54,105 nucleotides of DNA from NCBI GenBank assembly GCA_050123235.1, contig JASFHL010000008.1:1-54105 (forward strand). Reading direction: 5' to 3'. This stretch comes from Candidatus Woesebacteria bacterium (GTDB lineage: Bacteria > Patescibacteriota > Microgenomatia > UBA1400 > PJMF01). The notes under the pieces were generated by a model. It was not told the origin of the DNA, made no database searches, and saw only the letters and a list, made by a program, of their open reading frames with translations. Shown in pieces: positions 1 through 54,105 of the stretch (positions are counted from its first letter, which is position 1; each line of letters opens with the position of its first letter). Both the position numbers and the translations under genes were made by a program.

Positions 1-396
1 AACAATCTTATTAGCTTCGTTTGGTCTTTGAGGAAAAGGAAGATTGGTATTGGTAGCGGCTTGGCTTGCACTTTGATCTGTTTGAGCCATAGTTTGACTT
101 TGTCCTTTAATAAAAGCAATTTGCCCAGTCTGAGCTTGTTTAACTGCCTCTTGTTCAGTGCTTTGTTGTTGGGTTTTATCAGTACTAAGCAAAGTTGTTT
201 CTGGGATAGGGATGTTTGTGGCTACTTGGCTAGTATCTACGGCTTTTTGATCTATCTGCGTTGATCCTTGTCCAGTTTGAGTAGTTGTTATTGCCCCTTT
301 GGGTTTCATTCTAATAATAATAGAAGCACCTCCGTCTTCCATGTCAGCGATATCACTAGAGATGTCAAAAAGGTTTGAAAACTTTCGATTAGCCAT
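1..396 (-). CDS. hypothetical protein, N-terminal 132 codons only (C-terminus lies beyond the window start)
   Basis: Absent from the ORF track because it runs off the edge. ATG at 396-394 on the minus strand. The frame is open to nt 1, with no tta/cta/tca triplets in that frame. Translation is MANRKFSNLFDISSDIADMEDGG...LPFPQRPNEANKIV. The last residues repeat the LPPKPTEANKIVG linker/domain junction of the adjacent PrgI-like protein. Confidence 0.6.
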   Translation of the reverse strand, partial: MANRKFSNLFDISSDIADMEDGGASIIIRMKPKGAITTTQTGQGSTQIDQKAVDTSQVATNIPIPETTLLSTDKTQQQSTEQEAVKQAQTGQIAFIKGQSQTMAQTDQSASQAATNTNLPFPQRPNEANKIV

Positions 397-484
397 AAGT
401 TCATCTTACTAGATTTTTGCCAATATAATCAAGATAGGGAAAGATTAATTGATTTTTAAAAAAACAAAAAATTATTTAACTTTT

Positions 485-1567
485 TTAATTTAGGCTTTTA
501 ATAACGATTGGATCTATAATTTTCCCTTTAGCAACTACTTTTTGAGTTGGGAATTGAAGTTGATCTTTTTCAACTTTGATTAAATAATCATCATTCTCTA
601 GAGGAGTTGAAGTGAAGAAATGACCCAAACTATTACTTTTAATTGCTCTGACGATCTCACCTTCAGAATTTTCTATTTCAATAATAGCATCAGCAATAAT
701 TTCATTGTTGGGATTAACTATGGCTCCGACAATTTTATTAGCCTCCGTTGGCTTGGGAGGAAGCGATAAATTGCTTGTTAGATGTTTGTTATTTGTTAGT
801 TGAGTATTTCCTTTATCTGTAGCAACTTTGGCAGCTGCTACTTGATTAGCCAAAGGAGGAAAAATTTGTTTTTCTTGCTTGCTAGGGGATTGAGTTGTTA
901 CTGAGATTGTATTTTGATTTACTGGCTGACTTGTTGTTATTGTGTCTGTTTGATTAGTATAAGCAGTATTGTTGTCAGTGTTATTTATAACAGCTTGATT
1001 CATTTCAGGAGCCTTTAAAGTTCTGACTCTGGTTTTAAGTTGAGGTTTTTGTTTCATCTTTTTTACATTGCTATAGTTAACTTGAACTGTTTGAAATGAA
1101 GCCATAATATTATTTACTTTTTCTTGGTCGGTATCTTCCCAATCTTGAATAGAGCTTTGTTTATTGATCGAGCTAAGATACTCTTTGATTCTTTGTCTTC
1201 TTGCTGGAGTAAGATCAATCACAGCTTCTTGCTCTTTGATGATTTTTTTTCGTTCGTAGAGAAAAGGAGTTGGAACAAAAGCTTCTCTTTTCCAAAAAAA
1301 CTGGGTGGGTTTATATAAAACTTTTAAAAAGGTGGTTAACCAGTGATCCAAAGGTCGTTCTTCAATTGGTAAAAAAGCTAAAGCCAGACCTATTACAAAG
1401 CTAAGTAACATTAAAGGATATTTAATGAAGGGCAGAAGATTGGTGGCATAGAAAATAATTGCGCCAATTACTCCAAGAAAAATTTCAGCAAATTGCTTGA
1501 TCGTCATGCTGCCGATGATGTGAAATCTATAGCCAGTGATGTCTTGTGGAATTGGATGTTCGCGCAT
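485..1567 (-). CDS. PrgI-family (VirB3-like) T4SS membrane protein with an extra C-terminal beta-sandwich-like domain
   Basis: The N-terminus HPIPQDITGYRFHIIGSMTIKQFAEIFLGVIGAIIFY plus a second hydrophobic helix matches the PrgI-family pattern. A Q/T/N-rich linker follows. The C-terminal ~85 aa (KIVGAIVNPNNEIIADAIIEIENSEGEIVRAIKSNSLGHFF...DYLIKV) resembles a carboxypeptidase-regulatory-like fold. Confidence 0.7.
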   Translation of the reverse strand: MREHPIPQDITGYRFHIIGSMTIKQFAEIFLGVIGAIIFYATNLLPFIKYPLMLLSFVIGLALAFLPIEERPLDHWLTTFLKVLYKPTQFFWKREAFVPTPFLYERKKIIKEQEAVIDLTPARRQRIKEYLSSINKQSSIQDWEDTDQEKVNNIMASFQTVQVNYSNVKKMKQKPQLKTRVRTLKAPEMNQAVINNTDNNTAYTNQTDTITTSQPVNQNTISVTTQSPSKQEKQIFPPLANQVAAAKVATDKGNTQLTNNKHLTSNLSLPPKPTEANKIVGAIVNPNNEIIADAIIEIENSEGEIVRAIKSNSLGHFFTSTPLENDDYLIKVEKDQLQFPTQKVVAKGKIIDPIVIKSLN

Positions 1568-1668
1568 TAGATTAATTCCATTTTAACAGTAATCAGGAAG
1601 AATTGACCAGAGGGAGATCTTTTTGAGCTCTGAGCTTGGAGAATATAATTGGTTTTTTAGGCTTGGTT

Positions 1669-2631
1669 TTATTTGGCAGAAGTTTGGACAGCCGGAGTGA
1701 TTAATTCTGCTCTTAATTCATCCCCTTTGTTATTAATCAGAGTACCTTTGAATCGATAAAAAGGATAAGCAATTTTTAACTCATCATCAATCCTATATTC
1801 CAAAGAAACTTGGGTAAGCATTCCTGAAGCAATTTCTTCCAAAGAAAGAGAGCCGTGTCCTTCGTAATAAGCAAAAACAATTGAGGCTTTATTTTGATTA
1901 ATGTTTTCAATTGCTTGGTCAATACTAATAGATTTAGCTTTAGCAGAAATAGTGAGATTAACAAAAAAGGGTTGAAAAGTGAGTTTTTGAATTTGATAGT
2001 TTGAATTTAACATGACTTTAAAGGGAAAATCTTCACTATGAGCATAAAAAACAGGAATACCATTCAATTTATAAGTGAAAGGAATTTCCATGATTTCTGC
2101 ATCTGCCTCACTGCTTTCTTCTAGGTGAAAGCCAGCTTTAAAAAAAGAAATTTCTTTTTCTAAAGCAACTAAGCCTAGATTTGGAAAAAAATTATTAAGT
2201 AAAGTGCTGGCAGTACTAATAGCTTGTTCTTTGTTAAGAGTTTTACCAATGGGGGCTTCTTGATTGCTAACCAGAACATATTGTTGATTGTTTTTTGATA
2301 AAGAATATAAAGATCCTTGCCAAATGTTGTCAGTGCCTTCTAAGAGAGTGAGTGAGAACTGATCAGTTAATTGTTCTTCCACATAACTGGCTGTGGTTTC
2401 TGTATTCTGTGCCTGGGCCAAAGCTAGTTCAGCAGGTACGGCAAGCTGGCTGCGATCACCATTAAAAATAATGTTACTAAGTTTGCTAGTTGAGCCATAT
2501 CGATTGGTGCTAATAAATTCAGTTTCTGGCACTTTTTTATAGCCGGGAGTGAGAATTCTAATAATTACAGAGACGATTGTCACGATCGCTGCAATTACTA
2601 GTAAGTAGATAAACCATTTTGTATTTTTCAT
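1669..2631 (-). CDS. bitopic membrane protein, unknown function (possible VirB8/PrgL-position protein)
   Basis: One N-terminal TM helix (WFIYLLVIAAIVTIVSVIIRIL) followed by a ~285-aa extracytoplasmic part. No motif recognised. The functional guess rests only on its position between the hydrolase and the PrgI-like gene. Confidence 0.6.
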   Translation of the reverse strand: MKNTKWFIYLLVIAAIVTIVSVIIRILTPGYKKVPETEFISTNRYGSTSKLSNIIFNGDRSQLAVPAELALAQAQNTETTASYVEEQLTDQFSLTLLEGTDNIWQGSLYSLSKNNQQYVLVSNQEAPIGKTLNKEQAISTASTLLNNFFPNLGLVALEKEISFFKAGFHLEESSEADAEIMEIPFTYKLNGIPVFYAHSEDFPFKVMLNSNYQIQKLTFQPFFVNLTISAKAKSISIDQAIENINQNKASIVFAYYEGHGSLSLEEIASGMLTQVSLEYRIDDELKIAYPFYRFKGTLINNKGDELRAELITPAVQTSAK

Positions 2632-2651
2632 ATAATTAATATTATTTCTTC

Positions 2652-2817
2652 TTTAAAATATAAATATAGTTAATTATAAAGTCGCTCGCGGCAACGTTTT
2701 TTCTTTTTTTAAATTGCCGGGCTCACTCGGTGAAGCTCGGTAGTATATAAAGTGTCAATCTGAGCCTAGCCAGACCTCGCTTCAACGCTCCATAATTAGC
2801 TATATTTATATTTTAAA
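2652..2817 (+). ncRNA. candidate structured RNA (or ssDNA) element, copy 1 of 3
   Basis: A 26-nt arm at 2652-2677 pairs with 2792-2817: 25 Watson-Crick pairs plus T2670 opposite G2799. Core boxes are TGAAGCTC at 2731-2738 and TCGCTTCAA at 2777-2785, 38 nt apart. The element fills almost the whole 2632-2827 spacer. The strand call rests only on the G-U argument. Confidence 0.55.
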
Positions 2818-2827
2818 AAAAATAATA

Positions 2828-5800
2828 CTAATTAACTTCCCCAAAACAACTCCTTACCACCTCGTTTATATTAATAAATTCCCCATCTGGCATTAGTTTA
2901 GCAAGATCAGATTTTGTAGGGAAGTCGCTGCTTCTTGCCCCAGGATGAGCATAAAATGATCCACCTTTGCCCATTTCAAAGTGTAAGTGTGGCCCAGTTG
3001 ATCTGCCAGTGCTACCAACTCTGCCTATTATTTCACCTTCCATTACCTGTTTACAACCAGTTTCAACTTTTTGACTGAGGTGGGCAAACATAAATAAGCG
3101 ATCTTTGCCATCAATGTTTGTTTTAAGTATCAGGTGCATGCCATAACCATTGGGATCATCTGGTTTTGAACAAAGCTCACCTGCAAAAGGAGCAAAAACA
3201 GGAGTCCCCATAGGAGCAGCAATATCATAAGCGTCAGCTCCATTTCCACTGTCACTGATATGTGAAAAACTTCCAAAAGGTAATTGTTTAACAATTCCTG
3301 AAGTAGGCCAACAGCCCAAGCCTTGAGGGCATTCTCCAATGCAAACAACTTCACCAGTGATAGCGTCATCAGAGCCACTTTCATCTGCATTTTCATAAGC
3401 AAATTCAATGGTAAATTTGTTTCTGACACTAGCATGATTGTAATCTTCATCAAAAATTTCAGTGTAACTTAAGCGCAATTCTTGGCCTGGCTCTAAGACA
3501 GTACTTTGTTCAATATTATTAAAGTCATCAAAACTACGAATTTTATCTTCAATATCAGGGGTTTCTCCAGAATACATTTCTTCGTTGTGGTGGACTCTGA
3601 GCTCATCCTCGATATCAGTGATGGTGATTTTGTAATTTTCTTTTGGTTTGATAACAATGCTGTAACGAGCTTCAAAAGGGAAATTGGGATTTTCACAACG
3701 GTTGTCTTGACAACCTAAGCCTAAATCAACAGTTTTTTCAACAAATAAATACTGTGATTCTTTAAATTCACTAGTCAAAGCTGTTAAAGGGGCAGTATAT
3801 GGCAAATCAACCAAAAAGGCAGATTGAATAGCAAGCATGGTAAAAACAGTGCCCCCTATCATAATACCAACAGTGGTTAATGGTGCTGAAACTCCTACAT
3901 GACTAAAAAAAGCTTTCCAAGTGGCAATTTTTGTTACAGCAGGGGCTTTGAGTATCATTTCGGGAGTCCAAGGAGTTGTGGCTGGGGTAGTCGCTTGGGT
4001 TAAACTGGCTTTTCCAGGAACTTTGCCAACTTTGATGGTGGTGGCAGTTCTAGTGGGAACAGCTCTAGTTTTGGCAGTGGCATGTTTTCCTAGCAATTTG
4101 TGTTGAAGATCCGCTCCTTTATTAGCGCCCATGATAAAGCCAGCAGTAGCTCCAGCTGGTCCACCTGTAATAAATCCGACTGTACCTAAAGCTAATCCTC
4201 CCAAGAAGCCAAGTAAAGTAGTAGCAGCAGCAATGGTTTTAATAATGATTAAAGTAGTGGCTGCCGCAGCGCCAGCAATAATTTTGCCAATTACTTTTTC
4301 TGTTTTTTCAATAACCCTGCCAAGACCTGGAATGCGACTGGCAATTGCTTTAAACTTTACATAAGCTTCACCAGCTCCTGCCGCAACTAAATTTGCTCCA
4401 ACTCTAATGGCTGTTTCTCCGAGTTTTCCATAGGCTTTATCAGCTCCGCTTTTTATAGCAGACTTAGCTTTATTCAAACAGGAATTAGCATTTTGTCCAA
4501 AATTAGAAGCGTCTTGGTTTAGGGCGGCTAGTGCAGTTGGGCTTTCTCCAACGCCGCTATTATTTAAAGTAGTTTGAGTTTGTTCTCCATAAACTGAAAA
4601 GTCAGGATGGATAGTTTCTGCATCTACCTGTACGGCTACTGTTTGTAAATAAAAAACAGTTCTTTCTTGAACAGTCAGTTTTTGCCAGTAGCCTTCAATA
4701 GCAGCACTGCTATTTTCATCTCCAGCGGCTTGTAATTCCGAGTAAGAACTAGCACAGCGTTGTACATAAATAGCAGGGTTATGATTAATTTGGCCGTAAG
4801 CCTGCATCATGGCATCAGTCTGTTTACCAACACGCTCTGCAAATTCATCTGGGCTTGCATCTTCGTCTATTTGAAGGTGATCAATGCCGGCTCGGCCGTC
4901 GATTTTCATCACTCCAGCTCTAAAAATTTTCCAATAATCTTTTAAAAAGGGGACTAATTGACGAATTTGGTCATCTGTTAGTTCTACACCTAGTAAAGAT
5001 TGCAATTTAGATCTGATTTCTTCATTGCTGCCTTTGAGCATGCTGCTTAAAACTCGGGGAGATTGACCACTGAGCACAGCAGCTTCTATTCTGAGCGCAA
5101 TAGTGCGGGCAGTGGCAGCATCGCCAACAATAGCAGTCGCCTGGCTGATAAAGGAGTTGGTATAACTTTGACTGTCAAAACCAGGAAGCTCAGCCAGTCC
5201 TTCAAAAAAATCAGCATTACCATGAGCAAAAGACTTAAGGTGTTCTTCTAGAGTAGTCTCATTTCTAATTTTTTTAGGATCAACCTGAGCATTTCTAATT
5301 AAAGGAATTACTCCTGGGATTTGTAAAAATAGTTCATGCCCCTGTCTGGAAAGTTGATATCTTAAAGTAAGACTGTCTGGATCAGTTAAGTTAGCTAACT
5401 TCATCAATTCTTCTTTGCTTAAACCTAGAATCAAACCATTTATAATCTCAAAGGATCTTTCTCTTAAAGCAGCATAAACAGCTGGATCAAGTTGCTCCTT
5501 GTTAGTGCCTAAATAGGCCAGTGTAGATTCCAAAACCAAATCAGCATAGGCGCTAGTGAGATAGCGGGGATTAAAATAACGCGGGTCGATTAGTCCTGAA
5601 GGTTCTTCTGCGGGTGGTGGTGGGGGAGGAGGAACTGGGACTTCAGCTTCTTTTTCGACTTCTGGCGGCCCTTCCTCAGTTTCTTCTTTCTTTTTTTCTT
5701 TTTTAGCTCTTTTTTCTTCACCCTCTTCGGGTTCCTCTTCCTCTGGCTCTTCCTTTTTTTCAGGGATTTCGCTGATTAAACTTAAGTAAACCTGATAAAG

Positions 5801-6292
5801 AGCTTGGGCTACGTTTTGAATAATCGCTGCTTTTACCTGTTTTGTGACAGCTGTTCTGTCTACTTGAGAGAGAGTCTGCCCGGCTGTTCTGTCTACTTGA
5901 GAGAGAGTCTGCCCGGCAGTGATTTTGATAGTGCCAGTGTTTATTTCTCCCATGGCTGCTTCAATTGCTCGGCGATTGTCTGCTCTTTTGGTTTTTTCTT
6001 CGTCATCAGCGTTTGGGGGAATATCATCATTTAGTTCAGTGATGGCAGCTGCGATTTGCCTGAGAAAGACCACTAAGTCTGCCATGCAAATATTTTCATT
6101 TGGGTCAAAAGCAGGCACTGGCTGGAAAGAAAAAGTGAAATTTTGTCCTTTATCAAAACCTCTCAGGTCTGCTGTAATTTCTAGATCAGCTTTGACTTCG
6201 TTTTCAGCAAGAAAGGCTAGCAGATCTGGCCAATTAAGAAAATCAGCAGCTAGTTGTTTTAAAGTATATGGTTTAGTTGCTTCATCAGCCAT
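2828..6292 (-). CDS. large membrane-anchored M23 family metallopeptidase (T4SS-associated cell-wall hydrolase candidate)
   Basis: 1154 aa. The ~650-aa N-terminal part has no signal peptide and contains an E/K/P-rich linker (PVPPPPPPPAEEP). A Gly/Ala-rich TM region follows (IIAGAAAATTLIIIKTIAAATTLLGFLGGLALGTVGFITGG; VGIMIGGTVFTMLAIQSAFLV). The C-terminus carries the M23 signature GRVGSTGRSTGPHLHFEMGKGG. Confidence 0.85.
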   Translation of the reverse strand: MADEATKPYTLKQLAADFLNWPDLLAFLAENEVKADLEITADLRGFDKGQNFTFSFQPVPAFDPNENICMADLVVFLRQIAAAITELNDDIPPNADDEEKTKRADNRRAIEAAMGEINTGTIKITAGQTLSQVDRTAGQTLSQVDRTAVTKQVKAAIIQNVAQALYQVYLSLISEIPEKKEEPEEEEPEEGEEKRAKKEKKKEETEEGPPEVEKEAEVPVPPPPPPPAEEPSGLIDPRYFNPRYLTSAYADLVLESTLAYLGTNKEQLDPAVYAALRERSFEIINGLILGLSKEELMKLANLTDPDSLTLRYQLSRQGHELFLQIPGVIPLIRNAQVDPKKIRNETTLEEHLKSFAHGNADFFEGLAELPGFDSQSYTNSFISQATAIVGDAATARTIALRIEAAVLSGQSPRVLSSMLKGSNEEIRSKLQSLLGVELTDDQIRQLVPFLKDYWKIFRAGVMKIDGRAGIDHLQIDEDASPDEFAERVGKQTDAMMQAYGQINHNPAIYVQRCASSYSELQAAGDENSSAAIEGYWQKLTVQERTVFYLQTVAVQVDAETIHPDFSVYGEQTQTTLNNSGVGESPTALAALNQDASNFGQNANSCLNKAKSAIKSGADKAYGKLGETAIRVGANLVAAGAGEAYVKFKAIASRIPGLGRVIEKTEKVIGKIIAGAAAATTLIIIKTIAAATTLLGFLGGLALGTVGFITGGPAGATAGFIMGANKGADLQHKLLGKHATAKTRAVPTRTATTIKVGKVPGKASLTQATTPATTPWTPEMILKAPAVTKIATWKAFFSHVGVSAPLTTVGIMIGGTVFTMLAIQSAFLVDLPYTAPLTALTSEFKESQYLFVEKTVDLGLGCQDNRCENPNFPFEARYSIVIKPKENYKITITDIEDELRVHHNEEMYSGETPDIEDKIRSFDDFNNIEQSTVLEPGQELRLSYTEIFDEDYNHASVRNKFTIEFAYENADESGSDDAITGEVVCIGECPQGLGCWPTSGIVKQLPFGSFSHISDSGNGADAYDIAAPMGTPVFAPFAGELCSKPDDPNGYGMHLILKTNIDGKDRLFMFAHLSQKVETGCKQVMEGEIIGRVGSTGRSTGPHLHFEMGKGGSFYAHPGARSSDFPTKSDLAKLMPDGEFININEVVRSCFGEVN
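5851..5916. repeat. perfect 33-bp tandem duplication inside the M23 gene
   Basis: ctgttctgtctacttgagagagagtctgcccgg occurs at 5851-5883 and again at 5884-5916. It is in frame and encodes TAGQTLSQVDR twice. Confidence 0.95.
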
Positions 6293-6347
6293 GCTTTTAA
6301 TTATACTGCAAAGCCAAGGAAGAAGGGAATTGAGGTTTTTTAAATTC

Positions 6348-6403
6348 TTGACAGAGAGCTTAATTTGTAATAAAATATTATTTATATGAATTTATTACAA
6401 ATT
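6348..6403 (+). promoter_or_regulatory. sigma70-like promoter plus inverted-repeat operator of the AbrB/PIN operon (near-leaderless)
   Basis: TTGACA at 6348-6353, a 17-nt spacer, then TAAAAT at 6371-6376. The ATG is at 6386. The 13-nt inverted repeat aatttgtaataaa (6362-6374) / tttattacaaatt (6391-6403) brackets the -10 box and the start codon. Confidence 0.6.
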
Positions 6404-6682
6404 TCTTATACAAATTGTAAAGGTCAACTGGTTATTCCTAAGGCTTTTAGGGATAAATTAGGGATCAATAAAAATAAAGCTTTAATAATTAACTTGCAGG
6501 GTAATAGTATTTTGATTTCACCAATAGAAGAAGTAATTAGTAAGGCAGATCAAGAATCATCATATTTGGATGTGCTTAAAAAAACACAAGGAACTTGGGG
6601 AAAAGATGATTGGTCTGCTCAAAGAAAAAAAAAGAGACAATTAGAATTAAAAGCTTCTAAAACCAGAAAGAAACAATGGTGA
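6386..6682 (+). CDS. AbrB/MazE/SpoVT-family antitoxin
   Basis: The N-terminal GQLVIPKAFRDKLGI looped-hinge-helix motif is present. It overlaps the downstream PIN gene by 7 nt (ATGGTGA). Confidence 0.8.
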   Translation: MNLLQISYTNCKGQLVIPKAFRDKLGINKNKALIINLQGNSILISPIEEVISKADQESSYLDVLKKTQGTWGKDDWSAQRKKKRQLELKASKTRKKQW

Positions 6683-7065
6683 TTTTTGATACTAATATTA
6701 TTATTGATCACCTCAGAATTTCTGGGAAAAAGAAAAGTTTATTATTACAGTTTGCAGAAAAATCTCCAAAAGAAAGTTTTGCTATATCAATGTTAACGGT
6801 GCAAGAACTCTATGAAGGACAAAGCACTCGTGATAGCGATAAAGAAGCAGCTTTATTAGCCACCATTAGTCCACTTAAGATTCTTACTTATAATTATGAA
6901 ATTGCTAAATTGGCAGGCAAGATTGCTAGAGATTTAAAAAGATCAATTGAACTAGCTGATGCAGCCATTGCGGCTACGGTAATAATGAATAATGCTGAGC
7001 TCTTGACTTTGAATGCGAAAGATTTTAGAGGAATTAAAGGTTTAGAATTGGTGAATAGGAGTTAA
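6676..7065 (+). CDS. vapC: PIN-domain toxin (VapC-like)
   Basis: The N-terminal VIFDTNIIIDHL contains the first acidic residue. Later E and D residues appear in the PIN pattern (QELYEG; LADAAIAATV; LLTLNAKDF). It is translationally coupled to the antitoxin. Confidence 0.85.
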   Translation: MVIFDTNIIIDHLRISGKKKSLLLQFAEKSPKESFAISMLTVQELYEGQSTRDSDKEAALLATISPLKILTYNYEIAKLAGKIARDLKRSIELADAAIAATVIMNNAELLTLNAKDFRGIKGLELVNRS

Positions 7066-7281
7066 AATACAAAGTTTAAAAAAGTTATATTAGTATATAA
7101 TAAGAACTAATAAAAACAGATACAAGGAGTCAAATGTCTGGTAGATAACGAACTGAAGCAAAGAATAATAACTTACCTTGCGAGCACTGATAGCACACTG
7201 CGTAGTTTTTGGGAAAAGAAATTCAACGTAAAACCAGCTTCAATTGAGCAAATAATTAGTGAAGGGATATTACCCGCTTGG

Positions 7282-7647
7282 GTGATTGCTAATGAGCCGT
7301 TCTGGGCTTACCTACTCCTCCAATTAGAGCATCAAGAATTTGGAAATGAAATAATGGGAATCGCCTTATCACTTGCTTATAACCCAGATTTTATCAGTGG
7401 ATCGGCAGCAGCGTACCATAGAAACATTTTTAATGCTGCAAGAGAAATTGTTGTAAGAAAAAGAGCCGCAGCTAGTCAAGTTTGGCGTAGGGTAGGTCGA
7501 GAAGATGATCAAAAGCGAACTGAGAATTTATTAAGACAAATTGCTCAGCTATTAGCTGATCAAGAAATGGACTCTTATGATAAATATCAACAAGTTAGCA
7601 TGAGAGTAACAGCTTTAAAGATGATTATTATTCCTGGACAGAGATAA
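7282..7647 (+). CDS. hypothetical protein (probably longer at the N-terminus)
   Basis: GTG-started ORF from the track. The same frame is open back to 7114, and a strong SD sits at 7124-7129 (see finding). Confidence 0.5.
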   Translation: MIANEPFWAYLLLQLEHQEFGNEIMGIALSLAYNPDFISGSAAAYHRNIFNAAREIVVRKRAAASQVWRRVGREDDQKRTENLLRQIAQLLADQEMDSYDKYQQVSMRVTALKMIIIPGQR

Positions 7648-7683
7648 AGGAATTTTTAAATTCTGGCCTTAGTTATTTCTAAT

Positions 7684-8349
7684 TTAGTTTGCTAATTTAA
7701 TCACTCCCCATCTAGGTAAATGAGCACGACTCCATAGCCCACTGCCAAAATTAATGATCATCACTCTTTCACCTCTTGCTCTCAAGTCATATTCAATATG
7801 ACGATCTCTACTTTCTGCAACAGCAGTCAAACTTTGGAAATGTTCTGGCCTGAGTTGCCACATCACTAAATTGGGGTTTTGATCACTGCCTTCAATCACC
7901 GGGATTTCTCCCTCTGCCACTACTGCAGCCAAAACCCTATCTTCAGTAAAAGGCAGCATATCTCTAATTCCTCCACCGGTGGCATTGTATTTAAAAAATT
8001 GAGTCTGATAATCTCCTCGCCAGTGGACAAGGGCTGTTACTTGTCTAGTGCGGGTGCTGCCTGGTTCTTGATAAGTCACGGTTAGTGTTTCTGCTTCTCC
8101 TTCGGGGTCAGCAAAGTCTATTCTTTGACTATGGGCTTTTGTTAGTTCTACTGCCAAAAGAGAACCTGTTAAGGCAACTCCATATTTTACAGTATTTTTT
8201 AAAAATTCGCGGCGGCTAGGATTTGCTACAAAATCCCTATCTTGATCGTTGCCTCTTAAAAGTTCTCGAATGTTTTTGAAGATATTGGGAATATTGGAGA
8301 GCTTTATTTTAAAAGCTTCTTTGTTTAAACGGCTACGAACTCTTTCCAT
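7684..8349 (-). CDS. hypothetical exported protein with a twin-arginine-like signal
   Basis: SRREFLK is followed by the hydrophobic stretch NTVKYGVALTGSLLAV and then KAHS. No domain recognised in the mature part. Confidence 0.6.
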   Translation of the reverse strand: MERVRSRLNKEAFKIKLSNIPNIFKNIRELLRGNDQDRDFVANPSRREFLKNTVKYGVALTGSLLAVELTKAHSQRIDFADPEGEAETLTVTYQEPGSTRTRQVTALVHWRGDYQTQFFKYNATGGGIRDMLPFTEDRVLAAVVAEGEIPVIEGSDQNPNLVMWQLRPEHFQSLTAVAESRDRHIEYDLRARGERVMIINFGSGLWSRAHLPRWGVIKLAN

Positions 8350-8408
8350 TGTTTTAGCTTACACTAGTTGCTTCTACTTGAGAAGTGAAAAAAGCATGTT
8401 CTAAATAA

Positions 8409-10202
8409 CTAGCTTAAGGCTTCTATAAGGAGTTTTTCTGGCTCTGGTGTTTGATTTTGCCAAATGTCTCCATGAATTAGTGCTCCAGGCCCGACAGTAA
8501 CATTTTCTTCCCAGCTACCATTTAATAAAGCATCTAAGCCTACTGAACTGACAATTGGCCACATATTTTCTTCTGTTTCATTATTCGGGGCGGTGACATC
8601 AGGATTATTTTCGGAGGTTTGAGCTAGGGTAGCGGCTGCTTCAGTGAGTGCTTGCCAATTTTCATATTCCGAAACTAGAACAGCATAAGGATCTTTTAGT
8701 AAAGGTACTCCACAAGGACCAATATCAATGCCACTCTTAGTTCTGCATCCAGGAGATTCAAGATATGTTTTAGGTACTTTCCAGCGTTCCTTGAGTTGGA
8801 TTTCTACATATTTATTATTTTTAATGTCTTGCTCGATTTTTTGAAGCAATTCTGGAGAACGCATCATTTCAGCAGGGAGCTTATCTAGTCTTAGAGTTTT
8901 TACCTTAAGTATGTCTGTGGGAGGACAAATTAGATTTTTTGATAGCAACTTAAGTGGATTATCTGAACTAAGGCTGACTCCTCTAGCAATCTTTTCAGCT
9001 TTTTTTCTAGCTTGTTGGGAAATTCTCAAGCCATCTAATTCATCACATTTTATTTGCCAGCGTTCCAAGATTTCCTGAATAGATAATTGGTAGCTATGGC
9101 TAGCTCCTTGATAATTGCTAGCATGGTCTTCCACCCACTTCAGAAAGTGTTCGCGACAGATGGCTACCAGTTCATCAAATTTGGCTGCAAAATTAGGAAA
9201 TAGATCTGGACTGATGGCTGAGTGACTTTTTTGGTCAAATGCTTGTTCGGGATTAGAAAGAGAGTGATGGACATGAGCCAAAGTAGTCAAAAGCTTTTCT
9301 GCTTCTTGACTGCAAAGTGCTAGGATTTTATCTAGCTCTTGGTCAAATAAAGCGCGGTTAATAGTAGGCAAATCATTTAATCTCACAGGCCAAGAGCTTT
9401 CTTTTTGAAAAATAAAAGCTTGGATTTGTTCTAATTGTTCTGAGCCGACAAAATGAGGCAGCTGAACTAAAGTAGCAATAATGGAGTGAGGGACTGATAA
9501 ATTCCCAGTGGCTAGACTAATGGTTTCCTTGGGATTAATTTTTGAGTTGGCTTGGGCTTCTATCTCTGCAGCTGTGGAAACAGCTAACTGATTATTTAAA
9601 GTAAAACTATGATTAATAGCAAAAACTTGTCCTCCAAGGACGGTTTGTAAGAAGTTTTGAAAAGCAATCAAATCAGCATTAAGATCGTAATTAAGATATT
9701 GGATCATTCGGCATTCATTGGGGCCAGTTTTAATAAAAACATTGATGTAATTATTTTTAACTTTTTCCTCGCCTAGGTAGCCTTCACTTTTTTTACCACG
9801 CGGACTAACTAAAACTAAAGCTTCACCCACCAGCACGTTTTCATCAGCCAACCATTGTTCTAAAGCCAACATGGCGCGAGTTTCTAAACTTGCTCTGAGA
9901 GTTTCAAAGCCTCTACTGGCAAGTGCTAGTTCATTATTGCGACCCAAAGTGGTAATTGATTCTGGAAACAAATTATAAACTCCTTTGTGAGTGTAAGGAT
10001 GATAACTTTTGACGGCAAACATACCAACATACTCATGAAAAAAAGTAGCCAATTCTAATTGCAAAATTTTTAAACTTTGATTTAGATCACGATTTTGGAG
10101 ATAGCGTTCAAAATAAGGAGTAGATGTCCAAAATTTAATTTTCTCTTTTGGCCTAAAGCGCTCTTTTAAAGAGGCAAATCTATTACGTAATCTTTCTGGC
10201 AT
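8409..10202 (-). CDS. hypothetical 597-606-aa cytoplasmic protein
   Basis: Long ORF with no TM helix or signal peptide. The track start is 10229. The ATG at 10202 is preceded by AGGAG (10214-10210) at 7-nt spacing, so I prefer it. Confidence 0.7.
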   Translation of the reverse strand: MPERLRNRFASLKERFRPKEKIKFWTSTPYFERYLQNRDLNQSLKILQLELATFFHEYVGMFAVKSYHPYTHKGVYNLFPESITTLGRNNELALASRGFETLRASLETRAMLALEQWLADENVLVGEALVLVSPRGKKSEGYLGEEKVKNNYINVFIKTGPNECRMIQYLNYDLNADLIAFQNFLQTVLGGQVFAINHSFTLNNQLAVSTAAEIEAQANSKINPKETISLATGNLSVPHSIIATLVQLPHFVGSEQLEQIQAFIFQKESSWPVRLNDLPTINRALFDQELDKILALCSQEAEKLLTTLAHVHHSLSNPEQAFDQKSHSAISPDLFPNFAAKFDELVAICREHFLKWVEDHASNYQGASHSYQLSIQEILERWQIKCDELDGLRISQQARKKAEKIARGVSLSSDNPLKLLSKNLICPPTDILKVKTLRLDKLPAEMMRSPELLQKIEQDIKNNKYVEIQLKERWKVPKTYLESPGCRTKSGIDIGPCGVPLLKDPYAVLVSEYENWQALTEAAATLAQTSENNPDVTAPNNETEENMWPIVSSVGLDALLNGSWEENVTVGPGALIHGDIWQNQTPEPEKLLIEALS

Positions 10203-10355
10203 TAAAAAACTCCTCGTGTTGAGGAGCATGGGGCTTTTCTACTGGATGTTTTAAAATCTTAAACATCAGCCCGATGCTCGTCGGATTCTTCTTTGCTTTT
10301 GGCAAAGAATCATCTCTTGTGTCGGACTGATTTGTTGAGTAAATAGCTATGTTTT

Positions 10356-10534
10356 GCTAATTCTAAAAACTAAATATTAAGATAGACGAGACCTTGAAGC
10401 GAAGCATTAAACCTGTTGTTAGATAGTCAGTGTTGATGCTGAGCTTCAGAAGAGAGCATTGTTTATTAACAAAACAAAAAAATATCGATGCGAACGTGTC
10501 TCGGATAGCTTAATATTTAGTTTTTAGAATTAGC
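10356..10534 (-). ncRNA. candidate structured RNA (or ssDNA) element, copy 2 of 3 (opposite orientation)
   Basis: Perfect 26/26 arms at 10356-10381 and 10509-10534, followed by a further imperfect 11-bp extension. On the plus strand the reverse-complemented boxes read ttgaagcga at 10394-10402 and gagcttca at 10441-10448. They are 38 nt apart. Confidence 0.55.
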
Positions 10535-10819
10535 TTCATAGTTTTTGCTAACAAAAACACCGTTGCGGCACAGTGAAGGATTTTCACCTTCTTCCAAAAG
10601 ATATTTATTTTGTTAAAGTTATGCTTTTACTTAGCGATAACTGTATCGGTTGTAGCATGAAAGTGAGGTGGGGGGCAAGGGGAATAAAAGGCATGAGTTT
10701 ATTTACTGATATTTGGTAGAAAAAAACAATTAAAATTTAATCAAAAGCTTGTTTCGTGATTTTAATTTTTTTAAAACTGGGATAAAAACATAAAAAATTA
10801 CCTAGATTGTTTTTTTTTG

Positions 10820-12070
10820 CTAGCCGACTGCTTGAGTTTGTGGAAGAGGAGTTTCTGCAGCTTTTTGTTTTGTTTCTGCTTTAAAATTAAGTTTACTTTG
10901 ATCAACTCCTTTTAAAATTACTTCCTGAATTTCAGTTTGAGTCAAAGCCCGGTGATGAACAGCAAATATCCCATTAGCAAATACTTGTCCATTAATCATT
11001 TTTTTACCTTCATCTCCTAGCGCATTCAGCCATTTGATTTTTAAGTCTGGGCGCATATCAAAATTTTCGAAGATTTTCACTATTTGTTCAGAACTAACTT
11101 GTTTTATAAAGTTTGGGATGTCGGCTGGATTCATATACTCAGCAAATCTCATATAAGTTTGGTCTTTACCAGCCATACCAAGAATCGCTCTGGCCATATC
11201 AACACCTATTTGGCCAAAAGCCTGATCTGCAATTTTCTCTGTTTTTGTTTGAATAAGATCAAATCCTTTTTGCATTGCTAGAGAAAAAAAGACGCTATCT
11301 TTAATACCATTCATCGATATATCTAATAAACATAAGCCAAAGATCAAAGCTTTTTCACCAATTCCAAATTTTTTTTCTTTGCCATCTTCATCTCTTGCTG
11401 TAAGTTCTAAGGTCCCCTCTTTCTGCTTTGTAGTAACAATATTCATGCTTTCTATTGGTACAATGGCAGTTGTTTTTGTATCAGGTTCAATAGTGGAAAC
11501 ATTTTCTCCGAGTGCAGCTCTCATTCTATCTTGTTGTTGACGCCCAAAAAATTTTTCTTGAGAGATTTCCTGCAGTTTTCGTAAAACATCAGGACTTATT
11601 TCTGTTCTGGCTTGCGTAATATCACCACCAGCTTTGAGTGCTTCTAACCAGTAACCGATTTGTTCTAAGGAATAATCATCTGGATTATCTACAATCGTTT
11701 TTAGTTGCTTTACAATTTCTTCTTTTGTATGAGTTATTTGCTCAGGGGCTAGTGCGAGTTCAGCTCCCAGAGTAGTAGTTATTTCTTCAGTAGTCGCTGC
11801 TCTTGTGGTTTCTGGAGATTCCACTGTTTGAGCAGTGGCGGCCCCAACAGGAGTCTCTATCCGGAGGGCTGGAGAAGTGGCAGCCGCTTCTGGCTTGGGT
11901 AAAGTTGTATCTCCTGGCATTCTATCTGCAAGGGTTGGGCTTGTTCTAACAAAAAATTCGCTTAAAAATCCAGGATTTAAAGTAGTACCCACACCAGGTT
12001 TTGCAGATGGCTTTGCTTCTTGGGTCAACACTTCAACAGTTTTTGTCTTAGCTGCTGCTGTTTCATTCAT
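10820..12070 (-). CDS. hypothetical 416-aa protein
   Basis: Long ORF with a low-complexity T/A/E/P-rich N-terminal ~110 aa and no TM helix. It is divergent from the 1214-aa gene. Confidence 0.7.
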   Translation of the reverse strand: MNETAAAKTKTVEVLTQEAKPSAKPGVGTTLNPGFLSEFFVRTSPTLADRMPGDTTLPKPEAAATSPALRIETPVGAATAQTVESPETTRAATTEEITTTLGAELALAPEQITHTKEEIVKQLKTIVDNPDDYSLEQIGYWLEALKAGGDITQARTEISPDVLRKLQEISQEKFFGRQQQDRMRAALGENVSTIEPDTKTTAIVPIESMNIVTTKQKEGTLELTARDEDGKEKKFGIGEKALIFGLCLLDISMNGIKDSVFFSLAMQKGFDLIQTKTEKIADQAFGQIGVDMARAILGMAGKDQTYMRFAEYMNPADIPNFIKQVSSEQIVKIFENFDMRPDLKIKWLNALGDEGKKMINGQVFANGIFAVHHRALTQTEIQEVILKGVDQSKLNFKAETKQKAAETPLPQTQAVG

Positions 12071-12130
12071 GATTCTACTGTAACTGTTTTCGGAAAATTA
12101 TTCAAGAAATGTTTATTAGGAATTGATATA

Positions 12131-15100
12131 ATGAAATGTATGGGAGAACAAAAAGGATTAGATCCACAAGTAGTAGAGTTTGTTAGTGCTGACTATACAG
12201 GGCATCCTAAATATCCCCTTTCTAAAACAACAAGAGAAGTTTTAAAAAGGTCTCCTGAAGCTTTGGGTGCTTTAAAAGATTTTGCTAAAGCCTTAGCTGT
12301 AGGGAGTAGTGGAAGAGTAGCTCGAGTAGAAGAGAAAGTGGCTGCTCTGATTGAGAGTAGAGTAGGAGATGCTTTTGATGCTTTTTTTACTGGAGAAGCT
12401 GCTGCCGCAGCGATGATGGATGATGAAACTTCTCTTTTATACTTGATGTTGAATGAGCTCGTTAAAGTGTCAAAAGATGAGCTTATCGCAAAAGAAGAGG
12501 GCTGGCCTCCAGAGGGAATAGCACAACTAGCTGTTTTAGTCACAAAACATCAAGCAGTGCTTACTGAACTAGATGAATCGCTAACTGGTAAAGTTTTTGA
12601 TCCAACTAAAACTGCTGATAAAGTAGATATTGAAGAGATGGAACAAAGGGTAAAGACTTTTCAAAAAGACAGCGGAGCAGATAGAGAAAAAATTTTTGAT
12701 TTAATTGCCAATTTGGCAGGAATTTCAGAGATGGTTAGAGAATTTCATGTTGGAAGCATAAAAGAAGTAGAATCAAAAAGAGAAAAACTCCAGACATTAG
12801 AACAAACGATATCTTTGGGAGAAAATTTTTTATCACAGGCTGAAGCAGTAGAAGTAATGTTTTATAAGGCTAGGGCACCGTTTTTATATGGCCCTAATTT
12901 TAGAACTTTATTTTATCGTGTTAAGGAACACAAAGATGGGACTTATGAAGCAGCAACTACTGGTTCTAAGGTGATTGCTTTTAGAGAGCGTTTTAAGGAT
13001 TGGCAAAATTTTCATAAACTAGTTGAAATTGATTGTTCCAAAAAGATAACTGAAGTAGCGTTAGCTGAAGAAAACCCAATTGGTCAGATTGAGCATAGAG
13101 CCTTGCTGGCTTTATTAGATGAGGCTAAGCCATTTGTAGAAGTAAGAAAAAATCAGGCATTTGAATGGTGGAAAACTAATCTTGAAACAATTCATCCTCC
13201 TTTCAAAGATTTTAATAAGTGCTTAGCTGAAATAGAAGCATTGAAGCCAATTCCAAAAGATCATGATGAAGAAGATTTAGAAAAGAAGATTAAAGCTTTG
13301 GAAGAGCATAAAGGGAAAGTTGTTACTCACGTAGACAAACAAGTGGCTGATGGGAAGATGCCATCAGAGGATCAAGATACAAGATATAAAGAACACTTAG
13401 CTGGAATTTGGGAAAAGGTAGATGACGAAGCAGGAAGATTGCAGGAGTTTTTAGATGAGAAAGAGAAAAAGAGACATGAGTTTTTTGAATTGGCATCTGT
13501 GAGAGTAGCTGCTGAGTTTTTTGGAGGAGGGTTTGTTGAAGGATTAGCTCGAGATTGGAAGGAGGAGCATCCAGCTAAGTTGGCTAAGGGAATTTTTGAG
13601 TATATTGTAAAGGTTTTTATTTTAGATGAAGGAGTGAGGGACAACAAGGCCTTTATGAGTTTAAATTTAATGGGAGAACACCTCACTGGTGTGCCGGATG
13701 AACCGACTGTAGGTCTATTATTGAGGTCTTTTAAATCTTTGGGGGTGCTTCTTGAAGGAGAGGAAGTAATGTTCAAGGGAGAGTTGGCTGATAGAAGAAC
13801 TGTAATTGAAAAATTACATGAAAAGCTTTCTCATGATATTGTTCAAATTGAATTAACTTTTAATAGGGGAAGATCTGTTAATGAGCTTGAAACAAAACCT
13901 GACGGTTTGTTGAGTTTCTATGGAGAGAAAAAAAATCAAGTGGATGCCACTGATTGGGCAAGGTTTGTCAAATTAGGGCTTGGATATGAAGATTTTGAAG
14001 GAGGTATTCCTCTTGCAGAACGATTACGCCGAGCGAATATGATTTGGGATGCGATGCATAAGCCGATTTTTCAAGATGTTGGTGTTTTTTCAGATTCCAC
14101 AGATGAAGATCCAAAGTTCCTCACTAATTTCTGGGTGGCTAATCCTTTAACAACTTATCCTCTTGCAGGCGGTGATGCAAATAGACATTTTCTTCAAAGA
14201 GAATTGGTCCGTATTATTGCCGGTATGGATGAAGCTCCAGCTTTTATGACCATATCCAGAGATCCCGGGGAAACAATGTATGCCTGGAACGTGCGTAGAA
14301 TGGAGATTCTTAGAGAAAATATTCGCAAAATTTTATATGAAACAACTGAACCTTTATATGGAGATGGCAGAGCCTCAGATGGAGGTTTATATAATAGATG
14401 GAAAAGATCAGGAGTTCCACCTAACGAAAGAGAATATCTATCTGCCGACGAAAAGAAATATATGTTTGATGGTTTTCTCGCAGAAGCTCTGATTGGGAAT
14501 CAGAAAGAATATGGTTTGGAAATTGCAGCAGCAGAAGGAGCAAAGTTAACTGGAAAAACAAGAACGATTGATGGTTTACCATTTGTAGAAGTAGATGCTA
14601 CTCATGGCCAAAAGGCTATTATTGCTGTTTCAAGATGGTTTAATCCAGCTATGTATTCTAAAAAATTAATTAAAGAAAGAGGGGGAGAGGGTACTCATGG
14701 TCCGAAGTTAACTCTATATGAATGGTTAGCTTTTGTAACTTCTCAGACACAGCGATATTATTATATTCCGGAAGAAGAGAGAGAAGGGGTTACTTTGGCG
14801 GAAGCATTGGCATGCGCCGAGACAGTAGAAGCTTTTGCGGGATTACCTTTTAGTCAAATTGTGACAGCAGATAAAGAACATGAGCCAACTGCATGGTTTA
14901 CTGTTTTTGAAATGGCAGCAAAGCAATGGAAACGCTTGACTGAGGGACTTGGTATAAGGATAAAAGATATTACTACTAGTGAGCCAGGTTCTGACGGAGC
15001 TATTATTTCTTATAATGCAGAAATTGCTAGACTTATTAGTAAGCTTGCCAGAGACTGTGAGTATGAACAATTTAGAGATTGGGGTACTACCACTAAAACT

Positions 15101-15775
15101 TGGGATACTGACCAGGATTATGAAGAGTTTAGAACAGTAGAGGATTGGTTTTTAGCTCAGTTAGAAACAGGAGTTTATCCTGATAAACCAGATGAGATAA
15201 ATGGGGTTATTGTGACTGATAGACTTTGGGAAGATGTGCAAGAGTTTTCGAAATTACCAACAGCTTTCCATAGAATCTATGATATAAGAAAAACATCTGA
15301 AGTAGATAAGTTAGAGCACGCCCGAATGACTAGATGGGTAACTAATAGAGCGATGTCTCTTAGGTTTCCTGGAGAGAAAACTAAGATGAATCCGTTCCAT
15401 GCAGAGGTTTTAAATGGCACCAGGGCTGATGGAAATAAAGTAAATGATATGGCACAAGTCGCTAAAAAGGTGGCTGTTGGAAATTTGTTAGCTGGCGCGA
15501 TGTCTGTTGAATCAGCAGCTGATTATACTTACACAGATGTGGTGGCCTTAGCACAAGTATTGAGTTATGATGTGTTTTGGAAATACAGGCATAATGTTCT
15601 TGTTGAAGCAGTAAGAGGAATGGGCCTGATTTCATCAAGACCTCCTACTTATGAATATGGCTTAGGTTATTTTACAGAAAAAGAAGCTATGGCATTATTT
15701 GAATGGGTGGGTATAGATACAGGAATTATTGCTAAAGCTAAAGAGATTATAAGAAAAGTTAAACAACATGGTTAA
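12131..15775 (+). CDS. hypothetical ~1214-aa cytoplasmic protein
   Basis: Very long ORF with no TM helix or signal peptide. The track start at 12020 would overlap the divergent gene by 51 nt and encodes a Cys/Phe-rich junk-like leader. I prefer the ATG at 12131 (MKCMGEQKG...). Confidence 0.75.
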   Translation: MKCMGEQKGLDPQVVEFVSADYTGHPKYPLSKTTREVLKRSPEALGALKDFAKALAVGSSGRVARVEEKVAALIESRVGDAFDAFFTGEAAAAAMMDDETSLLYLMLNELVKVSKDELIAKEEGWPPEGIAQLAVLVTKHQAVLTELDESLTGKVFDPTKTADKVDIEEMEQRVKTFQKDSGADREKIFDLIANLAGISEMVREFHVGSIKEVESKREKLQTLEQTISLGENFLSQAEAVEVMFYKARAPFLYGPNFRTLFYRVKEHKDGTYEAATTGSKVIAFRERFKDWQNFHKLVEIDCSKKITEVALAEENPIGQIEHRALLALLDEAKPFVEVRKNQAFEWWKTNLETIHPPFKDFNKCLAEIEALKPIPKDHDEEDLEKKIKALEEHKGKVVTHVDKQVADGKMPSEDQDTRYKEHLAGIWEKVDDEAGRLQEFLDEKEKKRHEFFELASVRVAAEFFGGGFVEGLARDWKEEHPAKLAKGIFEYIVKVFILDEGVRDNKAFMSLNLMGEHLTGVPDEPTVGLLLRSFKSLGVLLEGEEVMFKGELADRRTVIEKLHEKLSHDIVQIELTFNRGRSVNELETKPDGLLSFYGEKKNQVDATDWARFVKLGLGYEDFEGGIPLAERLRRANMIWDAMHKPIFQDVGVFSDSTDEDPKFLTNFWVANPLTTYPLAGGDANRHFLQRELVRIIAGMDEAPAFMTISRDPGETMYAWNVRRMEILRENIRKILYETTEPLYGDGRASDGGLYNRWKRSGVPPNEREYLSADEKKYMFDGFLAEALIGNQKEYGLEIAAAEGAKLTGKTRTIDGLPFVEVDATHGQKAIIAVSRWFNPAMYSKKLIKERGGEGTHGPKLTLYEWLAFVTSQTQRYYYIPEEEREGVTLAEALACAETVEAFAGLPFSQIVTADKEHEPTAWFTVFEMAAKQWKRLTEGLGIRIKDITTSEPGSDGAIISYNAEIARLISKLARDCEYEQFRDWGTTTKTWDTDQDYEEFRTVEDWFLAQLETGVYPDKPDEINGVIVTDRLWEDVQEFSKLPTAFHRIYDIRKTSEVDKLEHARMTRWVTNRAMSLRFPGEKTKMNPFHAEVLNGTRADGNKVNDMAQVAKKVAVGNLLAGAMSVESAADYTYTDVVALAQVLSYDVFWKYRHNVLVEAVRGMGLISSRPPTYEYGLGYFTEKEAMALFEWVGIDTGIIAKAKEIIRKVKQHG

Positions 15776-15827
15776 GTAGTTTTTTAAAACAAGCTTGAAG
15801 CAAATTGTTTAGAATTGTAATATTTAT

Positions 15828-17603
15828 TTAGGCATAGCCACTGGTGTCACCTTTGGCTTGAGCTGAGCCTTCGGAAACTCCACTAGTGCCTGTCGTTGTA
15901 GCAGCAGCAGGAGGTGGAGGTGGCGTTCCTGCCGGTTGAGCTGGCGTACGGCCAAGTTTATCGGCAGCTTTTTGAATAACGCCTTGAGCTGCTGGTCCTA
16001 AAGCAGTCCCTACATATCCCCAATTCTGGATAGTTTGACCAAGTGCACTGAGTTTGTGTGCTCCTTTATATAAAGGCGGAATAACCACAGGCGCTGCAGC
16101 TCCTATTGGGGCACCAATTGCTCCATATTTCAGAGCTTGTCTCCAGCCGCCAGCTTGATCTCCAATTTTACCTGTTTTACCTAGATAACCACCTACTAAA
16201 GCACCACCTAGCATACCTCCTCCTGTAGCAGCAGTATAGCCAGCTATTTTCTTCGTCGGCGCAATTCCTCTCTTAGCATTTTGTACTGCGGTATTAAGCA
16301 ACTCTCCGATTACACCCTCTTTAGCACCAAAGGCTTCTTTGATTTTTTTGATAGTTTCTGGGATAGCCAAGATGATGCCAATACCTACCAAAGTGGTGAC
16401 AGCTCCACCGGTGCCTTGACCGATCATATATGGTGGCATAAAGCCGCCACTGGCGATTTCATTTTCAGTAATGGTTTTATACATAATTAGGAGCAGTAAA
16501 ACTGCTGGCCAAGCGGCTAGGTTACCAACTAGGCTTTTGAGCCAGCCCACAAACACATTTTTGCCAGGTAGAGCGCCCATCATTAAGACAATGGGAGCGA
16601 AAGCAATACTAATAATAACAGCAATATAAGTTTTGAGTAATTCAAAGAAAAGTTTAAAGACTCCAATTAAAATCGCAATCGAGACAATCACGCCGACAGT
16701 AATCCCACTGACCCAGCTTAAAATATCTCCCAAGACACCCAAACTACTAGTTGTTTCATGAACAAAACTTTCAACAGCATTGTTAACAGAACCAAAAGCA
16801 GAACCTTCTTCCCATGGTAAGACTAAGCTAGCTCCTAGTTGTAAAAAGTTTTTATTAATCAAATCAACATCGCCTCCAAAAACTCCAATCATTAAATACA
16901 TAGAGAGATACATGATGTCAATTAATAGACCCGCGATGGCATAAGAAAAAGTTACAAAGATTAAGGCAATAATAATCTGAGGAATAGCTTGTTGGGCGGT
17001 GACTACAGTTTGGCCGCTGATTTTATGACGGAACATAATCATAAAACCAATTACCAAAAAGATGAGTACAAAAAATAAATAGGAAATATTTCTAAACACT
17101 TTCCAGGTTTCTAATACTGGATCAAGTGCAGCAAAGCCTAAACCTTGAGCATAGGCCTGAGGAACAATTTTAGCATTATAAAATAAGTCTGCCACATAAG
17201 TTTGGGCACTGGCTGGAGGGTTATACATCATGGCAATAGCTTTACCCATGCCGCCGATGGCGCCACCCCCACCAAATTTTTTTTGAACAATTTGGCGTTC
17301 ACTTTCAGTTAACCCAGCTGCTTCTACAGAGCCACTATCACCACAGCCTGTTACATAACAATTAGTGACGACTAATAAATTCCCTCCTAATTGTTGAGTG
17401 AGCTTTCCATTACTAGCTTCTTCGTCAGCAACAGATTTGAGTAGCTCATTTTTTTCTGATTGAGCATCTGAGGCACTTTGTCCAAAAGCTTCTTTGATTG
17501 CTTCCAGTAGCCCTGCATGAGCTGGTTTAGCAGCGAAAAATAAAGATAAAGTGGAAATCAAAGTAAAAATGGTGAGAGTCAAGGCAAGCTTGCATTTTGC
17601 CAT
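15828..17603 (-). CDS. polytopic membrane protein, VirB6/TrbL/PrgH-like candidate
   Basis: Signal peptide (MAKCKLALTLTIFTLISTLSLFFAAKPAHA). At least 6 hydrophobic helices lie in the central 300 aa. The Gly-rich C-terminal part ends in PPPPPAAATTT. The VirB6-like call rests on architecture only. Confidence 0.5.
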   Translation of the reverse strand: MAKCKLALTLTIFTLISTLSLFFAAKPAHAGLLEAIKEAFGQSASDAQSEKNELLKSVADEEASNGKLTQQLGGNLLVVTNCYVTGCGDSGSVEAAGLTESERQIVQKKFGGGGAIGGMGKAIAMMYNPPASAQTYVADLFYNAKIVPQAYAQGLGFAALDPVLETWKVFRNISYLFFVLIFLVIGFMIMFRHKISGQTVVTAQQAIPQIIIALIFVTFSYAIAGLLIDIMYLSMYLMIGVFGGDVDLINKNFLQLGASLVLPWEEGSAFGSVNNAVESFVHETTSSLGVLGDILSWVSGITVGVIVSIAILIGVFKLFFELLKTYIAVIISIAFAPIVLMMGALPGKNVFVGWLKSLVGNLAAWPAVLLLLIMYKTITENEIASGGFMPPYMIGQGTGGAVTTLVGIGIILAIPETIKKIKEAFGAKEGVIGELLNTAVQNAKRGIAPTKKIAGYTAATGGGMLGGALVGGYLGKTGKIGDQAGGWRQALKYGAIGAPIGAAAPVVIPPLYKGAHKLSALGQTIQNWGYVGTALGPAAQGVIQKAADKLGRTPAQPAGTPPPPPAAATTTGTSGVSEGSAQAKGDTSGYA

Positions 17604-17834
17604 AGTAAGAGTATTTTACCATTAAATTCAAGCCGTGGTCAGTCTTGTTTATTTTGAGATAAAGTCTAATATTCTAATGGCATGGAAAAAGTTCTTGTTT
17701 TTTAAACCAGAGGAATTCCCCCCTTTTAAAAAAATATAAAAACAACTACTTCAAAACTTATCAAAAATAGTCTATTATAAACAAAAAGACTCGTAAATTT
17801 AGCAAAATCAAGCTAAATTTAAAAAAAATAAAAC

Positions 17835-18989
17835 ATGATTACTGCAGAGGAAATTTCTAATCTCAAAGATTTGTTAAGTAAAGCACAGACTGTCTTAGTG
17901 ATGCTGGGGGAAAAAGCTAGTTTTGATCAAGTGGCCTCTGCTAGTTCTTTGTATCTTGCTTTAAAGCAAAATGGAAAAAAAACAGGATTTTTTTCTCCTA
18001 GTAATGATTTTAATGGTCATCCTAATAAAGAAGAGTTTTTACAAATTCAAGGAATAAAAGAGTTAAAGCAAGAGTTAGGCCATCAAAATTTGTTAATCAG
18101 TTTTGATTATCAAGAAACTCAAGTCGATAAGGTCAGTTATCATATTGGAGAGCAAACAGGCAAGTTTTACTTAACTATTAAACCTCAAAGCGGACATGAG
18201 CCGCTTAATCCTGAAGCAGTAGATTTTTCTTTCACTGGAGCAGATGCAGATTTGATTTTTTTAGTTGGGATTCATGAGTTTGAATCATTAGGTAATTTAT
18301 ATTATGGCTTTGAAACTCTGTATGAAGATGCTGGTACAGTCACGATTCATAATTTCAAACCAGATATTGCTAATATAAAACTTGATACTTCTGGTAGTGT
18401 CTGTATGAGTGAGGCAATGTTGCTCTTATTGGAAAATTTGGAGTTTGAAATTGATGATGGAATAGCGACTAACCTATTAGCCGCCATAGAGCAGAGTACT
18501 CAAAGTTTTTCCTCTTTGTCTGCAACAGCTGAGACTTTTGAAATAGTGGCAAGACTGTTGAGGGCTGGAGCCAGAAGAATTAAGAAAACTGCAGCCTCAA
18601 TCACTACTGCTCCGAAAAAAATTGAAAAAGCAAAGGTGATTAAAGAAAAAGTATTACAGCAAGGTGTAGAGTCAGGGCAAATTATGCCCAAAAAAAGTCC
18701 AAGTCCCAAAAAACAGCAGGTAAGTGAAAGAGAAGAGACAGCGCCTGAAGGAAATTTTGACAAAGAAGGCAAGAGAAGAGCAGCTGAAAGTACTGAAAAG
18801 AAAGTTAAGAGACAAAGTAGACAAGAAGGAAGTTTGAGGTCTGCTACAAAATATCGACTTAAGCAGAGAAAATCTAAAAGGCCAGCTCCACCTAGTGCTA
18901 GTTTCAGACACAAAAAACAGCAATTAAATAGAGGAGAGAATTCAAAACCCGGTGGTTTAAAGTATCATCCTGGTGGATTTAGAAAATGA
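17835..18989 (+). CDS. DHH-phosphoesterase-like protein with degenerate catalytic motifs and a basic disordered tail
   Basis: The N-terminal layout resembles NrnA/DHH proteins (TVLVMLGEKASFDQVASASSLYLAL; TVTIHNF where DHH is expected). The last ~130 aa are K/R/S/P-rich. Confidence 0.55.
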   Translation: MITAEEISNLKDLLSKAQTVLVMLGEKASFDQVASASSLYLALKQNGKKTGFFSPSNDFNGHPNKEEFLQIQGIKELKQELGHQNLLISFDYQETQVDKVSYHIGEQTGKFYLTIKPQSGHEPLNPEAVDFSFTGADADLIFLVGIHEFESLGNLYYGFETLYEDAGTVTIHNFKPDIANIKLDTSGSVCMSEAMLLLLENLEFEIDDGIATNLLAAIEQSTQSFSSLSATAETFEIVARLLRAGARRIKKTAASITTAPKKIEKAKVIKEKVLQQGVESGQIMPKKSPSPKKQQVSEREETAPEGNFDKEGKRRAAESTEKKVKRQSRQEGSLRSATKYRLKQRKSKRPAPPSASFRHKKQQLNRGENSKPGGLKYHPGGFRK

Positions 18990-18999
18990 TTGGAGTAGT

Positions 19000-19131
19000 T
19001 TATTTTTTATTAGATTTGTATGGTCTCGATCTTATGACAAATACCCAGAAGTTAGAAAATGCCGCCATAATAGCACGAAATTTAGCTAACTCTTCATCTG
19101 TCATTTTCTCTCTTTTTTCTTTTTTACTCAT
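19000..19131 (-). CDS. small ORF (43 aa), hypothetical
   Basis: The sequence gaaaggaactt precedes the ATG at 19131. Translation is MSKKEKREKMTDEELAKFRAIMAAFSNFWVFVIRSRPYKSNKK. It starts 21 nt after the stop of the 1145-aa gene. It is below the ORF-track size cutoff. Confidence 0.35.
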   Translation of the reverse strand: MSKKEKREKMTDEELAKFRAIMAAFSNFWVFVIRSRPYKSNKK

Positions 19132-19152
19132 AAGTTCCTTTCTTCCAACTCC

Positions 19153-22100
19153 CTAACCTCCATCTATTTCTTTCAACTTCTGGCCACAATATTTGTCACT
19201 GCCAGTAGACCAAGCTCCCCAGTTTTGACCACCATTAGAGAGGTTGAGCGCATAGTTAATATTATTTGTAGGATCTTGCATTTTGTCGGCACAGTCATCT
19301 ACTAAGGATTGTTCAACTAAGATATTACAGCTAGGAGGCGTCCAGTTATAGTCAAAGTAGTTGTCGCATTCATGAGCAAGTAGGTTAATTTGGAAAAGCC
19401 CGACACTATAATCAACTGACTTGCCAGTGACACAACCATCATTGACAGTGCTAGCATTGCCACCACTTTCGGCATTACAAATGATTGAGGCTTTCTGAGC
19501 GCGTTTGCGAATGGTGTTTGCTTCTAATTGTTCTCCGTGGTCTGCTGCCCATTTTTCAACGTGATTGATCATATTGTCTACACTGCAAGGACTGCCAGCT
19601 GGAGCTTCTTGGCAGCGAGTAGCTTGATCATCTTCGCTCCAGCCTAGATCTTCATTTCTGCCATTATAAGGAGTGCTGCCAAAGCCAATAGTTTCGCTTT
19701 TTCCAGAACAACGGCCAAGGAACATATCCTCAGTTCTTTCGCAAGATTTTACATATTCATAAGCTTTACTTCCAAATTCTCTTAAACCTGTTTGAATTTT
19801 ACGTAACATCCAGCCTAATCTAGCACCGGGCATGTACAGTCCTTTATGATCTTGTTTCATTTTGACACCAAATTTTCTCTCTTCACAGTGTTCAACTCCG
19901 GATTCATCAGTCCAGCAACGGCGATCAAATTCAATGCTATCGCCACCCTCAGCTCCAAATTTAGCATCAATTACAGGTAAGTTTTCTGGTACTCCAGGTG
20001 CATCTTCCCAATCAGCAATACGGTTGGCCTCAACCATGTTTTCAAAGTCTTCTGCTGCAAAAAAGGCTTGTAGACTTTTTTCAATCACTTTCAGATTAGC
20101 ACCAATTGGCGCCACAATATGAATTTGGACTTCGGTTCTTTCTTTTTGGCTAGGCCCAGTGACTTTAATTTTAAAATCAAAATCCACTTTGTTGTGTGGA
20201 GGAGCGCCCAGAGCATCGTAACCTGACCAAAGACCTTCTTCAAATTGGTTGGTTTGGGGAACACTTTCACGGCCATCAGGTACAAAAGCAGGAGCAGCAA
20301 TATCTCTGGCCTGTTCAGCAAAGTAAAAGTGTCGTTCACAATTATTACTTTCAACCATAATATTTTGACCATTTCCTTGGCTAAAGTGAATGCCTTTAGG
20401 ATTAGAACCATTAATAATGTCAACTAAAACCCTGGCAAGAGGTAATGCTTCAGGAGCTCCATCGCATTGAGGAGTACCACTACAGATCACCTTAACTTCG
20501 CTTCTAGCTATTGGATCATCAGAAGCTTCTAAGATTTGCATTCTTTTAATTTCTGCTAGTAAGGCTTCACGTCTAGCCATTTCTTCACCTTGGATTTGCT
20601 CACTGTCTTCCTTTGAGCGCAACGTGCTAGCACTAATATCCGCTGTATCACTCCAAGGCATGCTTTGAGCTTTATTGGTTGTGAAATCTGGGATTTTGAA
20701 AGCTACTACCAAGGGGATATGTAAAGGGGCATCCTTGACTTGAATTTTAGCGCCGCCCTCGCCGTCACCTGTAGTATGTTTATATAAAAAACTGAATATG
20801 TCATATTTATCACCCTCAGGGTCGTTTTTGGGTTGTTGCAAAACTGAGATAACCAAAAAAGCAGTCCGGTAAACACGTTCCAGGTTGAGAGACATATTAC
20901 CCATGGCATCTTGTACTTCTCTAAATTGATCTTTATCAATTCCTAGTTCTGGGTTGTATGGTTGGCTAAGAACACTACAGGCAGTACGATCAAAGCCAAG
21001 CTCCCCACCTACTCTGTCATTGATTTCTTGGGCTAAACCTTCATATTTCATGAGCATGCTCTCAGAAGGATCATGACTGTAGATTAAGAAATCAGTTTCA
21101 GGAATTTCTTGATAAAGGGCACAGGACTTTGGCTCATCTAGCATCTCGCAAAGCTCTTTAGCTGTTCGAAGATTGGATACTTTTTTAAAACATTTATCTC
21201 CTAGGCTAAGTAAAAAGTTAGCTGCTCCATTACTGCGTACGTCTTTTTCTTCTTCAAGGTTAAGTGCCCCAAAGAATCCTTCAAAGGAACTATTTTTTGC
21301 AGTATCAGTCTCCAACTCACTGCCTCTAAATAGAGCAACTTTAGCATCTGCCATGTTGGCTTTTTGTTCGACTGTGCCACTAAAGAGAGGATTAATTCCT
21401 AGATAAACCTCACCAATTGGTGGCTGAGGATGGATTTCAAAATATTTTTGTACTTCACCAACAAACTTACTGCTAATTTCTAACTCTGGGCTAGGGCAGT
21501 AGGTTTGATAGCCTTGATCTTTAACTAGACTGAAAATGGCATAGTCTCTAGGTTTTTCCGGATCATAATCAGCAGCAATGACTTGTTCTTTTTCAATCAT
21601 ATTTAGAGGGTAAGTAATAAATTGATCATGATCTCTCTCTTTCAAGGCAGATAAACGATCAAGTGCTTCACAGTTTTGAGGATCAATCCGTTGACCTTTA
21701 CCGGTGTAGAGAGTGCCATGTACATAAAGTAGCCACTCACCATGATCTTGGAAATTTTCACAGACATTGCGCACCAAAGGAGTAATGTGAGAAGCTCCAG
21801 TCTGAGAGCCTTGTGTTTCGATGAATTGGATTACGTTATCTAAATTAGTATCAGGCGGAGAATCACCACCGGGGGAGAGAGAGAATTCGCTTAGGATTAA
21901 ATTTTTTCCTTCAGTGCCAGTCATGCCAACTTGATGGGTATCTGTAGCATTAGGATCACAGCTGTCAGCGCTTTGGCCGATACAGCCGTAGGCATTGGCG
22001 GTGCGGATGTTGGCAGCATTATAATCACCAGCTAAACCAGTGCTGCTTAAAAAAGCATCAGCAGGATAATCATAGTTATACCAATCCAAGGCTGCAGGTG

Positions 22101-22590
22101 AAATGTTGCCCATCCCTGCCACAGCTCGATAATTATTGGCATAAGTGTTGGGATCAGCACACTCTCTTGCCTGGTTATTAACCTCATTGCCAAAGGTGAT
22201 CAAAACACTAGCACCAAATTTTTCTTTGACAATATTAACAATATTGATGCTATCTTGAGTATTACCATCGCAGACACGATTGATTCTCACAATTGGAAAA
22301 AAGCCATGACGTTGTACAGCGGCTGCTAGTCTGCCTACGTCTTCGGCAGAGGTATTGATTTCTACCATCAAAGTGACTGGAAAACCACTCCCAGCTCCGT
22401 TGGGAGCAAGGATGCCATCCATGATAGAAATTTGGTGATTGATGTCGCCGTAACCTAAGTGACTGCCAATCATAGAAGCAGCAGTTGATTTGACGGGGAG
22501 AGAAATAGCTAGAGAAAAAAACAGAGTAACAACAAAAACAATAACAATAGTTTTAACTAAGTCTAATTTGGACACATAGCTATTATACAA
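19153..22590 (-). CDS. secreted 1145-aa protein: N-terminal TIM-barrel glycosidase-like region and C-terminal lysozyme/SLT-like domain
   Basis: N-terminal TM/signal helix (IVIVFVVTLFFSLAISLPV). ITFGNEVNN is a clan GH-A style NE motif. The C-terminal NAESGGN...YSVGLFQINL...NWGAWS matches the lytic-transglycosylase/lysozyme-like pattern (E-S ... GLxQI). Confidence 0.7.
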   Translation of the reverse strand: MYNSYVSKLDLVKTIVIVFVVTLFFSLAISLPVKSTAASMIGSHLGYGDINHQISIMDGILAPNGAGSGFPVTLMVEINTSAEDVGRLAAAVQRHGFFPIVRINRVCDGNTQDSINIVNIVKEKFGASVLITFGNEVNNQARECADPNTYANNYRAVAGMGNISPAALDWYNYDYPADAFLSSTGLAGDYNAANIRTANAYGCIGQSADSCDPNATDTHQVGMTGTEGKNLILSEFSLSPGGDSPPDTNLDNVIQFIETQGSQTGASHITPLVRNVCENFQDHGEWLLYVHGTLYTGKGQRIDPQNCEALDRLSALKERDHDQFITYPLNMIEKEQVIAADYDPEKPRDYAIFSLVKDQGYQTYCPSPELEISSKFVGEVQKYFEIHPQPPIGEVYLGINPLFSGTVEQKANMADAKVALFRGSELETDTAKNSSFEGFFGALNLEEEKDVRSNGAANFLLSLGDKCFKKVSNLRTAKELCEMLDEPKSCALYQEIPETDFLIYSHDPSESMLMKYEGLAQEINDRVGGELGFDRTACSVLSQPYNPELGIDKDQFREVQDAMGNMSLNLERVYRTAFLVISVLQQPKNDPEGDKYDIFSFLYKHTTGDGEGGAKIQVKDAPLHIPLVVAFKIPDFTTNKAQSMPWSDTADISASTLRSKEDSEQIQGEEMARREALLAEIKRMQILEASDDPIARSEVKVICSGTPQCDGAPEALPLARVLVDIINGSNPKGIHFSQGNGQNIMVESNNCERHFYFAEQARDIAAPAFVPDGRESVPQTNQFEEGLWSGYDALGAPPHNKVDFDFKIKVTGPSQKERTEVQIHIVAPIGANLKVIEKSLQAFFAAEDFENMVEANRIADWEDAPGVPENLPVIDAKFGAEGGDSIEFDRRCWTDESGVEHCEERKFGVKMKQDHKGLYMPGARLGWMLRKIQTGLREFGSKAYEYVKSCERTEDMFLGRCSGKSETIGFGSTPYNGRNEDLGWSEDDQATRCQEAPAGSPCSVDNMINHVEKWAADHGEQLEANTIRKRAQKASIICNAESGGNASTVNDGCVTGKSVDYSVGLFQINLLAHECDNYFDYNWTPPSCNILVEQSLVDDCADKMQDPTNNINYALNLSNGGQNWGAWSTGSDKYCGQKLKEIDGG

Positions 22591-22798
22591 GACTTAGGCG
22601 TGAAGCACAGATCAGCTGGAAAAGGTTAGTTTTGAGATGCTGGATTTTTTTTATGTTAAAATAGTGATTTATGTTAGGTGAAAAAGATAAAAAAAGGGAA
22701 ATGCAATGGGGTAGTGATATCTTTATTGCAGTTAATAGCAAAGCCTGACTCACGAAGAAAAAGACGATTACACTTACTAACACTTAAAATATCCTCTT

Positions 22799-23134
22799 AT
22801 GATAGATCCTCGTGAGCAAGATCCCAGGGCAAAAACTTTCAAGCATTCACGTAGACAAATAGAGCAGCAATTCCCTGAACTCGCGACCTTTCTACGAAGC
22901 TTGAGAGCTGAGCAATTTGTTATTCTAAGAAATGATTCTTCTCAAGAAATTAGAAGAAGAGATGCTTTGCTCAAAGAAATAAAAGCAGGAGCTGAGTTTG
23001 TGGTAACTGGGATGGTGGGAAAAGCACCCTATAGTTTGATTTTTAAAAGAGGACGATTAGTTGAAGTAATTTGCAGTGAACATCATGTAGAATTAGTTTT
23101 GAAGGCTTTGAAAGCGCAATTAGGTTTTAGGTGA
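22799..23134 (+). CDS. hypothetical 111-aa protein
   Basis: ORF from the track. It is a paralogue of the C-terminal part of the next gene. Confidence 0.6.
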   Translation: MIDPREQDPRAKTFKHSRRQIEQQFPELATFLRSLRAEQFVILRNDSSQEIRRRDALLKEIKAGAEFVVTGMVGKAPYSLIFKRGRLVEVICSEHHVELVLKALKAQLGFR

Positions 23135-23306
23135 GCTTATTTTGTTATAATGTTATAGTATAATACAAATATTGTGGCATTATATTAATATTATTTTTTA
23201 AAATGGAAATTTTAATAAAAAAACCAGAAAAAATAGAAGTTCCGGCTGCTACTTTACGAGAAGCAACTAATTCAGTAATGGGGAAATTTCAGTTTTTTTA
23301 GGACAA

Positions 23307-23786
23307 TTGAGCCTTACAGACTTGAGAAAAGCTGAAGTTCTTTGGAGATATTTAAGAAATGATAGAGATAGTCAAAAAATTGAAATTCGAATTGGAAATC
23401 AAAGCTTGATTTTACTTTATCAACTAGCTTACTGCAGAACAATAGAAGGATGGCAAGGAACTGCTGAAGGGTTAGAGCAATTTTTAACTCAACTTCGTAA
23501 TATGGTTTGTCATCAGTCCAGAAAGGTTGTAACTCAAAGATTCCCTAATTTTGCTTTTCTTTTTGACAAAATAACTCCTGACAAATTAGCAACTTTATCA
23601 GGTGCGTCTAAAACTGAGGAAAATTTTTTATTGATAAAATTAAGTTTACCTCGAATCCCTCAGGCTCATCAAAGAGAATATAGTTCTTCATTTACTCTTG
23701 TATTTGATAGAGATGGCCGTTTGTTTGCGATAAGATGTAATGCCATGTTATTAAAAACAGTATTAGAGTATTTAACAACAATTTAA
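23307..23786 (+). CDS. hypothetical protein (possibly the 3' part of a frameshifted gene starting at 23203)
   Basis: TTG-started ORF. A 32-codon ATG ORF (23203-23301) ends in a T7 run and would fuse with this ORF after a 1-nt shift. Confidence 0.55.
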   Translation: MSLTDLRKAEVLWRYLRNDRDSQKIEIRIGNQSLILLYQLAYCRTIEGWQGTAEGLEQFLTQLRNMVCHQSRKVVTQRFPNFAFLFDKITPDKLATLSGASKTEENFLLIKLSLPRIPQAHQREYSSSFTLVFDRDGRLFAIRCNAMLLKTVLEYLTTI

Positions 23787-23799
23787 GTTTAATATCTTA

Positions 23800-24252
23800 T
23801 CAAAATCCTAAAATCACTACCCCAAAAATACCCTCAATAATTTGAATAATCCAATAAGAGGCAAACAGTAAGAGAAAACCAATCAAGCCAGCGGTCACTC
23901 TTTGTTTGCCTGCATCCATGCTTTTTTTAGTAGCTGCGCCAGATAAAATTTCAAAGCCACCCCAAAGAATAATCACAAATAGCAGTACTCCAGCAATGGG
24001 AAAAATAAATTCAAGTAGTCTATTAATAATGCCACTGGGGGTACTTAATTTTTCTGCTAAAGAAGATTCTTGTTTGAGTGGATCGAGCTGGCTGAGCTTT
24101 TCTTGTGTCAATTTGGTATCTTCAGACCAAACAGAGCCATCATCTTGGGCAAAGACTTTTTGAGTAGTAATGCCCGGAGTCCCCAGAAAGACTGTTAATA
24201 AAATGAAGCTAGTAGTTAGTGCCGCCAGTAGTAGTTTTTTTAATTTAGACAT
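23800..24252 (-). CDS. TrbC/VirB2-like T4SS pilin candidate
   Basis: 150 aa. Signal peptide ending VFAQD. Two hydrophobic helices are separated by a short charged loop (IAGVLLFVIILWGGFEIL-SGAATKKSMDAGKQR-VTAGLIGFLLLFASYWIIQII). Confidence 0.6.
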   Translation of the reverse strand: MSKLKKLLLAALTTSFILLTVFLGTPGITTQKVFAQDDGSVWSEDTKLTQEKLSQLDPLKQESSLAEKLSTPSGIINRLLEFIFPIAGVLLFVIILWGGFEILSGAATKKSMDAGKQRVTAGLIGFLLLFASYWIIQIIEGIFGVVILGF

Positions 24253-24254
24253 AA

Positions 24255-25232
24255 TTAATCAGCAAAGCCCGGGATATTAAATATTTTAACACCAATAAAT
24301 TGTAAAATCGTTACTGAGAAAATAATAAAAATCAAACCAATCACAGCTGAAGTAAGTCTATCTCTAGCATCGCCAACACGTTTTGGTTCTCCTTGAGAAG
24401 TGGAGAGCATAAAGGCGGAGATAAGAATAATCAATAAAGCTAAACCTCCAGCCAAACCCAAGCCAATTTTAATAATGACCATAATGATACTATCAGCTTT
24501 GGTAGGTATACAGCCTACCGCAGTCCAAATGCCAGCTGCATGTCCCTCTGTAATTTGAGCACAGCTTTCACACTTAGAACGCTGACCTGCATCATTGATT
24601 TGAGCACAAAGTTTAAAAGGAGAAGTATCTGATGTACCTAGCGGAGTTGGCTCGCCGTTACATTGAACATCTTTTTCACATTCTTTGCTAACTAAAAAGT
24701 TATAAGGGCCACAAATAGTTTGATCATTATTATTATGTTGAATTTTGAAAACATACTGTCTATTACTACCATCACGATTGCCATCAAGGTTGGTGATAGT
24801 ACAGTCATCCATAGTATCGCCACTTACAGCATTTTGACAGATAACTTTTTGGCCTACATCCCGACCTTTGTCAAATTTAATTTTTAGCCTAACTCTTGGC
24901 CAACGTTCACTAAAACTTTGACCATCTTGGTTTCTGATATCAGTCACTCTGATGGTTGTGTTAACATCTTGTTGCATACAGCCAGGGGCATAACAAGTTT
25001 CTAAATATCTATCGTCATCATATTTTCTAGATTGTTTGACAGTGACATTACAAGTCCAAGTATCATCGCTTCTGTCTGTTGTTCCTTCAGGGGTTGGGCT
25101 TGGAGCACAAGCCAAGGGATAGAGATCACAATCTATATCATCTACTTGAGCATCAATGCAGAGAGGATCTAATAAAAAAACAGCAGTCAGAAAAAATAGG
25201 ACTGCTGGTATTGAAACTAAGAATTTTTTCAC
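24255..25232 (-). CDS. Cys-rich secreted domain fused to a C-terminal T4SS-pilin-like two-helix module
   Basis: Signal peptide, then a ~210-aa ectodomain with about 18 Cys. The C-terminal IIKIGLGLAGGLALLIILISAFML-STSQGEPKRVGDARDR-LTSAVIGLIFIIFSVTILQFI is paralogous to the module in 23800-24252. Only 2 nt separate it from that gene. Confidence 0.6.
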   Translation of the reverse strand: MKKFLVSIPAVLFFLTAVFLLDPLCIDAQVDDIDCDLYPLACAPSPTPEGTTDRSDDTWTCNVTVKQSRKYDDDRYLETCYAPGCMQQDVNTTIRVTDIRNQDGQSFSERWPRVRLKIKFDKGRDVGQKVICQNAVSGDTMDDCTITNLDGNRDGSNRQYVFKIQHNNNDQTICGPYNFLVSKECEKDVQCNGEPTPLGTSDTSPFKLCAQINDAGQRSKCESCAQITEGHAAGIWTAVGCIPTKADSIIMVIIKIGLGLAGGLALLIILISAFMLSTSQGEPKRVGDARDRLTSAVIGLIFIIFSVTILQFIGVKIFNIPGFAD

Positions 25233-25490
25233 AATTTTATTGTATCGTATTTTTATGATGTAGGCAGTGTCTATCTTAGCTCAGCTATTAGACAAACTTT
25301 TGGAATTTATTTAATAAAACAAAAAAAACAACTCACTCTGATTTAGCTTTTTATAGATTTAATTATCTAGTTGTGATTTGAATTATATCAGATCTGTTAA
25401 GATGAAATTTGTTTATTAGAGTTATTTCGCAATAACTCTAAAAGTAAAGCTAGTTGTTCCTTCTTCAAAGACTCAGGTTATAATGTTCTT

Positions 25491-27332
25491 GTGCAGATAT
25501 CATTTTTTCAGCACCTTGCTGCTTTACTTCGACGATTGAATTTTTTTGGCAAAAATAAATCTCGCCCTTTGTTTGTGTTTTTTTGTTTAATTTGTTTTTT
25601 TTCCTTTAATTTAAATTTCTTAAGATCTGATTTATTTAAAAAATTAAGGATTTTTTCCTCAGTGCAAGCAATTGATCCAGTTGAAGAGTTACAAAAAGAA
25701 ATCAACGAGCTAGAAAAGTTAAAAAAAATGAGTGAAGAGGCCACTAAGCCTCTAGAAAAAGAATTAGCTAGCTTGGAACAAAGAATTAAACATGCTCAAG
25801 ATGGGGTAGTTAAGGCTAAAAATCAAGCTGCTGAATTAGCTAAAAATATTGATAAAAGAGAAGAGGATCTGGCTGTCCAATATTTAATTTTTAAAGAGAG
25901 AGTATCAAAACAATATCAACGCTCTAGGACCTTTTCACCGCTAATGATGATGCTTTCCAGTCACAATGCAGCTCAACTTACCAGAGATCTAATTTATAGC
26001 AGTAGAGTCCAAGCTCAAGATAATCGTTTTATTAAAAATATTTCTGATGATATTGCTCAACTTGAAGTTGATAAGAAAAAACTTGAACAAGATCAAATCA
26101 GACTTGCCCAACTTGAAAAACAATTGGAAGAACAAACTCACTTTTTCAAAAAGGAAATTTCAGGTGCTAAGGCTTACCAGCAGGAATTGACGGGTAAGAT
26201 TGCAGAGCTGTCTGCAAAACAACAAGCAATTATCAATGCTAGATCTGGCACTTATACAACTTCAGTGGGAGAGGTACCCTTGGCTGATGATTTTAATGCC
26301 TCAATTGCTTTTAAAGCCCAAGCTCCTAGCAATTCTTTTGCTGTTTTTAGCTTTGGAGCTTATACTCATCGTAATGGAATGAGTCAATATGGAGCTAAGG
26401 CTAGAGCAGATAATGGGCAATCAGTGGAGGAGATTTTAAAAGCTTATTACCCTGATGCTACTCTTAAGAAAGATTATTCAGCTATGGGTAATATTACGGT
26501 GGATGGCGTAGGTAACATTTCTTTTGAAGATCATTATTTGCAAGGTATTTATGAAATGCCTGCTAGTTGGCATATTAATGCTCTTAAAGCTCAAGCTATT
26601 GCGGCTCGTACTTATGCCATTCGCTATACAAGCAATGGTCAAAGGTCAATTTGCACCACTGAAAGTTGCCAAGTCTTTAAAAATAGCAAAAAAGGTGGCA
26701 ATTGGGAAAAAGCAGTTAATGAAACAAAAGGCTGGGTTTTGGTTGACGGATCAAGCAATCCAGTTTCAACGCAATATGCCTCAACTCATGGTGGTTATGC
26801 CAATAGTAGTGGTTGGGACACCACTGATAAGTCTAATTCCGGCGACTGGAGCAATAGAGCTTGGGAAAATAAAGCAGCTAGTCCTTGGTTTTACAAGTCT
26901 TGGTATCGATCAGGTTATTCTTCATCTGGCGCTAACTGTGGTAGAGCTCACCCTTGGTTATCTCAAGAAGAGTTTGCAGATATTATCAATGCTTGGATAG
27001 TGCGTAAAAATCCCAATGGAGCAGATACCAATCGCATTCAACCTACTACCATTAATCAATGCAATATCGGTGGTCAAGGCGGCGATCCTTATTCGATTTC
27101 AGAGTTAAGAGATATGGCTAATAATTCTGGTGGGGCAGTTACCAGTATTTCTTCTGTTTCAGTCAGCCATGGTGGCAATGGGCAAACTTCCACTGTAACT
27201 CTAGAGACAAATCGTGGTAGCATTAATATCTCAGGGGGTGAGTTTAAAACTACTTTCAATCTTAGGGCTCCTGGATATTTAAGAATTCCTCAAAGTAGTT
27301 TTGCTTTTTTCAATGTGGAACATAAGAAGTAG
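25491..27332 (+). CDS. SpoIID/LytB-domain protein with N-terminal TM helix and coiled coil
   Basis: SQYGAKARA, ALKAQAIAARTYA and CTTESCQVF are SpoIID-domain hallmarks. Residues ~60-250 are heptad-rich (CwlO-like). GTG start, with TATAAT at 25479-25484. Confidence 0.8.
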   Translation: MQISFFQHLAALLRRLNFFGKNKSRPLFVFFCLICFFSFNLNFLRSDLFKKLRIFSSVQAIDPVEELQKEINELEKLKKMSEEATKPLEKELASLEQRIKHAQDGVVKAKNQAAELAKNIDKREEDLAVQYLIFKERVSKQYQRSRTFSPLMMMLSSHNAAQLTRDLIYSSRVQAQDNRFIKNISDDIAQLEVDKKKLEQDQIRLAQLEKQLEEQTHFFKKEISGAKAYQQELTGKIAELSAKQQAIINARSGTYTTSVGEVPLADDFNASIAFKAQAPSNSFAVFSFGAYTHRNGMSQYGAKARADNGQSVEEILKAYYPDATLKKDYSAMGNITVDGVGNISFEDHYLQGIYEMPASWHINALKAQAIAARTYAIRYTSNGQRSICTTESCQVFKNSKKGGNWEKAVNETKGWVLVDGSSNPVSTQYASTHGGYANSSGWDTTDKSNSGDWSNRAWENKAASPWFYKSWYRSGYSSSGANCGRAHPWLSQEEFADIINAWIVRKNPNGADTNRIQPTTINQCNIGGQGGDPYSISELRDMANNSGGAVTSISSVSVSHGGNGQTSTVTLETNRGSINISGGEFKTTFNLRAPGYLRIPQSSFAFFNVEHKK

Positions 27333-27335
27333 TTT

Positions 27336-28112
27336 TTATCTTGATCTTGCTGCTAGGAGATCTTTAAGGCGATATTTATCTAAATTCCTTTGTTGGGCTT
27401 TGCGCTCTGCTGCAAATTTTTCTTTTAGATTACTAGAACTTAAGGGTCTAGATTCTGTTTTTTGATATCGAGTACTAGGACGTTTGGGATATTCACTTGC
27501 TAAGTCATTCCAAGGAGTTGGTTTTTGTTTGATAGCTTTTTTAGTTTTAAAATCTGAGACAGAAGTTCTAGTTTTACTTTGAGCAAAGCTTTTTTGTCTA
27601 AACTCCTGAGGGCTAATCCGACGGCTGGGAATAGGTCTAGTTCCGCTAAGAGTCAGCCTAGCTTCCGAGCCAGTAGCTTTTTCTTTTTTTTGTTTGGGTT
27701 CTTTTAAAGCTTGCTGTAGTTTTTGGTAGATTTCATCTCCGGAAAGTGAACTCTGTGCTCTATGAGGAGATTTTTTAACGAGATCAGTTAAATTAACTGA
27801 TAGCTTTTTATCAGAAATTTGTTCTTCGCTGACTTCTCCTTGGAGATAAGGAGTGACAGGGCTATTATTTTCAGTTTGAGAAAAAGTTTGATTTTTTTTA
27901 GTCTTACCTTGACTGAACTTGCCCTTTTTATATGGTGTGATCATAGCCAAGGGTTTTGAACGATAAAGTAAAAGATATTGCTTTCCTCTTTTTAAACCTT
28001 TGCGAATAGGTCCAAAATTCTCACGGAACTGTTTCATGGAGACAATGTTCATATGAGATAAGTTTATCTTAAGATTATCTTTGTGGTCAATGAGAAAATT
28101 ATTTTTATTCAC
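27336..28112 (-). CDS. Phd/YefM-like N-terminal domain fused to a long basic disordered tail
   Basis: MNIVSMKQFRENFGPIRKGLKRGKQYLLLYRSKPLAMITPY fits the Phd/YefM antitoxin fold pattern. That Met is at 28052 and may be the true start. The rest is K/S/P/Q-rich. Confidence 0.6.
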   Translation of the reverse strand: MNKNNFLIDHKDNLKINLSHMNIVSMKQFRENFGPIRKGLKRGKQYLLLYRSKPLAMITPYKKGKFSQGKTKKNQTFSQTENNSPVTPYLQGEVSEEQISDKKLSVNLTDLVKKSPHRAQSSLSGDEIYQKLQQALKEPKQKKEKATGSEARLTLSGTRPIPSRRISPQEFRQKSFAQSKTRTSVSDFKTKKAIKQKPTPWNDLASEYPKRPSTRYQKTESRPLSSSNLKEKFAAERKAQQRNLDKYRLKDLLAARSR

Positions 28113-29949
28113 CCCTCAAATATTTGGCTGACCATGGTTGGTAACTAGAGTAATAAGTATCTTCTCTGATAATATTCCCATCTTTATCTCTAATTACATT
28201 GGTAAATTCAGATTTGATACCACTAGCAGCCCAATCTACTTGCTTGATGACACCTGGTGGTAAAGATGGATCAGGAATATATACTGGCGGTGGAGGAGAG
28301 CGATAACCCCACATTTTGTAATTACTTATTTCGGTACTACGACCATCACTAGTGCCATAGATGGAAATTGTCATATAAAGATTATTACTATCAGTAGTAC
28401 CAGTGATCAATAAATGCTTACCTGTATCATTAATAAAGCGCAGATCAATGTCTCCTGCATAAACAGTAGCATCAAAGCCAGGTTTATTATCTAATTCATA
28501 GTAACTAACCCGATAACTGTGAGCCTTTCGTTTGCTGACTTCTAAGCCAGCATCCAGGATTGCTCGAAAAGTAGTGGTGCTGACTTGACAAACTCCTCCG
28601 CCATCACCAAGCACGGTTCTACCTCCTTGGATCACGTAAGCTGGTTTATATCCAGTTTTGCTAGAAACTTCACCAAGGGTTTTATTAAAAGAGAATTCAG
28701 TGCCAGGAGGCACAATATGATTACTAATTTTTTCAGTAGTAATGCGCACGTTATGAATCCTGCTAGGGATTGAGTGAGCATAAAAGCTATCTCCAAAACC
28801 AATTAGTTCATTAATACCTAAATTATTGGTATCTGCGAGAGTTACTTCCGGTTCTTTAACTTTTACTGCCAACTTAAGTTCAAAATCCTCTTGATTATTA
28901 TTTTCATCATTGGCAGCGTTTTCAATTGCTGCCATAACGTTGACTAACTCTTGTTTAGTTTTTGTTTGATCTAAAGTTAGACCATTTTTATGAGCTTTAA
29001 ATTCATAGACTTCCAAAGTTTGAGGATTGTAAGAAAAGACAGCGTTACTGGGTTCTCTGGTAACTTTTGTTTCCCATTCTTGTAACAAGCTGCCAATTTT
29101 ATTGTCTGAAAGGCCAGCAGGAAAACTAAGTAATCTTACAAGATCTTTATCTTCTAGAAAGATTTTAACATCATGAGTCTGAGCAATAATCCTTTTACCT
29201 ACAAATTTTTTAGCTCGAGCTAAAGCAAGTTGACTCTCTTCTTCATTTAAGACAGCACTAGTGGAAGCTACAAAAGCATCTACAGAGATTAAGTATTCTT
29301 GATCATCAGATAATTGATTGATTGCATCTTGAGTTTCTTTTTTTTTGACTGTTTCTAAGATACGATCAACTGTTTGAGCTAATTCTAAATTTTTACCATA
29401 AGCACCAGGGTTAAGCTTGAGGCTGTTGGGATTATTGCTATAAACCAGCTCAATACTAGGTTCAACTCCTTCCAGATCAACTTTTTCTTTTAAAGATTGG
29501 ACGATTTTTTCTAAATCACTTTGCTTGTAACTAAGTTGACTGTAAAAATGCTTGGGTGTTTTTAGCAGCAGCAGCGCATTGAATAAACGTTTGAGAGGAA
29601 AGCCCACTCGATTTACTTCATATGCTTCAGACAGGACAGTTTGATAATTTATGATTGGTTGAAGTTCATGGTTTTGAGAAATAGCTTTAATTTCTTCGGT
29701 AACGATCTCTAAACTAAGATTGGGAGTTTGCTTTGAGCTTTGTAATTTAGGCAAAGCTTCTTTTTTAGTTAGGCCGGCTAACTCAATTCCATCAACATAT
29801 ATCCCAGGATAAAATTTATCTTGATAGCTAAAGAAGAAAATAGAGATAGCAATGATGCTTGCAGTAAAAACTGACAGAACAAGCACAGCTAACAAGTACT
29901 CAATCTTCTTCATGTAAGCTAAGTTAATATTGAGCTTAAAGATATACAT
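28105..29949 (-). CDS. VanW family protein with G5-like C-terminus
   Basis: GGGVCQVSTTTFRAILDAGLEVSKRKAHSYRVSYY...GFDATVY...DLRFINDT is the VanW core. There is an N-terminal TM anchor. An alternative start is MKKIEYLL at 29913. Confidence 0.8.
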   Translation of the reverse strand: MYIFKLNINLAYMKKIEYLLAVLVLSVFTASIIAISIFFFSYQDKFYPGIYVDGIELAGLTKKEALPKLQSSKQTPNLSLEIVTEEIKAISQNHELQPIINYQTVLSEAYEVNRVGFPLKRLFNALLLLKTPKHFYSQLSYKQSDLEKIVQSLKEKVDLEGVEPSIELVYSNNPNSLKLNPGAYGKNLELAQTVDRILETVKKKETQDAINQLSDDQEYLISVDAFVASTSAVLNEEESQLALARAKKFVGKRIIAQTHDVKIFLEDKDLVRLLSFPAGLSDNKIGSLLQEWETKVTREPSNAVFSYNPQTLEVYEFKAHKNGLTLDQTKTKQELVNVMAAIENAANDENNNQEDFELKLAVKVKEPEVTLADTNNLGINELIGFGDSFYAHSIPSRIHNVRITTEKISNHIVPPGTEFSFNKTLGEVSSKTGYKPAYVIQGGRTVLGDGGGVCQVSTTTFRAILDAGLEVSKRKAHSYRVSYYELDNKPGFDATVYAGDIDLRFINDTGKHLLITGTTDSNNLYMTISIYGTSDGRSTEISNYKMWGYRSPPPPVYIPDPSLPPGVIKQVDWAASGIKSEFTNVIRDKDGNIIREDTYYSSYQPWSAKYLRGE

Positions 29950-29987
29950 AATCTATAATTGATTAATATTGTGAACACAAAACCTAT

Positions 29988-31709
29988 ATGCCTAATTCTA
30001 AACTGCCTAAACCAACATTACCATCGAAAGTTAAAAAACCTCAAATAAAGGCTAATCCTGCATCCTTAGCAAGTCCTAAACTTCCGGGCCAAAATAAACA
30101 GAGTAATCAGGCTGGCCAGGTAGCTTCTGCTGCCCAAGCAGCTAGCAAGGTTCCTAGCCCCAGTTTAAGGCAAGTTGAATCTAATGCTAAAGACGCTCCT
30201 AAAGCAAAATTAAGGGCACCCTTGGGTATGGGTAACAGACCAGCCAAACTAATGAGTAGACAAAACTTGCCTAAATCTAGTGCTCAACTTGGGGCTGCTG
30301 GTACTACTGGGGTTGATAAAGAAGGAGCTGCTTCAGCTCAAGCTAGTAAAAAAGGAGTCACTTTTGCTAAGCCTAAAAGTCCTTTGCAAAGATTTTTACC
30401 CTTGATTATTGCTGGAGCAGTGATTGTCTTAGTTTTTTTTGTGCTTGTTTCTCTGTTTGGCGGAAAAAAGAAAACAGCAGACTCTGTTTCAAATGGGGAT
30501 TCCAAAAGCACAAGCAAAGCTAGTCAGATAGTTTTAAATTATTGGGGTTTGTGGGAGCAACCAGCTGTTTTTCAAGAAGTGATTGAAGAGTTTGAAAAAG
30601 AAAATCCAAATATTAAAATTTCTTATAAAAAACAATCTCACAAAGATTACAGAGAGCGTTTACAGACAGCCATTGCTTCTGGCAATGGGCCTGATATTTT
30701 TCGTTTCCATGCCTCTTGGACACCGATGCTGGGTCAAGAGTTATCTCCCATACCAACTGATATCATGACTGCTGAAGAGTATAAAAAGATTTTTTATCCA
30801 GTAGCAGCTACACAGTTAAAATATGGTGGACAAATGATAGGTATTCCATTGATGTATGACGGCTTGGCTTTGTATTACAACAAAGAAATGTTGAAAACAG
30901 TCAATGCTGAGCCACCAAAAACTTGGGTGGAATTGACGGCTTTGGCTAATGATCTGAAATCTTTTTCTCCTGGTTCTACTTCAAAATTACAACGAGCAGG
31001 TTTAGCGATTGGCACTACCAGCAATACAGAACATTTCTCAGACATTTTAGCTTTGTTAATTTTTCAAAATTTAGGTAATCCCATGGAGCCTATATCCAGG
31101 GAAGTTAGAGAAGCAATTGTTTTTTATACTGATTTTATCAATGTGCACAAGGTTTGGGATGAATCTTTACCCAATTCAACAGTGGCTTTTGCTAGGGAAG
31201 AAGTGGCAATGATTTTTGCTCCGTCTTGGCGTGCTCATGAGATTGAAGATATGAATCCTGATTTGGAATTCGGCATTGCTCCAGTGCCCAGCTTGGGACA
31301 GGAAAAAGTTGCCTGGGCGAGCTATTGGGCTGAAGGAGTGAATACTAAGAGTGAACAAAAGCAAGCAGCTTGGAAATTTTTGAAATTTTTAGTAAATAAA
31401 GAAGTGATGAGAAAAATGTACTCAGCTCAAAAACAAGAAAGAAGCTTTGGTGAAATTTATTCTCGAGTTGATATGGCAGAAGAGCTGATTGATGATGAAT
31501 TGGTCTATCCTTTTTTGATTGAAGCACCTAATGCCACAGGTTGGTATATGAGTTCATATACTTTTGATAATGGTATTAATGACCAACTGATTAAGTACTA
31601 CCAAGATGCAGTCAACGCAGTCCTGATGGGTAAGGATGTTGAGGAAACTTTAGAAACTCTTGATCTTGGAGTGAAGGAAGTGTTAAGGCAGTATAGTAAG
31701 AAAAAATAA
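29988..31709 (+). CDS. extracellular solute-binding protein (ABC sugar-type SBP), TM-anchored
   Basis: Disordered N-terminus, a TM helix (LPLIIAGAVIVLVFFVLVSLF), then LNYWGLWE...NPNIKISYKKQSHKDYRERLQTAIASGNGPDIFRFH, typical of family-1 SBPs. Confidence 0.8.
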   Translation: MPNSKLPKPTLPSKVKKPQIKANPASLASPKLPGQNKQSNQAGQVASAAQAASKVPSPSLRQVESNAKDAPKAKLRAPLGMGNRPAKLMSRQNLPKSSAQLGAAGTTGVDKEGAASAQASKKGVTFAKPKSPLQRFLPLIIAGAVIVLVFFVLVSLFGGKKKTADSVSNGDSKSTSKASQIVLNYWGLWEQPAVFQEVIEEFEKENPNIKISYKKQSHKDYRERLQTAIASGNGPDIFRFHASWTPMLGQELSPIPTDIMTAEEYKKIFYPVAATQLKYGGQMIGIPLMYDGLALYYNKEMLKTVNAEPPKTWVELTALANDLKSFSPGSTSKLQRAGLAIGTTSNTEHFSDILALLIFQNLGNPMEPISREVREAIVFYTDFINVHKVWDESLPNSTVAFAREEVAMIFAPSWRAHEIEDMNPDLEFGIAPVPSLGQEKVAWASYWAEGVNTKSEQKQAAWKFLKFLVNKEVMRKMYSAQKQERSFGEIYSRVDMAEELIDDELVYPFLIEAPNATGWYMSSYTFDNGINDQLIKYYQDAVNAVLMGKDVEETLETLDLGVKEVLRQYSKKK

Positions 31710-31782
31710 TTTTATCTGTAATTAAAATCTTGTTCCTAATAATTCTGGTGCTAATTCGCAATTGGCAGTAAAATGTTTTAAT

Positions 31783-32277
31783 ATGAGCGCTAAAAATTTG
31801 GCATCAGAAATTCCTCAAGGCATACTAAACTTTGTCCACAAAGTCCATCAAGAGAAAAAAAAATTAATTTTTGTGACTGGGACATTTGATGTACTTCATT
31901 TTGAACATAAAAGATTTTTAAAAAAAGCTAAAGCTGCCGGTGATTACTTACTAGTAGGGTTGGAATCAGATAAACGAGTTAAGCAGACAAAGGGTGAAGC
32001 TAGACCAGTTAATCGAGCCTTAACTCGGCTTAAAAATCTAAAAAAATTAAAAATTGCAGATGAAGTTTTTATTTTACCAGAAGAATTTTCTGATAGTCAG
32101 CAGCATGAAGAGCTGCTTAAAATAATCAGGCCAGCTGTCTTGGCTGTTTCTTCTCATAGTCCTTTTTTAGCCAAAAAAAAGCAGCTTTTGAAAAAGATTA
32201 ATGGGCGAGTGATTGTGGTGCATGAGTTTAATCCTAATGTCTCGACTAGTAAGTTGATTAGAAAGATGGAGCTGTAG
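31783..32277 (+). CDS. cytidylyl/adenylyltransferase-family protein (TagD/RfaE-domain-II-like)
   Basis: LIFVTGTFDVLHFEHKRFLKKAKAAGDYLLVGLESD resembles the nucleotidyltransferase HxGH region, here HFEH. I prefer the ATG at 31783 to the TTG at 31762. Confidence 0.75.
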   Translation: MSAKNLASEIPQGILNFVHKVHQEKKKLIFVTGTFDVLHFEHKRFLKKAKAAGDYLLVGLESDKRVKQTKGEARPVNRALTRLKNLKKLKIADEVFILPEEFSDSQQHEELLKIIRPAVLAVSSHSPFLAKKKQLLKKINGRVIVVHEFNPNVSTSKLIRKMEL

Positions 32278-32325
32278 TAAATAATATATTACAATTAATT
32301 GACTATTTATTTGCAATGAGGATCA

Positions 32326-32649
32326 ATGATGAAAAAATCATTTTTTATTTTCACTATGCTAGTGCTAATGAGCATGAGCTTGTCAGCTTGCACAAAGTCG
32401 GCTCCTGATTCATCAGGAGGAGCAGGGAGTGAGCAAGGATCAGCCCCTGCAGCTAGTGAAAAGAAAGGTGATACTAGTAAAACTGGGCGGATTGGTGGAG
32501 CTGAAGGTAATTATTTTCTGACTGAAGCTGACCAATCAATTGTGCAGATTAAAAGTTACTCTATTGACTTGGGCCAATATGTTGGACAGACTGTGACTAT
32601 TACTGGTCAGTATAGTGGTGATGAGTTATTTGTGGGGAAAGTAGAGTAA
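32326..32649 (+). CDS. small lipoprotein
   Basis: Signal peptide with the lipobox LSAC (MMKKSFFIFTMLVLMSMSLSAC). Confidence 0.7.
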   Translation: MMKKSFFIFTMLVLMSMSLSACTKSAPDSSGGAGSEQGSAPAASEKKGDTSKTGRIGGAEGNYFLTEADQSIVQIKSYSIDLGQYVGQTVTITGQYSGDELFVGKVE

Positions 32650-32871
32650 AGGACGGTGGAGTTTGTAGTAATCCAATTCTTACATAGCTTTTTGACCAAT
32701 CATTTCAAGATTAGAGTTCCCGCAAAATAAGGAAGGGATGCGTAAGTACTGCTAATTATATAGCTTGAAAAAGAGTTTGCTTATTGGGCTTGCCATGTTT
32801 TGCTTAAAAAAATGCGACACCTTTAGTAAATTGCACTATACATAAAACGACGTTTTTTGTATAATGCAACT

Positions 32872-34059
32872 ATGAAAAAGCGTCGCATTTGGCCCATTTT
32901 GAAAAAAGAAATTAATACGGACGAAATAATTGTGATTACTGGATCTCGGCAGGTAGGTAAAACAACGACCTTAAAGTGGTTACTCAAACAAATTCCAAGT
33001 AATAACAAGCATTATTTTGATTTAGAAAATTTGCGTGATAAAGAATTATTTGAAGTCAAAGACTATAATTCTCTGATTAACGAGTTTCAAAATATAGGTT
33101 TAAAGCTTGATCAAAAGCTCTATTTAACACTCGATGAAATACAAGCTCTCTCCAATCTGCCAAGTGTTGTTAAATATTTATATGACCATTATCAAATCAA
33201 ATTTTTCCTTACCGGCTCAAGTTCATATTACATAAAAAATAAGTTCAATGAGTCAATGGCTGGGAGAAAGATAAATTACGAGATGCTCCCGTTAAGTTTT
33301 CAAGAATTTTTAGATTTTCAAGGAGTTGATTATTCTTTATATGAGGATCCTTGGGTTATAAAATTTTTAGATCCAACTTTTCAAAAACTCAATACCTATT
33401 ATCGAGAATATATTGAATATGGAGGATTGCCTAAAGTTGTATTAACAAGTAGTGTTGATCGCAAAAAAAAACTCCTAGAGGAAATATTTAGTTCTTATAT
33501 TAGGCTCGATGTTAAGAATCTAGCTGATTTTAAGTCAATCTCAGATTTGCGAAGAGTGATTAATCTTTTAGCTGCGAGAATAGGTAATAAACTAAATGTG
33601 ACAGAAATAGCCAATATTACTGGTTTAAATAGAATTACGATAGCTAATTATATTGAGTTTTTGGAACAGACATATCTAATTAGAACCATTCCAGCCTACT
33701 CAAAATCTATTGATATTAAATCTAGATTACAAAAAAAAGTTTATTTTGTTGATACTGGTATTGCTAATGTCAATGCAGATCTTTCCAGTGGCAGTAAATT
33801 TGAAAATACTGTTTGTCATCAGCTGTTTTTTTGGGATGGAAACTTAAGCTATTTTTCTAATAGAGATGGAGAAATTGATTTTATTTTGGAGAATGAAAAA
33901 GAAAAAGGAGCTTTTGAAGTTAAAGAAACGCCAACACAACGAAATTTTACTGCCTTAAAAAGACGAGCAGAACGACTGGGTATTCAAAATTATAGAATCA
34001 TTGGTAAGGAACGATCAGCTAATTTTTCTGATTTCTTGTGGGGTGGTCAAATTAAGTAA
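32872..34059 (+). CDS. AAA-family ATPase with DUF4143-like C-terminal domain
   Basis: P-loop VITGSRQVGKTT and Walker B LTLDEIQ. The length and C-terminal layout are typical of the AAA_14/DUF4143 family. TATAAT at 32860-32865 lies 6 nt before the ATG at 32872, so the mRNA is probably leaderless. Confidence 0.8.
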   Translation: MKKRRIWPILKKEINTDEIIVITGSRQVGKTTTLKWLLKQIPSNNKHYFDLENLRDKELFEVKDYNSLINEFQNIGLKLDQKLYLTLDEIQALSNLPSVVKYLYDHYQIKFFLTGSSSYYIKNKFNESMAGRKINYEMLPLSFQEFLDFQGVDYSLYEDPWVIKFLDPTFQKLNTYYREYIEYGGLPKVVLTSSVDRKKKLLEEIFSSYIRLDVKNLADFKSISDLRRVINLLAARIGNKLNVTEIANITGLNRITIANYIEFLEQTYLIRTIPAYSKSIDIKSRLQKKVYFVDTGIANVNADLSSGSKFENTVCHQLFFWDGNLSYFSNRDGEIDFILENEKEKGAFEVKETPTQRNFTALKRRAERLGIQNYRIIGKERSANFSDFLWGGQIK

Positions 34060-34071
34060 GATTTTATCTTT

Positions 34072-35559
34072 ATGCCAAAATCCTCAACTTTTTTCACCTG
34101 CCAAAATTGTGCGGCTACCTATGCCAAATGGCAAGGGCAGTGTAGTGACTGTGGACAATGGAATACTTTGGTAGAGGAATTGCGTAATCCGGTGTTGGCA
34201 AAGAGCAAAGGTGCAGCCAAGGCTTCAAAACTCAAAAAAGCAGATTTGGATAAATTAACAGTCTCTTTTCCAGAGGTAAAGCTTGTTAGCGAGTCAAAAC
34301 AGCGTTTTTCCACTAGCATTGGAGAATTAGACCGGGTTTTAGGTGGCGGTTTAGTGCCAGGTGCTGTCACTTTGATTGGTGGGGAACCAGGAATTGGTAA
34401 ATCCACATTATTAACGCAAATGATTTTGGGAATGTTGAATGAGAAAAAATTATTAGCACAAGAAAAAGGGCAAAATTTAAAACAAGATTCTATAGTTAAT
34501 GCCAAAAAAATAGCCATAAGCAAACCCGAAGCAATTTTATATATTTGTGGAGAAGAAAGTCCTTCCCAAATTCATTTAAGAATCAGTCGAATTTTGGATA
34601 ATGAACAATTTTTTTTAAAAAACAGCTTGGCTAAAAAATCAAAAAAGCAACTCAAAACAGCATTTGAACAACTTTTGTTTGTAACCAGCACCAATGTTGA
34701 TGAGCTGGTTCAGATTATTGCCCAAAAAAAGCCACAGTTAGTGATAGTTGATAGTATTCAAACTCTTAAAACAGAAGATTTATCAGGTGCAAGTGGCAGC
34801 ATTGGTCAAATCAGAGAATCGAGTGAAAGAATAATTGATATAGTTAAAAATATGGATATAGCCACTTTTTTGGTGGGACATGTCACTAAAGACGGCGCAA
34901 TTGCAGGACCCAAGATTCTTGAACACATGGTGGATGCAGTTTTAGAATTAAGTGGTGAATCATCAGGCCAATTTAGAATGCTAAGAGCCTTGAAAAATCG
35001 TTTTGGTGCTACGGATGAAGTAGGGGTTTTTAAGTTTAGTGATTATGGTTTGGAAGAAGTCAGCAATCCCAGTGAATTGTTTTTGGAAAGTCAGGATCAA
35101 ACAATTCCTGGTACGGCCACTGTCTGTATTATTGAAGGAACTAGGCCGCTTCTGATAGAAGTGCAGGCTTTGGTGCTCAAATCCCAACTAGCTATGCCTA
35201 GAAGGGTAGGCAGAGGTATTGAATTATCAAGAATTCAAGTTTTAACTGCTGTCTTACAAAAGCACTGTCGTTTGCCATTGGGTAGCACAGATGTTTTTTT
35301 AAGTGCGGCTGGTGGTTTCAGAATCAAAGAGCCGGCTGTAGATCTGGGTTTGGCAGTGGCCATTGCCAGTTCACTGAAAAACAAAAAACTGCCTAGTAAA
35401 AGCATTTTCATTGGGGAAGTTGGTTTGTTGGGGGAAATCAGGACTGTTAGTCGTTTGGAAAAAAGAATTAAAGAAGCCAAGAGATTGGGTTTTAAAAAGA
35501 TTATCTCCAGAAAAACACATCAAAAAGTGAGTGAAGTACTGAGGAACTTGGGAATCTAG
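34072..35559 (+). CDS. radA: DNA repair protein RadA/Sms
   Basis: Zinc finger CQNCAATYAKWQGQCSDCGQWNT, Walker A GGEPGIGKSTLL, the KNRFG motif, and a Lon-like C-terminal domain (GEVGLLGEIR). Confidence 0.95.
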   Translation: MPKSSTFFTCQNCAATYAKWQGQCSDCGQWNTLVEELRNPVLAKSKGAAKASKLKKADLDKLTVSFPEVKLVSESKQRFSTSIGELDRVLGGGLVPGAVTLIGGEPGIGKSTLLTQMILGMLNEKKLLAQEKGQNLKQDSIVNAKKIAISKPEAILYICGEESPSQIHLRISRILDNEQFFLKNSLAKKSKKQLKTAFEQLLFVTSTNVDELVQIIAQKKPQLVIVDSIQTLKTEDLSGASGSIGQIRESSERIIDIVKNMDIATFLVGHVTKDGAIAGPKILEHMVDAVLELSGESSGQFRMLRALKNRFGATDEVGVFKFSDYGLEEVSNPSELFLESQDQTIPGTATVCIIEGTRPLLIEVQALVLKSQLAMPRRVGRGIELSRIQVLTAVLQKHCRLPLGSTDVFLSAAGGFRIKEPAVDLGLAVAIASSLKNKKLPSKSIFIGEVGLLGEIRTVSRLEKRIKEAKRLGFKKIISRKTHQKVSEVLRNLGI

Positions 35560-35561
35560 GA

Positions 35562-35595
35562 TTGACACAATTGTACAATATTGTACAATTGTGTC
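35562..35595 (+). promoter_or_regulatory. promoter overlapped by a perfect 32-bp palindrome (operator) of the Phd/PIN operon
   Basis: TTGACA at 35562-35567, a 16-nt spacer, then TACAAT at 35584-35589. The palindrome gacacaattgtacaat|attgtacaattgtgtc spans 35564-35595. The ATG is at 35600. Confidence 0.65.
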
Positions 35596-35599
35596 CACT

Positions 35600-35884
35600 A
35601 TGACCGACAATATCTCAATTGATGCTTCTAAAGCAAGAAATAATTTTTTTAATATACTCAATACAGTTTATAAAGATAAGACTGTCTCTTTTACTATAAA
35701 AAAAAGTGGTATTCCAGTTGCTGTGATTAGTAAATATAAGGCTACTGTTAGTAAGAAAACTTTAAATTTTGCTGGAGCATGGAAAGGTATTAAACAAGGT
35801 AAACGTCCTGATAATCTCTTAAAAGAGATTTATGAAGCTAGGAAGGATACTGGCAAAGTAAAACGAAAATTACCTAGTTTTTGA
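35600..35884 (+). CDS. Phd/YefM-family antitoxin
   Basis: ISIDASKARNNFFNILNTVYKDKTVSFTIKKSGIPVAVISKY matches the family. It lies immediately upstream of a PIN toxin. I prefer the ATG at 35600 to the GTG at 35591. Confidence 0.75.
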   Translation: MTDNISIDASKARNNFFNILNTVYKDKTVSFTIKKSGIPVAVISKYKATVSKKTLNFAGAWKGIKQGKRPDNLLKEIYEARKDTGKVKRKLPSF

Positions 35885-35897
35885 AATTAAATAAACT

Positions 35898-36284
35898 ATG
35901 TATCTCTTAGATTCCGACTATTTAATTTATTTCCTCAAGGGAATGCCCAAAGTGGTAGAGCTTGTTAATCAACTAGACGCTGAACTTTATACAAGTGTGG
36001 TTTGCATTGGAGAAGTAAGTGAAGGCCTAGCTACTCCAGCTAATAAGAAGAAATTAAAAATTTTTAATGATTTTGTCAAAACTTTAAAAATTATTGATAT
36101 TGATCAAAAAGTTATACTTGAGTTTGCTAAGATTAGAAGAAAATTACGTAACAGGGGAAAATTAATTGGAGATTTAGATATTTTAATTGCTGCTAGTTGT
36201 ATTGCTTATAATTTAACTTTAGTGACAAACAACAAAAAACATTTTAAAAGAATTAAAGGCTTGAGGATTTTATCAGCTAAATAA
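35898..36284 (+). CDS. vapC: PIN-domain toxin (VapC-like)
   Basis: MYLLDSDYLIYFLKG, EVSEG, GDLDILIAASCIAYNLTLVTNNKKHF: the acidic residues fall in the PIN spacing. Confidence 0.85.
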   Translation: MYLLDSDYLIYFLKGMPKVVELVNQLDAELYTSVVCIGEVSEGLATPANKKKLKIFNDFVKTLKIIDIDQKVILEFAKIRRKLRNRGKLIGDLDILIAASCIAYNLTLVTNNKKHFKRIKGLRILSAK

Positions 36285-36395
36285 TTTTTTTATTTAGTGT
36301 AATTTTGTTTTGCGTCCCATAACATTGCTTTATTTCCTTTTTAGAGATAGAATACATATTGGTTGAGTATAAGGGGTTTGAAGAAATCCTTCATC

Positions 36396-37305
36396 TGGCT
36401 GGCCACCTGGCCTGTCAGGCAAGCTGAGGGCGTTTTGGCGTCCTAAAGTTTGCGCTTAACCAGCTGTTTAACAATTCGCAGCGCGTGGCACGCGCTGCTG
36501 CCTGGCCCAAGAGGAGAAAAGGGCCGGGCAGTATGAAGTTTAGTGACCCGCCTCGCGCGGAGGCGGGAGAGTTTGAAAGAGGAGGTTTGAGATGTATAAG
36601 AATTGGAAATTGGCTTTGGTTATACTCGTTGTCGCAGGTTGTGCATTCACCTGCGGCGACATAGGGGATCTTCCCCAGGAGCAACAGGCCGCTCGGGAAG
36701 CCCTTTTCCAGCGGCCGGAGGAGGGACAAAGAGCGCAGCAGGAGGGCTATGTAGAGAGCTGGAAAATTTGGCTTGAGGAGCTCTTTGGGCCTCTGCTGGC
36801 TGACGGCAGGGGGGAAGGCTTATGGGAGCTCACCAAGGCGATCCTCCTGGCTACAGCGCTGGTCCTGCTCCCTTTAGCCCTCGCTAGAGAGATTGGGGAG
36901 AGGTTTAAGAACCTTTCTTGTAAGACAAAGCTGAAGATTTTCATCTTTAGCTTTGGGGCGCTAGGGGTGGCCCTAGCGCTTTATGTTTTTGTATCGTGGT
37001 TGGAGGTGTGGGGACCCAGCCTGTTTTTCATCTGGCTGGGAACTCTGGCCATCGGCCAGCTTGTTCCTCTCTCCGAGAGGAGAGAGAACTTTTTTTTGGT
37101 GGTGGCCTATTTACCAATGGTAATCCTGATGGATTTGGCCCACACGTTCGTGTGGCCAAAGCCTGAGGATATCGGGGACCTAGAGCATCTCTAGTCCCCG
37201 AGCAAAACTTCAACGCACGTGCCCAGCTCACCCCAACGAAGGGGCCAGGCCCGCGATCGACCTGCCTGTCCAGGCATGGGCACGCGCTGCGAAGTTTTGT
37301 TTTAT
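36396..37305. other. GC-rich compositional island (putative horizontally acquired single-gene cassette)
   Basis: Counted G+C is 39/60 in 36481-36540 and 39/60 in 36781-36840, against 12/60 in the flanking 36241-36300. The boundaries are abrupt. Several GC-rich hairpins are present. Confidence 0.8.
36592..37194 (+). CDS. lipoprotein-like multi-pass membrane protein, unknown function (foreign composition)
   Basis: Canonical SD AGGAGG at 36580-36585, 6 nt before the ATG. Lipobox-like LVVAGC. At least 3 hydrophobic helices follow. Third codon positions are G/C-rich, unlike neighbouring genes. Confidence 0.7.
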   Translation: MYKNWKLALVILVVAGCAFTCGDIGDLPQEQQAAREALFQRPEEGQRAQQEGYVESWKIWLEELFGPLLADGRGEGLWELTKAILLATALVLLPLALAREIGERFKNLSCKTKLKIFIFSFGALGVALALYVFVSWLEVWGPSLFFIWLGTLAIGQLVPLSERRENFFLVVAYLPMVILMDLAHTFVWPKPEDIGDLEHL

Positions 37306-37311
37306 AAACTG
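37202..37311 (+). terminator. long imperfect GC-rich hairpin followed by a T-run (terminator-like / REP-like)
   Basis: gcaaaacttcaacgcacgtgccca (37202-37225) pairs with tgggcacgcgctgcgaagttttgt (37288-37311) at 19 of 24 positions. The sequence ttttgtttt overlaps the 3' end of the right arm and runs past it. The motif ggcacgcgctgc also occurs on the left flank, in the hairpin gcagcgcgt-ggc-acgcgctgc. Confidence 0.5.
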
Positions 37312-37439
37312 AATCTTAAAGTAGTCTCTTGGCTAGTTTTAGCACTTTTGACTATTTTTTTAAGAAAGACATTTAAAAAGAAAAAATTTTAAACTCAGCT
37401 GTGGGTATTCAGTCTAGAAGACAGAACTATTTCAAAACC

Positions 37440-39674
37440 CTATGAAGATCCTTTTTTCCGTGCATATCTTTCTCTGCTAACCTTAATCACTTTTTCTCGA
37501 TTGAGATTGTGACTTTTTGCCAGGGCTAGAGTGTGAGCTGGGAATGGTTTGGAAATAATATCATTGATAGTCAATTTATTAATAATCTGATATCTTCCCA
37601 GAGAAACAAGGTCTTCTTGAGTGTATTGTTCAGCATATTCTTTAGCAAAGACAGCGCTATCATCAGCCCCCATCACAAAACTAATAATGCTACCACAGTT
37701 ACCAAAGATAGCTTTTTGTACTTCTTCTGGAATTTGCGCTACATATTGATTGGCTAGGGTAATATTAAGGCGGTATTTTCTGGCTTCAGATAGGATTTTA
37801 TTAAAAGATTGAGTGGCAAAATTTTGAAACTCATCCACATAAAGGTAGAAATCTTTTCTTTTTTCTTCTGCCATATCGACTCGAGACATGGCTGCTAGTT
37901 GAATTTTGGTAATCAACATCGCACCTAGTAGAGTGGCATTATCCTCGCCTAAACGTCCTTGAGATAGATTAGCTATCAGAATTTTGCCTTGGTTCATGAT
38001 TTCTTCAATTCTAAAAGAGCTAGTCTGAGCATTGACTACATTTCTGACCATTGGTGAAGAAACAAACTGACCAACTTTATTGAGAATAGGAGCAATGGCT
38101 TCTGTTCTTTGTCTATCTGGCATTTGGTTAAACTCATCAACCCAGAAGCTTTTCAAAATAGGGTCATCAAGGGTGCTAACCACTTTTTTGCGATATTTAT
38201 GACTAGTGAGTAATTCCAAAACATTGGATAAGCGCGAATTGTCACTTTTGAGTAAAGTTAATAGCGTGTTGCGCAGAATGTATTCTAGTCTTGGACCCCA
38301 AGAGTAAAAGTAAAGTTTTTGGAAAATAGAAACAATGCCAGAGGCAATCAGTTCACGATGCACAATGTCTTTGCCTTCAAAGAGATTGATTTGCACTGTT
38401 CTTTCTGGATCAGCCGGATTGAAATAAACCACATCGTTGATGCGTCGAGAGGGGATGAAATCAAGTAAGGTTTCTGCCAAATCACCATGCGGGTCAACAA
38501 TGCAGATGCCTTCGTCATTTTTGAGGTCATTGATTGCCATATTTGCCAAAAGAGTAGATTTGCCAGTCCCAGTTTTACCAATTACATAAACATGGCGTCT
38601 TCTATCTGTTTTAAACAAACCATATTTAACTTTAGCATTTTTAAAAACAGTTTCGGCAAAAACATTGGTGTTTTTTTTAAGGGCAGGCTCTGTATTCCTG
38701 GTAATGATCGGTAAATTTTCTGGTGGTTCTCCTAGTAGATTTTTTCCCCAAGAAATATTAGGAATCACAGACAGTTGTTTGTTGGGCAGGTGATAAAGGG
38801 TGGCCAGTTCTTCTAGACTGAGGTGCATAGTACTCGAGCGGAAAAAAGAGCGTTTTTTCATTGTTTGCAAAAAGTTGTTTGGGAAAAGATATGTTTTGTT
38901 GAGGATAATAGTGTTGCTTTCACTCTGGGACATGGAACTGAAAGCAGTGGCAATATTTTCTAAGATTAATTCAGCTCTGTCTGGGCTATCAGCAGAAACA
39001 GCAATCTTAATCCCAACTTTTAAAGCCTGGCTTTTGAGTTTTTTTTCAATTAAGGCTTTTTGAGGATGATGACTAGTTTGGCTGATTTGTTCTGCCAGAT
39101 TATCGACGGCTGTATTTCTTTTTTTAAATTGGCTAATTTTACGCAGCGCAGCTTGTCTCCAGAAATCAAAATCTCGACTAATATTAAATTGGATCACAAC
39201 TTGGTCTCTGGGTTGGCTTTGAGAAAGAGTAGAAAGCAGCGTAACCAGTGGGTCTACATCTTGGAAATCTTGGTATGTTTTGAGAGGGAAGTATTCAGCA
39301 TTCTGTAATTTCAGAGATCCTAGTTTTAAATAGTTTTTTCCATCAAAGTGAGGATCCGAGCTTTCAATAGAATCAATTAAAAAATCCATAGGATCACTAC
39401 TGAGGTCTAGTTCATTGATCAAAATTTCAGGATAGCTGGCAGTTAAGCCAGCCTTGAGGTAATCAACAAGTCTGCTGGGCATATAGCAAAGGAAGAAAAT
39501 AGTTTGGTTTTGAACTACGAACTCAAAGCTAAGTTTTTCATGAATTCCTATCAGGCGATAAAAGATATTATTTTTCAGGTGGGGAATAGTAGCAAAGAGC
39601 TGAACTGCTGTTTCTGGAGTATGTTCAGCATCTCGTCCGGTTCGGAGTTCAAGCAGGCTGTGGTTACTAGGCAT
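37440..39674 (-). CDS. T4SS-type ATPase of the FtsK/HerA/VirB4/VirD4 class with ~350-aa N-terminal domain
   Basis: Walker A VIGKTGTGKSTLL, DPHGDL, and a Walker B-like FYLYVDEFQNFAT. No TM helix is evident at the N-terminus. Confidence 0.8.
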   Translation of the reverse strand: MPSNHSLLELRTGRDAEHTPETAVQLFATIPHLKNNIFYRLIGIHEKLSFEFVVQNQTIFFLCYMPSRLVDYLKAGLTASYPEILINELDLSSDPMDFLIDSIESSDPHFDGKNYLKLGSLKLQNAEYFPLKTYQDFQDVDPLVTLLSTLSQSQPRDQVVIQFNISRDFDFWRQAALRKISQFKKRNTAVDNLAEQISQTSHHPQKALIEKKLKSQALKVGIKIAVSADSPDRAELILENIATAFSSMSQSESNTIILNKTYLFPNNFLQTMKKRSFFRSSTMHLSLEELATLYHLPNKQLSVIPNISWGKNLLGEPPENLPIITRNTEPALKKNTNVFAETVFKNAKVKYGLFKTDRRRHVYVIGKTGTGKSTLLANMAINDLKNDEGICIVDPHGDLAETLLDFIPSRRINDVVYFNPADPERTVQINLFEGKDIVHRELIASGIVSIFQKLYFYSWGPRLEYILRNTLLTLLKSDNSRLSNVLELLTSHKYRKKVVSTLDDPILKSFWVDEFNQMPDRQRTEAIAPILNKVGQFVSSPMVRNVVNAQTSSFRIEEIMNQGKILIANLSQGRLGEDNATLLGAMLITKIQLAAMSRVDMAEEKRKDFYLYVDEFQNFATQSFNKILSEARKYRLNITLANQYVAQIPEEVQKAIFGNCGSIISFVMGADDSAVFAKEYAEQYTQEDLVSLGRYQIINKLTINDIISKPFPAHTLALAKSHNLNREKVIKVSRERYARKKGSS

Positions 39675-39747
39675 AGCTTAGTATAGCATCTGGAGATAGT
39701 GAAATTTAAGACAAGTTGAGGTTCATTCGCATTAACTGTTGTTTTGT

Positions 39748-39907
39748 CACTTACTATTTTTTTAAACTAAGACACAGTCGCGACCACTTAGATGCTAGAT
39801 CATTAATTTACCAAGCGCCTTCTCTGAAGCTCAGTCCTTACTTATATCTCATTTCTATGTTTTTATGACTTCGCTTCAAGGTTCTTAGTTTAAAAAGATA
39901 GTAAGTG
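39748..39907 (+). ncRNA. candidate structured RNA (or ssDNA) element, copy 3 of 3
   Basis: The 25-nt arms 39748-39772 and 39883-39907 form 24 Watson-Crick pairs plus T39758 opposite G39897. Boxes are TGAAGCTC at 39825-39832 and TCGCTTCAA at 39871-39879, 38 nt apart. Confidence 0.55.
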
Positions 39908-40118
39908 TATATAACAACCATTTTTAATTCCTTAATCAACTTGACTTAAATTCCACTATCATTCGTTTTTAAATCGGGTTTTTTTATACTTTTTCAATTT
40001 TACTCACTAATTGCTGTTTTTGATTTAATATTGTGAATAAGTTTTATATTGTCCTCTAGTTTTGTTTAACAATTAAAAATATAGGGTATGCTATTTTTTT
40101 TCAATCTTAAATTATAGG

Positions 40119-40148
40119 TTGACATAAATGCCAATTAGTAGTTATACT
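40119..40148 (+). promoter_or_regulatory. sigma70-like promoter in the 1-kb non-coding region
   Basis: TTGACA at 40119-40124, an 18-nt spacer, then TATACT at 40143-40148. Confidence 0.45.
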
Positions 40149-40471
40149 TCTAGTAAAGTTGTAGAAATATTAGTGTTAAGCAACTTTGAAATTTATTGTA
40201 GAAAAAATAATTCTAAAAAACAAAACCGCCTAAAGTTACAGTCTTAGGCAGAAAGAAAGTAAATTTAGGCGGAGTAACATTGTTACCGCTAAACTTTTGT
40301 TTACAAATAACAATGTAGCTAACATTCGCTTAGCTTAATGTTAAGTCTAAGCATATGATGTAAATAAGTTATCATCCTCTGGAGGAATGGTAAACTAGAT
40401 CTTTTTTATCAAAAAGAATGCTTTGTGCATCAATTTATTCAGAAACACTTTAAAAGCTTAAGTAATTTTTG

Positions 40472-40546
40472 AAAAAGGTGTTAAATAGAAGTTCGGTCGT
40501 AAGGGCAGGCAACCGGACTTCTACTTAATACCTTTTTTTATTTTTC
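40472..40546. terminator. 25-bp hairpin flanked by an A-run and a T-run (bidirectional intrinsic terminator-like)
   Basis: aaaaaggtgttaaatagaagttcgg (40472-40496) pairs with ccggacttctacttaataccttttt (40513-40537). On the plus strand there are 22 Watson-Crick pairs, 2 G-U pairs and 1 A-C mismatch. The sequence ttttatttttc (from 40537) overlaps the last arm base and extends past the arm. Confidence 0.55.
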
Positions 40547-40586
40547 TAAATCTTCCAATTAAACTTGAGATTAAAATCTTATAGCA

Positions 40587-40615
40587 TTGATTTTTTTAAG
40601 GTTATAAGCTATAAT
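40587..40615 (+). promoter_or_regulatory. sigma70-like promoter upstream of the sortase gene
   Basis: TTGATT at 40587-40592, a 17-nt spacer, then TATAAT at 40610-40615. Confidence 0.45.
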
Positions 40616-40698
40616 TTTATATAGCCTATAATATATTATTTAAATAAAAAACAACTGTTTAACTTGATACAGTTGGGTTTTTTACTATTTTGAAAACA

Positions 40699-41490
40699 AT
40701 GAATTATTTATTTAAAACAAAACAAGTTTTTTTAAAACAAAGCTTTCCTCGAGTGAGAGCTGGTTTATTGGGTCAAGTTTTACAAACTGAACAAGACCAA
40801 GCTTTAAAAGCTAAAAAACAGTCTTTTTTACAAAAATCTTGGCAGTTTTTGCTCAGTTTAATAATTGTAGTTTCACTTTTATCAACAGCTATTTTATTTG
40901 GCCCTAAATTGTATTATCAAGTTTTTCCTCATCAAGTGCCAGCTATTAGCGCTTCTCAGGTTACTACTGCTTTAGCAGAAGATTCAATCTCTATAAATTC
41001 TAAAGAAGAAACTGAAGATATAGTTGAAGAGGTAGTTTATGAGCCTGAGTTTGATCCTAACTTACCCATTGGAGATTGGTTAATCATTCCTAAAATCGGA
41101 GTAAGAAGCCAACTTCAAGCAACTGAGGAAGCAGATACAGCTTTAGAAACAGGGATTTGGTTAGTTCCAGATTATGGAAAACCTGGTGATCGTGATCTAC
41201 CCATGATCGTGGCTGGTCATCGTTATGGTTGGCAATGGTGGTGGAAAGATGATTATTGGCGCTATCATTCTTTTTATCTTTTACCAGATTTAGAACCTGG
41301 TGATACCATAGAAGTAATCTCTAGTCAACGCAAGTGGGTTTATGAAATTTATGCTGGGGAAGAGGGTGAAGAAATTAGTGACTATGAGGCAGATTTAATT
41401 GTTTATACTTGCAAACATTTAAATTCGCCAATCAGGCATTTTCGTTATGCTAAGTTGATTGATCCTAATAAAGATACTCAAGCTAATTAA
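40699..41490 (+). CDS. sortase family protein
   Basis: N-terminal TM anchor. LIIPKIGVRSQL, the catalytic-His context MIVAGHR, LEPGDTIEV, the Cys context LIVYTCKH and a downstream Arg (IRHFRY) are all present. The track start is a TTG at 40690; I prefer the ATG at 40699. Confidence 0.8.
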   Translation: MNYLFKTKQVFLKQSFPRVRAGLLGQVLQTEQDQALKAKKQSFLQKSWQFLLSLIIVVSLLSTAILFGPKLYYQVFPHQVPAISASQVTTALAEDSISINSKEETEDIVEEVVYEPEFDPNLPIGDWLIIPKIGVRSQLQATEEADTALETGIWLVPDYGKPGDRDLPMIVAGHRYGWQWWWKDDYWRYHSFYLLPDLEPGDTIEVISSQRKWVYEIYAGEEGEEISDYEADLIVYTCKHLNSPIRHFRYAKLIDPNKDTQAN

Positions 41491-41677
41491 GCTTAATTAG
41501 TTTTGACTTTTCACTAAGATTTTGAAATAATATTAATATACTTCAAAAAGGTATTTGTCTTTAATTTTCAATATTTTCCAGATGAATAAAACACGCCAAG
41601 TATTTTTAGATTTTATTAGTAATTAGAAACCTAGATCTCTAATTAGATTTCGGGATTAAGGTTAAAATAAAGGTTCC

Positions 41678-43069
41678 ATGTCTCAAAAACAAGTAACTAC
41701 AGTTGCTGATTTAGTGGGTCAAGCGCCTACGAAAGAAATAAAAACAAAAAAGGGTATTCAAATTAAATCAGCCCCAAGAAAGACTCAAGCAAAAACTACT
41801 GTTAAAAGAACTGCTAGAGTTGCTGTGAAGAAAGCGAATACCAGTAGATCGATTAACACACGTATTTCAAGAACTAACGGCAGTATGAAAAACAATGGTT
41901 TTCAAAATAATTATCGGTTAAATATCCCAGACAGTGATTTGCCTACAGAGACAATCAGTGGTCTATTGGATATGTCTCGAGAGGGACATGGTGTTTTGAG
42001 AAAAAAATTTTCTGAGAATGAAAATGATGCTTATATCTCAACTTCGCAAATTAGGCGTTTTCATTTAAGGCCTGGTGACCTGATTGAGGGTCCTGCTAGA
42101 AGACCTAAGGATAATGAAAGATATTGGGGACTACTTAAAGTAGAAAAAATTAATGGGATAGCAGCTGAAGATTATCTGAAAAAAAATATTCTCAAGTTCA
42201 AAAATTTTACTCCTGTTCATCCCAATTCTCAGATTAAGCTTGAGATTGGAACTGAACCCTTGTCCCTGAGAGTGATCGACATGATTGCTCCGATTGGCAA
42301 AGGACAAAGAAGTTTGCTAGTTTCACCACCTAAGGCTGGTAAAACTACTTTACTAAAGGATATTGCTACTGGTGTGGCTAGAAACCACCCAGATATTCAT
42401 CAGCTAGCTGTTTTAGTAGGAGAGAGGCCAGAAGAGGTGACTGATATTAGACGCCATATGGAAGAAATCACAAAAGGTGATGCAGAGGTGGCAGCCAGTA
42501 ACTTTGATGAATCTGCTCAAGATCAATGCCGAGTGGCTGAATTGGCTCTAGAAAGAGCTAAGAGATTGGTCGAAAGTGGTAAAGATGTTTTAATTGTGCT
42601 TGATTCAATTACTCGTCTTGCTCGGGCATATAACTTATCTATTCCTACTTCTGGTAGGACTTTATCTGGTGGTTTTGATCCAGCAGCTTTGTTTCCACCA
42701 AAGAAATTTTTTGGAGCTGCTAGAAATTTTGAAAAGCATGGTTCTTTAACCATCATTGGCACAGCCTTAGTTGACACTGGTTCTAGAATGGATGATTTGA
42801 TTTATGAGGAATTCAAAGGTACTGGTAACCAAGAAGTAATCTTAGATCGTCGTTTGGCTGATAGAAGGATTTTCCCAAGTATTGATGTGCAGAGATCAGG
42901 TACTAGAAGAGATGATTTATTGATTGAGCCAATGACTTATCAATCAATCTTGACTTTACATAGAATGATGGATACCTTTAATCCTGAAGAAAGAACTCAA
43001 ACTTTGCTTAATCAGTTAAGAAAAAGCAAGTCAAATAAGGAATTTTTAGCTGCTCTTAAAGCTGGTTAA
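41678..43069 (+). CDS. rho: transcription termination factor Rho (with ~95-aa basic N-terminal extension)
   Basis: RNA-binding region YISTSQIRRFHLRPGDLIEG. Walker A PPKAGKTTLLKDIA. LDSITRLARAYN. The C-terminus is RRIFPSIDVQRSGTRR. Confidence 0.95.
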   Translation: MSQKQVTTVADLVGQAPTKEIKTKKGIQIKSAPRKTQAKTTVKRTARVAVKKANTSRSINTRISRTNGSMKNNGFQNNYRLNIPDSDLPTETISGLLDMSREGHGVLRKKFSENENDAYISTSQIRRFHLRPGDLIEGPARRPKDNERYWGLLKVEKINGIAAEDYLKKNILKFKNFTPVHPNSQIKLEIGTEPLSLRVIDMIAPIGKGQRSLLVSPPKAGKTTLLKDIATGVARNHPDIHQLAVLVGERPEEVTDIRRHMEEITKGDAEVAASNFDESAQDQCRVAELALERAKRLVESGKDVLIVLDSITRLARAYNLSIPTSGRTLSGGFDPAALFPPKKFFGAARNFEKHGSLTIIGTALVDTGSRMDDLIYEEFKGTGNQEVILDRRLADRRIFPSIDVQRSGTRRDDLLIEPMTYQSILTLHRMMDTFNPEERTQTLLNQLRKSKSNKEFLAALKAG

Positions 43070-43089
43070 AGTTTTTTTGGACAGTAGCT

Positions 43090-44214
43090 ATGTCTAGAAT
43101 TAGAATCAGGATTAAAACACCATCGTTTTTTAGAGATATTTCAGAATATTTTAGATTTTTACGTTTTTATTTACGCCATCGTGGTTATGCTTGGTTTGCT
43201 AGGTTTGAAGTTTTTAAAAGTTTTTTGGTTGATATTTTATATAAAAAGAGAGGCCGTTATGCAAGGCCTTTTTTGCATTTAGGCACTATTGCTCTTGGTT
43301 TTGCTTTAGTTACCTTTGGACCTTTAGTTTTGACTAAAACAGATGAGGAAAGATATGGTCAGCCTAGCAGCCCTGTTCTATCAACGGCAACAGCCTTTGC
43401 TCCTGATTTTTATACGCTCCAGGCAGAGGAGGTAAGACAGTACCGTGGTGGAGAGGTAATTAGCCATATGGTAGTTGAAGGAGAGACTTTATCAAGTATT
43501 GCTGATCGTTATGGTTTGCAAATAGAAACAGTTCTCTGGGAAAATAGTTTAACTAGTAAAAGCAAAATTAAACCAGGCCAAGAATTAAAGATTTTACCCT
43601 TGGATGGAGTGAGGCACAAAGTTCAACGTGGTGAAACCATTTATAGCATTGGTAAAAAATATGGTCTAGATGGTTCACAAGTTCAGGTGATTGTTGACTA
43701 TCCTTTTAATGAATTTTTAAATGATGAAACTTTTGAGTTGGTGGTTGGGCAACAACTGATGATTCCAGACGGTATCAAGCCTGAAGAGAAGAAAAGAGCA
43801 GTTGCTAGAGTTGCGAAGATTTTAACTCCAGATGCAGGTACAATTACTGCCACTGGCAATTTTGTTTGGCCAGCAGGAGGTAGAGTTACTCAGGGTTATC
43901 GTTTTTACCACAAAGCAATTGATATTGCTAATAAAGCTGGTGGCTCAGTTGTGGCCGCTGATAGCGGAGTGGTGGTGGTAGCTGGTTGGCCTGATGGTTA
44001 TGGTTATGGCAATCGCGTGATGATTGATCATGGTAATGGCTTTGTAACTTTATATGCTCACTTGAGTGTGGTGCAAGTGAAATCAGGTCAGCGAGTTAAT
44101 GGGGGTGATGTAGTTGGCCAGATGGGCAGTACTGGTAGAAGTACTGGTACCCATTTACACTTTGAGATTAGAAAAGGCGGGGCTTTGCTGAATCCGCTGA
44201 GCTATTTGAATTAA
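43090..44214 (+). CDS. LysM-domain M23 family metallopeptidase
   Basis: TM anchor, two LysM repeats (HMVVEGETLSSIADRYGL...; HKVQRGETIYSIGKKYGL...), and the M23 motifs YHKAIDI and GQMGSTGRSTGTHLHFEIRKGG. Confidence 0.9.
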   Translation: MSRIRIRIKTPSFFRDISEYFRFLRFYLRHRGYAWFARFEVFKSFLVDILYKKRGRYARPFLHLGTIALGFALVTFGPLVLTKTDEERYGQPSSPVLSTATAFAPDFYTLQAEEVRQYRGGEVISHMVVEGETLSSIADRYGLQIETVLWENSLTSKSKIKPGQELKILPLDGVRHKVQRGETIYSIGKKYGLDGSQVQVIVDYPFNEFLNDETFELVVGQQLMIPDGIKPEEKKRAVARVAKILTPDAGTITATGNFVWPAGGRVTQGYRFYHKAIDIANKAGGSVVAADSGVVVVAGWPDGYGYGNRVMIDHGNGFVTLYAHLSVVQVKSGQRVNGGDVVGQMGSTGRSTGTHLHFEIRKGGALLNPLSYLN

Positions 44215-44226
44215 GAATCTAAAATT

Positions 44227-45558
44227 ATGATCGATTTTGTCAAACTCACTCTTATTGCTGGCGATGGTGGCCATGGTAAAGTCTCTTTTCGCCGAGAAAA
44301 ATATGTGCCCAAAGGTGGTCCTGATGGAGGTCATGGTGGTGATGGGGGCAGCATTATTATGGTTGGCAAAAAGGGACTGAATACGCTGAGGCACTTTGCT
44401 GGAGTAAAAAAATATCAGGCTGAAGATGGGAACATGGGTGAAAAAAGAAAGAGAATGGGTGCTAAAGGGAAAGATATTATTCTTGAAGTACCACTGGGCA
44501 CAGTTATTTACTTGGAAGAGGAGAATCAGACTAGCCGAGCACATCGACAGGGTTGGCAGACTAATAGAGGAGATGTTTCTTTTGAAAAGTATTATTTAGC
44601 TAAAGAAGGCCAGGGTATTCCAGAGAGAGAAGAGGATAAATTTTTGGCGGTGAAAGTTGATGAATCAGAGCTGACATTAGCTTCAGACCAAGCTTTACGA
44701 GAAAAACCTTCTTCGAGTCAAGACAGCAGTGCAGAGTCTAAGGCAAAAGCTTTAAAGTACCTTGAGATTTTGGAAGATGGTCAGAAAATAGTGCTTTGCC
44801 AAGGTGGTTATGGCGGCCGGGGAAACACTAGTTTTAAAGGGCCGAGTAATACCACTCCATTAGAAGCTGAATATGGTACTTTTGGCGGAAAAAAGAAGAT
44901 GATCTTAGAATTAAAGTTACTAGCTGATGTTGGCTTAGTGGGTTTGCCTAATGCTGGTAAAAGTACGCTTTTGTCCAAAGTGACTAAAGCTAGACCTAAA
45001 ATAGCTGCTTATCCTTTTACCACTCTTGAACCAAACTTGGGAATTTTACAGTTGGCTGATGATTTTAGTTCTGAAATCAAGAAAGGCCGACAAAGAAGCA
45101 GTGAACTGTCTAGTAAGATGGCGGTGAGGAAGCAAAAATATGGAGAAAAAAGAGAATTAGTGCTAGCTGATATTCCTGGTTTGATTGAGGGTGCTAGTCA
45201 AGGTAAAGGTTTAGGTTATACTTTTTTGAGACATATTGAAAACTGTAAGGTCTTGTTATTTGTACTTTTTTTGGAAGAAACAGTGGCAGTTGATAAAGAT
45301 TTAACTGATCAGAAAAAAGCAGAATTCTTATGGCAGCAATTTTTAAGTTTAAAAAAAGAATTAGATGTTTATTCAGATATTTTGAAACAGAAAAAATATA
45401 TTTTGAGTTTAAATAAAATAGATATTTATAGTAATAAACTTATTGATACTATAGTTAAGTTTTTTAATAATAAAGATAGGGAAATATCAGTATTCAGTGC
45501 TTTTACCAATCAGGGTTTAAATGAGTTGAAACGGGCTTTGTTTAAAGAAGTTGGGTAA
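44227..45558 (+). CDS. obg: GTPase Obg/CgtA (with two large insertions)
   Basis: Obg fold FVKLTLIAGDGGHGKVSFRREKYVPKGGPDGGHGGDGGSII. G1 GLPNAGKSTLLS. G3 DIPGLIEGA. Confidence 0.93.
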   Translation: MIDFVKLTLIAGDGGHGKVSFRREKYVPKGGPDGGHGGDGGSIIMVGKKGLNTLRHFAGVKKYQAEDGNMGEKRKRMGAKGKDIILEVPLGTVIYLEEENQTSRAHRQGWQTNRGDVSFEKYYLAKEGQGIPEREEDKFLAVKVDESELTLASDQALREKPSSSQDSSAESKAKALKYLEILEDGQKIVLCQGGYGGRGNTSFKGPSNTTPLEAEYGTFGGKKKMILELKLLADVGLVGLPNAGKSTLLSKVTKARPKIAAYPFTTLEPNLGILQLADDFSSEIKKGRQRSSELSSKMAVRKQKYGEKRELVLADIPGLIEGASQGKGLGYTFLRHIENCKVLLFVLFLEETVAVDKDLTDQKKAEFLWQQFLSLKKELDVYSDILKQKKYILSLNKIDIYSNKLIDTIVKFFNNKDREISVFSAFTNQGLNELKRALFKEVG

Positions 45559-45600
45559 AGAGATTAGATATATGTTTTAATTCTAAACAAACTCTGTTCC

Positions 45601-47967
45601 CTAATTAGTCGGTAATTGGTATGGATCTTGCTCTGTTTCTTCTTCTATTAAGTCAATATCTTCAGCCCCTTCCAAAGCTTGATCTGCAGCTTGATTAAGC
45701 ACTTGTTGATTTGGATTCTGGACACTTTGTTCAATTAGAGATGGCATTTGTTCAGAGCCTGCACCTTGTTTTCTACTTTGCTCAGTTTGAGCACTAGCAG
45801 CATCTTGAACCTGTGCTGAATCACTAGCTTCTTTAATTTTTTTGTCAATTGTAGCTAAATCTTTCTGAACTACGCCATAGTCTTCACTGTCTTGGGGTAA
45901 TAAGAGTAAAGCTTGTTCCAAAGCCATTTTAGCTTCTGATAATCTGTTAAGATTTATCAAAGGTAAACTAATTTGATAGTAAGCAATTGGTAAATCTGGT
46001 TTAAGATTAATTGCCTGCTGGTAAAGATTAATAGCTTGATTGTATTGTTCTTGACTCATCAATAGGCTAGCTAATTCAACTCTAAGCAGCGGATTACTTG
46101 GATAAGTTTCAATCGCTCTTAAATAAGAACTGACAGCTAATTGTAAAGCCTCCTCATTGATTGGGGCAATAGCTCGGTAAACCTGAGCTAAAATTAACTG
46201 ATTATTAACATCCATTGGATCTAGAATAGTTGCTGCTTTAGCTTCTCGGACTGCTTGTTGTAGAAGTTGCAACATTTGATTTGTTTCTTGCTCAGTTAGA
46301 TCTGCTTTATTTGACAGAGCAGTGGCAATTTTAAGGTTAGTCAAAGCATATTCTCTTCTGGTTGTATCTAGATAAGGATTTAAGCTGACGGCCTTAGCTT
46401 GCTCTTCATAGGTTTTGACTGCATCATTTTGTAGAAAAGCCTTGTTAGCAAGGTAAAGCTGATGAAAACTTAAGTAGGCTCTAGCAGTAAGGAAGAGTAA
46501 AAAACATAATGCTAATCCTAGCAAGCTATTAACAATTAAAATCATTAAATTATTAATAGAAGGTGTTTTGTCTTGCTGATTTTGCTTTTTAACGGAAACA
46601 GTCATATTCAATGCCTCTAATTCCAGACTTGGAAATTGCTTGCGGAAATTTGCCATCCAGAAAGCTAAGGCAATGGCTTGGATTATCAAAAGCACAGCAT
46701 TAGGAGGAAATAGTAGCTGCATCATAAAAACAGCGGCAATTACCCAAGTTAAGGCTGAATCTTTGCTCGCTATCAGATTTTTTTTGCGGAAAAATTGTAG
46801 CATCAAGAAAATCCAAGCTAAAGTTCCTAATAAACCATGAGTGACTATTAAAGTTAAAGGTAAGTTGGCAGCCCTAGAGAAATTTGTTTGCCAGTATGTT
46901 TTCCCATTAGTCCAAATTGGTCTGAAAATAGTATAGACATTCTGATAAGCATCTGTACCTTGGCCAACTAGAGCGGTTTTTGGTGAGCGCAAGCTATCCA
47001 GCCCCACTGACCAACTAGCAGATAGTGAGGGTAATGTTAGTGGGGTTTGTTTGCCTGGTAATAAAGACCAGCCAAAGATTAACAAACCAGCGATGATAAT
47101 CGGCGCGCTAATAAGGTTGATGCTTGATAAGTATCGCTTTTTTACAACTTGAGCAATGATCGCCACCAAGTTTAGGGCTAAAATTTGAACAGCAGTAAAA
47201 GAGGAGCCGCTGAGGTTAAAAATCAAATTATTAGGCAATTGGAAGCCAGTTATTAAACTAATTAGTTTACTTGGGCCAAAACCTATTAATTGTAATAAAC
47301 CTGATACAGTCAAAATAACTGAGGATAAATTAAAGGTAGTGATAAATTTATCTTCAATATTTTTGTTTTTAATTAAAGATGCCCCTAGAAGAGAAATGAT
47401 GCCAAAGGCTATATAAATTCCTCCCATGCCAAGTAGATTCTCCACAGGATAAGTTTGAGTTAAAAAAGTAGAAGCAGCTGTAGCCAAGCTAAACAGAATC
47501 AGAGGAACAGTGACAGGGGAGAGAATTATCCGCCAGCTTTTTTGTTGCGAAGAGGAAATTAAAAAGAGCAGGCCGAAAATGAGACTGACAAAGAGTGTTA
47601 AAAATAGTTTGCTTTGAAAGATAAAGTTATTAGTAAAAGGAACAACAATAATTGGTAGTAAGAACAGTAGAGTCAATAAGGGCCAACTAGCAAATTTTTG
47701 TAAAATTGACGGACTAGTTTTTTTCTGGGTTATAGAGCTGTGAAAAGTTAGGGTTGGGTCAAGGTCTCTGTTCATAATTTTCTTTTTCTTAAGAGAGACT
47801 GTGATTGCTTGTTTTACAATGCTGTTGAGCGCTGTATCCAGATATACATTCTCTCTTTGGTAAAAAGCAGTATGCCTGCTTTCCCATATCTCTGCAAGAG
47901 TTGATTTGCAGGTTATGGGATTAATATTGTTAATTAATAATCCACCAGTTAAATTCAACATCTTCAC
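45601..47967 (-). CDS. polytopic membrane protein (Wzy/O-antigen-ligase-like) with C-terminal TPR repeats
   Basis: About 12 hydrophobic helices lie in residues 90-500. After a further helix, TPR-like repeats follow (AYYQISLPLINLNRLSEAKMALEQAL etc.). The GTG start at 47967 overlaps the upstream gene by 38 nt. An alternative ATG is at 47775 (MNRDLDPTL). Confidence 0.65.
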   Translation of the reverse strand: MKMLNLTGGLLINNINPITCKSTLAEIWESRHTAFYQRENVYLDTALNSIVKQAITVSLKKKKIMNRDLDPTLTFHSSITQKKTSPSILQKFASWPLLTLLFLLPIIVVPFTNNFIFQSKLFLTLFVSLIFGLLFLISSSQQKSWRIILSPVTVPLILFSLATAASTFLTQTYPVENLLGMGGIYIAFGIISLLGASLIKNKNIEDKFITTFNLSSVILTVSGLLQLIGFGPSKLISLITGFQLPNNLIFNLSGSSFTAVQILALNLVAIIAQVVKKRYLSSINLISAPIIIAGLLIFGWSLLPGKQTPLTLPSLSASWSVGLDSLRSPKTALVGQGTDAYQNVYTIFRPIWTNGKTYWQTNFSRAANLPLTLIVTHGLLGTLAWIFLMLQFFRKKNLIASKDSALTWVIAAVFMMQLLFPPNAVLLIIQAIALAFWMANFRKQFPSLELEALNMTVSVKKQNQQDKTPSINNLMILIVNSLLGLALCFLLFLTARAYLSFHQLYLANKAFLQNDAVKTYEEQAKAVSLNPYLDTTRREYALTNLKIATALSNKADLTEQETNQMLQLLQQAVREAKAATILDPMDVNNQLILAQVYRAIAPINEEALQLAVSSYLRAIETYPSNPLLRVELASLLMSQEQYNQAINLYQQAINLKPDLPIAYYQISLPLINLNRLSEAKMALEQALLLLPQDSEDYGVVQKDLATIDKKIKEASDSAQVQDAASAQTEQSRKQGAGSEQMPSLIEQSVQNPNQQVLNQAADQALEGAEDIDLIEEETEQDPYQLPTN

Positions 47968-50900
47968 TTGTTACTAGATCAAAGCCTACAATGAATTTAC
48001 CCTCTGCGGCAGGAGTACTTGGGTTTTCAGCTAATTGAGCTTTAACATAGAGTACCTGATTATTTGTTGAACCTACAGGTGTTACATAAATTAGACTATC
48101 TTCTGTAACTAGTTCTGAATAAATAGTAATTTGAGTTTCTCCAGCTTTAACCTTAGCTTTACCTGAAGTTTTTTGAGCTATTACTGTGGTTGAGTCATTA
48201 GTAGACAGATCTTCGCTATCAACTCCAACTCCACCAGAAAAATCAGCTTTGCCCTCAGCTGAGATGCTAGCTACTGGGATACCTTGTTCGTTGACAATTT
48301 GTAGTTCTGTTTGTTTGACCTCACCAGAATCAGTTGCCACTCCAGCAATTTTAATTTGTACGGGCTCTTCATAATTGGCAGCTTCAATTAGGTTGCTGAG
48401 TAATGTTTGTTTAGCTTCAATTTTGTTTGCTTCCAGACTATTGCTGGCTAGTTTGCCAGTAACTGTCAGATCACCGTCGATTACTATCTGACCGGATTCG
48501 TCTAGCACCATCAAGCCTGCCAGCAAGGAGATTTGTCCTAAGCCAGATGGCTGGATTCTAAGAATTATTTCAGCGTCAGCTGCTTGAGGTTGGTAGTTGA
48601 TGCTTCCTGGGGTGAAGATCATGCCATCACCAAGGGCAATTGTCTGATTGACGCCAAGAGTGTTAGCAACATAGGCATTGCCATTAATTTCAAGATATTT
48701 ATCAATATAAGCAGCGCTAGGAGTGATGACCACATCATCGGTATCAAGATTAAGATCTGCTAAGCTTTGTCTGATTGAAGTAGCGTCTGGGATGGAGGAT
48801 TCTGGAGGTGAATAACCAGCATCTTCAACGGCAGCAGCTGCTTCTTCAGCTGAACCGGTCTCTGTTTCACCCATCAGTTGACCCAGTAAGCTAGGTTGGC
48901 GGAAAGCTGCAGCTACTTTATCTTCAAAACCATCAATATTCTCAGCATAAAGAGTGCCACTGACCGTAGCATCTTGAACTATATTAATAGTCTGAGTTTC
49001 GATGCTTTCTAATTCAGCCATTTTAGATTCTAGATATTCGAGTCTAGTGGAATGAGCCTGGATGTTATCAGCTATCAGTTGACCACTGACCGTGGCATTT
49101 TCAGTTTCCAATTGTTGAGTTTTAATTTGCTGAGCTGCAATTTCGGCAGCAGTTAATTGGCCAGAAACACTGGCATTTTGAGTAATTAATTGACCCAAGG
49201 TGGTTTGACCAGTGAACTCGGCGTTGCCTTCACTATCTAGGGTGGCTATAGTTTCATTATCTGAATTTTTGTACTCAATTGTAGCAATTTTGCCAGGCTC
49301 ATTTTTAATCCTGATTATTTTTGTACTCAGTTCAGAGATATTGGCTTTAGTGGCTGTAATTCTCTCTGCCACTAATTCTTGAGTTTCCACTAGGCCGGCT
49401 TTGACTTTACCGACTACTGTTTCAGCAAAAGCAGCTATTTTTGTGATCAAAGAGCCATCTGAGATCTGAGTAACTTGATAATTTCCAGCTTGATTTTGCT
49501 GGATAATTAATTCACCACTGGAGTCAAAATTGATATCAGTTGCTATTGATTCAGCTAAAGCATTAATCTGTGCTTGTTGTTCTTTGATGCCTTCAACAAG
49601 ATAAGCAGTTATTTTACCGTACCTAATTGATTTATAACCTTCATCGTCTGTACTGACTAGCTCTGGAATGACAGTTTCCATTTCTTGAGCAATAAAACCT
49701 ACTTGTTGTTCAGTACCATATTTTTCATTAATCCAATAATATTTTTTAGCTTCAAGTTTTAGAATTTTTGATAAAGAGCTGCCAAGTGGCACAATATCTT
49801 TTTTAAACCTTATATCTGAAGAGTCAGTAATGCCATAGCCACGGATAGTGCCATTGACATCTAGTTTATAGGTAGGGGTAGTGTCATTGATACCTACGTT
49901 TCCGTCTGATTTAATTCTCACTTTTTCTAAATAGTCATTATCATCTCTGGTCCAAAAGACCATATCATGGTAGTCAGCACTACCTCCAGCACCTTGTCTT
50001 AAGATAACACCGATTTTGCCACCAGTGTAAAAACTATCAGTAAATCTTTCATTTCTAAACTCAATGGCACCACCAATTCCGTTTTGGGGGGAACCAGTAG
50101 TTCGACGATCGATAGTGAGAACAGTTTGTAAACTGGCGGTGTCTGCATCAAGTCTGACTACATGTAAAGGTGTATCGGGACCAGTAGTGCCAATGCCCAC
50201 ATTACCCTCAGCCTGTTCAATTACCATAGTTGGACCAAGATCATTTTCGATAATTTTAAAATCACCAGTATTTTGATCGCGACCAATATCCCAATAATTA
50301 CTACCAGTAGTTTCTAGTCTAAGTTGTACTGCATTAAGACCTCCTCCAGAACGTACGACATGGAGTGCTCTACCTGGATCAGTAGTGCCAATGCCCACAT
50401 TACCGTTGGAAGTAATTCTCATTCGTTCGCTACCAGCAGTATCAAGAGCAATAGTATCATTGGCTGGGAAATTAAGATATGTATTGGTATCACCGGTGTG
50501 ATAAAGATACTGAGTGGTATATAAATTTCCGTCTACATCAGCAATAATATTCCCAGCTGCAGAGTCTAAGCCTATGGCATCATTTGGATTGCCAATTCTC
50601 ATATACTGATCAGCAGAATTAAGACTTAGCCCAATATTAAAGATGCCGTTATCTCCGGCTGTGCCTTCCACCCCAGCATTAAGTGAAATTTCACCATCTG
50701 CAGAGTGGCCGGTGAACAAGATTTTAGATACACCAGCACTACTTTTAATAATTTTCCCTTCTTCATCCACATTGAGCATAATATTAAAGTTACCTTGACC
50801 ATCATTAACAGTGATATTATTAGTTAAATAACCTAATGAATCTTCCATGCGAATCATGTAGTCCCCAGTATTGCCTGAGCCTTGGCCAATCCTGAGGTAA

Positions 50901-53900
50901 TTCTCAACATTAGTAATACCGTTAACATCGAGTTCATATTGAGGATCAGTAGTGCCAATGCCCACATTACCATCCACATCAATTCTCATTCTTTCAGATG
51001 GAACGTAAAGACTGCCATCGGTTAGACTATCATCTGTATAAAATGAGATGACGCCAAGGAACTGTCGAATCATTGAAGCCTCAGTAGATCGAGCACTGTA
51101 ACCACTGTCATATTCAACTCCAGCAGCAACATCGAGATAACTGTCAGCAATGGAAGTAAAAAAAGCTCCTTCATTATCACTTTGACCAATATGGAATGTA
51201 GAAGGATTACCGGTACTAATAACGCTTAGCTTATTAGCTGCATTAGTGGTCCCAATACCGATATTAGTGCCATTCTCGAACATGACACTAGTGGTCAGAG
51301 AATTAGCATCAGACCATTTGGTGATGTAGTTAGCAGTACCAGAGCCATCCACGAGACTACTACCCCAAACTCTAGAATCGATTTCATCAGTGGTGACTTG
51401 GTTGCTGGAGTTTAGAATCAAAACTGTGTTATCGGTGCCAGTGCCTAAGCCAGTTAAAGTTACAGTGTTATCGGCATTGATAGTATCAGCATAAATTTCC
51501 CAACGTAGACTAGAAGTGCCTAAGTCATAGTCAGCTACAGTTGGAGCAATGGTACCAGCAACCTGTAGTTTATAAACAGGAGCAGCTGTCCCGATGCCAA
51601 TATTGTTTCCTTCAGTAATAACAAGAGCATCTCCATCTGTGATGGAATTAACATTGATGCTCATATAAGGATCAGTATCATCTGCAACATAAAAGTTAGC
51701 ATAAGGGACAGAATCTGTACCATCTGATTCTCTTAATATTAAACCAAATTCATCATCTTCTGATCTCAGATCTATGGCGCCGATAGAATCTGTACCAGCT
51801 TCAGTAGAGATAATGAGATTACCACTTGTGCCCACATAAATATCTGCGATCTCTGCACTTGCATCTGCTCCTCTTAGACGTAGGGCGTCAGTGATAGTTC
51901 CAGCAATATCTAGTTTAGCAAGAGGACTGCTAACTCCAATACCCACATTAGTTCCATCATCGTACATGATACTAGTGGTCAGGGAATCAGCATCAGACCA
52001 TTTGGTAATGTAGTTTTGTGTACCGGATCCATCCACGAGGCTACCATCCCAGACTTTAGAGTCAATTTCATCAGTAGTAACTTGGTTACTGGAGTTTAGA
52101 ATTAAAACAGTATCATCTGTGCCAGCCCCTAATCCAGTGAGAGTGATAGTACTGTCAGCATCAATAGTATTGGCATAGAGATCCCAACGTAGGCTGGAAG
52201 TACCTAAATCGTAGTCTGTGACACTCGGGGTGATAGCTCCAGCCACTTGTAGTTTACTCCCTGGGTCAGTGGTACCAATGCCGACATTGCTAGCATCATT
52301 ATAGAGAGAATCAGTGTTAATCCAGCTAGCTCCATCGTGGTAAAGAGTTTCACCACCTGAACCAACAGGTAGTAGACCACCATCACCATTAAGCTGAGTA
52401 CCATTCCAGAAAAGATTACCACTGACATTATAGAGTCTGTCAGTAGTAGGAGTAGGGGAACTGGTTTGAGCCAGCTGCACTCGACCATTGATGCTAAGTA
52501 ATTCACCAGGGTCACTAGTGCCAATGCCAATATTAGTGCCATCATCATAGATGACGCTATCAGTTAAGGAGTCACTATCAGACCACTTGGTGATGTAATT
52601 TGCAGTACCAGAGCCATCAACTAGGTTACCATCCCAGACTTTAGAGTCAATTTCATCAGTAGTAACTTGGTTACTAGAGTTTAGAATTAAAACAGTATCA
52701 TCTGTGCCAGCCCCTAGTCCAGTGAGAGTAACAGTACTGTCAGCATCAATAGTATTGGCATAGAGATCCCAACGTAGGCTGGAAGTACCTAAGTCATAAT
52801 CAGTAGTAGTGGGAACAATAGCTCCAGCTACTTGTAGTTTAGCAGTACTGGTGCCTGTGGTCCCAATCCCCACATTCCCGCTACTACCCTCTACAAAGAT
52901 AGCAGTGTAATTACTATCAGCATAAACGGTAGTATCCACATCACCACCATCACCAATTTGTACGTAGTCTTGAGTATCATCTTCATGAAGAGTAAAGAGC
53001 ACTTCATCACCAGTAGCCATTTTAAGATCATCATCAGTAAAATTCAGATAAGTATCAGTATCACCAGAATGTCTGAGGTATTGGGCGAAATCAGTATTAG
53101 TATTATCAAATGTTTGTTGACCTGTCCAGGTGTTATCGTTAGCTAGATTGATTGAGGCCACTACATCACCAGTGGTTGGAGAGATTGTCAAAGTGCCATC
53201 AACATTAGTAACAGAGTTAACTATACTGCCAGATCCAGCAGTTAGATCTTCCCAGCTAGAACCGTTATAATAGTAAAGATTAGTACCATCAGAGTAGATG
53301 TCACCTGCGGCTGGGCTACTAGGAGTGCTGGCAGTTTCAAGACGGACTGCTCCATTAATATCCAGAACCCTAGCTGGCGCAGTCGTGCCGATACCCACAT
53401 AACCAGTACTTCCTTCGACAAAAATGGCAGTGTAATTACTATCAGCATAAACGGTAGTATCCACATCACCACCATCGCCGATCTGCACGTAGTCTTGGGT
53501 GTCATCTTCGTGAAGAGTAAAGAGCACTTCATCACCAGTGGCCATTTTAATATCATCATCAGTAAAATTAAGATAGGTATCAGTATCGCCAGAGTGTCGA
53601 AGGTATTGAGCAAAGTCGGTATTGGTATTATCAAAAGTTTGTTGACCTGTCCAAGTATTAGCATTCGCCACATTAAGTGAAGCTATCACATCACCACTAG
53701 TAGGTGAGATAGTTAAGCTGCCGTCAACATTAGAAACAGAACTTACTACACCCCCTGCAGCTGTAGTCAAGTCTTCCCAGCTAGAACCATTGTAATAATA
53801 AAGGTTAGTTCCATCAGAGTAGATATCACCTGCGGCTGGGCTACTAGGAGTACTCACAGTCTCCAGACGCATTGCCCCATTAATATCTAAAGGCCTAGCT

Positions 53901-54105
53901 GGCGCAGTAGTACCAATGCCCACATAACCAGTACTTCCTTCCACAAAAATGGCAGTGTAGCTACTATCGGCATAGATAGTGGTATCAACATCGCCGCCAT
54001 CACCAATTCGTACGTAGTCTTGAGTATTATTTTCATTGAGAGTAAGTAGTACTTCAGAACCGGCAGTCATTTGCATACTATCTTCGCTAAAGGCTAGATA
54101 AGTAT
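47930..54105 (-). CDS. giant (>2057 aa) tail-fibre-like repeat surface protein with an internal S74-type intramolecular chaperone domain; N-terminus outside the window
   Basis: The frame stays open upstream of the track Met. Residues TYLAFSEDS preceding MQMTAGSEV align with the internal repeat TYLNFTDDDIKMATGDEV. Many GN(V/I)GIGTT collar-like motifs are present. SSDIRFKKDI...VGFIAQEMETVIPELV is the S74/endosialidase-chaperone hallmark. Confidence 0.85.
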   Translation of the reverse strand, partial: TYLAFSEDSMQMTAGSEVLLTLNENNTQDYVRIGDGGDVDTTIYADSSYTAIFVEGSTGYVGIGTTAPARPLDINGAMRLETVSTPSSPAAGDIYSDGTNLYYYNGSSWEDLTTAAGGVVSSVSNVDGSLTISPTSGDVIASLNVANANTWTGQQTFDNTNTDFAQYLRHSGDTDTYLNFTDDDIKMATGDEVLFTLHEDDTQDYVQIGDGGDVDTTVYADSNYTAIFVEGSTGYVGIGTTAPARVLDINGAVRLETASTPSSPAAGDIYSDGTNLYYYNGSSWEDLTAGSGSIVNSVTNVDGTLTISPTTGDVVASINLANDNTWTGQQTFDNTNTDFAQYLRHSGDTDTYLNFTDDDLKMATGDEVLFTLHEDDTQDYVQIGDGGDVDTTVYADSNYTAIFVEGSSGNVGIGTTGTSTAKLQVAGAIVPTTTDYDLGTSSLRWDLYANTIDADSTVTLTGLGAGTDDTVLILNSSNQVTTDEIDSKVWDGNLVDGSGTANYITKWSDSDSLTDSVIYDDGTNIGIGTSDPGELLSINGRVQLAQTSSPTPTTDRLYNVSGNLFWNGTQLNGDGGLLPVGSGGETLYHDGASWINTDSLYNDASNVGIGTTDPGSKLQVAGAITPSVTDYDLGTSSLRWDLYANTIDADSTITLTGLGAGTDDTVLILNSSNQVTTDEIDSKVWDGSLVDGSGTQNYITKWSDADSLTTSIMYDDGTNVGIGVSSPLAKLDIAGTITDALRLRGADASAEIADIYVGTSGNLIISTEAGTDSIGAIDLRSEDDEFGLILRESDGTDSVPYANFYVADDTDPYMSINVNSITDGDALVITEGNNIGIGTAAPVYKLQVAGTIAPTVADYDLGTSSLRWEIYADTINADNTVTLTGLGTGTDNTVLILNSSNQVTTDEIDSRVWGSSLVDGSGTANYITKWSDANSLTTSVMFENGTNIGIGTTNAANKLSVISTGNPSTFHIGQSDNEGAFFTSIADSYLDVAAGVEYDSGYSARSTEASMIRQFLGVISFYTDDSLTDGSLYVPSERMRIDVDGNVGIGTTDPQYELDVNGITNVENYLRIGQGSGNTGDYMIRMEDSLGYLTNNITVNDGQGNFNIMLNVDEEGKIIKSSAGVSKILFTGHSADGEISLNAGVEGTAGDNGIFNIGLSLNSADQYMRIGNPNDAIGLDSAAGNIIADVDGNLYTTQYLYHTGDTNTYLNFPANDTIALDTAGSERMRITSNGNVGIGTTDPGRALHVVRSGGGLNAVQLRLETTGSNYWDIGRDQNTGDFKIIENDLGPTMVIEQAEGNVGIGTTGPDTPLHVVRLDADTASLQTVLTIDRRTTGSPQNGIGGAIEFRNERFTDSFYTGGKIGVILRQGAGGSADYHDMVFWTRDDNDYLEKVRIKSDGNVGINDTTPTYKLDVNGTIRGYGITDSSDIRFKKDIVPLGSSLSKILKLEAKKYYWINEKYGTEQQVGFIAQEMETVIPELVSTDDEGYKSIRYGKITAYLVEGIKEQQAQINALAESIATDINFDSSGELIIQQNQAGNYQVTQISDGSLITKIAAFAETVVGKVKAGLVETQELVAERITATKANISELSTKIIRIKNEPGKIATIEYKNSDNETIATLDSEGNAEFTGQTTLGQLITQNASVSGQLTAAEIAAQQIKTQQLETENATVSGQLIADNIQAHSTRLEYLESKMAELESIETQTINIVQDATVSGTLYAENIDGFEDKVAAAFRQPSLLGQLMGETETGSAEEAAAAVEDAGYSPPESSIPDATSIRQSLADLNLDTDDVVITPSAAYIDKYLEINGNAYVANTLGVNQTIALGDGMIFTPGSINYQPQAADAEIILRIQPSGLGQISLLAGLMVLDESGQIVIDGDLTVTGKLASNSLEANKIEAKQTLLSNLIEAANYEEPVQIKIAGVATDSGEVKQTELQIVNEQGIPVASISAEGKADFSGGVGVDSEDLSTNDSTTVIAQKTSGKAKVKAGETQITIYSELVTEDSLIYVTPVGSTNNQVLYVKAQLAENPSTPAAEGKFIVGFDLVTSEDVEFNWWIIN
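49540..49830 (-). other. S74-type intramolecular chaperone/autoproteolysis domain within the giant protein
   Basis: GYGITDSSDIRFKKDIVPL is encoded at about 49790-49846, with the Ser-Ser-Asp codons at 49814-49822. It continues through YGKITAYLVEGIKEQQAQINAL. Confidence 0.75.
51240..52840 (-). repeat. three dispersed copies of a ~100-aa module (KLQVAG...DYDLGTSSLRW...VLILNSSNQVTTDEIDSKVW...NYITKWSD...GTNIGIG)
   Basis: The modules start at residues 413, 608 and 836. The first two (about 52517-52840 and 51932-52255) share long runs of identical nucleotides. Confidence 0.85.
52880..54105 (-). repeat. tandem 525-nt (175-aa) coding repeats, at least 2.4 copies, continuing off the window
   Basis: The motif KMATGDEV recurs at residues 177 and 352, with QMTAGSEV at residue 2. 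Each unit ends with TDFAQYLRHSGDTDTYLNF. Confidence 0.9.

What the first reader, a model, noticed from the sequence alone, without database searches (positions are those of the whole stretch)
1..6292. Gram-positive-style T4SS-like module with unusual fusions
The minus-strand gene order is as follows:
1. A 1154-aa protein with a large cytoplasmic N-terminal part, a Gly/Ala-rich TM hairpin and an extracellular M23 peptidase.
2. A 320-aa bitopic protein.
3. A PrgI-family (VirB3-like) protein.
4. A further gene that runs off the window.

In enterococcal pCF10-type systems the cell-wall hydrolase (PrgK), the VirB8-like protein (PrgL) and the VirB3-like protein (PrgI) are neighbours. The arrangement here is therefore reminiscent of that system.

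Three features differ:
- The hydrolase is M23-type and is fused to a ~650-aa cytoplasmic region of unknown function.
- The PrgI-like protein carries a Q/T/N-rich linker and an extra C-terminal beta-sandwich-like domain.
- The next gene (1-396) reaches the same junction sequence (LPFPQRPNEANKIV versus LPPKPTEANKIVG). This implies a paralogous C-terminal module on a different N-terminus.

No relaxase and no obvious oriT are present in the window. The apparatus may therefore serve protein secretion, DNA uptake or host contact rather than conjugation (inference).
Basis: partly seen in the sequence, partly recalled or inferred. Interest (0 to 1): 0.65.

Follow-up and report, generated by a model that had tools for sequence, protein, structure and literature searches.

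The report
Patescibacterial type IV secretion operon, upstream half
These genes are the front half of the chromosomal, relaxase-free type IV secretion system that ultrasmall Patescibacteria keep beside their replication origin; the system is already described, so this is one more example, with a few new details about its cell-wall enzyme and partner gene.

Summary
All four minus-strand genes are real. The 1154-aa protein has an M23 peptidase domain. The 360-aa protein is PrgI/VirB3-family with a disordered linker and a transthyretin-like beta-sandwich. The truncated gene is a 212-aa paralogue of that module.

The window starts at a contig end. Synteny in more than 15 related contigs shows the run continues through a TraC/TrsD-like gene to VirB4 and dnaA. 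That continuation sits at the end of contig C4 of the same genome.

This is the Patescibacteria-clade T4SS described in 2023-2025: chromosomal, origin-proximal, with pilins, and with none of four relaxase families in the genome. It is not an ICE.

The "unusual fusions" are standard here: at least 445 clusters of long PrgI and 764 clusters of the 320-aa family.

The 320-aa protein folds confidently (pLDDT 90) but matches no PDB structure, including VirB8-like ones.

New here:
- The 320-aa family always follows giants that carry M23. Giants without M23 are followed by an unrelated ~200-aa family. The two types switch together within families and one genus.
- The 212-aa gene looks like a lineage-specific duplication chimera.

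Interest is modest.

The parts
2828..6292 (-). 1154-aa giant membrane protein, the VirB1-type cell-wall hydrolase of the T4SS operon
   Evidence: ORF. Peptidase_M23 scores 63.2 bits. A positional homologue sits at the same place in L010, L011, L014, L016 and others.
4298..6292 (-). Giant protein aa 1-665: hypervariable, acidic, predicted cytoplasmic N-terminal region with no signal peptide or TM helix
   Evidence: A word-based search of 5.8 billion proteins with aa 230-660 found no homologue except the protein itself. Identity to positional equivalents is only about 0.08-0.15 per 50-aa block. Net charge is -31.
3815..4297 (-). Giant protein aa 666-826: conserved Gly-zipper TM hairpin, K/R-rich loop and third TM helix
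   Evidence: Hydropathy. The conserved GGxxGGPxG block appears in the family alignment.
2831..3814 (-). Giant protein aa 827-1154: conserved Cys-containing ectodomain ending in the M23 domain (Pfam match at nt 2960-3232)
   Evidence: The Asp, the FAHL His and the HLHFE motif are conserved. The canonical first His is Ala1019, with a conserved His 7-20 residues upstream.
1669..2631 (-). 320-aa bitopic protein (P320 family): N-terminal TM anchor plus three alpha+beta modules; cognate partner of M23-bearing giants
   Evidence: AF2 model has pLDDT 89.8 and pTM 0.82. No PDB or BFVD match. The family has 764 representative clusters. It co-occurs with M23 giants.
485..1567 (-). 360-aa long-form PrgI/VirB3 protein: PrgI hairpin (nt 1304-1555), disordered Q/T/N-rich linker (nt 776-1021), transthyretin-like beta-sandwich (nt 497-733)
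1..396 (-). 5' part (132 of 212 codons) of a lineage-specific chimeric gene: a TraC-like N-terminal motif joined to a PrgI-type linker and beta-sandwich
   Evidence: No related locus has a gene between PrgI and the TraC-like gene.
15828..17603 (-). 591-aa protein with a signal peptide and about 7 TM helices; conserved and syntenic; candidate divergent VirB6-type channel subunit (outside the finding's coordinates)
   Evidence: Hydropathy. Homologues of 41-57% identity lie upstream of the giant in L010, L011, L014 and L016, and beside the giant in L046 and L047. No Pfam hit.
19153..22590 (-). 1145-aa secreted protein with a C-terminal SLT_3 lysozyme-like domain; second cell-wall enzyme of the extended locus
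   Evidence: SLT_3 scores 42.9 bits. Syntenic in L011.
23800..25232 (-). Two VirB2-like T4SS_pilin genes (150 aa and 325 aa)
   Evidence: PF18895 scores 28.9 bits for the 150-aa gene and 24.4 bits for the 325-aa gene, the latter below the 26.6 cut-off.
37440..39674 (-). 744-aa TrwB/TraG-D_C/DUF87 ATPase, a coupling-protein-like gene lying far from VirB4

Best explanation
Identification. Window 1-6292 is the promoter-proximal half of the conserved, chromosomal, origin-proximal type IV secretion operon of a Microgenomatia-type Patescibacterium. The minus-strand order is:
1. Giant M23 hydrolase.
2. 320-aa partner.
3. Long PrgI/VirB3.
4. A lineage-specific 212-aa chimera.
5. A TraC/TrsD-like protein, lying in an assembly gap.
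6. VirB4, at the end of contig C4.
7. dnaA.

More T4SS genes lie upstream in the window: a VirB6 candidate, an SLT_3 enzyme and two pilin genes.

Mechanism, inferred from known homologues:
- PrgI/VirB3 anchors the VirB4 ATPase at the membrane.
- The extra beta-sandwich of PrgI hangs on an ~80-100-residue disordered leash on the cytoplasmic side. The arguments are a hairpin topology, 13 Lys/Arg in the 65 residues after TM2, and a soluble paralogue that has no signal peptide.
- The giant protein is the VirB1/PrgK-type hydrolase. It is anchored by three TM helices, with the M23 ectodomain outside, where it opens peptidoglycan for the apparatus.
- The 320-aa protein is a hydrolase-specific partner. 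Its conserved TM anchor sits in the membrane with the machine. Its ectodomain binds the M23 ectodomain, to target it or restrain it. This is functionally like PrgL binding PrgK, but with an unrelated fold.

The machine is not conjugative. By analogy with Southlakia epibionticum, it most likely serves an essential exchange of macromolecules with a host cell.

Shown here: gene content, synteny, folds, absence of four relaxase families, and co-switching of enzyme and partner. Inferred: topology, the physical interaction, and the substrate.
For: Family and fold matches:
- Pfam matches to M23 and PrgI are above their cut-offs.
- The beta-sandwich is modelled at pLDDT about 95. It matches carboxypeptidase D/N transthyretin-like, SusC NTE and CnaB domains, with 24 PDB hits at E <= 1e-3 and TM up to 0.77.

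Synteny and the contig join:
- The order giant, P320, PrgI, TraC-like, VirB4, dnaA is seen in L011, L014, L016, L020, L022, L025 and others.
- The C4 end carries a 718-aa ATPase with P-loop_TraG at 92.5 bits, AAA_10 at 52.8 bits and DUF87.
- That ATPase is 71-81% identical to the VirB4 genes of those loci, and is followed by dnaA, dnaN, rnpA and yidC.
- The same-organism JGI contig continues PrgI, 212-aa gene, TraC-like gene.

Other T4SS genes in the window: pilins, an SLT_3 protein and a T4CP-like ATPase.

Absence of conjugation genes: none of four relaxase families is found.

Pairing of enzyme and partner:
- In the PrgI-selected loci, 11 M23 giants are each followed by a P320 gene.
- In the same set, 5 giants without M23 are each followed by a distinct ~200-aa family. 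There are no mixed cases.
- The two types are interspersed within families f1, f2, f23, f33, f35 and f50 and within genus g70.
- This was verified at the locus in G155, G045, G207, G253 and G058.
- On the PrgI tree the type without M23 needs at least 2 changes.

Literature:
- PMC12102498 and PMC10633639 describe this relaxase-less, essential T4SS.
- 10.1101/2024.02.15.580431 shows that PrgK has a LytM domain and binds PrgL.
Against: - The join between C4 and C8 is inferred from synteny. There is no sequence overlap, and this genome's TraC-like gene is absent from the assembly.
- The canonical first zinc-binding His of M23 is Ala1019. The domain could be catalytically altered or regulatory, as in PrgK LytM.
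- The N-terminal 650 aa of the giant are hypervariable, which is odd for a purely structural cytoplasmic domain.
- No interaction between P320 and the M23 ectodomain was modelled or measured.
- Only about 16% of sampled class genomes carry either partner family at E <= 1e-5.
Confidence: 0.85

Rival explanations
1. The giant protein and its downstream partner form a polymorphic enzyme-immunity cassette. The surface-tethered wall-degrading domain (M23, HExxH or SLT-like) attacks the host bacterium's wall at the contact site. The membrane-anchored partner protects the epibiont's own peptidoglycan.
For: - Enzyme domain and partner family switch together at the same locus, while VirB4 stays 78-81% identical.
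- The partner gene immediately follows or overlaps the enzyme gene.
- The ectodomain is modular: M23 alone, M23 plus HExxH, or SLT-like plus HExxH.
- The N-terminal region is hypervariable.
Against: - The enzyme is anchored by three TM helices in the producer and has no obvious release or delivery signal.
- Co-switching is equally expected for any tightly interacting pair, such as an enzyme with its targeting adaptor. PrgK and PrgL are such a pair (10.1101/2024.02.15.580431).
- No inhibition was tested.
Confidence: 0.25
2. The 320-aa protein is the missing VirB8/PrgL homologue of this T4SS. It would be a generic bitopic scaffold with an NTF2-like ectodomain too diverged for sequence detection.
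For: - Its position between the hydrolase and PrgI matches pCF10 PrgL.
- It has bitopic topology.
- VirB8 is reported as nearly undetectable in Patescibacteria (PMC12102498).
Against: - A confident model (pLDDT 89.8) gives no PDB hit at E <= 1e-3, and the best TM is about 0.15. No solved VirB8-like structure appears among the listed best matches.
- In the same session Foldseek did recover an 83-residue domain from a multi-domain model, so the method can find a domain of this size.
- A profile search against PDB sequences is negative, and no Pfam signal recurs across 21 members.
- The protein is replaced by an unrelated family whenever the giant lacks M23. A generic scaffold would not be expected to do this.
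Confidence: 0.08
3. The region belongs to a conventional conjugative element (ICE or integrated plasmid) whose relaxase and integrase lie outside the window.
For: The gene set resembles Gram-positive conjugation modules. A T4CP-like ATPase is present at 37440-39674.
Against: - The same locus, next to dnaA, dnaN, rnpA and yidC, is conserved across many genomes and several families.
- Housekeeping genes (rho, radA, obg) are interspersed.
- None of four relaxase families is in the genome.
- No integrase was found in the ORFs scanned.
- There is no abrupt shift in composition at the module's boundary.
Confidence: 0.03
4. The giant M23 protein and the 320-aa protein are general cell-wall or division factors that merely sit next to the T4SS genes.
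For: M23/LytM proteins commonly act in cell division. A second, ordinary LysM-M23 protein is encoded at 43090-44214.
Against: - The pair stays attached to the PrgI/TraC/VirB4 genes even where the order changes. In family f2 it lies downstream of VirB4.
- It is co-directional and tightly spaced or overlapping with its neighbours.
Confidence: 0.05

Closest known systems
Patescibacteria-clade chromosomal T4SS (Quinonero-Coronel et al. 2025, PMC12102498; Southlakia epibionticum SEML1_0006-0019, Wang et al. 2023, PMC10633639)
   Same: - Components: VirB4 of AAA_10/P-loop_TraG type, PrgI/VirB3, a TrsD/TraC-like protein and VirB2-like pilins.
- Location: chromosomal, next to dnaA, dnaN and rnpA.
- No relaxase, and the T4CP-like gene lies far from virB4.
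- Peptidase and lysozyme genes are associated with the locus.
   Different: - The paper reports that only 22.6% of Microgenomatia VirB3 homologues lie near virB4. Here and in the relatives sampled they are adjacent.
- The paper does not mention the CarboxypepD_reg extension of PrgI (0 occurrences).
- The 320-aa partner family and the pairing of enzyme and partner were not mentioned in the passages of that paper retrieved here.
- This genome has an extra 212-aa chimeric gene.
Enterococcus faecalis pCF10 Prg/Pcf T4SS (PrgI, PrgK, PrgL, PrgJ)
   Same: - A PrgI-family hairpin protein.
- A membrane-anchored hydrolase with an intracellular N-domain and extracellular wall-enzyme domains that include LytM/M23.
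- A bitopic protein encoded beside the hydrolase. PrgL binds PrgK (10.1101/2024.02.15.580431).
   Different: - No relaxase or adhesin.
- The hydrolase lacks the SLT and CHAP domains.
- The bitopic partner is not NTF2/VirB8-like.
- PrgI carries a ~270-aa extension.
- Pilins are present.
- The locus is chromosomal and vertically conserved, not plasmid-borne.
Peptidase M23/LytM endopeptidases (LytM, lysostaphin, ShyA, DipM)
   Same: The domain matches at E down to 3e-12 against solved M23 structures. The Asp, the catalytic His and the HxH motif are conserved.
   Different: The first zinc-binding His is not at the canonical HxxxD position. The domain is fused to a three-TM anchor and a 650-aa variable cytoplasmic region.

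Membership tests
Patescibacteria-clade T4SS (MPF-FATA-related) | VirB4-type ATPase encoded in the same gene run | tested here: met
   The ATPase is at the C4 end, with P-loop_TraG 92.5 bits, AAA_10 52.8 bits and DUF87. It is 71-81% identical to the VirB4 genes that follow PrgI and TraC-like in relatives. Adjacency in this genome is inferred across a contig break.
Patescibacteria-clade T4SS (MPF-FATA-related) | PrgI/VirB3 and TrsD/TraC-like genes next to virB4 | tested here: met
   PrgI is in the window. The TraC-like gene (PF26593) follows in the same-organism JGI contig and in all relatives. It is missing from this assembly.
Patescibacteria-clade T4SS (MPF-FATA-related) | VirB2-like pilin genes | tested here: met
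   PF18895 hits at 23800-24252 (28.9 bits) and 24255-25232 (24.4 bits, below the 26.6 cut-off).
Patescibacteria-clade T4SS (MPF-FATA-related) | Chromosomal location near dnaA and no relaxase | tested here: met
   dnaA, dnaN, rnpA and yidC follow VirB4 on C4 and in relatives. PF03432, PF01076, PF02486 and PF03389 give no hit in the genome. MOB-F, H, C, B and M were not searched.
Patescibacteria-clade T4SS (MPF-FATA-related) | VirB4 falls inside the Patescibacteria clade of the VirB4 tree | not tested
   No VirB4 phylogeny with reference MPF classes was built. The only evidence is high identity to Patescibacteria relatives.
PrgI family (PF12666) / VirB3 | Profile match above the curated cut-off, and a two-TM hairpin | tested here: met
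   29.2 bits by hmmscan and 32.6 bits in the genome search, against a cut-off of 27. Helices 23-41 and 46-65 are modelled at pLDDT about 95.
Peptidase_M23 (PF01551) | Profile match above the cut-off | tested here: met
   63.2 bits against a cut-off of 28.7. PDB M23 chains match at E down to 3e-12.
Peptidase_M23 (PF01551) | Complete zinc and catalytic residue set (HxxxD, catalytic His, HxH) | tested here: inconclusive
   The Asp (D1023), the FAHL His and HLHFE are conserved. The canonical first His aligns to Ala1019. A His 7-20 residues upstream is conserved in the family.
VirB8 / PrgL / TraM (NTF2-like bitopic T4SS proteins) | NTF2-like extracellular domain | tested here: not met
   The model has pLDDT 89.8. 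Foldseek against the PDB gives 0 hits at E <= 1e-3, and no VirB8-like entry is among the 50 listed best matches. A profile search against PDB sequences is negative. Pfam on 21 members is negative.
VirB8 / PrgL / TraM (NTF2-like bitopic T4SS proteins) | Bitopic topology and a gene position beside the hydrolase and VirB3 | tested here: met
   A single TM helix at aa 4-27, and the gene order.
CarboxypepD_reg-like / transthyretin-like beta-sandwich | Seven-strand prealbumin-like fold | tested here: met
   Pfam is below its cut-off in this protein (21.6 against 32.3), but many homologues carry PF13620. The model of aa 280-357 has pLDDT about 95 and matches 3e8v (TM 0.77), the carboxypeptidase D/N domain and SusC NTE.
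Integrative conjugative element | Relaxase, integrase, and sporadic distribution at variable sites | tested here: not met
   None of four relaxase families is present. No integrase was found in the scanned ORFs. The locus is fixed beside dnaA across families.

The most novel reading that the evidence does not exclude
Two features of this T4SS operon may have no counterpart in characterised T4SSs.

(1) An exchangeable two-gene cassette. It consists of a surface-tethered wall-degrading ectodomain (M23, HExxH or SLT-like) and a matching single-pass partner. The cassette is swapped between close relatives like a polymorphic toxin-immunity pair. It would tune which host cell wall the epibiont can breach while protecting its own wall.

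(2) A cytoplasmic substrate or adaptor receptor. The beta-sandwich is leashed to PrgI/VirB3 and, in this lineage, is also made as a free 212-aa copy. It could stand in for the missing dedicated coupling protein.
Probability: 0.15. Interest if true: 0.65.

Novelty: new member of a known kind. Interest (0 to 1): 0.3.

Why it matters
The Patescibacteria T4SS is the only T4SS known to be essential for its bearer's growth, and neither its substrate nor most of its accessory parts are known. This locus adds little at the system level.

It does sharpen three testable points for Microgenomatia:
- The protein in the VirB8 position is not VirB8-like. It is specific to the type of hydrolase beside it.
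- The hydrolase ectodomain and its partner are exchanged as a unit between close relatives.
- The added PrgI domain is very probably cytoplasmic.

These give concrete targets for structure prediction of complexes and for biochemistry.

Tried and rejected
- I looked for sequence overlap between the C8 start and any contig end. There is none.
- I tried to fetch the same-organism 144.7-kb contig.
- A word-based homologue search with the giant's N-terminal region (aa 230-660) found only the protein itself.
- Fold searches of the 320-aa model against PDB and BFVD gave nothing significant. A Pfam scan of all 21 family members gave only noise.
- Repeat and promoter/terminator scans of 1-7200 gave nothing beyond background, apart from one 33-nt tandem duplication.
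- An Rfam scan of the whole window gave no family, so the cobalamin riboswitch that another note reported upstream of a related operon is absent here.
- Mutual exclusivity of the two partner families across 301 genomes is not informative on its own. One genome has both, against about 2 expected by chance. I relied instead on interspersion within taxa and on locus checks.
- The idea that the giant's TM region is VirB6-like was rejected. It has only three TM helices, whereas a separate 7-TM candidate exists at 15828-17603.

Full report
**Observation**

The four minus-strand ORFs are present exactly as described:
- 2828-6292, 1154 aa.
- 1669-2631, 320 aa.
- 485-1567, 360 aa.
- 1-396, 132 aa, running off the left edge.

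Pfam gives Peptidase_M23 at 63.2 bits (cut-off 28.7) for aa 1021-1111 of the giant. It gives PrgI PF12666 at 29.2 bits (cut-off 27) for aa 5-88 of the 360-aa protein. A sub-threshold CarboxypepD_reg match (21.6 against 32.3) covers aa 279-343. NCBIfam adds only M23-type hits.

Hydropathy shows several features:
- In the giant: a Gly/Ala-rich hairpin at about aa 666-718, a Lys/Arg-rich loop, and a third TM helix at about aa 803-826. The third helix is needed to place M23 outside.
- In the 320-aa protein: a single N-terminal TM helix.
- In the PrgI-like protein: a two-TM hairpin.

**Where the window sits**

The window is contig C8:1-54105 of a 1.13-Mb, 18-contig, 98.5%-complete genome, so its left edge is a contig end.

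The genome's only strong P-loop_TraG hit is a 718-aa ATPase lying 140 bp from the right end of contig C4. It carries P-loop_TraG (92.5 bits), AAA_10 (52.8 bits), DUF87 and a weak CagE/VirB N-domain. It is followed by dnaA, dnaN, rnpA, yidC, a KH-domain gene and an RNase H gene.

A 144.7-kb contig of the same organism continues the run beyond my window. After PrgI (360 aa) come a 212-aa gene with a weak CarboxypepD_reg hit, a 324-aa PF26593 TraC-like gene, and a partial gene at the contig end.

In relatives the order is giant/M23, ~320-aa protein, PrgI, TraC-like, VirB4, dnaA, dnaN, then rnpA and yidC. The same order recurs in L014, L016, L020, L022, L025 and others. The C4 ATPase is 71-81% identical to those VirB4 genes.

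I conclude that the C4 right end continues the C8 left end across an assembly gap. This rests on synteny, because there is no sequence overlap. This genome's TraC-like gene is absent from the assembly.

**What the system is**

Upstream in the window lie more T4SS-type genes:
- A conserved protein with a signal peptide and about 7 TM helices at 15828-17603, a VirB6 candidate.
- An SLT_3 protein at 19153-22590.
- Two T4SS_pilin genes at 23800-25232.
- A distant TrwB/TraG-D_C ATPase at 37440-39674.

Housekeeping genes (rho, radA, obg) are interspersed.

Relaxase families PF03432, PF01076, PF02486 and PF03389 give no hit in the genome. No integrase was seen in the scanned ORFs.

This matches the published Patescibacteria-clade T4SS:
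- It is MPF-FATA-related and chromosomal, and often lies next to dnaA. It has PrgI, TrsD, VirB4 and pilins but usually no relaxase (PMC12102498).
- It is essential for epibiotic growth in Southlakia epibionticum, where it was proposed to export proteins or serve another role (PMC10633639).
- A 2026 preprint reports tubular structures at the parasite-host interface that may be T4SS pili (10.64898/2026.06.21.733656).

Names of relatives (Pacebacteria, Woesebacteria) place the genome in Microgenomatia.

**The PrgI-like protein**

At least 445 protein clusters share the long architecture. Most are 360-400 aa, and many are annotated with both PF12666 and PF13620. The fusion is therefore standard in this lineage.

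AlphaFold with 43 homologues gives:
- A confident hairpin (helices 23-41 and 46-65).
- A disordered linker (aa 183-264).
- A confident seven-strand domain (aa 280-357, pLDDT about 95).

The seven-strand domain matches transthyretin-like domains of carboxypeptidases D, N and M, SusC NTE and CnaB domains (24 PDB hits at E <= 1e-3, TM up to 0.77).

I infer that this domain is cytoplasmic, for three reasons:
- The hairpin returns the chain to the side it started from.
- The 65 residues after TM2 hold 13 Lys/Arg.
- The paralogous 212-aa protein has no TM helix or signal peptide.

**The truncated gene**

Its residues 7-33 match the conserved N-terminal motif of TraC-like proteins. An HMM of 17 TraC-like N-termini finds it as the only significant hit among all 7,377 ORFs of the genome (E 0.0018; the next best is E 2).

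Residues 55-132 resemble PrgI linkers and lead into the beta-sandwich junction. No related locus has any gene between PrgI and the TraC-like gene.

The simplest origin is an old tandem duplication running from the PrgI linker to the start of the TraC-like gene. Its junction would fuse the TraC-like start to the PrgI tail. No DNA-level repeat remains.

**The 320-aa protein**

- It has no Pfam or NCBIfam hit.
- A profile search of 1.84 billion representatives finds 764 clusters, all about 310-360 aa and matching over their full length.
- The AlphaFold model is confident (pLDDT 89.8, pTM 0.82): a TM helix followed by three alpha+beta modules.
- It matches nothing in the PDB (best E 0.06, TM about 0.15) or in BFVD. 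A profile search against PDB sequences is also negative.

The same fold-search method recovered an 83-residue domain from the PrgI model. The absence of any VirB8, PrgL or TraM match is therefore meaningful, and the VirB8-like idea is not supported.

**The giant protein**

Only aa 655-1150 are conserved with positional equivalents. This stretch covers the TM region, a Cys-containing ectodomain and M23. The N-terminal ~650 aa have no detectable homologue. They contain a perfect 33-nt tandem duplication at 5850-5915.

Aligned to solved M23 enzymes, the Asp, the catalytic His and the HxH motif are present. The canonical first His is Ala1019, and a His 7-20 residues upstream is conserved in the family. 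Activity is therefore plausible but unproven.

pCF10 PrgK also has an intracellular N-domain and a (degenerate) LytM domain, and it binds PrgL (10.1101/2024.02.15.580431; PMC12857230).

**Pairing of enzyme and partner**

Among loci chosen only by their PrgI gene, every giant with M23 is followed by a P320-family gene. These are the window's own locus plus L010, L011, L014, L015, L016, L018, L020, L022, L024, L025 and L028. L015's partner is divergent but matches the P320 HMM at E 5e-36.

Every giant without M23 is followed by an unrelated ~200-aa single-TM family. These giants are of HExxH type (L012, L019, L023, L029, L031). The ~200-aa proteins match each other at E 1e-17 to 1e-80. Only the TM anchor (the RILTP motif) is shared between the two partner families.

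In one even sample of 301 genomes of the class, the two families are interspersed within taxa:
- f1: 7 P320 and 1 of the ~200-aa type.
- f2: 1 and 1.
- f23: 3 and 1.
- f33: 1 and 3.
- f35: 4 and 4.
- f50: 1 and 1.
- Genus g70: 1 and 1.

Locus checks confirm the contrast at the T4SS locus:
- G155, in the same family as this genome, has an HExxH giant, a 195-aa partner, PrgI, TraC-like, VirB4 and dnaA. Its VirB4 is 81% identical to the one here.
- In family f2 both types sit downstream of VirB4, and the two VirB4 genes are 78% identical.
- In genus g70, an M23+HExxH giant with a P320 partner contrasts with an SLT-like+HExxH giant with a ~200-aa partner.

On a PrgI tree the type without M23 needs at least 2 changes. 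For example, L018 (M23) and L023 (HExxH) are sisters at 97/89 support.

The rule is that M23 goes with P320. This argues for direct functional coupling of the two ectodomains. The partner could be a targeting adaptor, as PrgL is for PrgK, or an inhibitor or immunity factor. It argues against a generic scaffold.

**Verdict**

The new details are:
- The hydrolase-specific partner family, which has no match among solved structures.
- The co-switching of enzyme and partner.
- The duplication chimera.

Noticed in passing
window 15828-17603 (-): A 591-aa protein with a signal peptide, about 7 TM helices and a Gly-rich tail has no Pfam hit. It is conserved (41-57% identity) and syntenic with the T4SS genes in several relatives. 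It is a plausible highly diverged VirB6, a component reported as scarce in Microgenomatia.
   Followed up: partly
window 5850-5915: A perfect 33-nt tandem duplication lies inside the giant gene. It encodes TAGQTLSQVDR twice, so it is a recent in-frame duplication in the hypervariable N-terminal region.
   Followed up: no
window 6386-7065 (+), and 35898-36284 (+): A MazE/AbrB-type antitoxin and PIN toxin pair is inserted divergently just upstream of the giant gene. This spot is occupied by other genes in relatives. A second, lone PIN gene lies further on.
   Followed up: no
window 7282-15775: A block of large soluble orphan proteins (221, 606, 416 and 1251 aa) lies between the VirB6 candidate and the giant gene. 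Only the 606-aa protein has weak positional homologues (L012, L015, L029). These are possible lineage-specific substrates or accessory proteins.
   Followed up: partly
G000 contig C4:105699-108111: The VirB4 gene looks orphan only because the contig ends 140 bp upstream of it. A partial low-complexity ORF occupies the contig end. The genome's TraC-like gene is missing from the assembly.
   Followed up: yes
window 47930-54076 (-): A 2048-aa protein carries a Peptidase_S74 (endosialidase chaperone) domain at aa 1420-1474. It is a tail-fibre-like giant surface protein next to a TPR protein.
   Followed up: no
L012, L015, L019, L023, L029, L031, L045-L048: In relatives, the giant proteins at the same position carry HExxH metalloprotease-like ectodomains. 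These occur alone, with M23, or with an SLT-like ESG motif. No Pfam model hits the L012 example.
   Followed up: partly
G000 contig C3:8049-8234 (-): A second, weak PrgI-like match (13.9 bits, below the cut-off) lies in a 245-aa ORF elsewhere in the genome.
   Followed up: no

Follow-up and report, generated by a model that had tools for sequence, protein, structure and literature searches.

The window, by which we mean the whole stretch of 54,105 nucleotides analysed here, is ordinary chromosome. Its gene order (VanW, solute-binding protein, cytidylyltransferase, AAA_14, RadA, VirD4, sortase, Rho, LysM/M23, Obg) is common to relatives, and its VirD4-like coupling protein has homologues in genomes named Parcubacteria, Pacebacteria or Patescibacteria, the best of them 72% and 70% identical. 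A Pfam search over the 54-kb window returned no transposase, integrase, recombinase or reverse transcriptase, the window holds neither tRNA nor tmRNA genes, and a homologue search with the giant M23 protein returned that protein only. Between the genes lie three non-coding hairpins, which we call c1, c2 and c3 (Table 1) and which, together with a fourth copy in a relative, are the subject of this work.

Several other features of this neighbourhood deserve mention in their own right. PIN-domain toxin genes with adjoining MazE-like antitoxin calls (6676-7065 and 35898-36284 in the window, 64-782 in contig L123 of a relative) are scattered across the type IV secretion-like region and its relatives. 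In relatives, dnaA comes directly after the type IV secretion-like cluster (PrgI, TraC-like, VirB4-like; L142 from 14372 onward), and the cumulative GC skew of the window rises steadily, which fits a start a few kb from the replication origin. A giant ORF on the minus strand (47930-54076; 2048 aa in the window, 2937 aa as called on the contig) includes a domain of the Peptidase_S74 type (endosialidase chaperone), a feature like those of tail fibres, here encoded by a cellular CPR genome. The start of the AAA_14/DUF4143 gene is overlapped by an imperfect palindrome of 81 nt (32810-32890), with 40-nt arms that are 78% complementary, 1 nt between them and the centre ...AAAACG-CGTTTT...

The sequence-only reading had claimed that the three loci share one architecture with two boxes exactly 38 nt apart, and indeed the pattern TGAAGCTC-N38-TCGCTTCAA has three zero-mismatch matches in the window, at 2731-2785(+), 10394-10448(-) and 39825-39879(+), each within a long near-perfect inverted repeat. 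Among the inverted repeats of the window with 105-114 nt between their arms, these three are the longest. If up to three mismatches are allowed, the box pattern is observed 4 times, against a mean of 0.28 in 100 dinucleotide-preserving shuffles, and none of the shuffles (0/100) reaches 4. The pairing counts that had been given for the arms are borne out base by base: 25/26 Watson-Crick pairs plus one T:G in c1, 26/26 in c2, and 24/25 plus one T:G in c3. The ends of the 38-nt insert likewise pair as had been described (the P3 pairs GGT/ACC, AGCAT/ATGCT and AGTC/GACT), and the stretch between the 5' arm and box 1, put earlier at 52-60 nt, measures 53 nt in c1, 60 in c2 and 52 in c3. A T-rich segment, ascribed to every copy, is marked in c1 and c2 and not in c3. 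Folded as RNA, the copies are much stabler than shuffled sequence, with z-scores of -7.6 (c1), -9.7 (c2) and -5.9 (c3). Over the 5' halves of both c1 and c3, independent Logan contigs are identical (100%) to the window, so that an assembly artefact is excluded for the elements. The elements c1, c2 and c3 and the copy in the relative are real, non-coding, long-stem hairpins of about 160-180 bases.

Table 1. The hairpin elements, their enclosing palindromes and the interrupted riboswitch (window coordinates unless a contig is named)
Feature	Position	Strand	Details
Copy c1	2652-2817	+	arms 2652-2677 / 2792-2817; 114-nt core; box 1 2731-2738; box 2 2777-2785
Copy c2	10356-10534	-	arms 10509-10534 / 10356-10381; inner imperfect stem 8/11; box 1 10441-10448; box 2 10394-10402
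Copy c3	39748-39907	+	arms 39748-39772 / 39883-39907; 110-nt core; box 1 39825-39832; box 2 39871-39879
Fourth copy	L123/L124 21969-22142		32-bp arms, one mismatch; 110 nt between arms
c1 extended palindrome	2633-2834	.	outer stem 2633-2645 with 2822-2834: 12/13 Watson-Crick plus one A:C
Whole c2 insert, ~230 nt	10329-10558	-	a single hairpin, long and imperfect; CTATG/CATAG forms an outer stem
c3 extended palindrome	39695-39960	.	outer inverted repeat 39695-39719 with 39936-39960: 23/25
Riboswitch aptamer, 5' part (AdoCbl-II-like)	10559-10602	-	P1 5' strand AUCUUUU, GGUGAAAAUCC loop, GCCGCAACGGU
Riboswitch aptamer, 3' part	10312-10328	-	AGUCCGAC then P1 3' strand AAGAGAU

The two Logan contigs, L128 (window 296-2750) and L187 (window 35566-39847), stop within the apical loops (38 nt) of c1 and c3, 12 and 15 nt past box 1 respectively. 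Such ends at the loops could be due to coverage loss at hairpins or to loop heterogeneity in the population. The other end of L187 falls in a perfect 32-nt palindrome, GACACAATTGTACAATATTGTACAATTGTGTC, at 35564-35595, directly after the stop codon of radA.

The limits first assigned to the three loci hold for the perfect arms, whereas the hairpins extend further. Around every perfect arm block runs a longer palindrome, imperfect and about 200-266 nt in length, and the flanks of the L123 copy are likewise complementary. At each locus the element occupies the whole spacer; thus the 196 nt from the stop of the M23 gene (2828) to the start of the 320-aa gene (2631) are filled entirely by the c1 palindrome. 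The segment between the outer and inner arms of c3 contains TTCGCAT, which resembles the 5' motif of the family, and one may speculate that c3 is a younger copy nested in an older one.

Three layers make up each copy, namely an asymmetric core (105-121 nt), a copy-specific perfect inverted repeat of 25-32 bp, and the enclosing imperfect palindrome. Within the core, conservation is found at the 5' junction, (GAC)ACGTTCGC or AGTCGC, in a pyrimidine run ahead of the inner stem, CTCACTCGG or CTCTCTTC, and at the 3' junction, TTCAA(C)G. As a model, one may draw the core as a three-way junction in which the closing stem meets a 5' hairpin, whose loop is T-rich, and a P2/P3 hairpin; the conserved bases are located in the joining strands, and the 5' hairpin gives no consistent alignment between copies. 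The arms had been described as unrelated in sequence. Five of the arm pairs agree with this (p = 0.13-0.9 in pairwise alignment against shuffles) and the sixth does not, since the inner ~20 nt of the c3 arm resemble the arm of the L123 copy (p = 0.002 against shuffles). When the arm sequences were sought elsewhere as guides or spacers, no match with up to 6 mismatches was found in the available sequence, where the arms are unique.

A search of the relatives' loci for long inverted repeats brought to light one element of the same architecture, in the relative whose VirD4-like protein is 70% identical. This L123 copy carries the core motifs GAC-ACGTTCGC and AATGCTC, both in common with c2, CTCACTCGG, in common with c1, and TTCAACG-GTC. 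In place of the boxes it has an inner stem of ten continuous pairs, GAAAACAAAC/GTTTGTTTTC, in a segment longer by 2 nt. The exact boxes, the TC/TC mismatch and the fixed 38-nt spacing had been regarded as traits of the family; because the L123 copy differs in all of these, they must be considered local to the genome of the window. At the same time the inner stem covaries between the genomes, with G:C and C:G replaced by A:U and A:U.

We aligned the four copies without gaps, anchored by artificial GC anchors. In this alignment 92.9% of cells are paired and 28 of the 35 pairs are changed on both sides; none of 500 shuffles (0/500) reaches this pairing, and slid registers pair to at most 48.6%. 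The double-sided changes confirm that the hairpin is conserved, and independent DNA palindromes would score alike. The same counts would come from any group of inverted repeats that are independent, and hence compensating stems cannot separate an RNA fold from a DNA palindrome. The claim of a conserved fold is thus partly upheld: this is a real multi-copy family whose helices are kept by double-sided changes, and DNA palindromes would account for those counts equally well. In summary, the observation on which the earlier reading was built is confirmed and its interpretation is partly supported.

As known at present, the family consists of four copies in two genomes at non-homologous positions. 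The sequence-only reading had proposed a search with a covariance model; the outcome of looking further is the fourth copy with its compensating inner stem, and no others, for the model R1, run over 206 kb (the window and CPR relatives), retrieved the four known copies only, with the next best match at 15 bits. Neither repeat search nor motif search nor covariance model found further copies in ~330 kb of related loci. The scans of public data used boxes that are specific to the lineage, patterns too narrow for the family, and what they returned has to be read in this light: the exact boxes occur at at least 110 loci of public genome contigs, where the matches listed are all single chance matches without flanking stems, and 12 times, again by chance, in viral contigs; boxes with the additional RG...RCY positions gave 2 chance matches in metagenome contigs, in GC-rich coding DNA; and the 5' motif with the pyrimidine run gave 40 viral matches that are chance or coding. 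By blastn, c2 had no match among plasmids and c3 none among phages.

The elements are absent from the syntenic spacers in L123, L129, L130, L142 and L144, all of which belong to distant relatives (70-72% amino-acid identity for VirD4, ~31% for the gene flanking c2). The spacer between VirD4 and sortase lacks c3 in L129, L123 and L130, and in the window it is ~200-260 nt longer. The genes on either side of c1 have positional counterparts in L142 and L144 that overlap or abut; given the weak homology of these counterparts, this comparison is no more than suggestive. Conversely, the L123 copy adjoins an lgt-like gene at a site where the genes of the window abut and leave no spacer. Each of the four copies is situated 20-150 nt ahead of the start of a gene. 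With respect to its adjacent host gene, c2 is in sense orientation, and the other three (c1, c3 and the L123 copy) are antisense.

Between VirD4 and sortase, moreover, four CPR genomes (L129, L123, L130 and that of the window) share a conserved non-coding region of ~400 nt (about 40119-40600 in the window, plus strand). It has a promoter-like TTGACA-18-TATACT at 40119-40148, contains several conserved hairpins, for example CCGCCTAAAG...TTTAGGCGG and CATTGTTACCGCT...AACAATG, and has a terminal hairpin followed by a T-run. With a fold z-score of -5.8 and no match to Rfam, tRNA or tmRNA, it is a candidate for an unannotated ncRNA.

Copy c2 is located inside an AdoCbl-II-like cobalamin riboswitch. 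The aptamer, directly upstream of c2 and on the same strand, scores 27.1 bits against AdoCbl-II (Rfam RF01689), which is below the gathering score of 36.5 because the c2 insert splits it. The gene downstream of c2 has homologues in four contigs (~31% identity), and in L144 and L142 its homologue is preceded by a contiguous cobalamin riboswitch, with 43.5 bits against AdoCbl-II in L144, above the gathering score, and 42.9 bits against AdoCbl (RF01482) in L142, below the gathering score of 50 for that family. The two halves in the window align with the contiguous form. The relatives have GCCGCAACGGU-CAA-AGUCCGAUC at this place, and in the window GCCGCAACGGU is followed by ~230 nt and then by AGUCCGAC; the insert stands in place of three loop bases (CAA or TAA) of the relatives' hairpin CGG-U-CAA-AGU-CCG. 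Placed on the Rfam consensus of AdoCbl-II, the insertion falls in the terminal loop of the final hairpin, CGG-UAAAAGU-CCG. The strands of the P1 helix, on either side of the insert, can still pair owing to compensatory changes (AUCUUUU/AAGAGAU in the window, UUCUUCA/UGAAGAA in the relatives). Judging from these changes, the interrupted aptamer appears to be still under selection, in which case the insert must fold away in the transcript.

In several CPR genomes an AdoCbl-II-like riboswitch precedes an uncharacterised gene of 570-600 aa that heads the type IV secretion-like cluster (the riboswitch lies at 2696-2761 in L144 and at 2646-2766 in L142), and a conserved CGACGAGCAUCG hairpin is found immediately before the start codon of this riboswitch-led gene.

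On the question of strand we disagree with the sequence-only reading, which had suggested plus as the functional strand for the loci at 2652 and 39748 and minus for that at 10356. The two plus-strand G-U pairs are offset by two A-C pairs, that is, by minus-strand G-U, one in the outer stem of c1 and one in that of c3; read from the opposite strand, the TC/TC mismatch becomes a tandem GA/GA; and minimum free energies show no consistent strand preference. Since these cues cancel, the strand call fails. Scans of the three loci with consensus promoters and terminators found nothing common to them. The statement that the elements match no RNA family, on the other hand, stands: Rfam 15 gave no matches (0) over the window at gathering thresholds, and at E≤10 the three loci gave low-scoring unrelated matches, except for the sub-threshold AdoCbl-II beside c2.

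Several specific identities were considered and rejected. A hammerhead ribozyme would have joining strands that these resemble only loosely (CUGANGA and GAA), the invariant U4 and A15.1 are missing, and there is no Rfam match. There is no reverse transcriptase for a retron msr-msd, the R-box consensus of attC is absent, and the stems are not followed by the T-run of an intrinsic terminator. Small ORFs show no consistent reading frame, and a promoter within the core finds no -35/-10 elements in common on either strand.

What, then, are these elements? In our opinion, which we hold with moderate confidence, they are a small and old family of non-coding foldback insertion elements of one Patescibacteria lineage, resembling the intervening sequences of rRNA. 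What we see are lineage-specific insertions: the copies occupy leaders and intercistronic spacers, face either way, and in one case interrupt the hairpin loop of a riboswitch. Insertion is favoured by four homologous copies at non-homologous positions in two genomes, by the nested palindromes, by elements that fill their spacers, and by the similar arms of c3 and the L123 copy despite different loci and different genomes. Against it, there are no near-identical young copies and no empty sites in close strains among the sequences seen, the Pfam search of the window yielded no transposase, integrase or reverse transcriptase, and neither a target-site duplication nor a terminal repeat consensus for the family was found. 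As the copies are very diverged and close-strain empty sites are lacking, we infer mobility from distant comparisons only. Moreover, conserved internal junction nucleotides combined with variable helices also fit a functional RNA. Such an RNA would belong to a dedicated family of structured ncRNAs, transcribed from one strand, folded into a three-way junction and acting in cis or in trans, perhaps with the closing stem trimmed by RNase III. It would agree with helices that are all maintained by double changes, with joining regions that are conserved among variable helices, with an inner stem that covaries between genomes, with folds far stabler than those of shuffled sequences and with the lack of a matching Rfam family; and c2 must be transcribed, as it is located in a riboswitch leader. 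We nevertheless consider a dedicated RNA rather unlikely, as its copies are non-syntenic in relatives and inconsistently oriented towards the host transcripts, no promoter or terminator in common was found at the three loci, the strand cues cancel, an RNA gene within a riboswitch loop is implausible, stems that are A-T-rich, perfect at 26/26 and almost without G-U are atypical of selection at the RNA level, and decayed outer palindromes surround each copy. It is the non-conserved loci, the presence of both orientations and the interrupted riboswitch that lead us to prefer an insertion element over a dedicated RNA gene.

The near absence of G-U pairs turns attention to DNA-level readings. Almost exclusively Watson-Crick stems fit DNA pairing, as would be expected of a site that folds in single-stranded DNA, be it a priming or single-strand-initiation signal of the sso or oriT kind or a hairpin for an HUH or tyrosine recombinase. 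Integron attC and plasmid ssoA also conserve their structure and vary in sequence, and the copies lie near type IV secretion genes, which would suggest a use in secretion-linked DNA transfer or replication. This proximity, however, is a sampling bias of the study, in which the neighbourhoods sampled were those of type IV secretion genes only. The chromosomal context is syntenic with relatives that have no elements, both strands are occupied, whereas a transferred strand would impose a single orientation, and no relaxase or integrase is found nearby; a single-stranded DNA site, taken together with its proposed use, is thus highly improbable in our judgement. The sharply bounded perfect blocks inside imperfect palindromes could alternatively be recombination sites of an inverton, whose core flips and alters the expression of the downstream gene, the recombination keeping the arms of 25-32 bp identical. 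The position of every copy ahead of a gene start, cores lying in both orientations with respect to the adjacent gene, and neighbours that encode surface or secretion proteins would suit such a switch. Yet the window has no recombinase gene, the cores share no promoter-like element in either orientation, the arms share no recombinase site, c2 sits within a riboswitch, and c1 and c3 have the same orientation in two independent assemblies (in their 5' halves, as far as the contigs reach). We therefore regard an inverton as very unlikely.

If the elements are foldback insertions, it seems reasonable to suppose that an insert would be tolerated as the long stem zips its two ends together and the host RNA or operon keeps working. 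By analogy with the intervening sequences of rRNA, a perfect duplex of at least 25 bp would be a likely substrate of RNase III. The arms would drift in sequence and yet stay complementary, either by selection for closure or through correction between the arms by template switching or gene conversion. The conserved junction motifs could serve as a recognition site for whatever spreads the element.

A bolder version of the foldback hypothesis, and to our mind a distinctly doubtful one, is that we are dealing with a hitherto undescribed class of CPR mobile elements defined by structure: elements that insert in hairpin loops, those of functional RNAs among them (riboswitches, perhaps rRNA), possess a conserved three-way-junction core and are neutralised at the RNA level by RNase III via their own perfect stem. 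The core could then be the substrate of an enzyme or itself a functional RNA. If true, such a class would connect to the unexplained short ORF-less insertions of CPR rRNA genes. A searchable sequence family of hairpin inserts, with one member inside a riboswitch whose closing helix persists, would be a model of how CPR inserts spread and why they are tolerated in functional RNAs and packed operons. There is also a caution here for the discovery of RNA motifs, namely that the "covariation" of perfect long stems may stem from DNA palindromes and on its own is no proof of an RNA fold.

Among known systems, the Correia elements, the Rickettsia palindromic elements and ERIC are bacterial MITEs or palindromic insertion elements. 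Like the present elements these are small, non-coding, A-T-rich, bounded by inverted repeats, able to fold into hairpins and present in multiple copies, and they insert in intergenic or transcribed sequence in both orientations. That our elements are not a MITE had been argued from their differing stems. This argument is weakened by the similar arms of c3 and the L123 copy, the one significant pair; the conclusion agrees with what is found on classical grounds, since no terminal inverted repeats are common to all copies and inspection of the flanks shows no direct repeat beside the perfect arms or the outer palindromes. In contrast to MITEs, terminal repeats here differ from copy to copy, one sees no target-site duplication, the copies are highly diverged with conservation at internal junctions and not at termini, and Pfam shows no cognate transposase in the window.

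The attC sites of integrons, with the consensus RYYYAAC/GTTRRRY, likewise have short conserved pairing boxes on both arms, an unpaired spacer and a variable apical part. Here RYYYAAC/GTTRRRY is absent, the conserved part lies inside long variable stems and not at the outer ends, and neither an integrase nor a cassette array accompanies the elements. Invertons, that is, phase-variable invertible promoters, resemble the elements in that locus-specific inverted repeats flank a short asymmetric segment upstream of surface-related genes; for ours, however, no recombinase is seen, the segment lacks a promoter, and there is no sign of a locus that occurs in both orientations.

The closest parallel, in our view, is with the intervening sequences of rRNA and the insertions in CPR rRNA genes. 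The latter genes are reported to carry many short insertions, without ORFs and not introns, at the tops or bases of stem-loops, some of them at known RNase III intervening-sequence sites (PMC11270868). The present elements differ in their location, a riboswitch loop and intercistronic or leader regions in place of rRNA, and in being a recognisable sequence family with conserved junction motifs. In other respects the likeness is considerable. Both are non-coding inserts of ~100-200 nt that occur sporadically between lineages, and in both an extended stem-loop replaces the hairpin tip of a functional RNA, which among our copies applies to c2 only, with a riboswitch as the host. From their sequence, the elements would offer RNase III the perfect duplex of at least 25 bp that it requires. 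The rRNA inserts are tolerated since a stem closes the insert, as we suppose for the present elements, and inserts of this kind are common in CPR and in reduced genomes generally.
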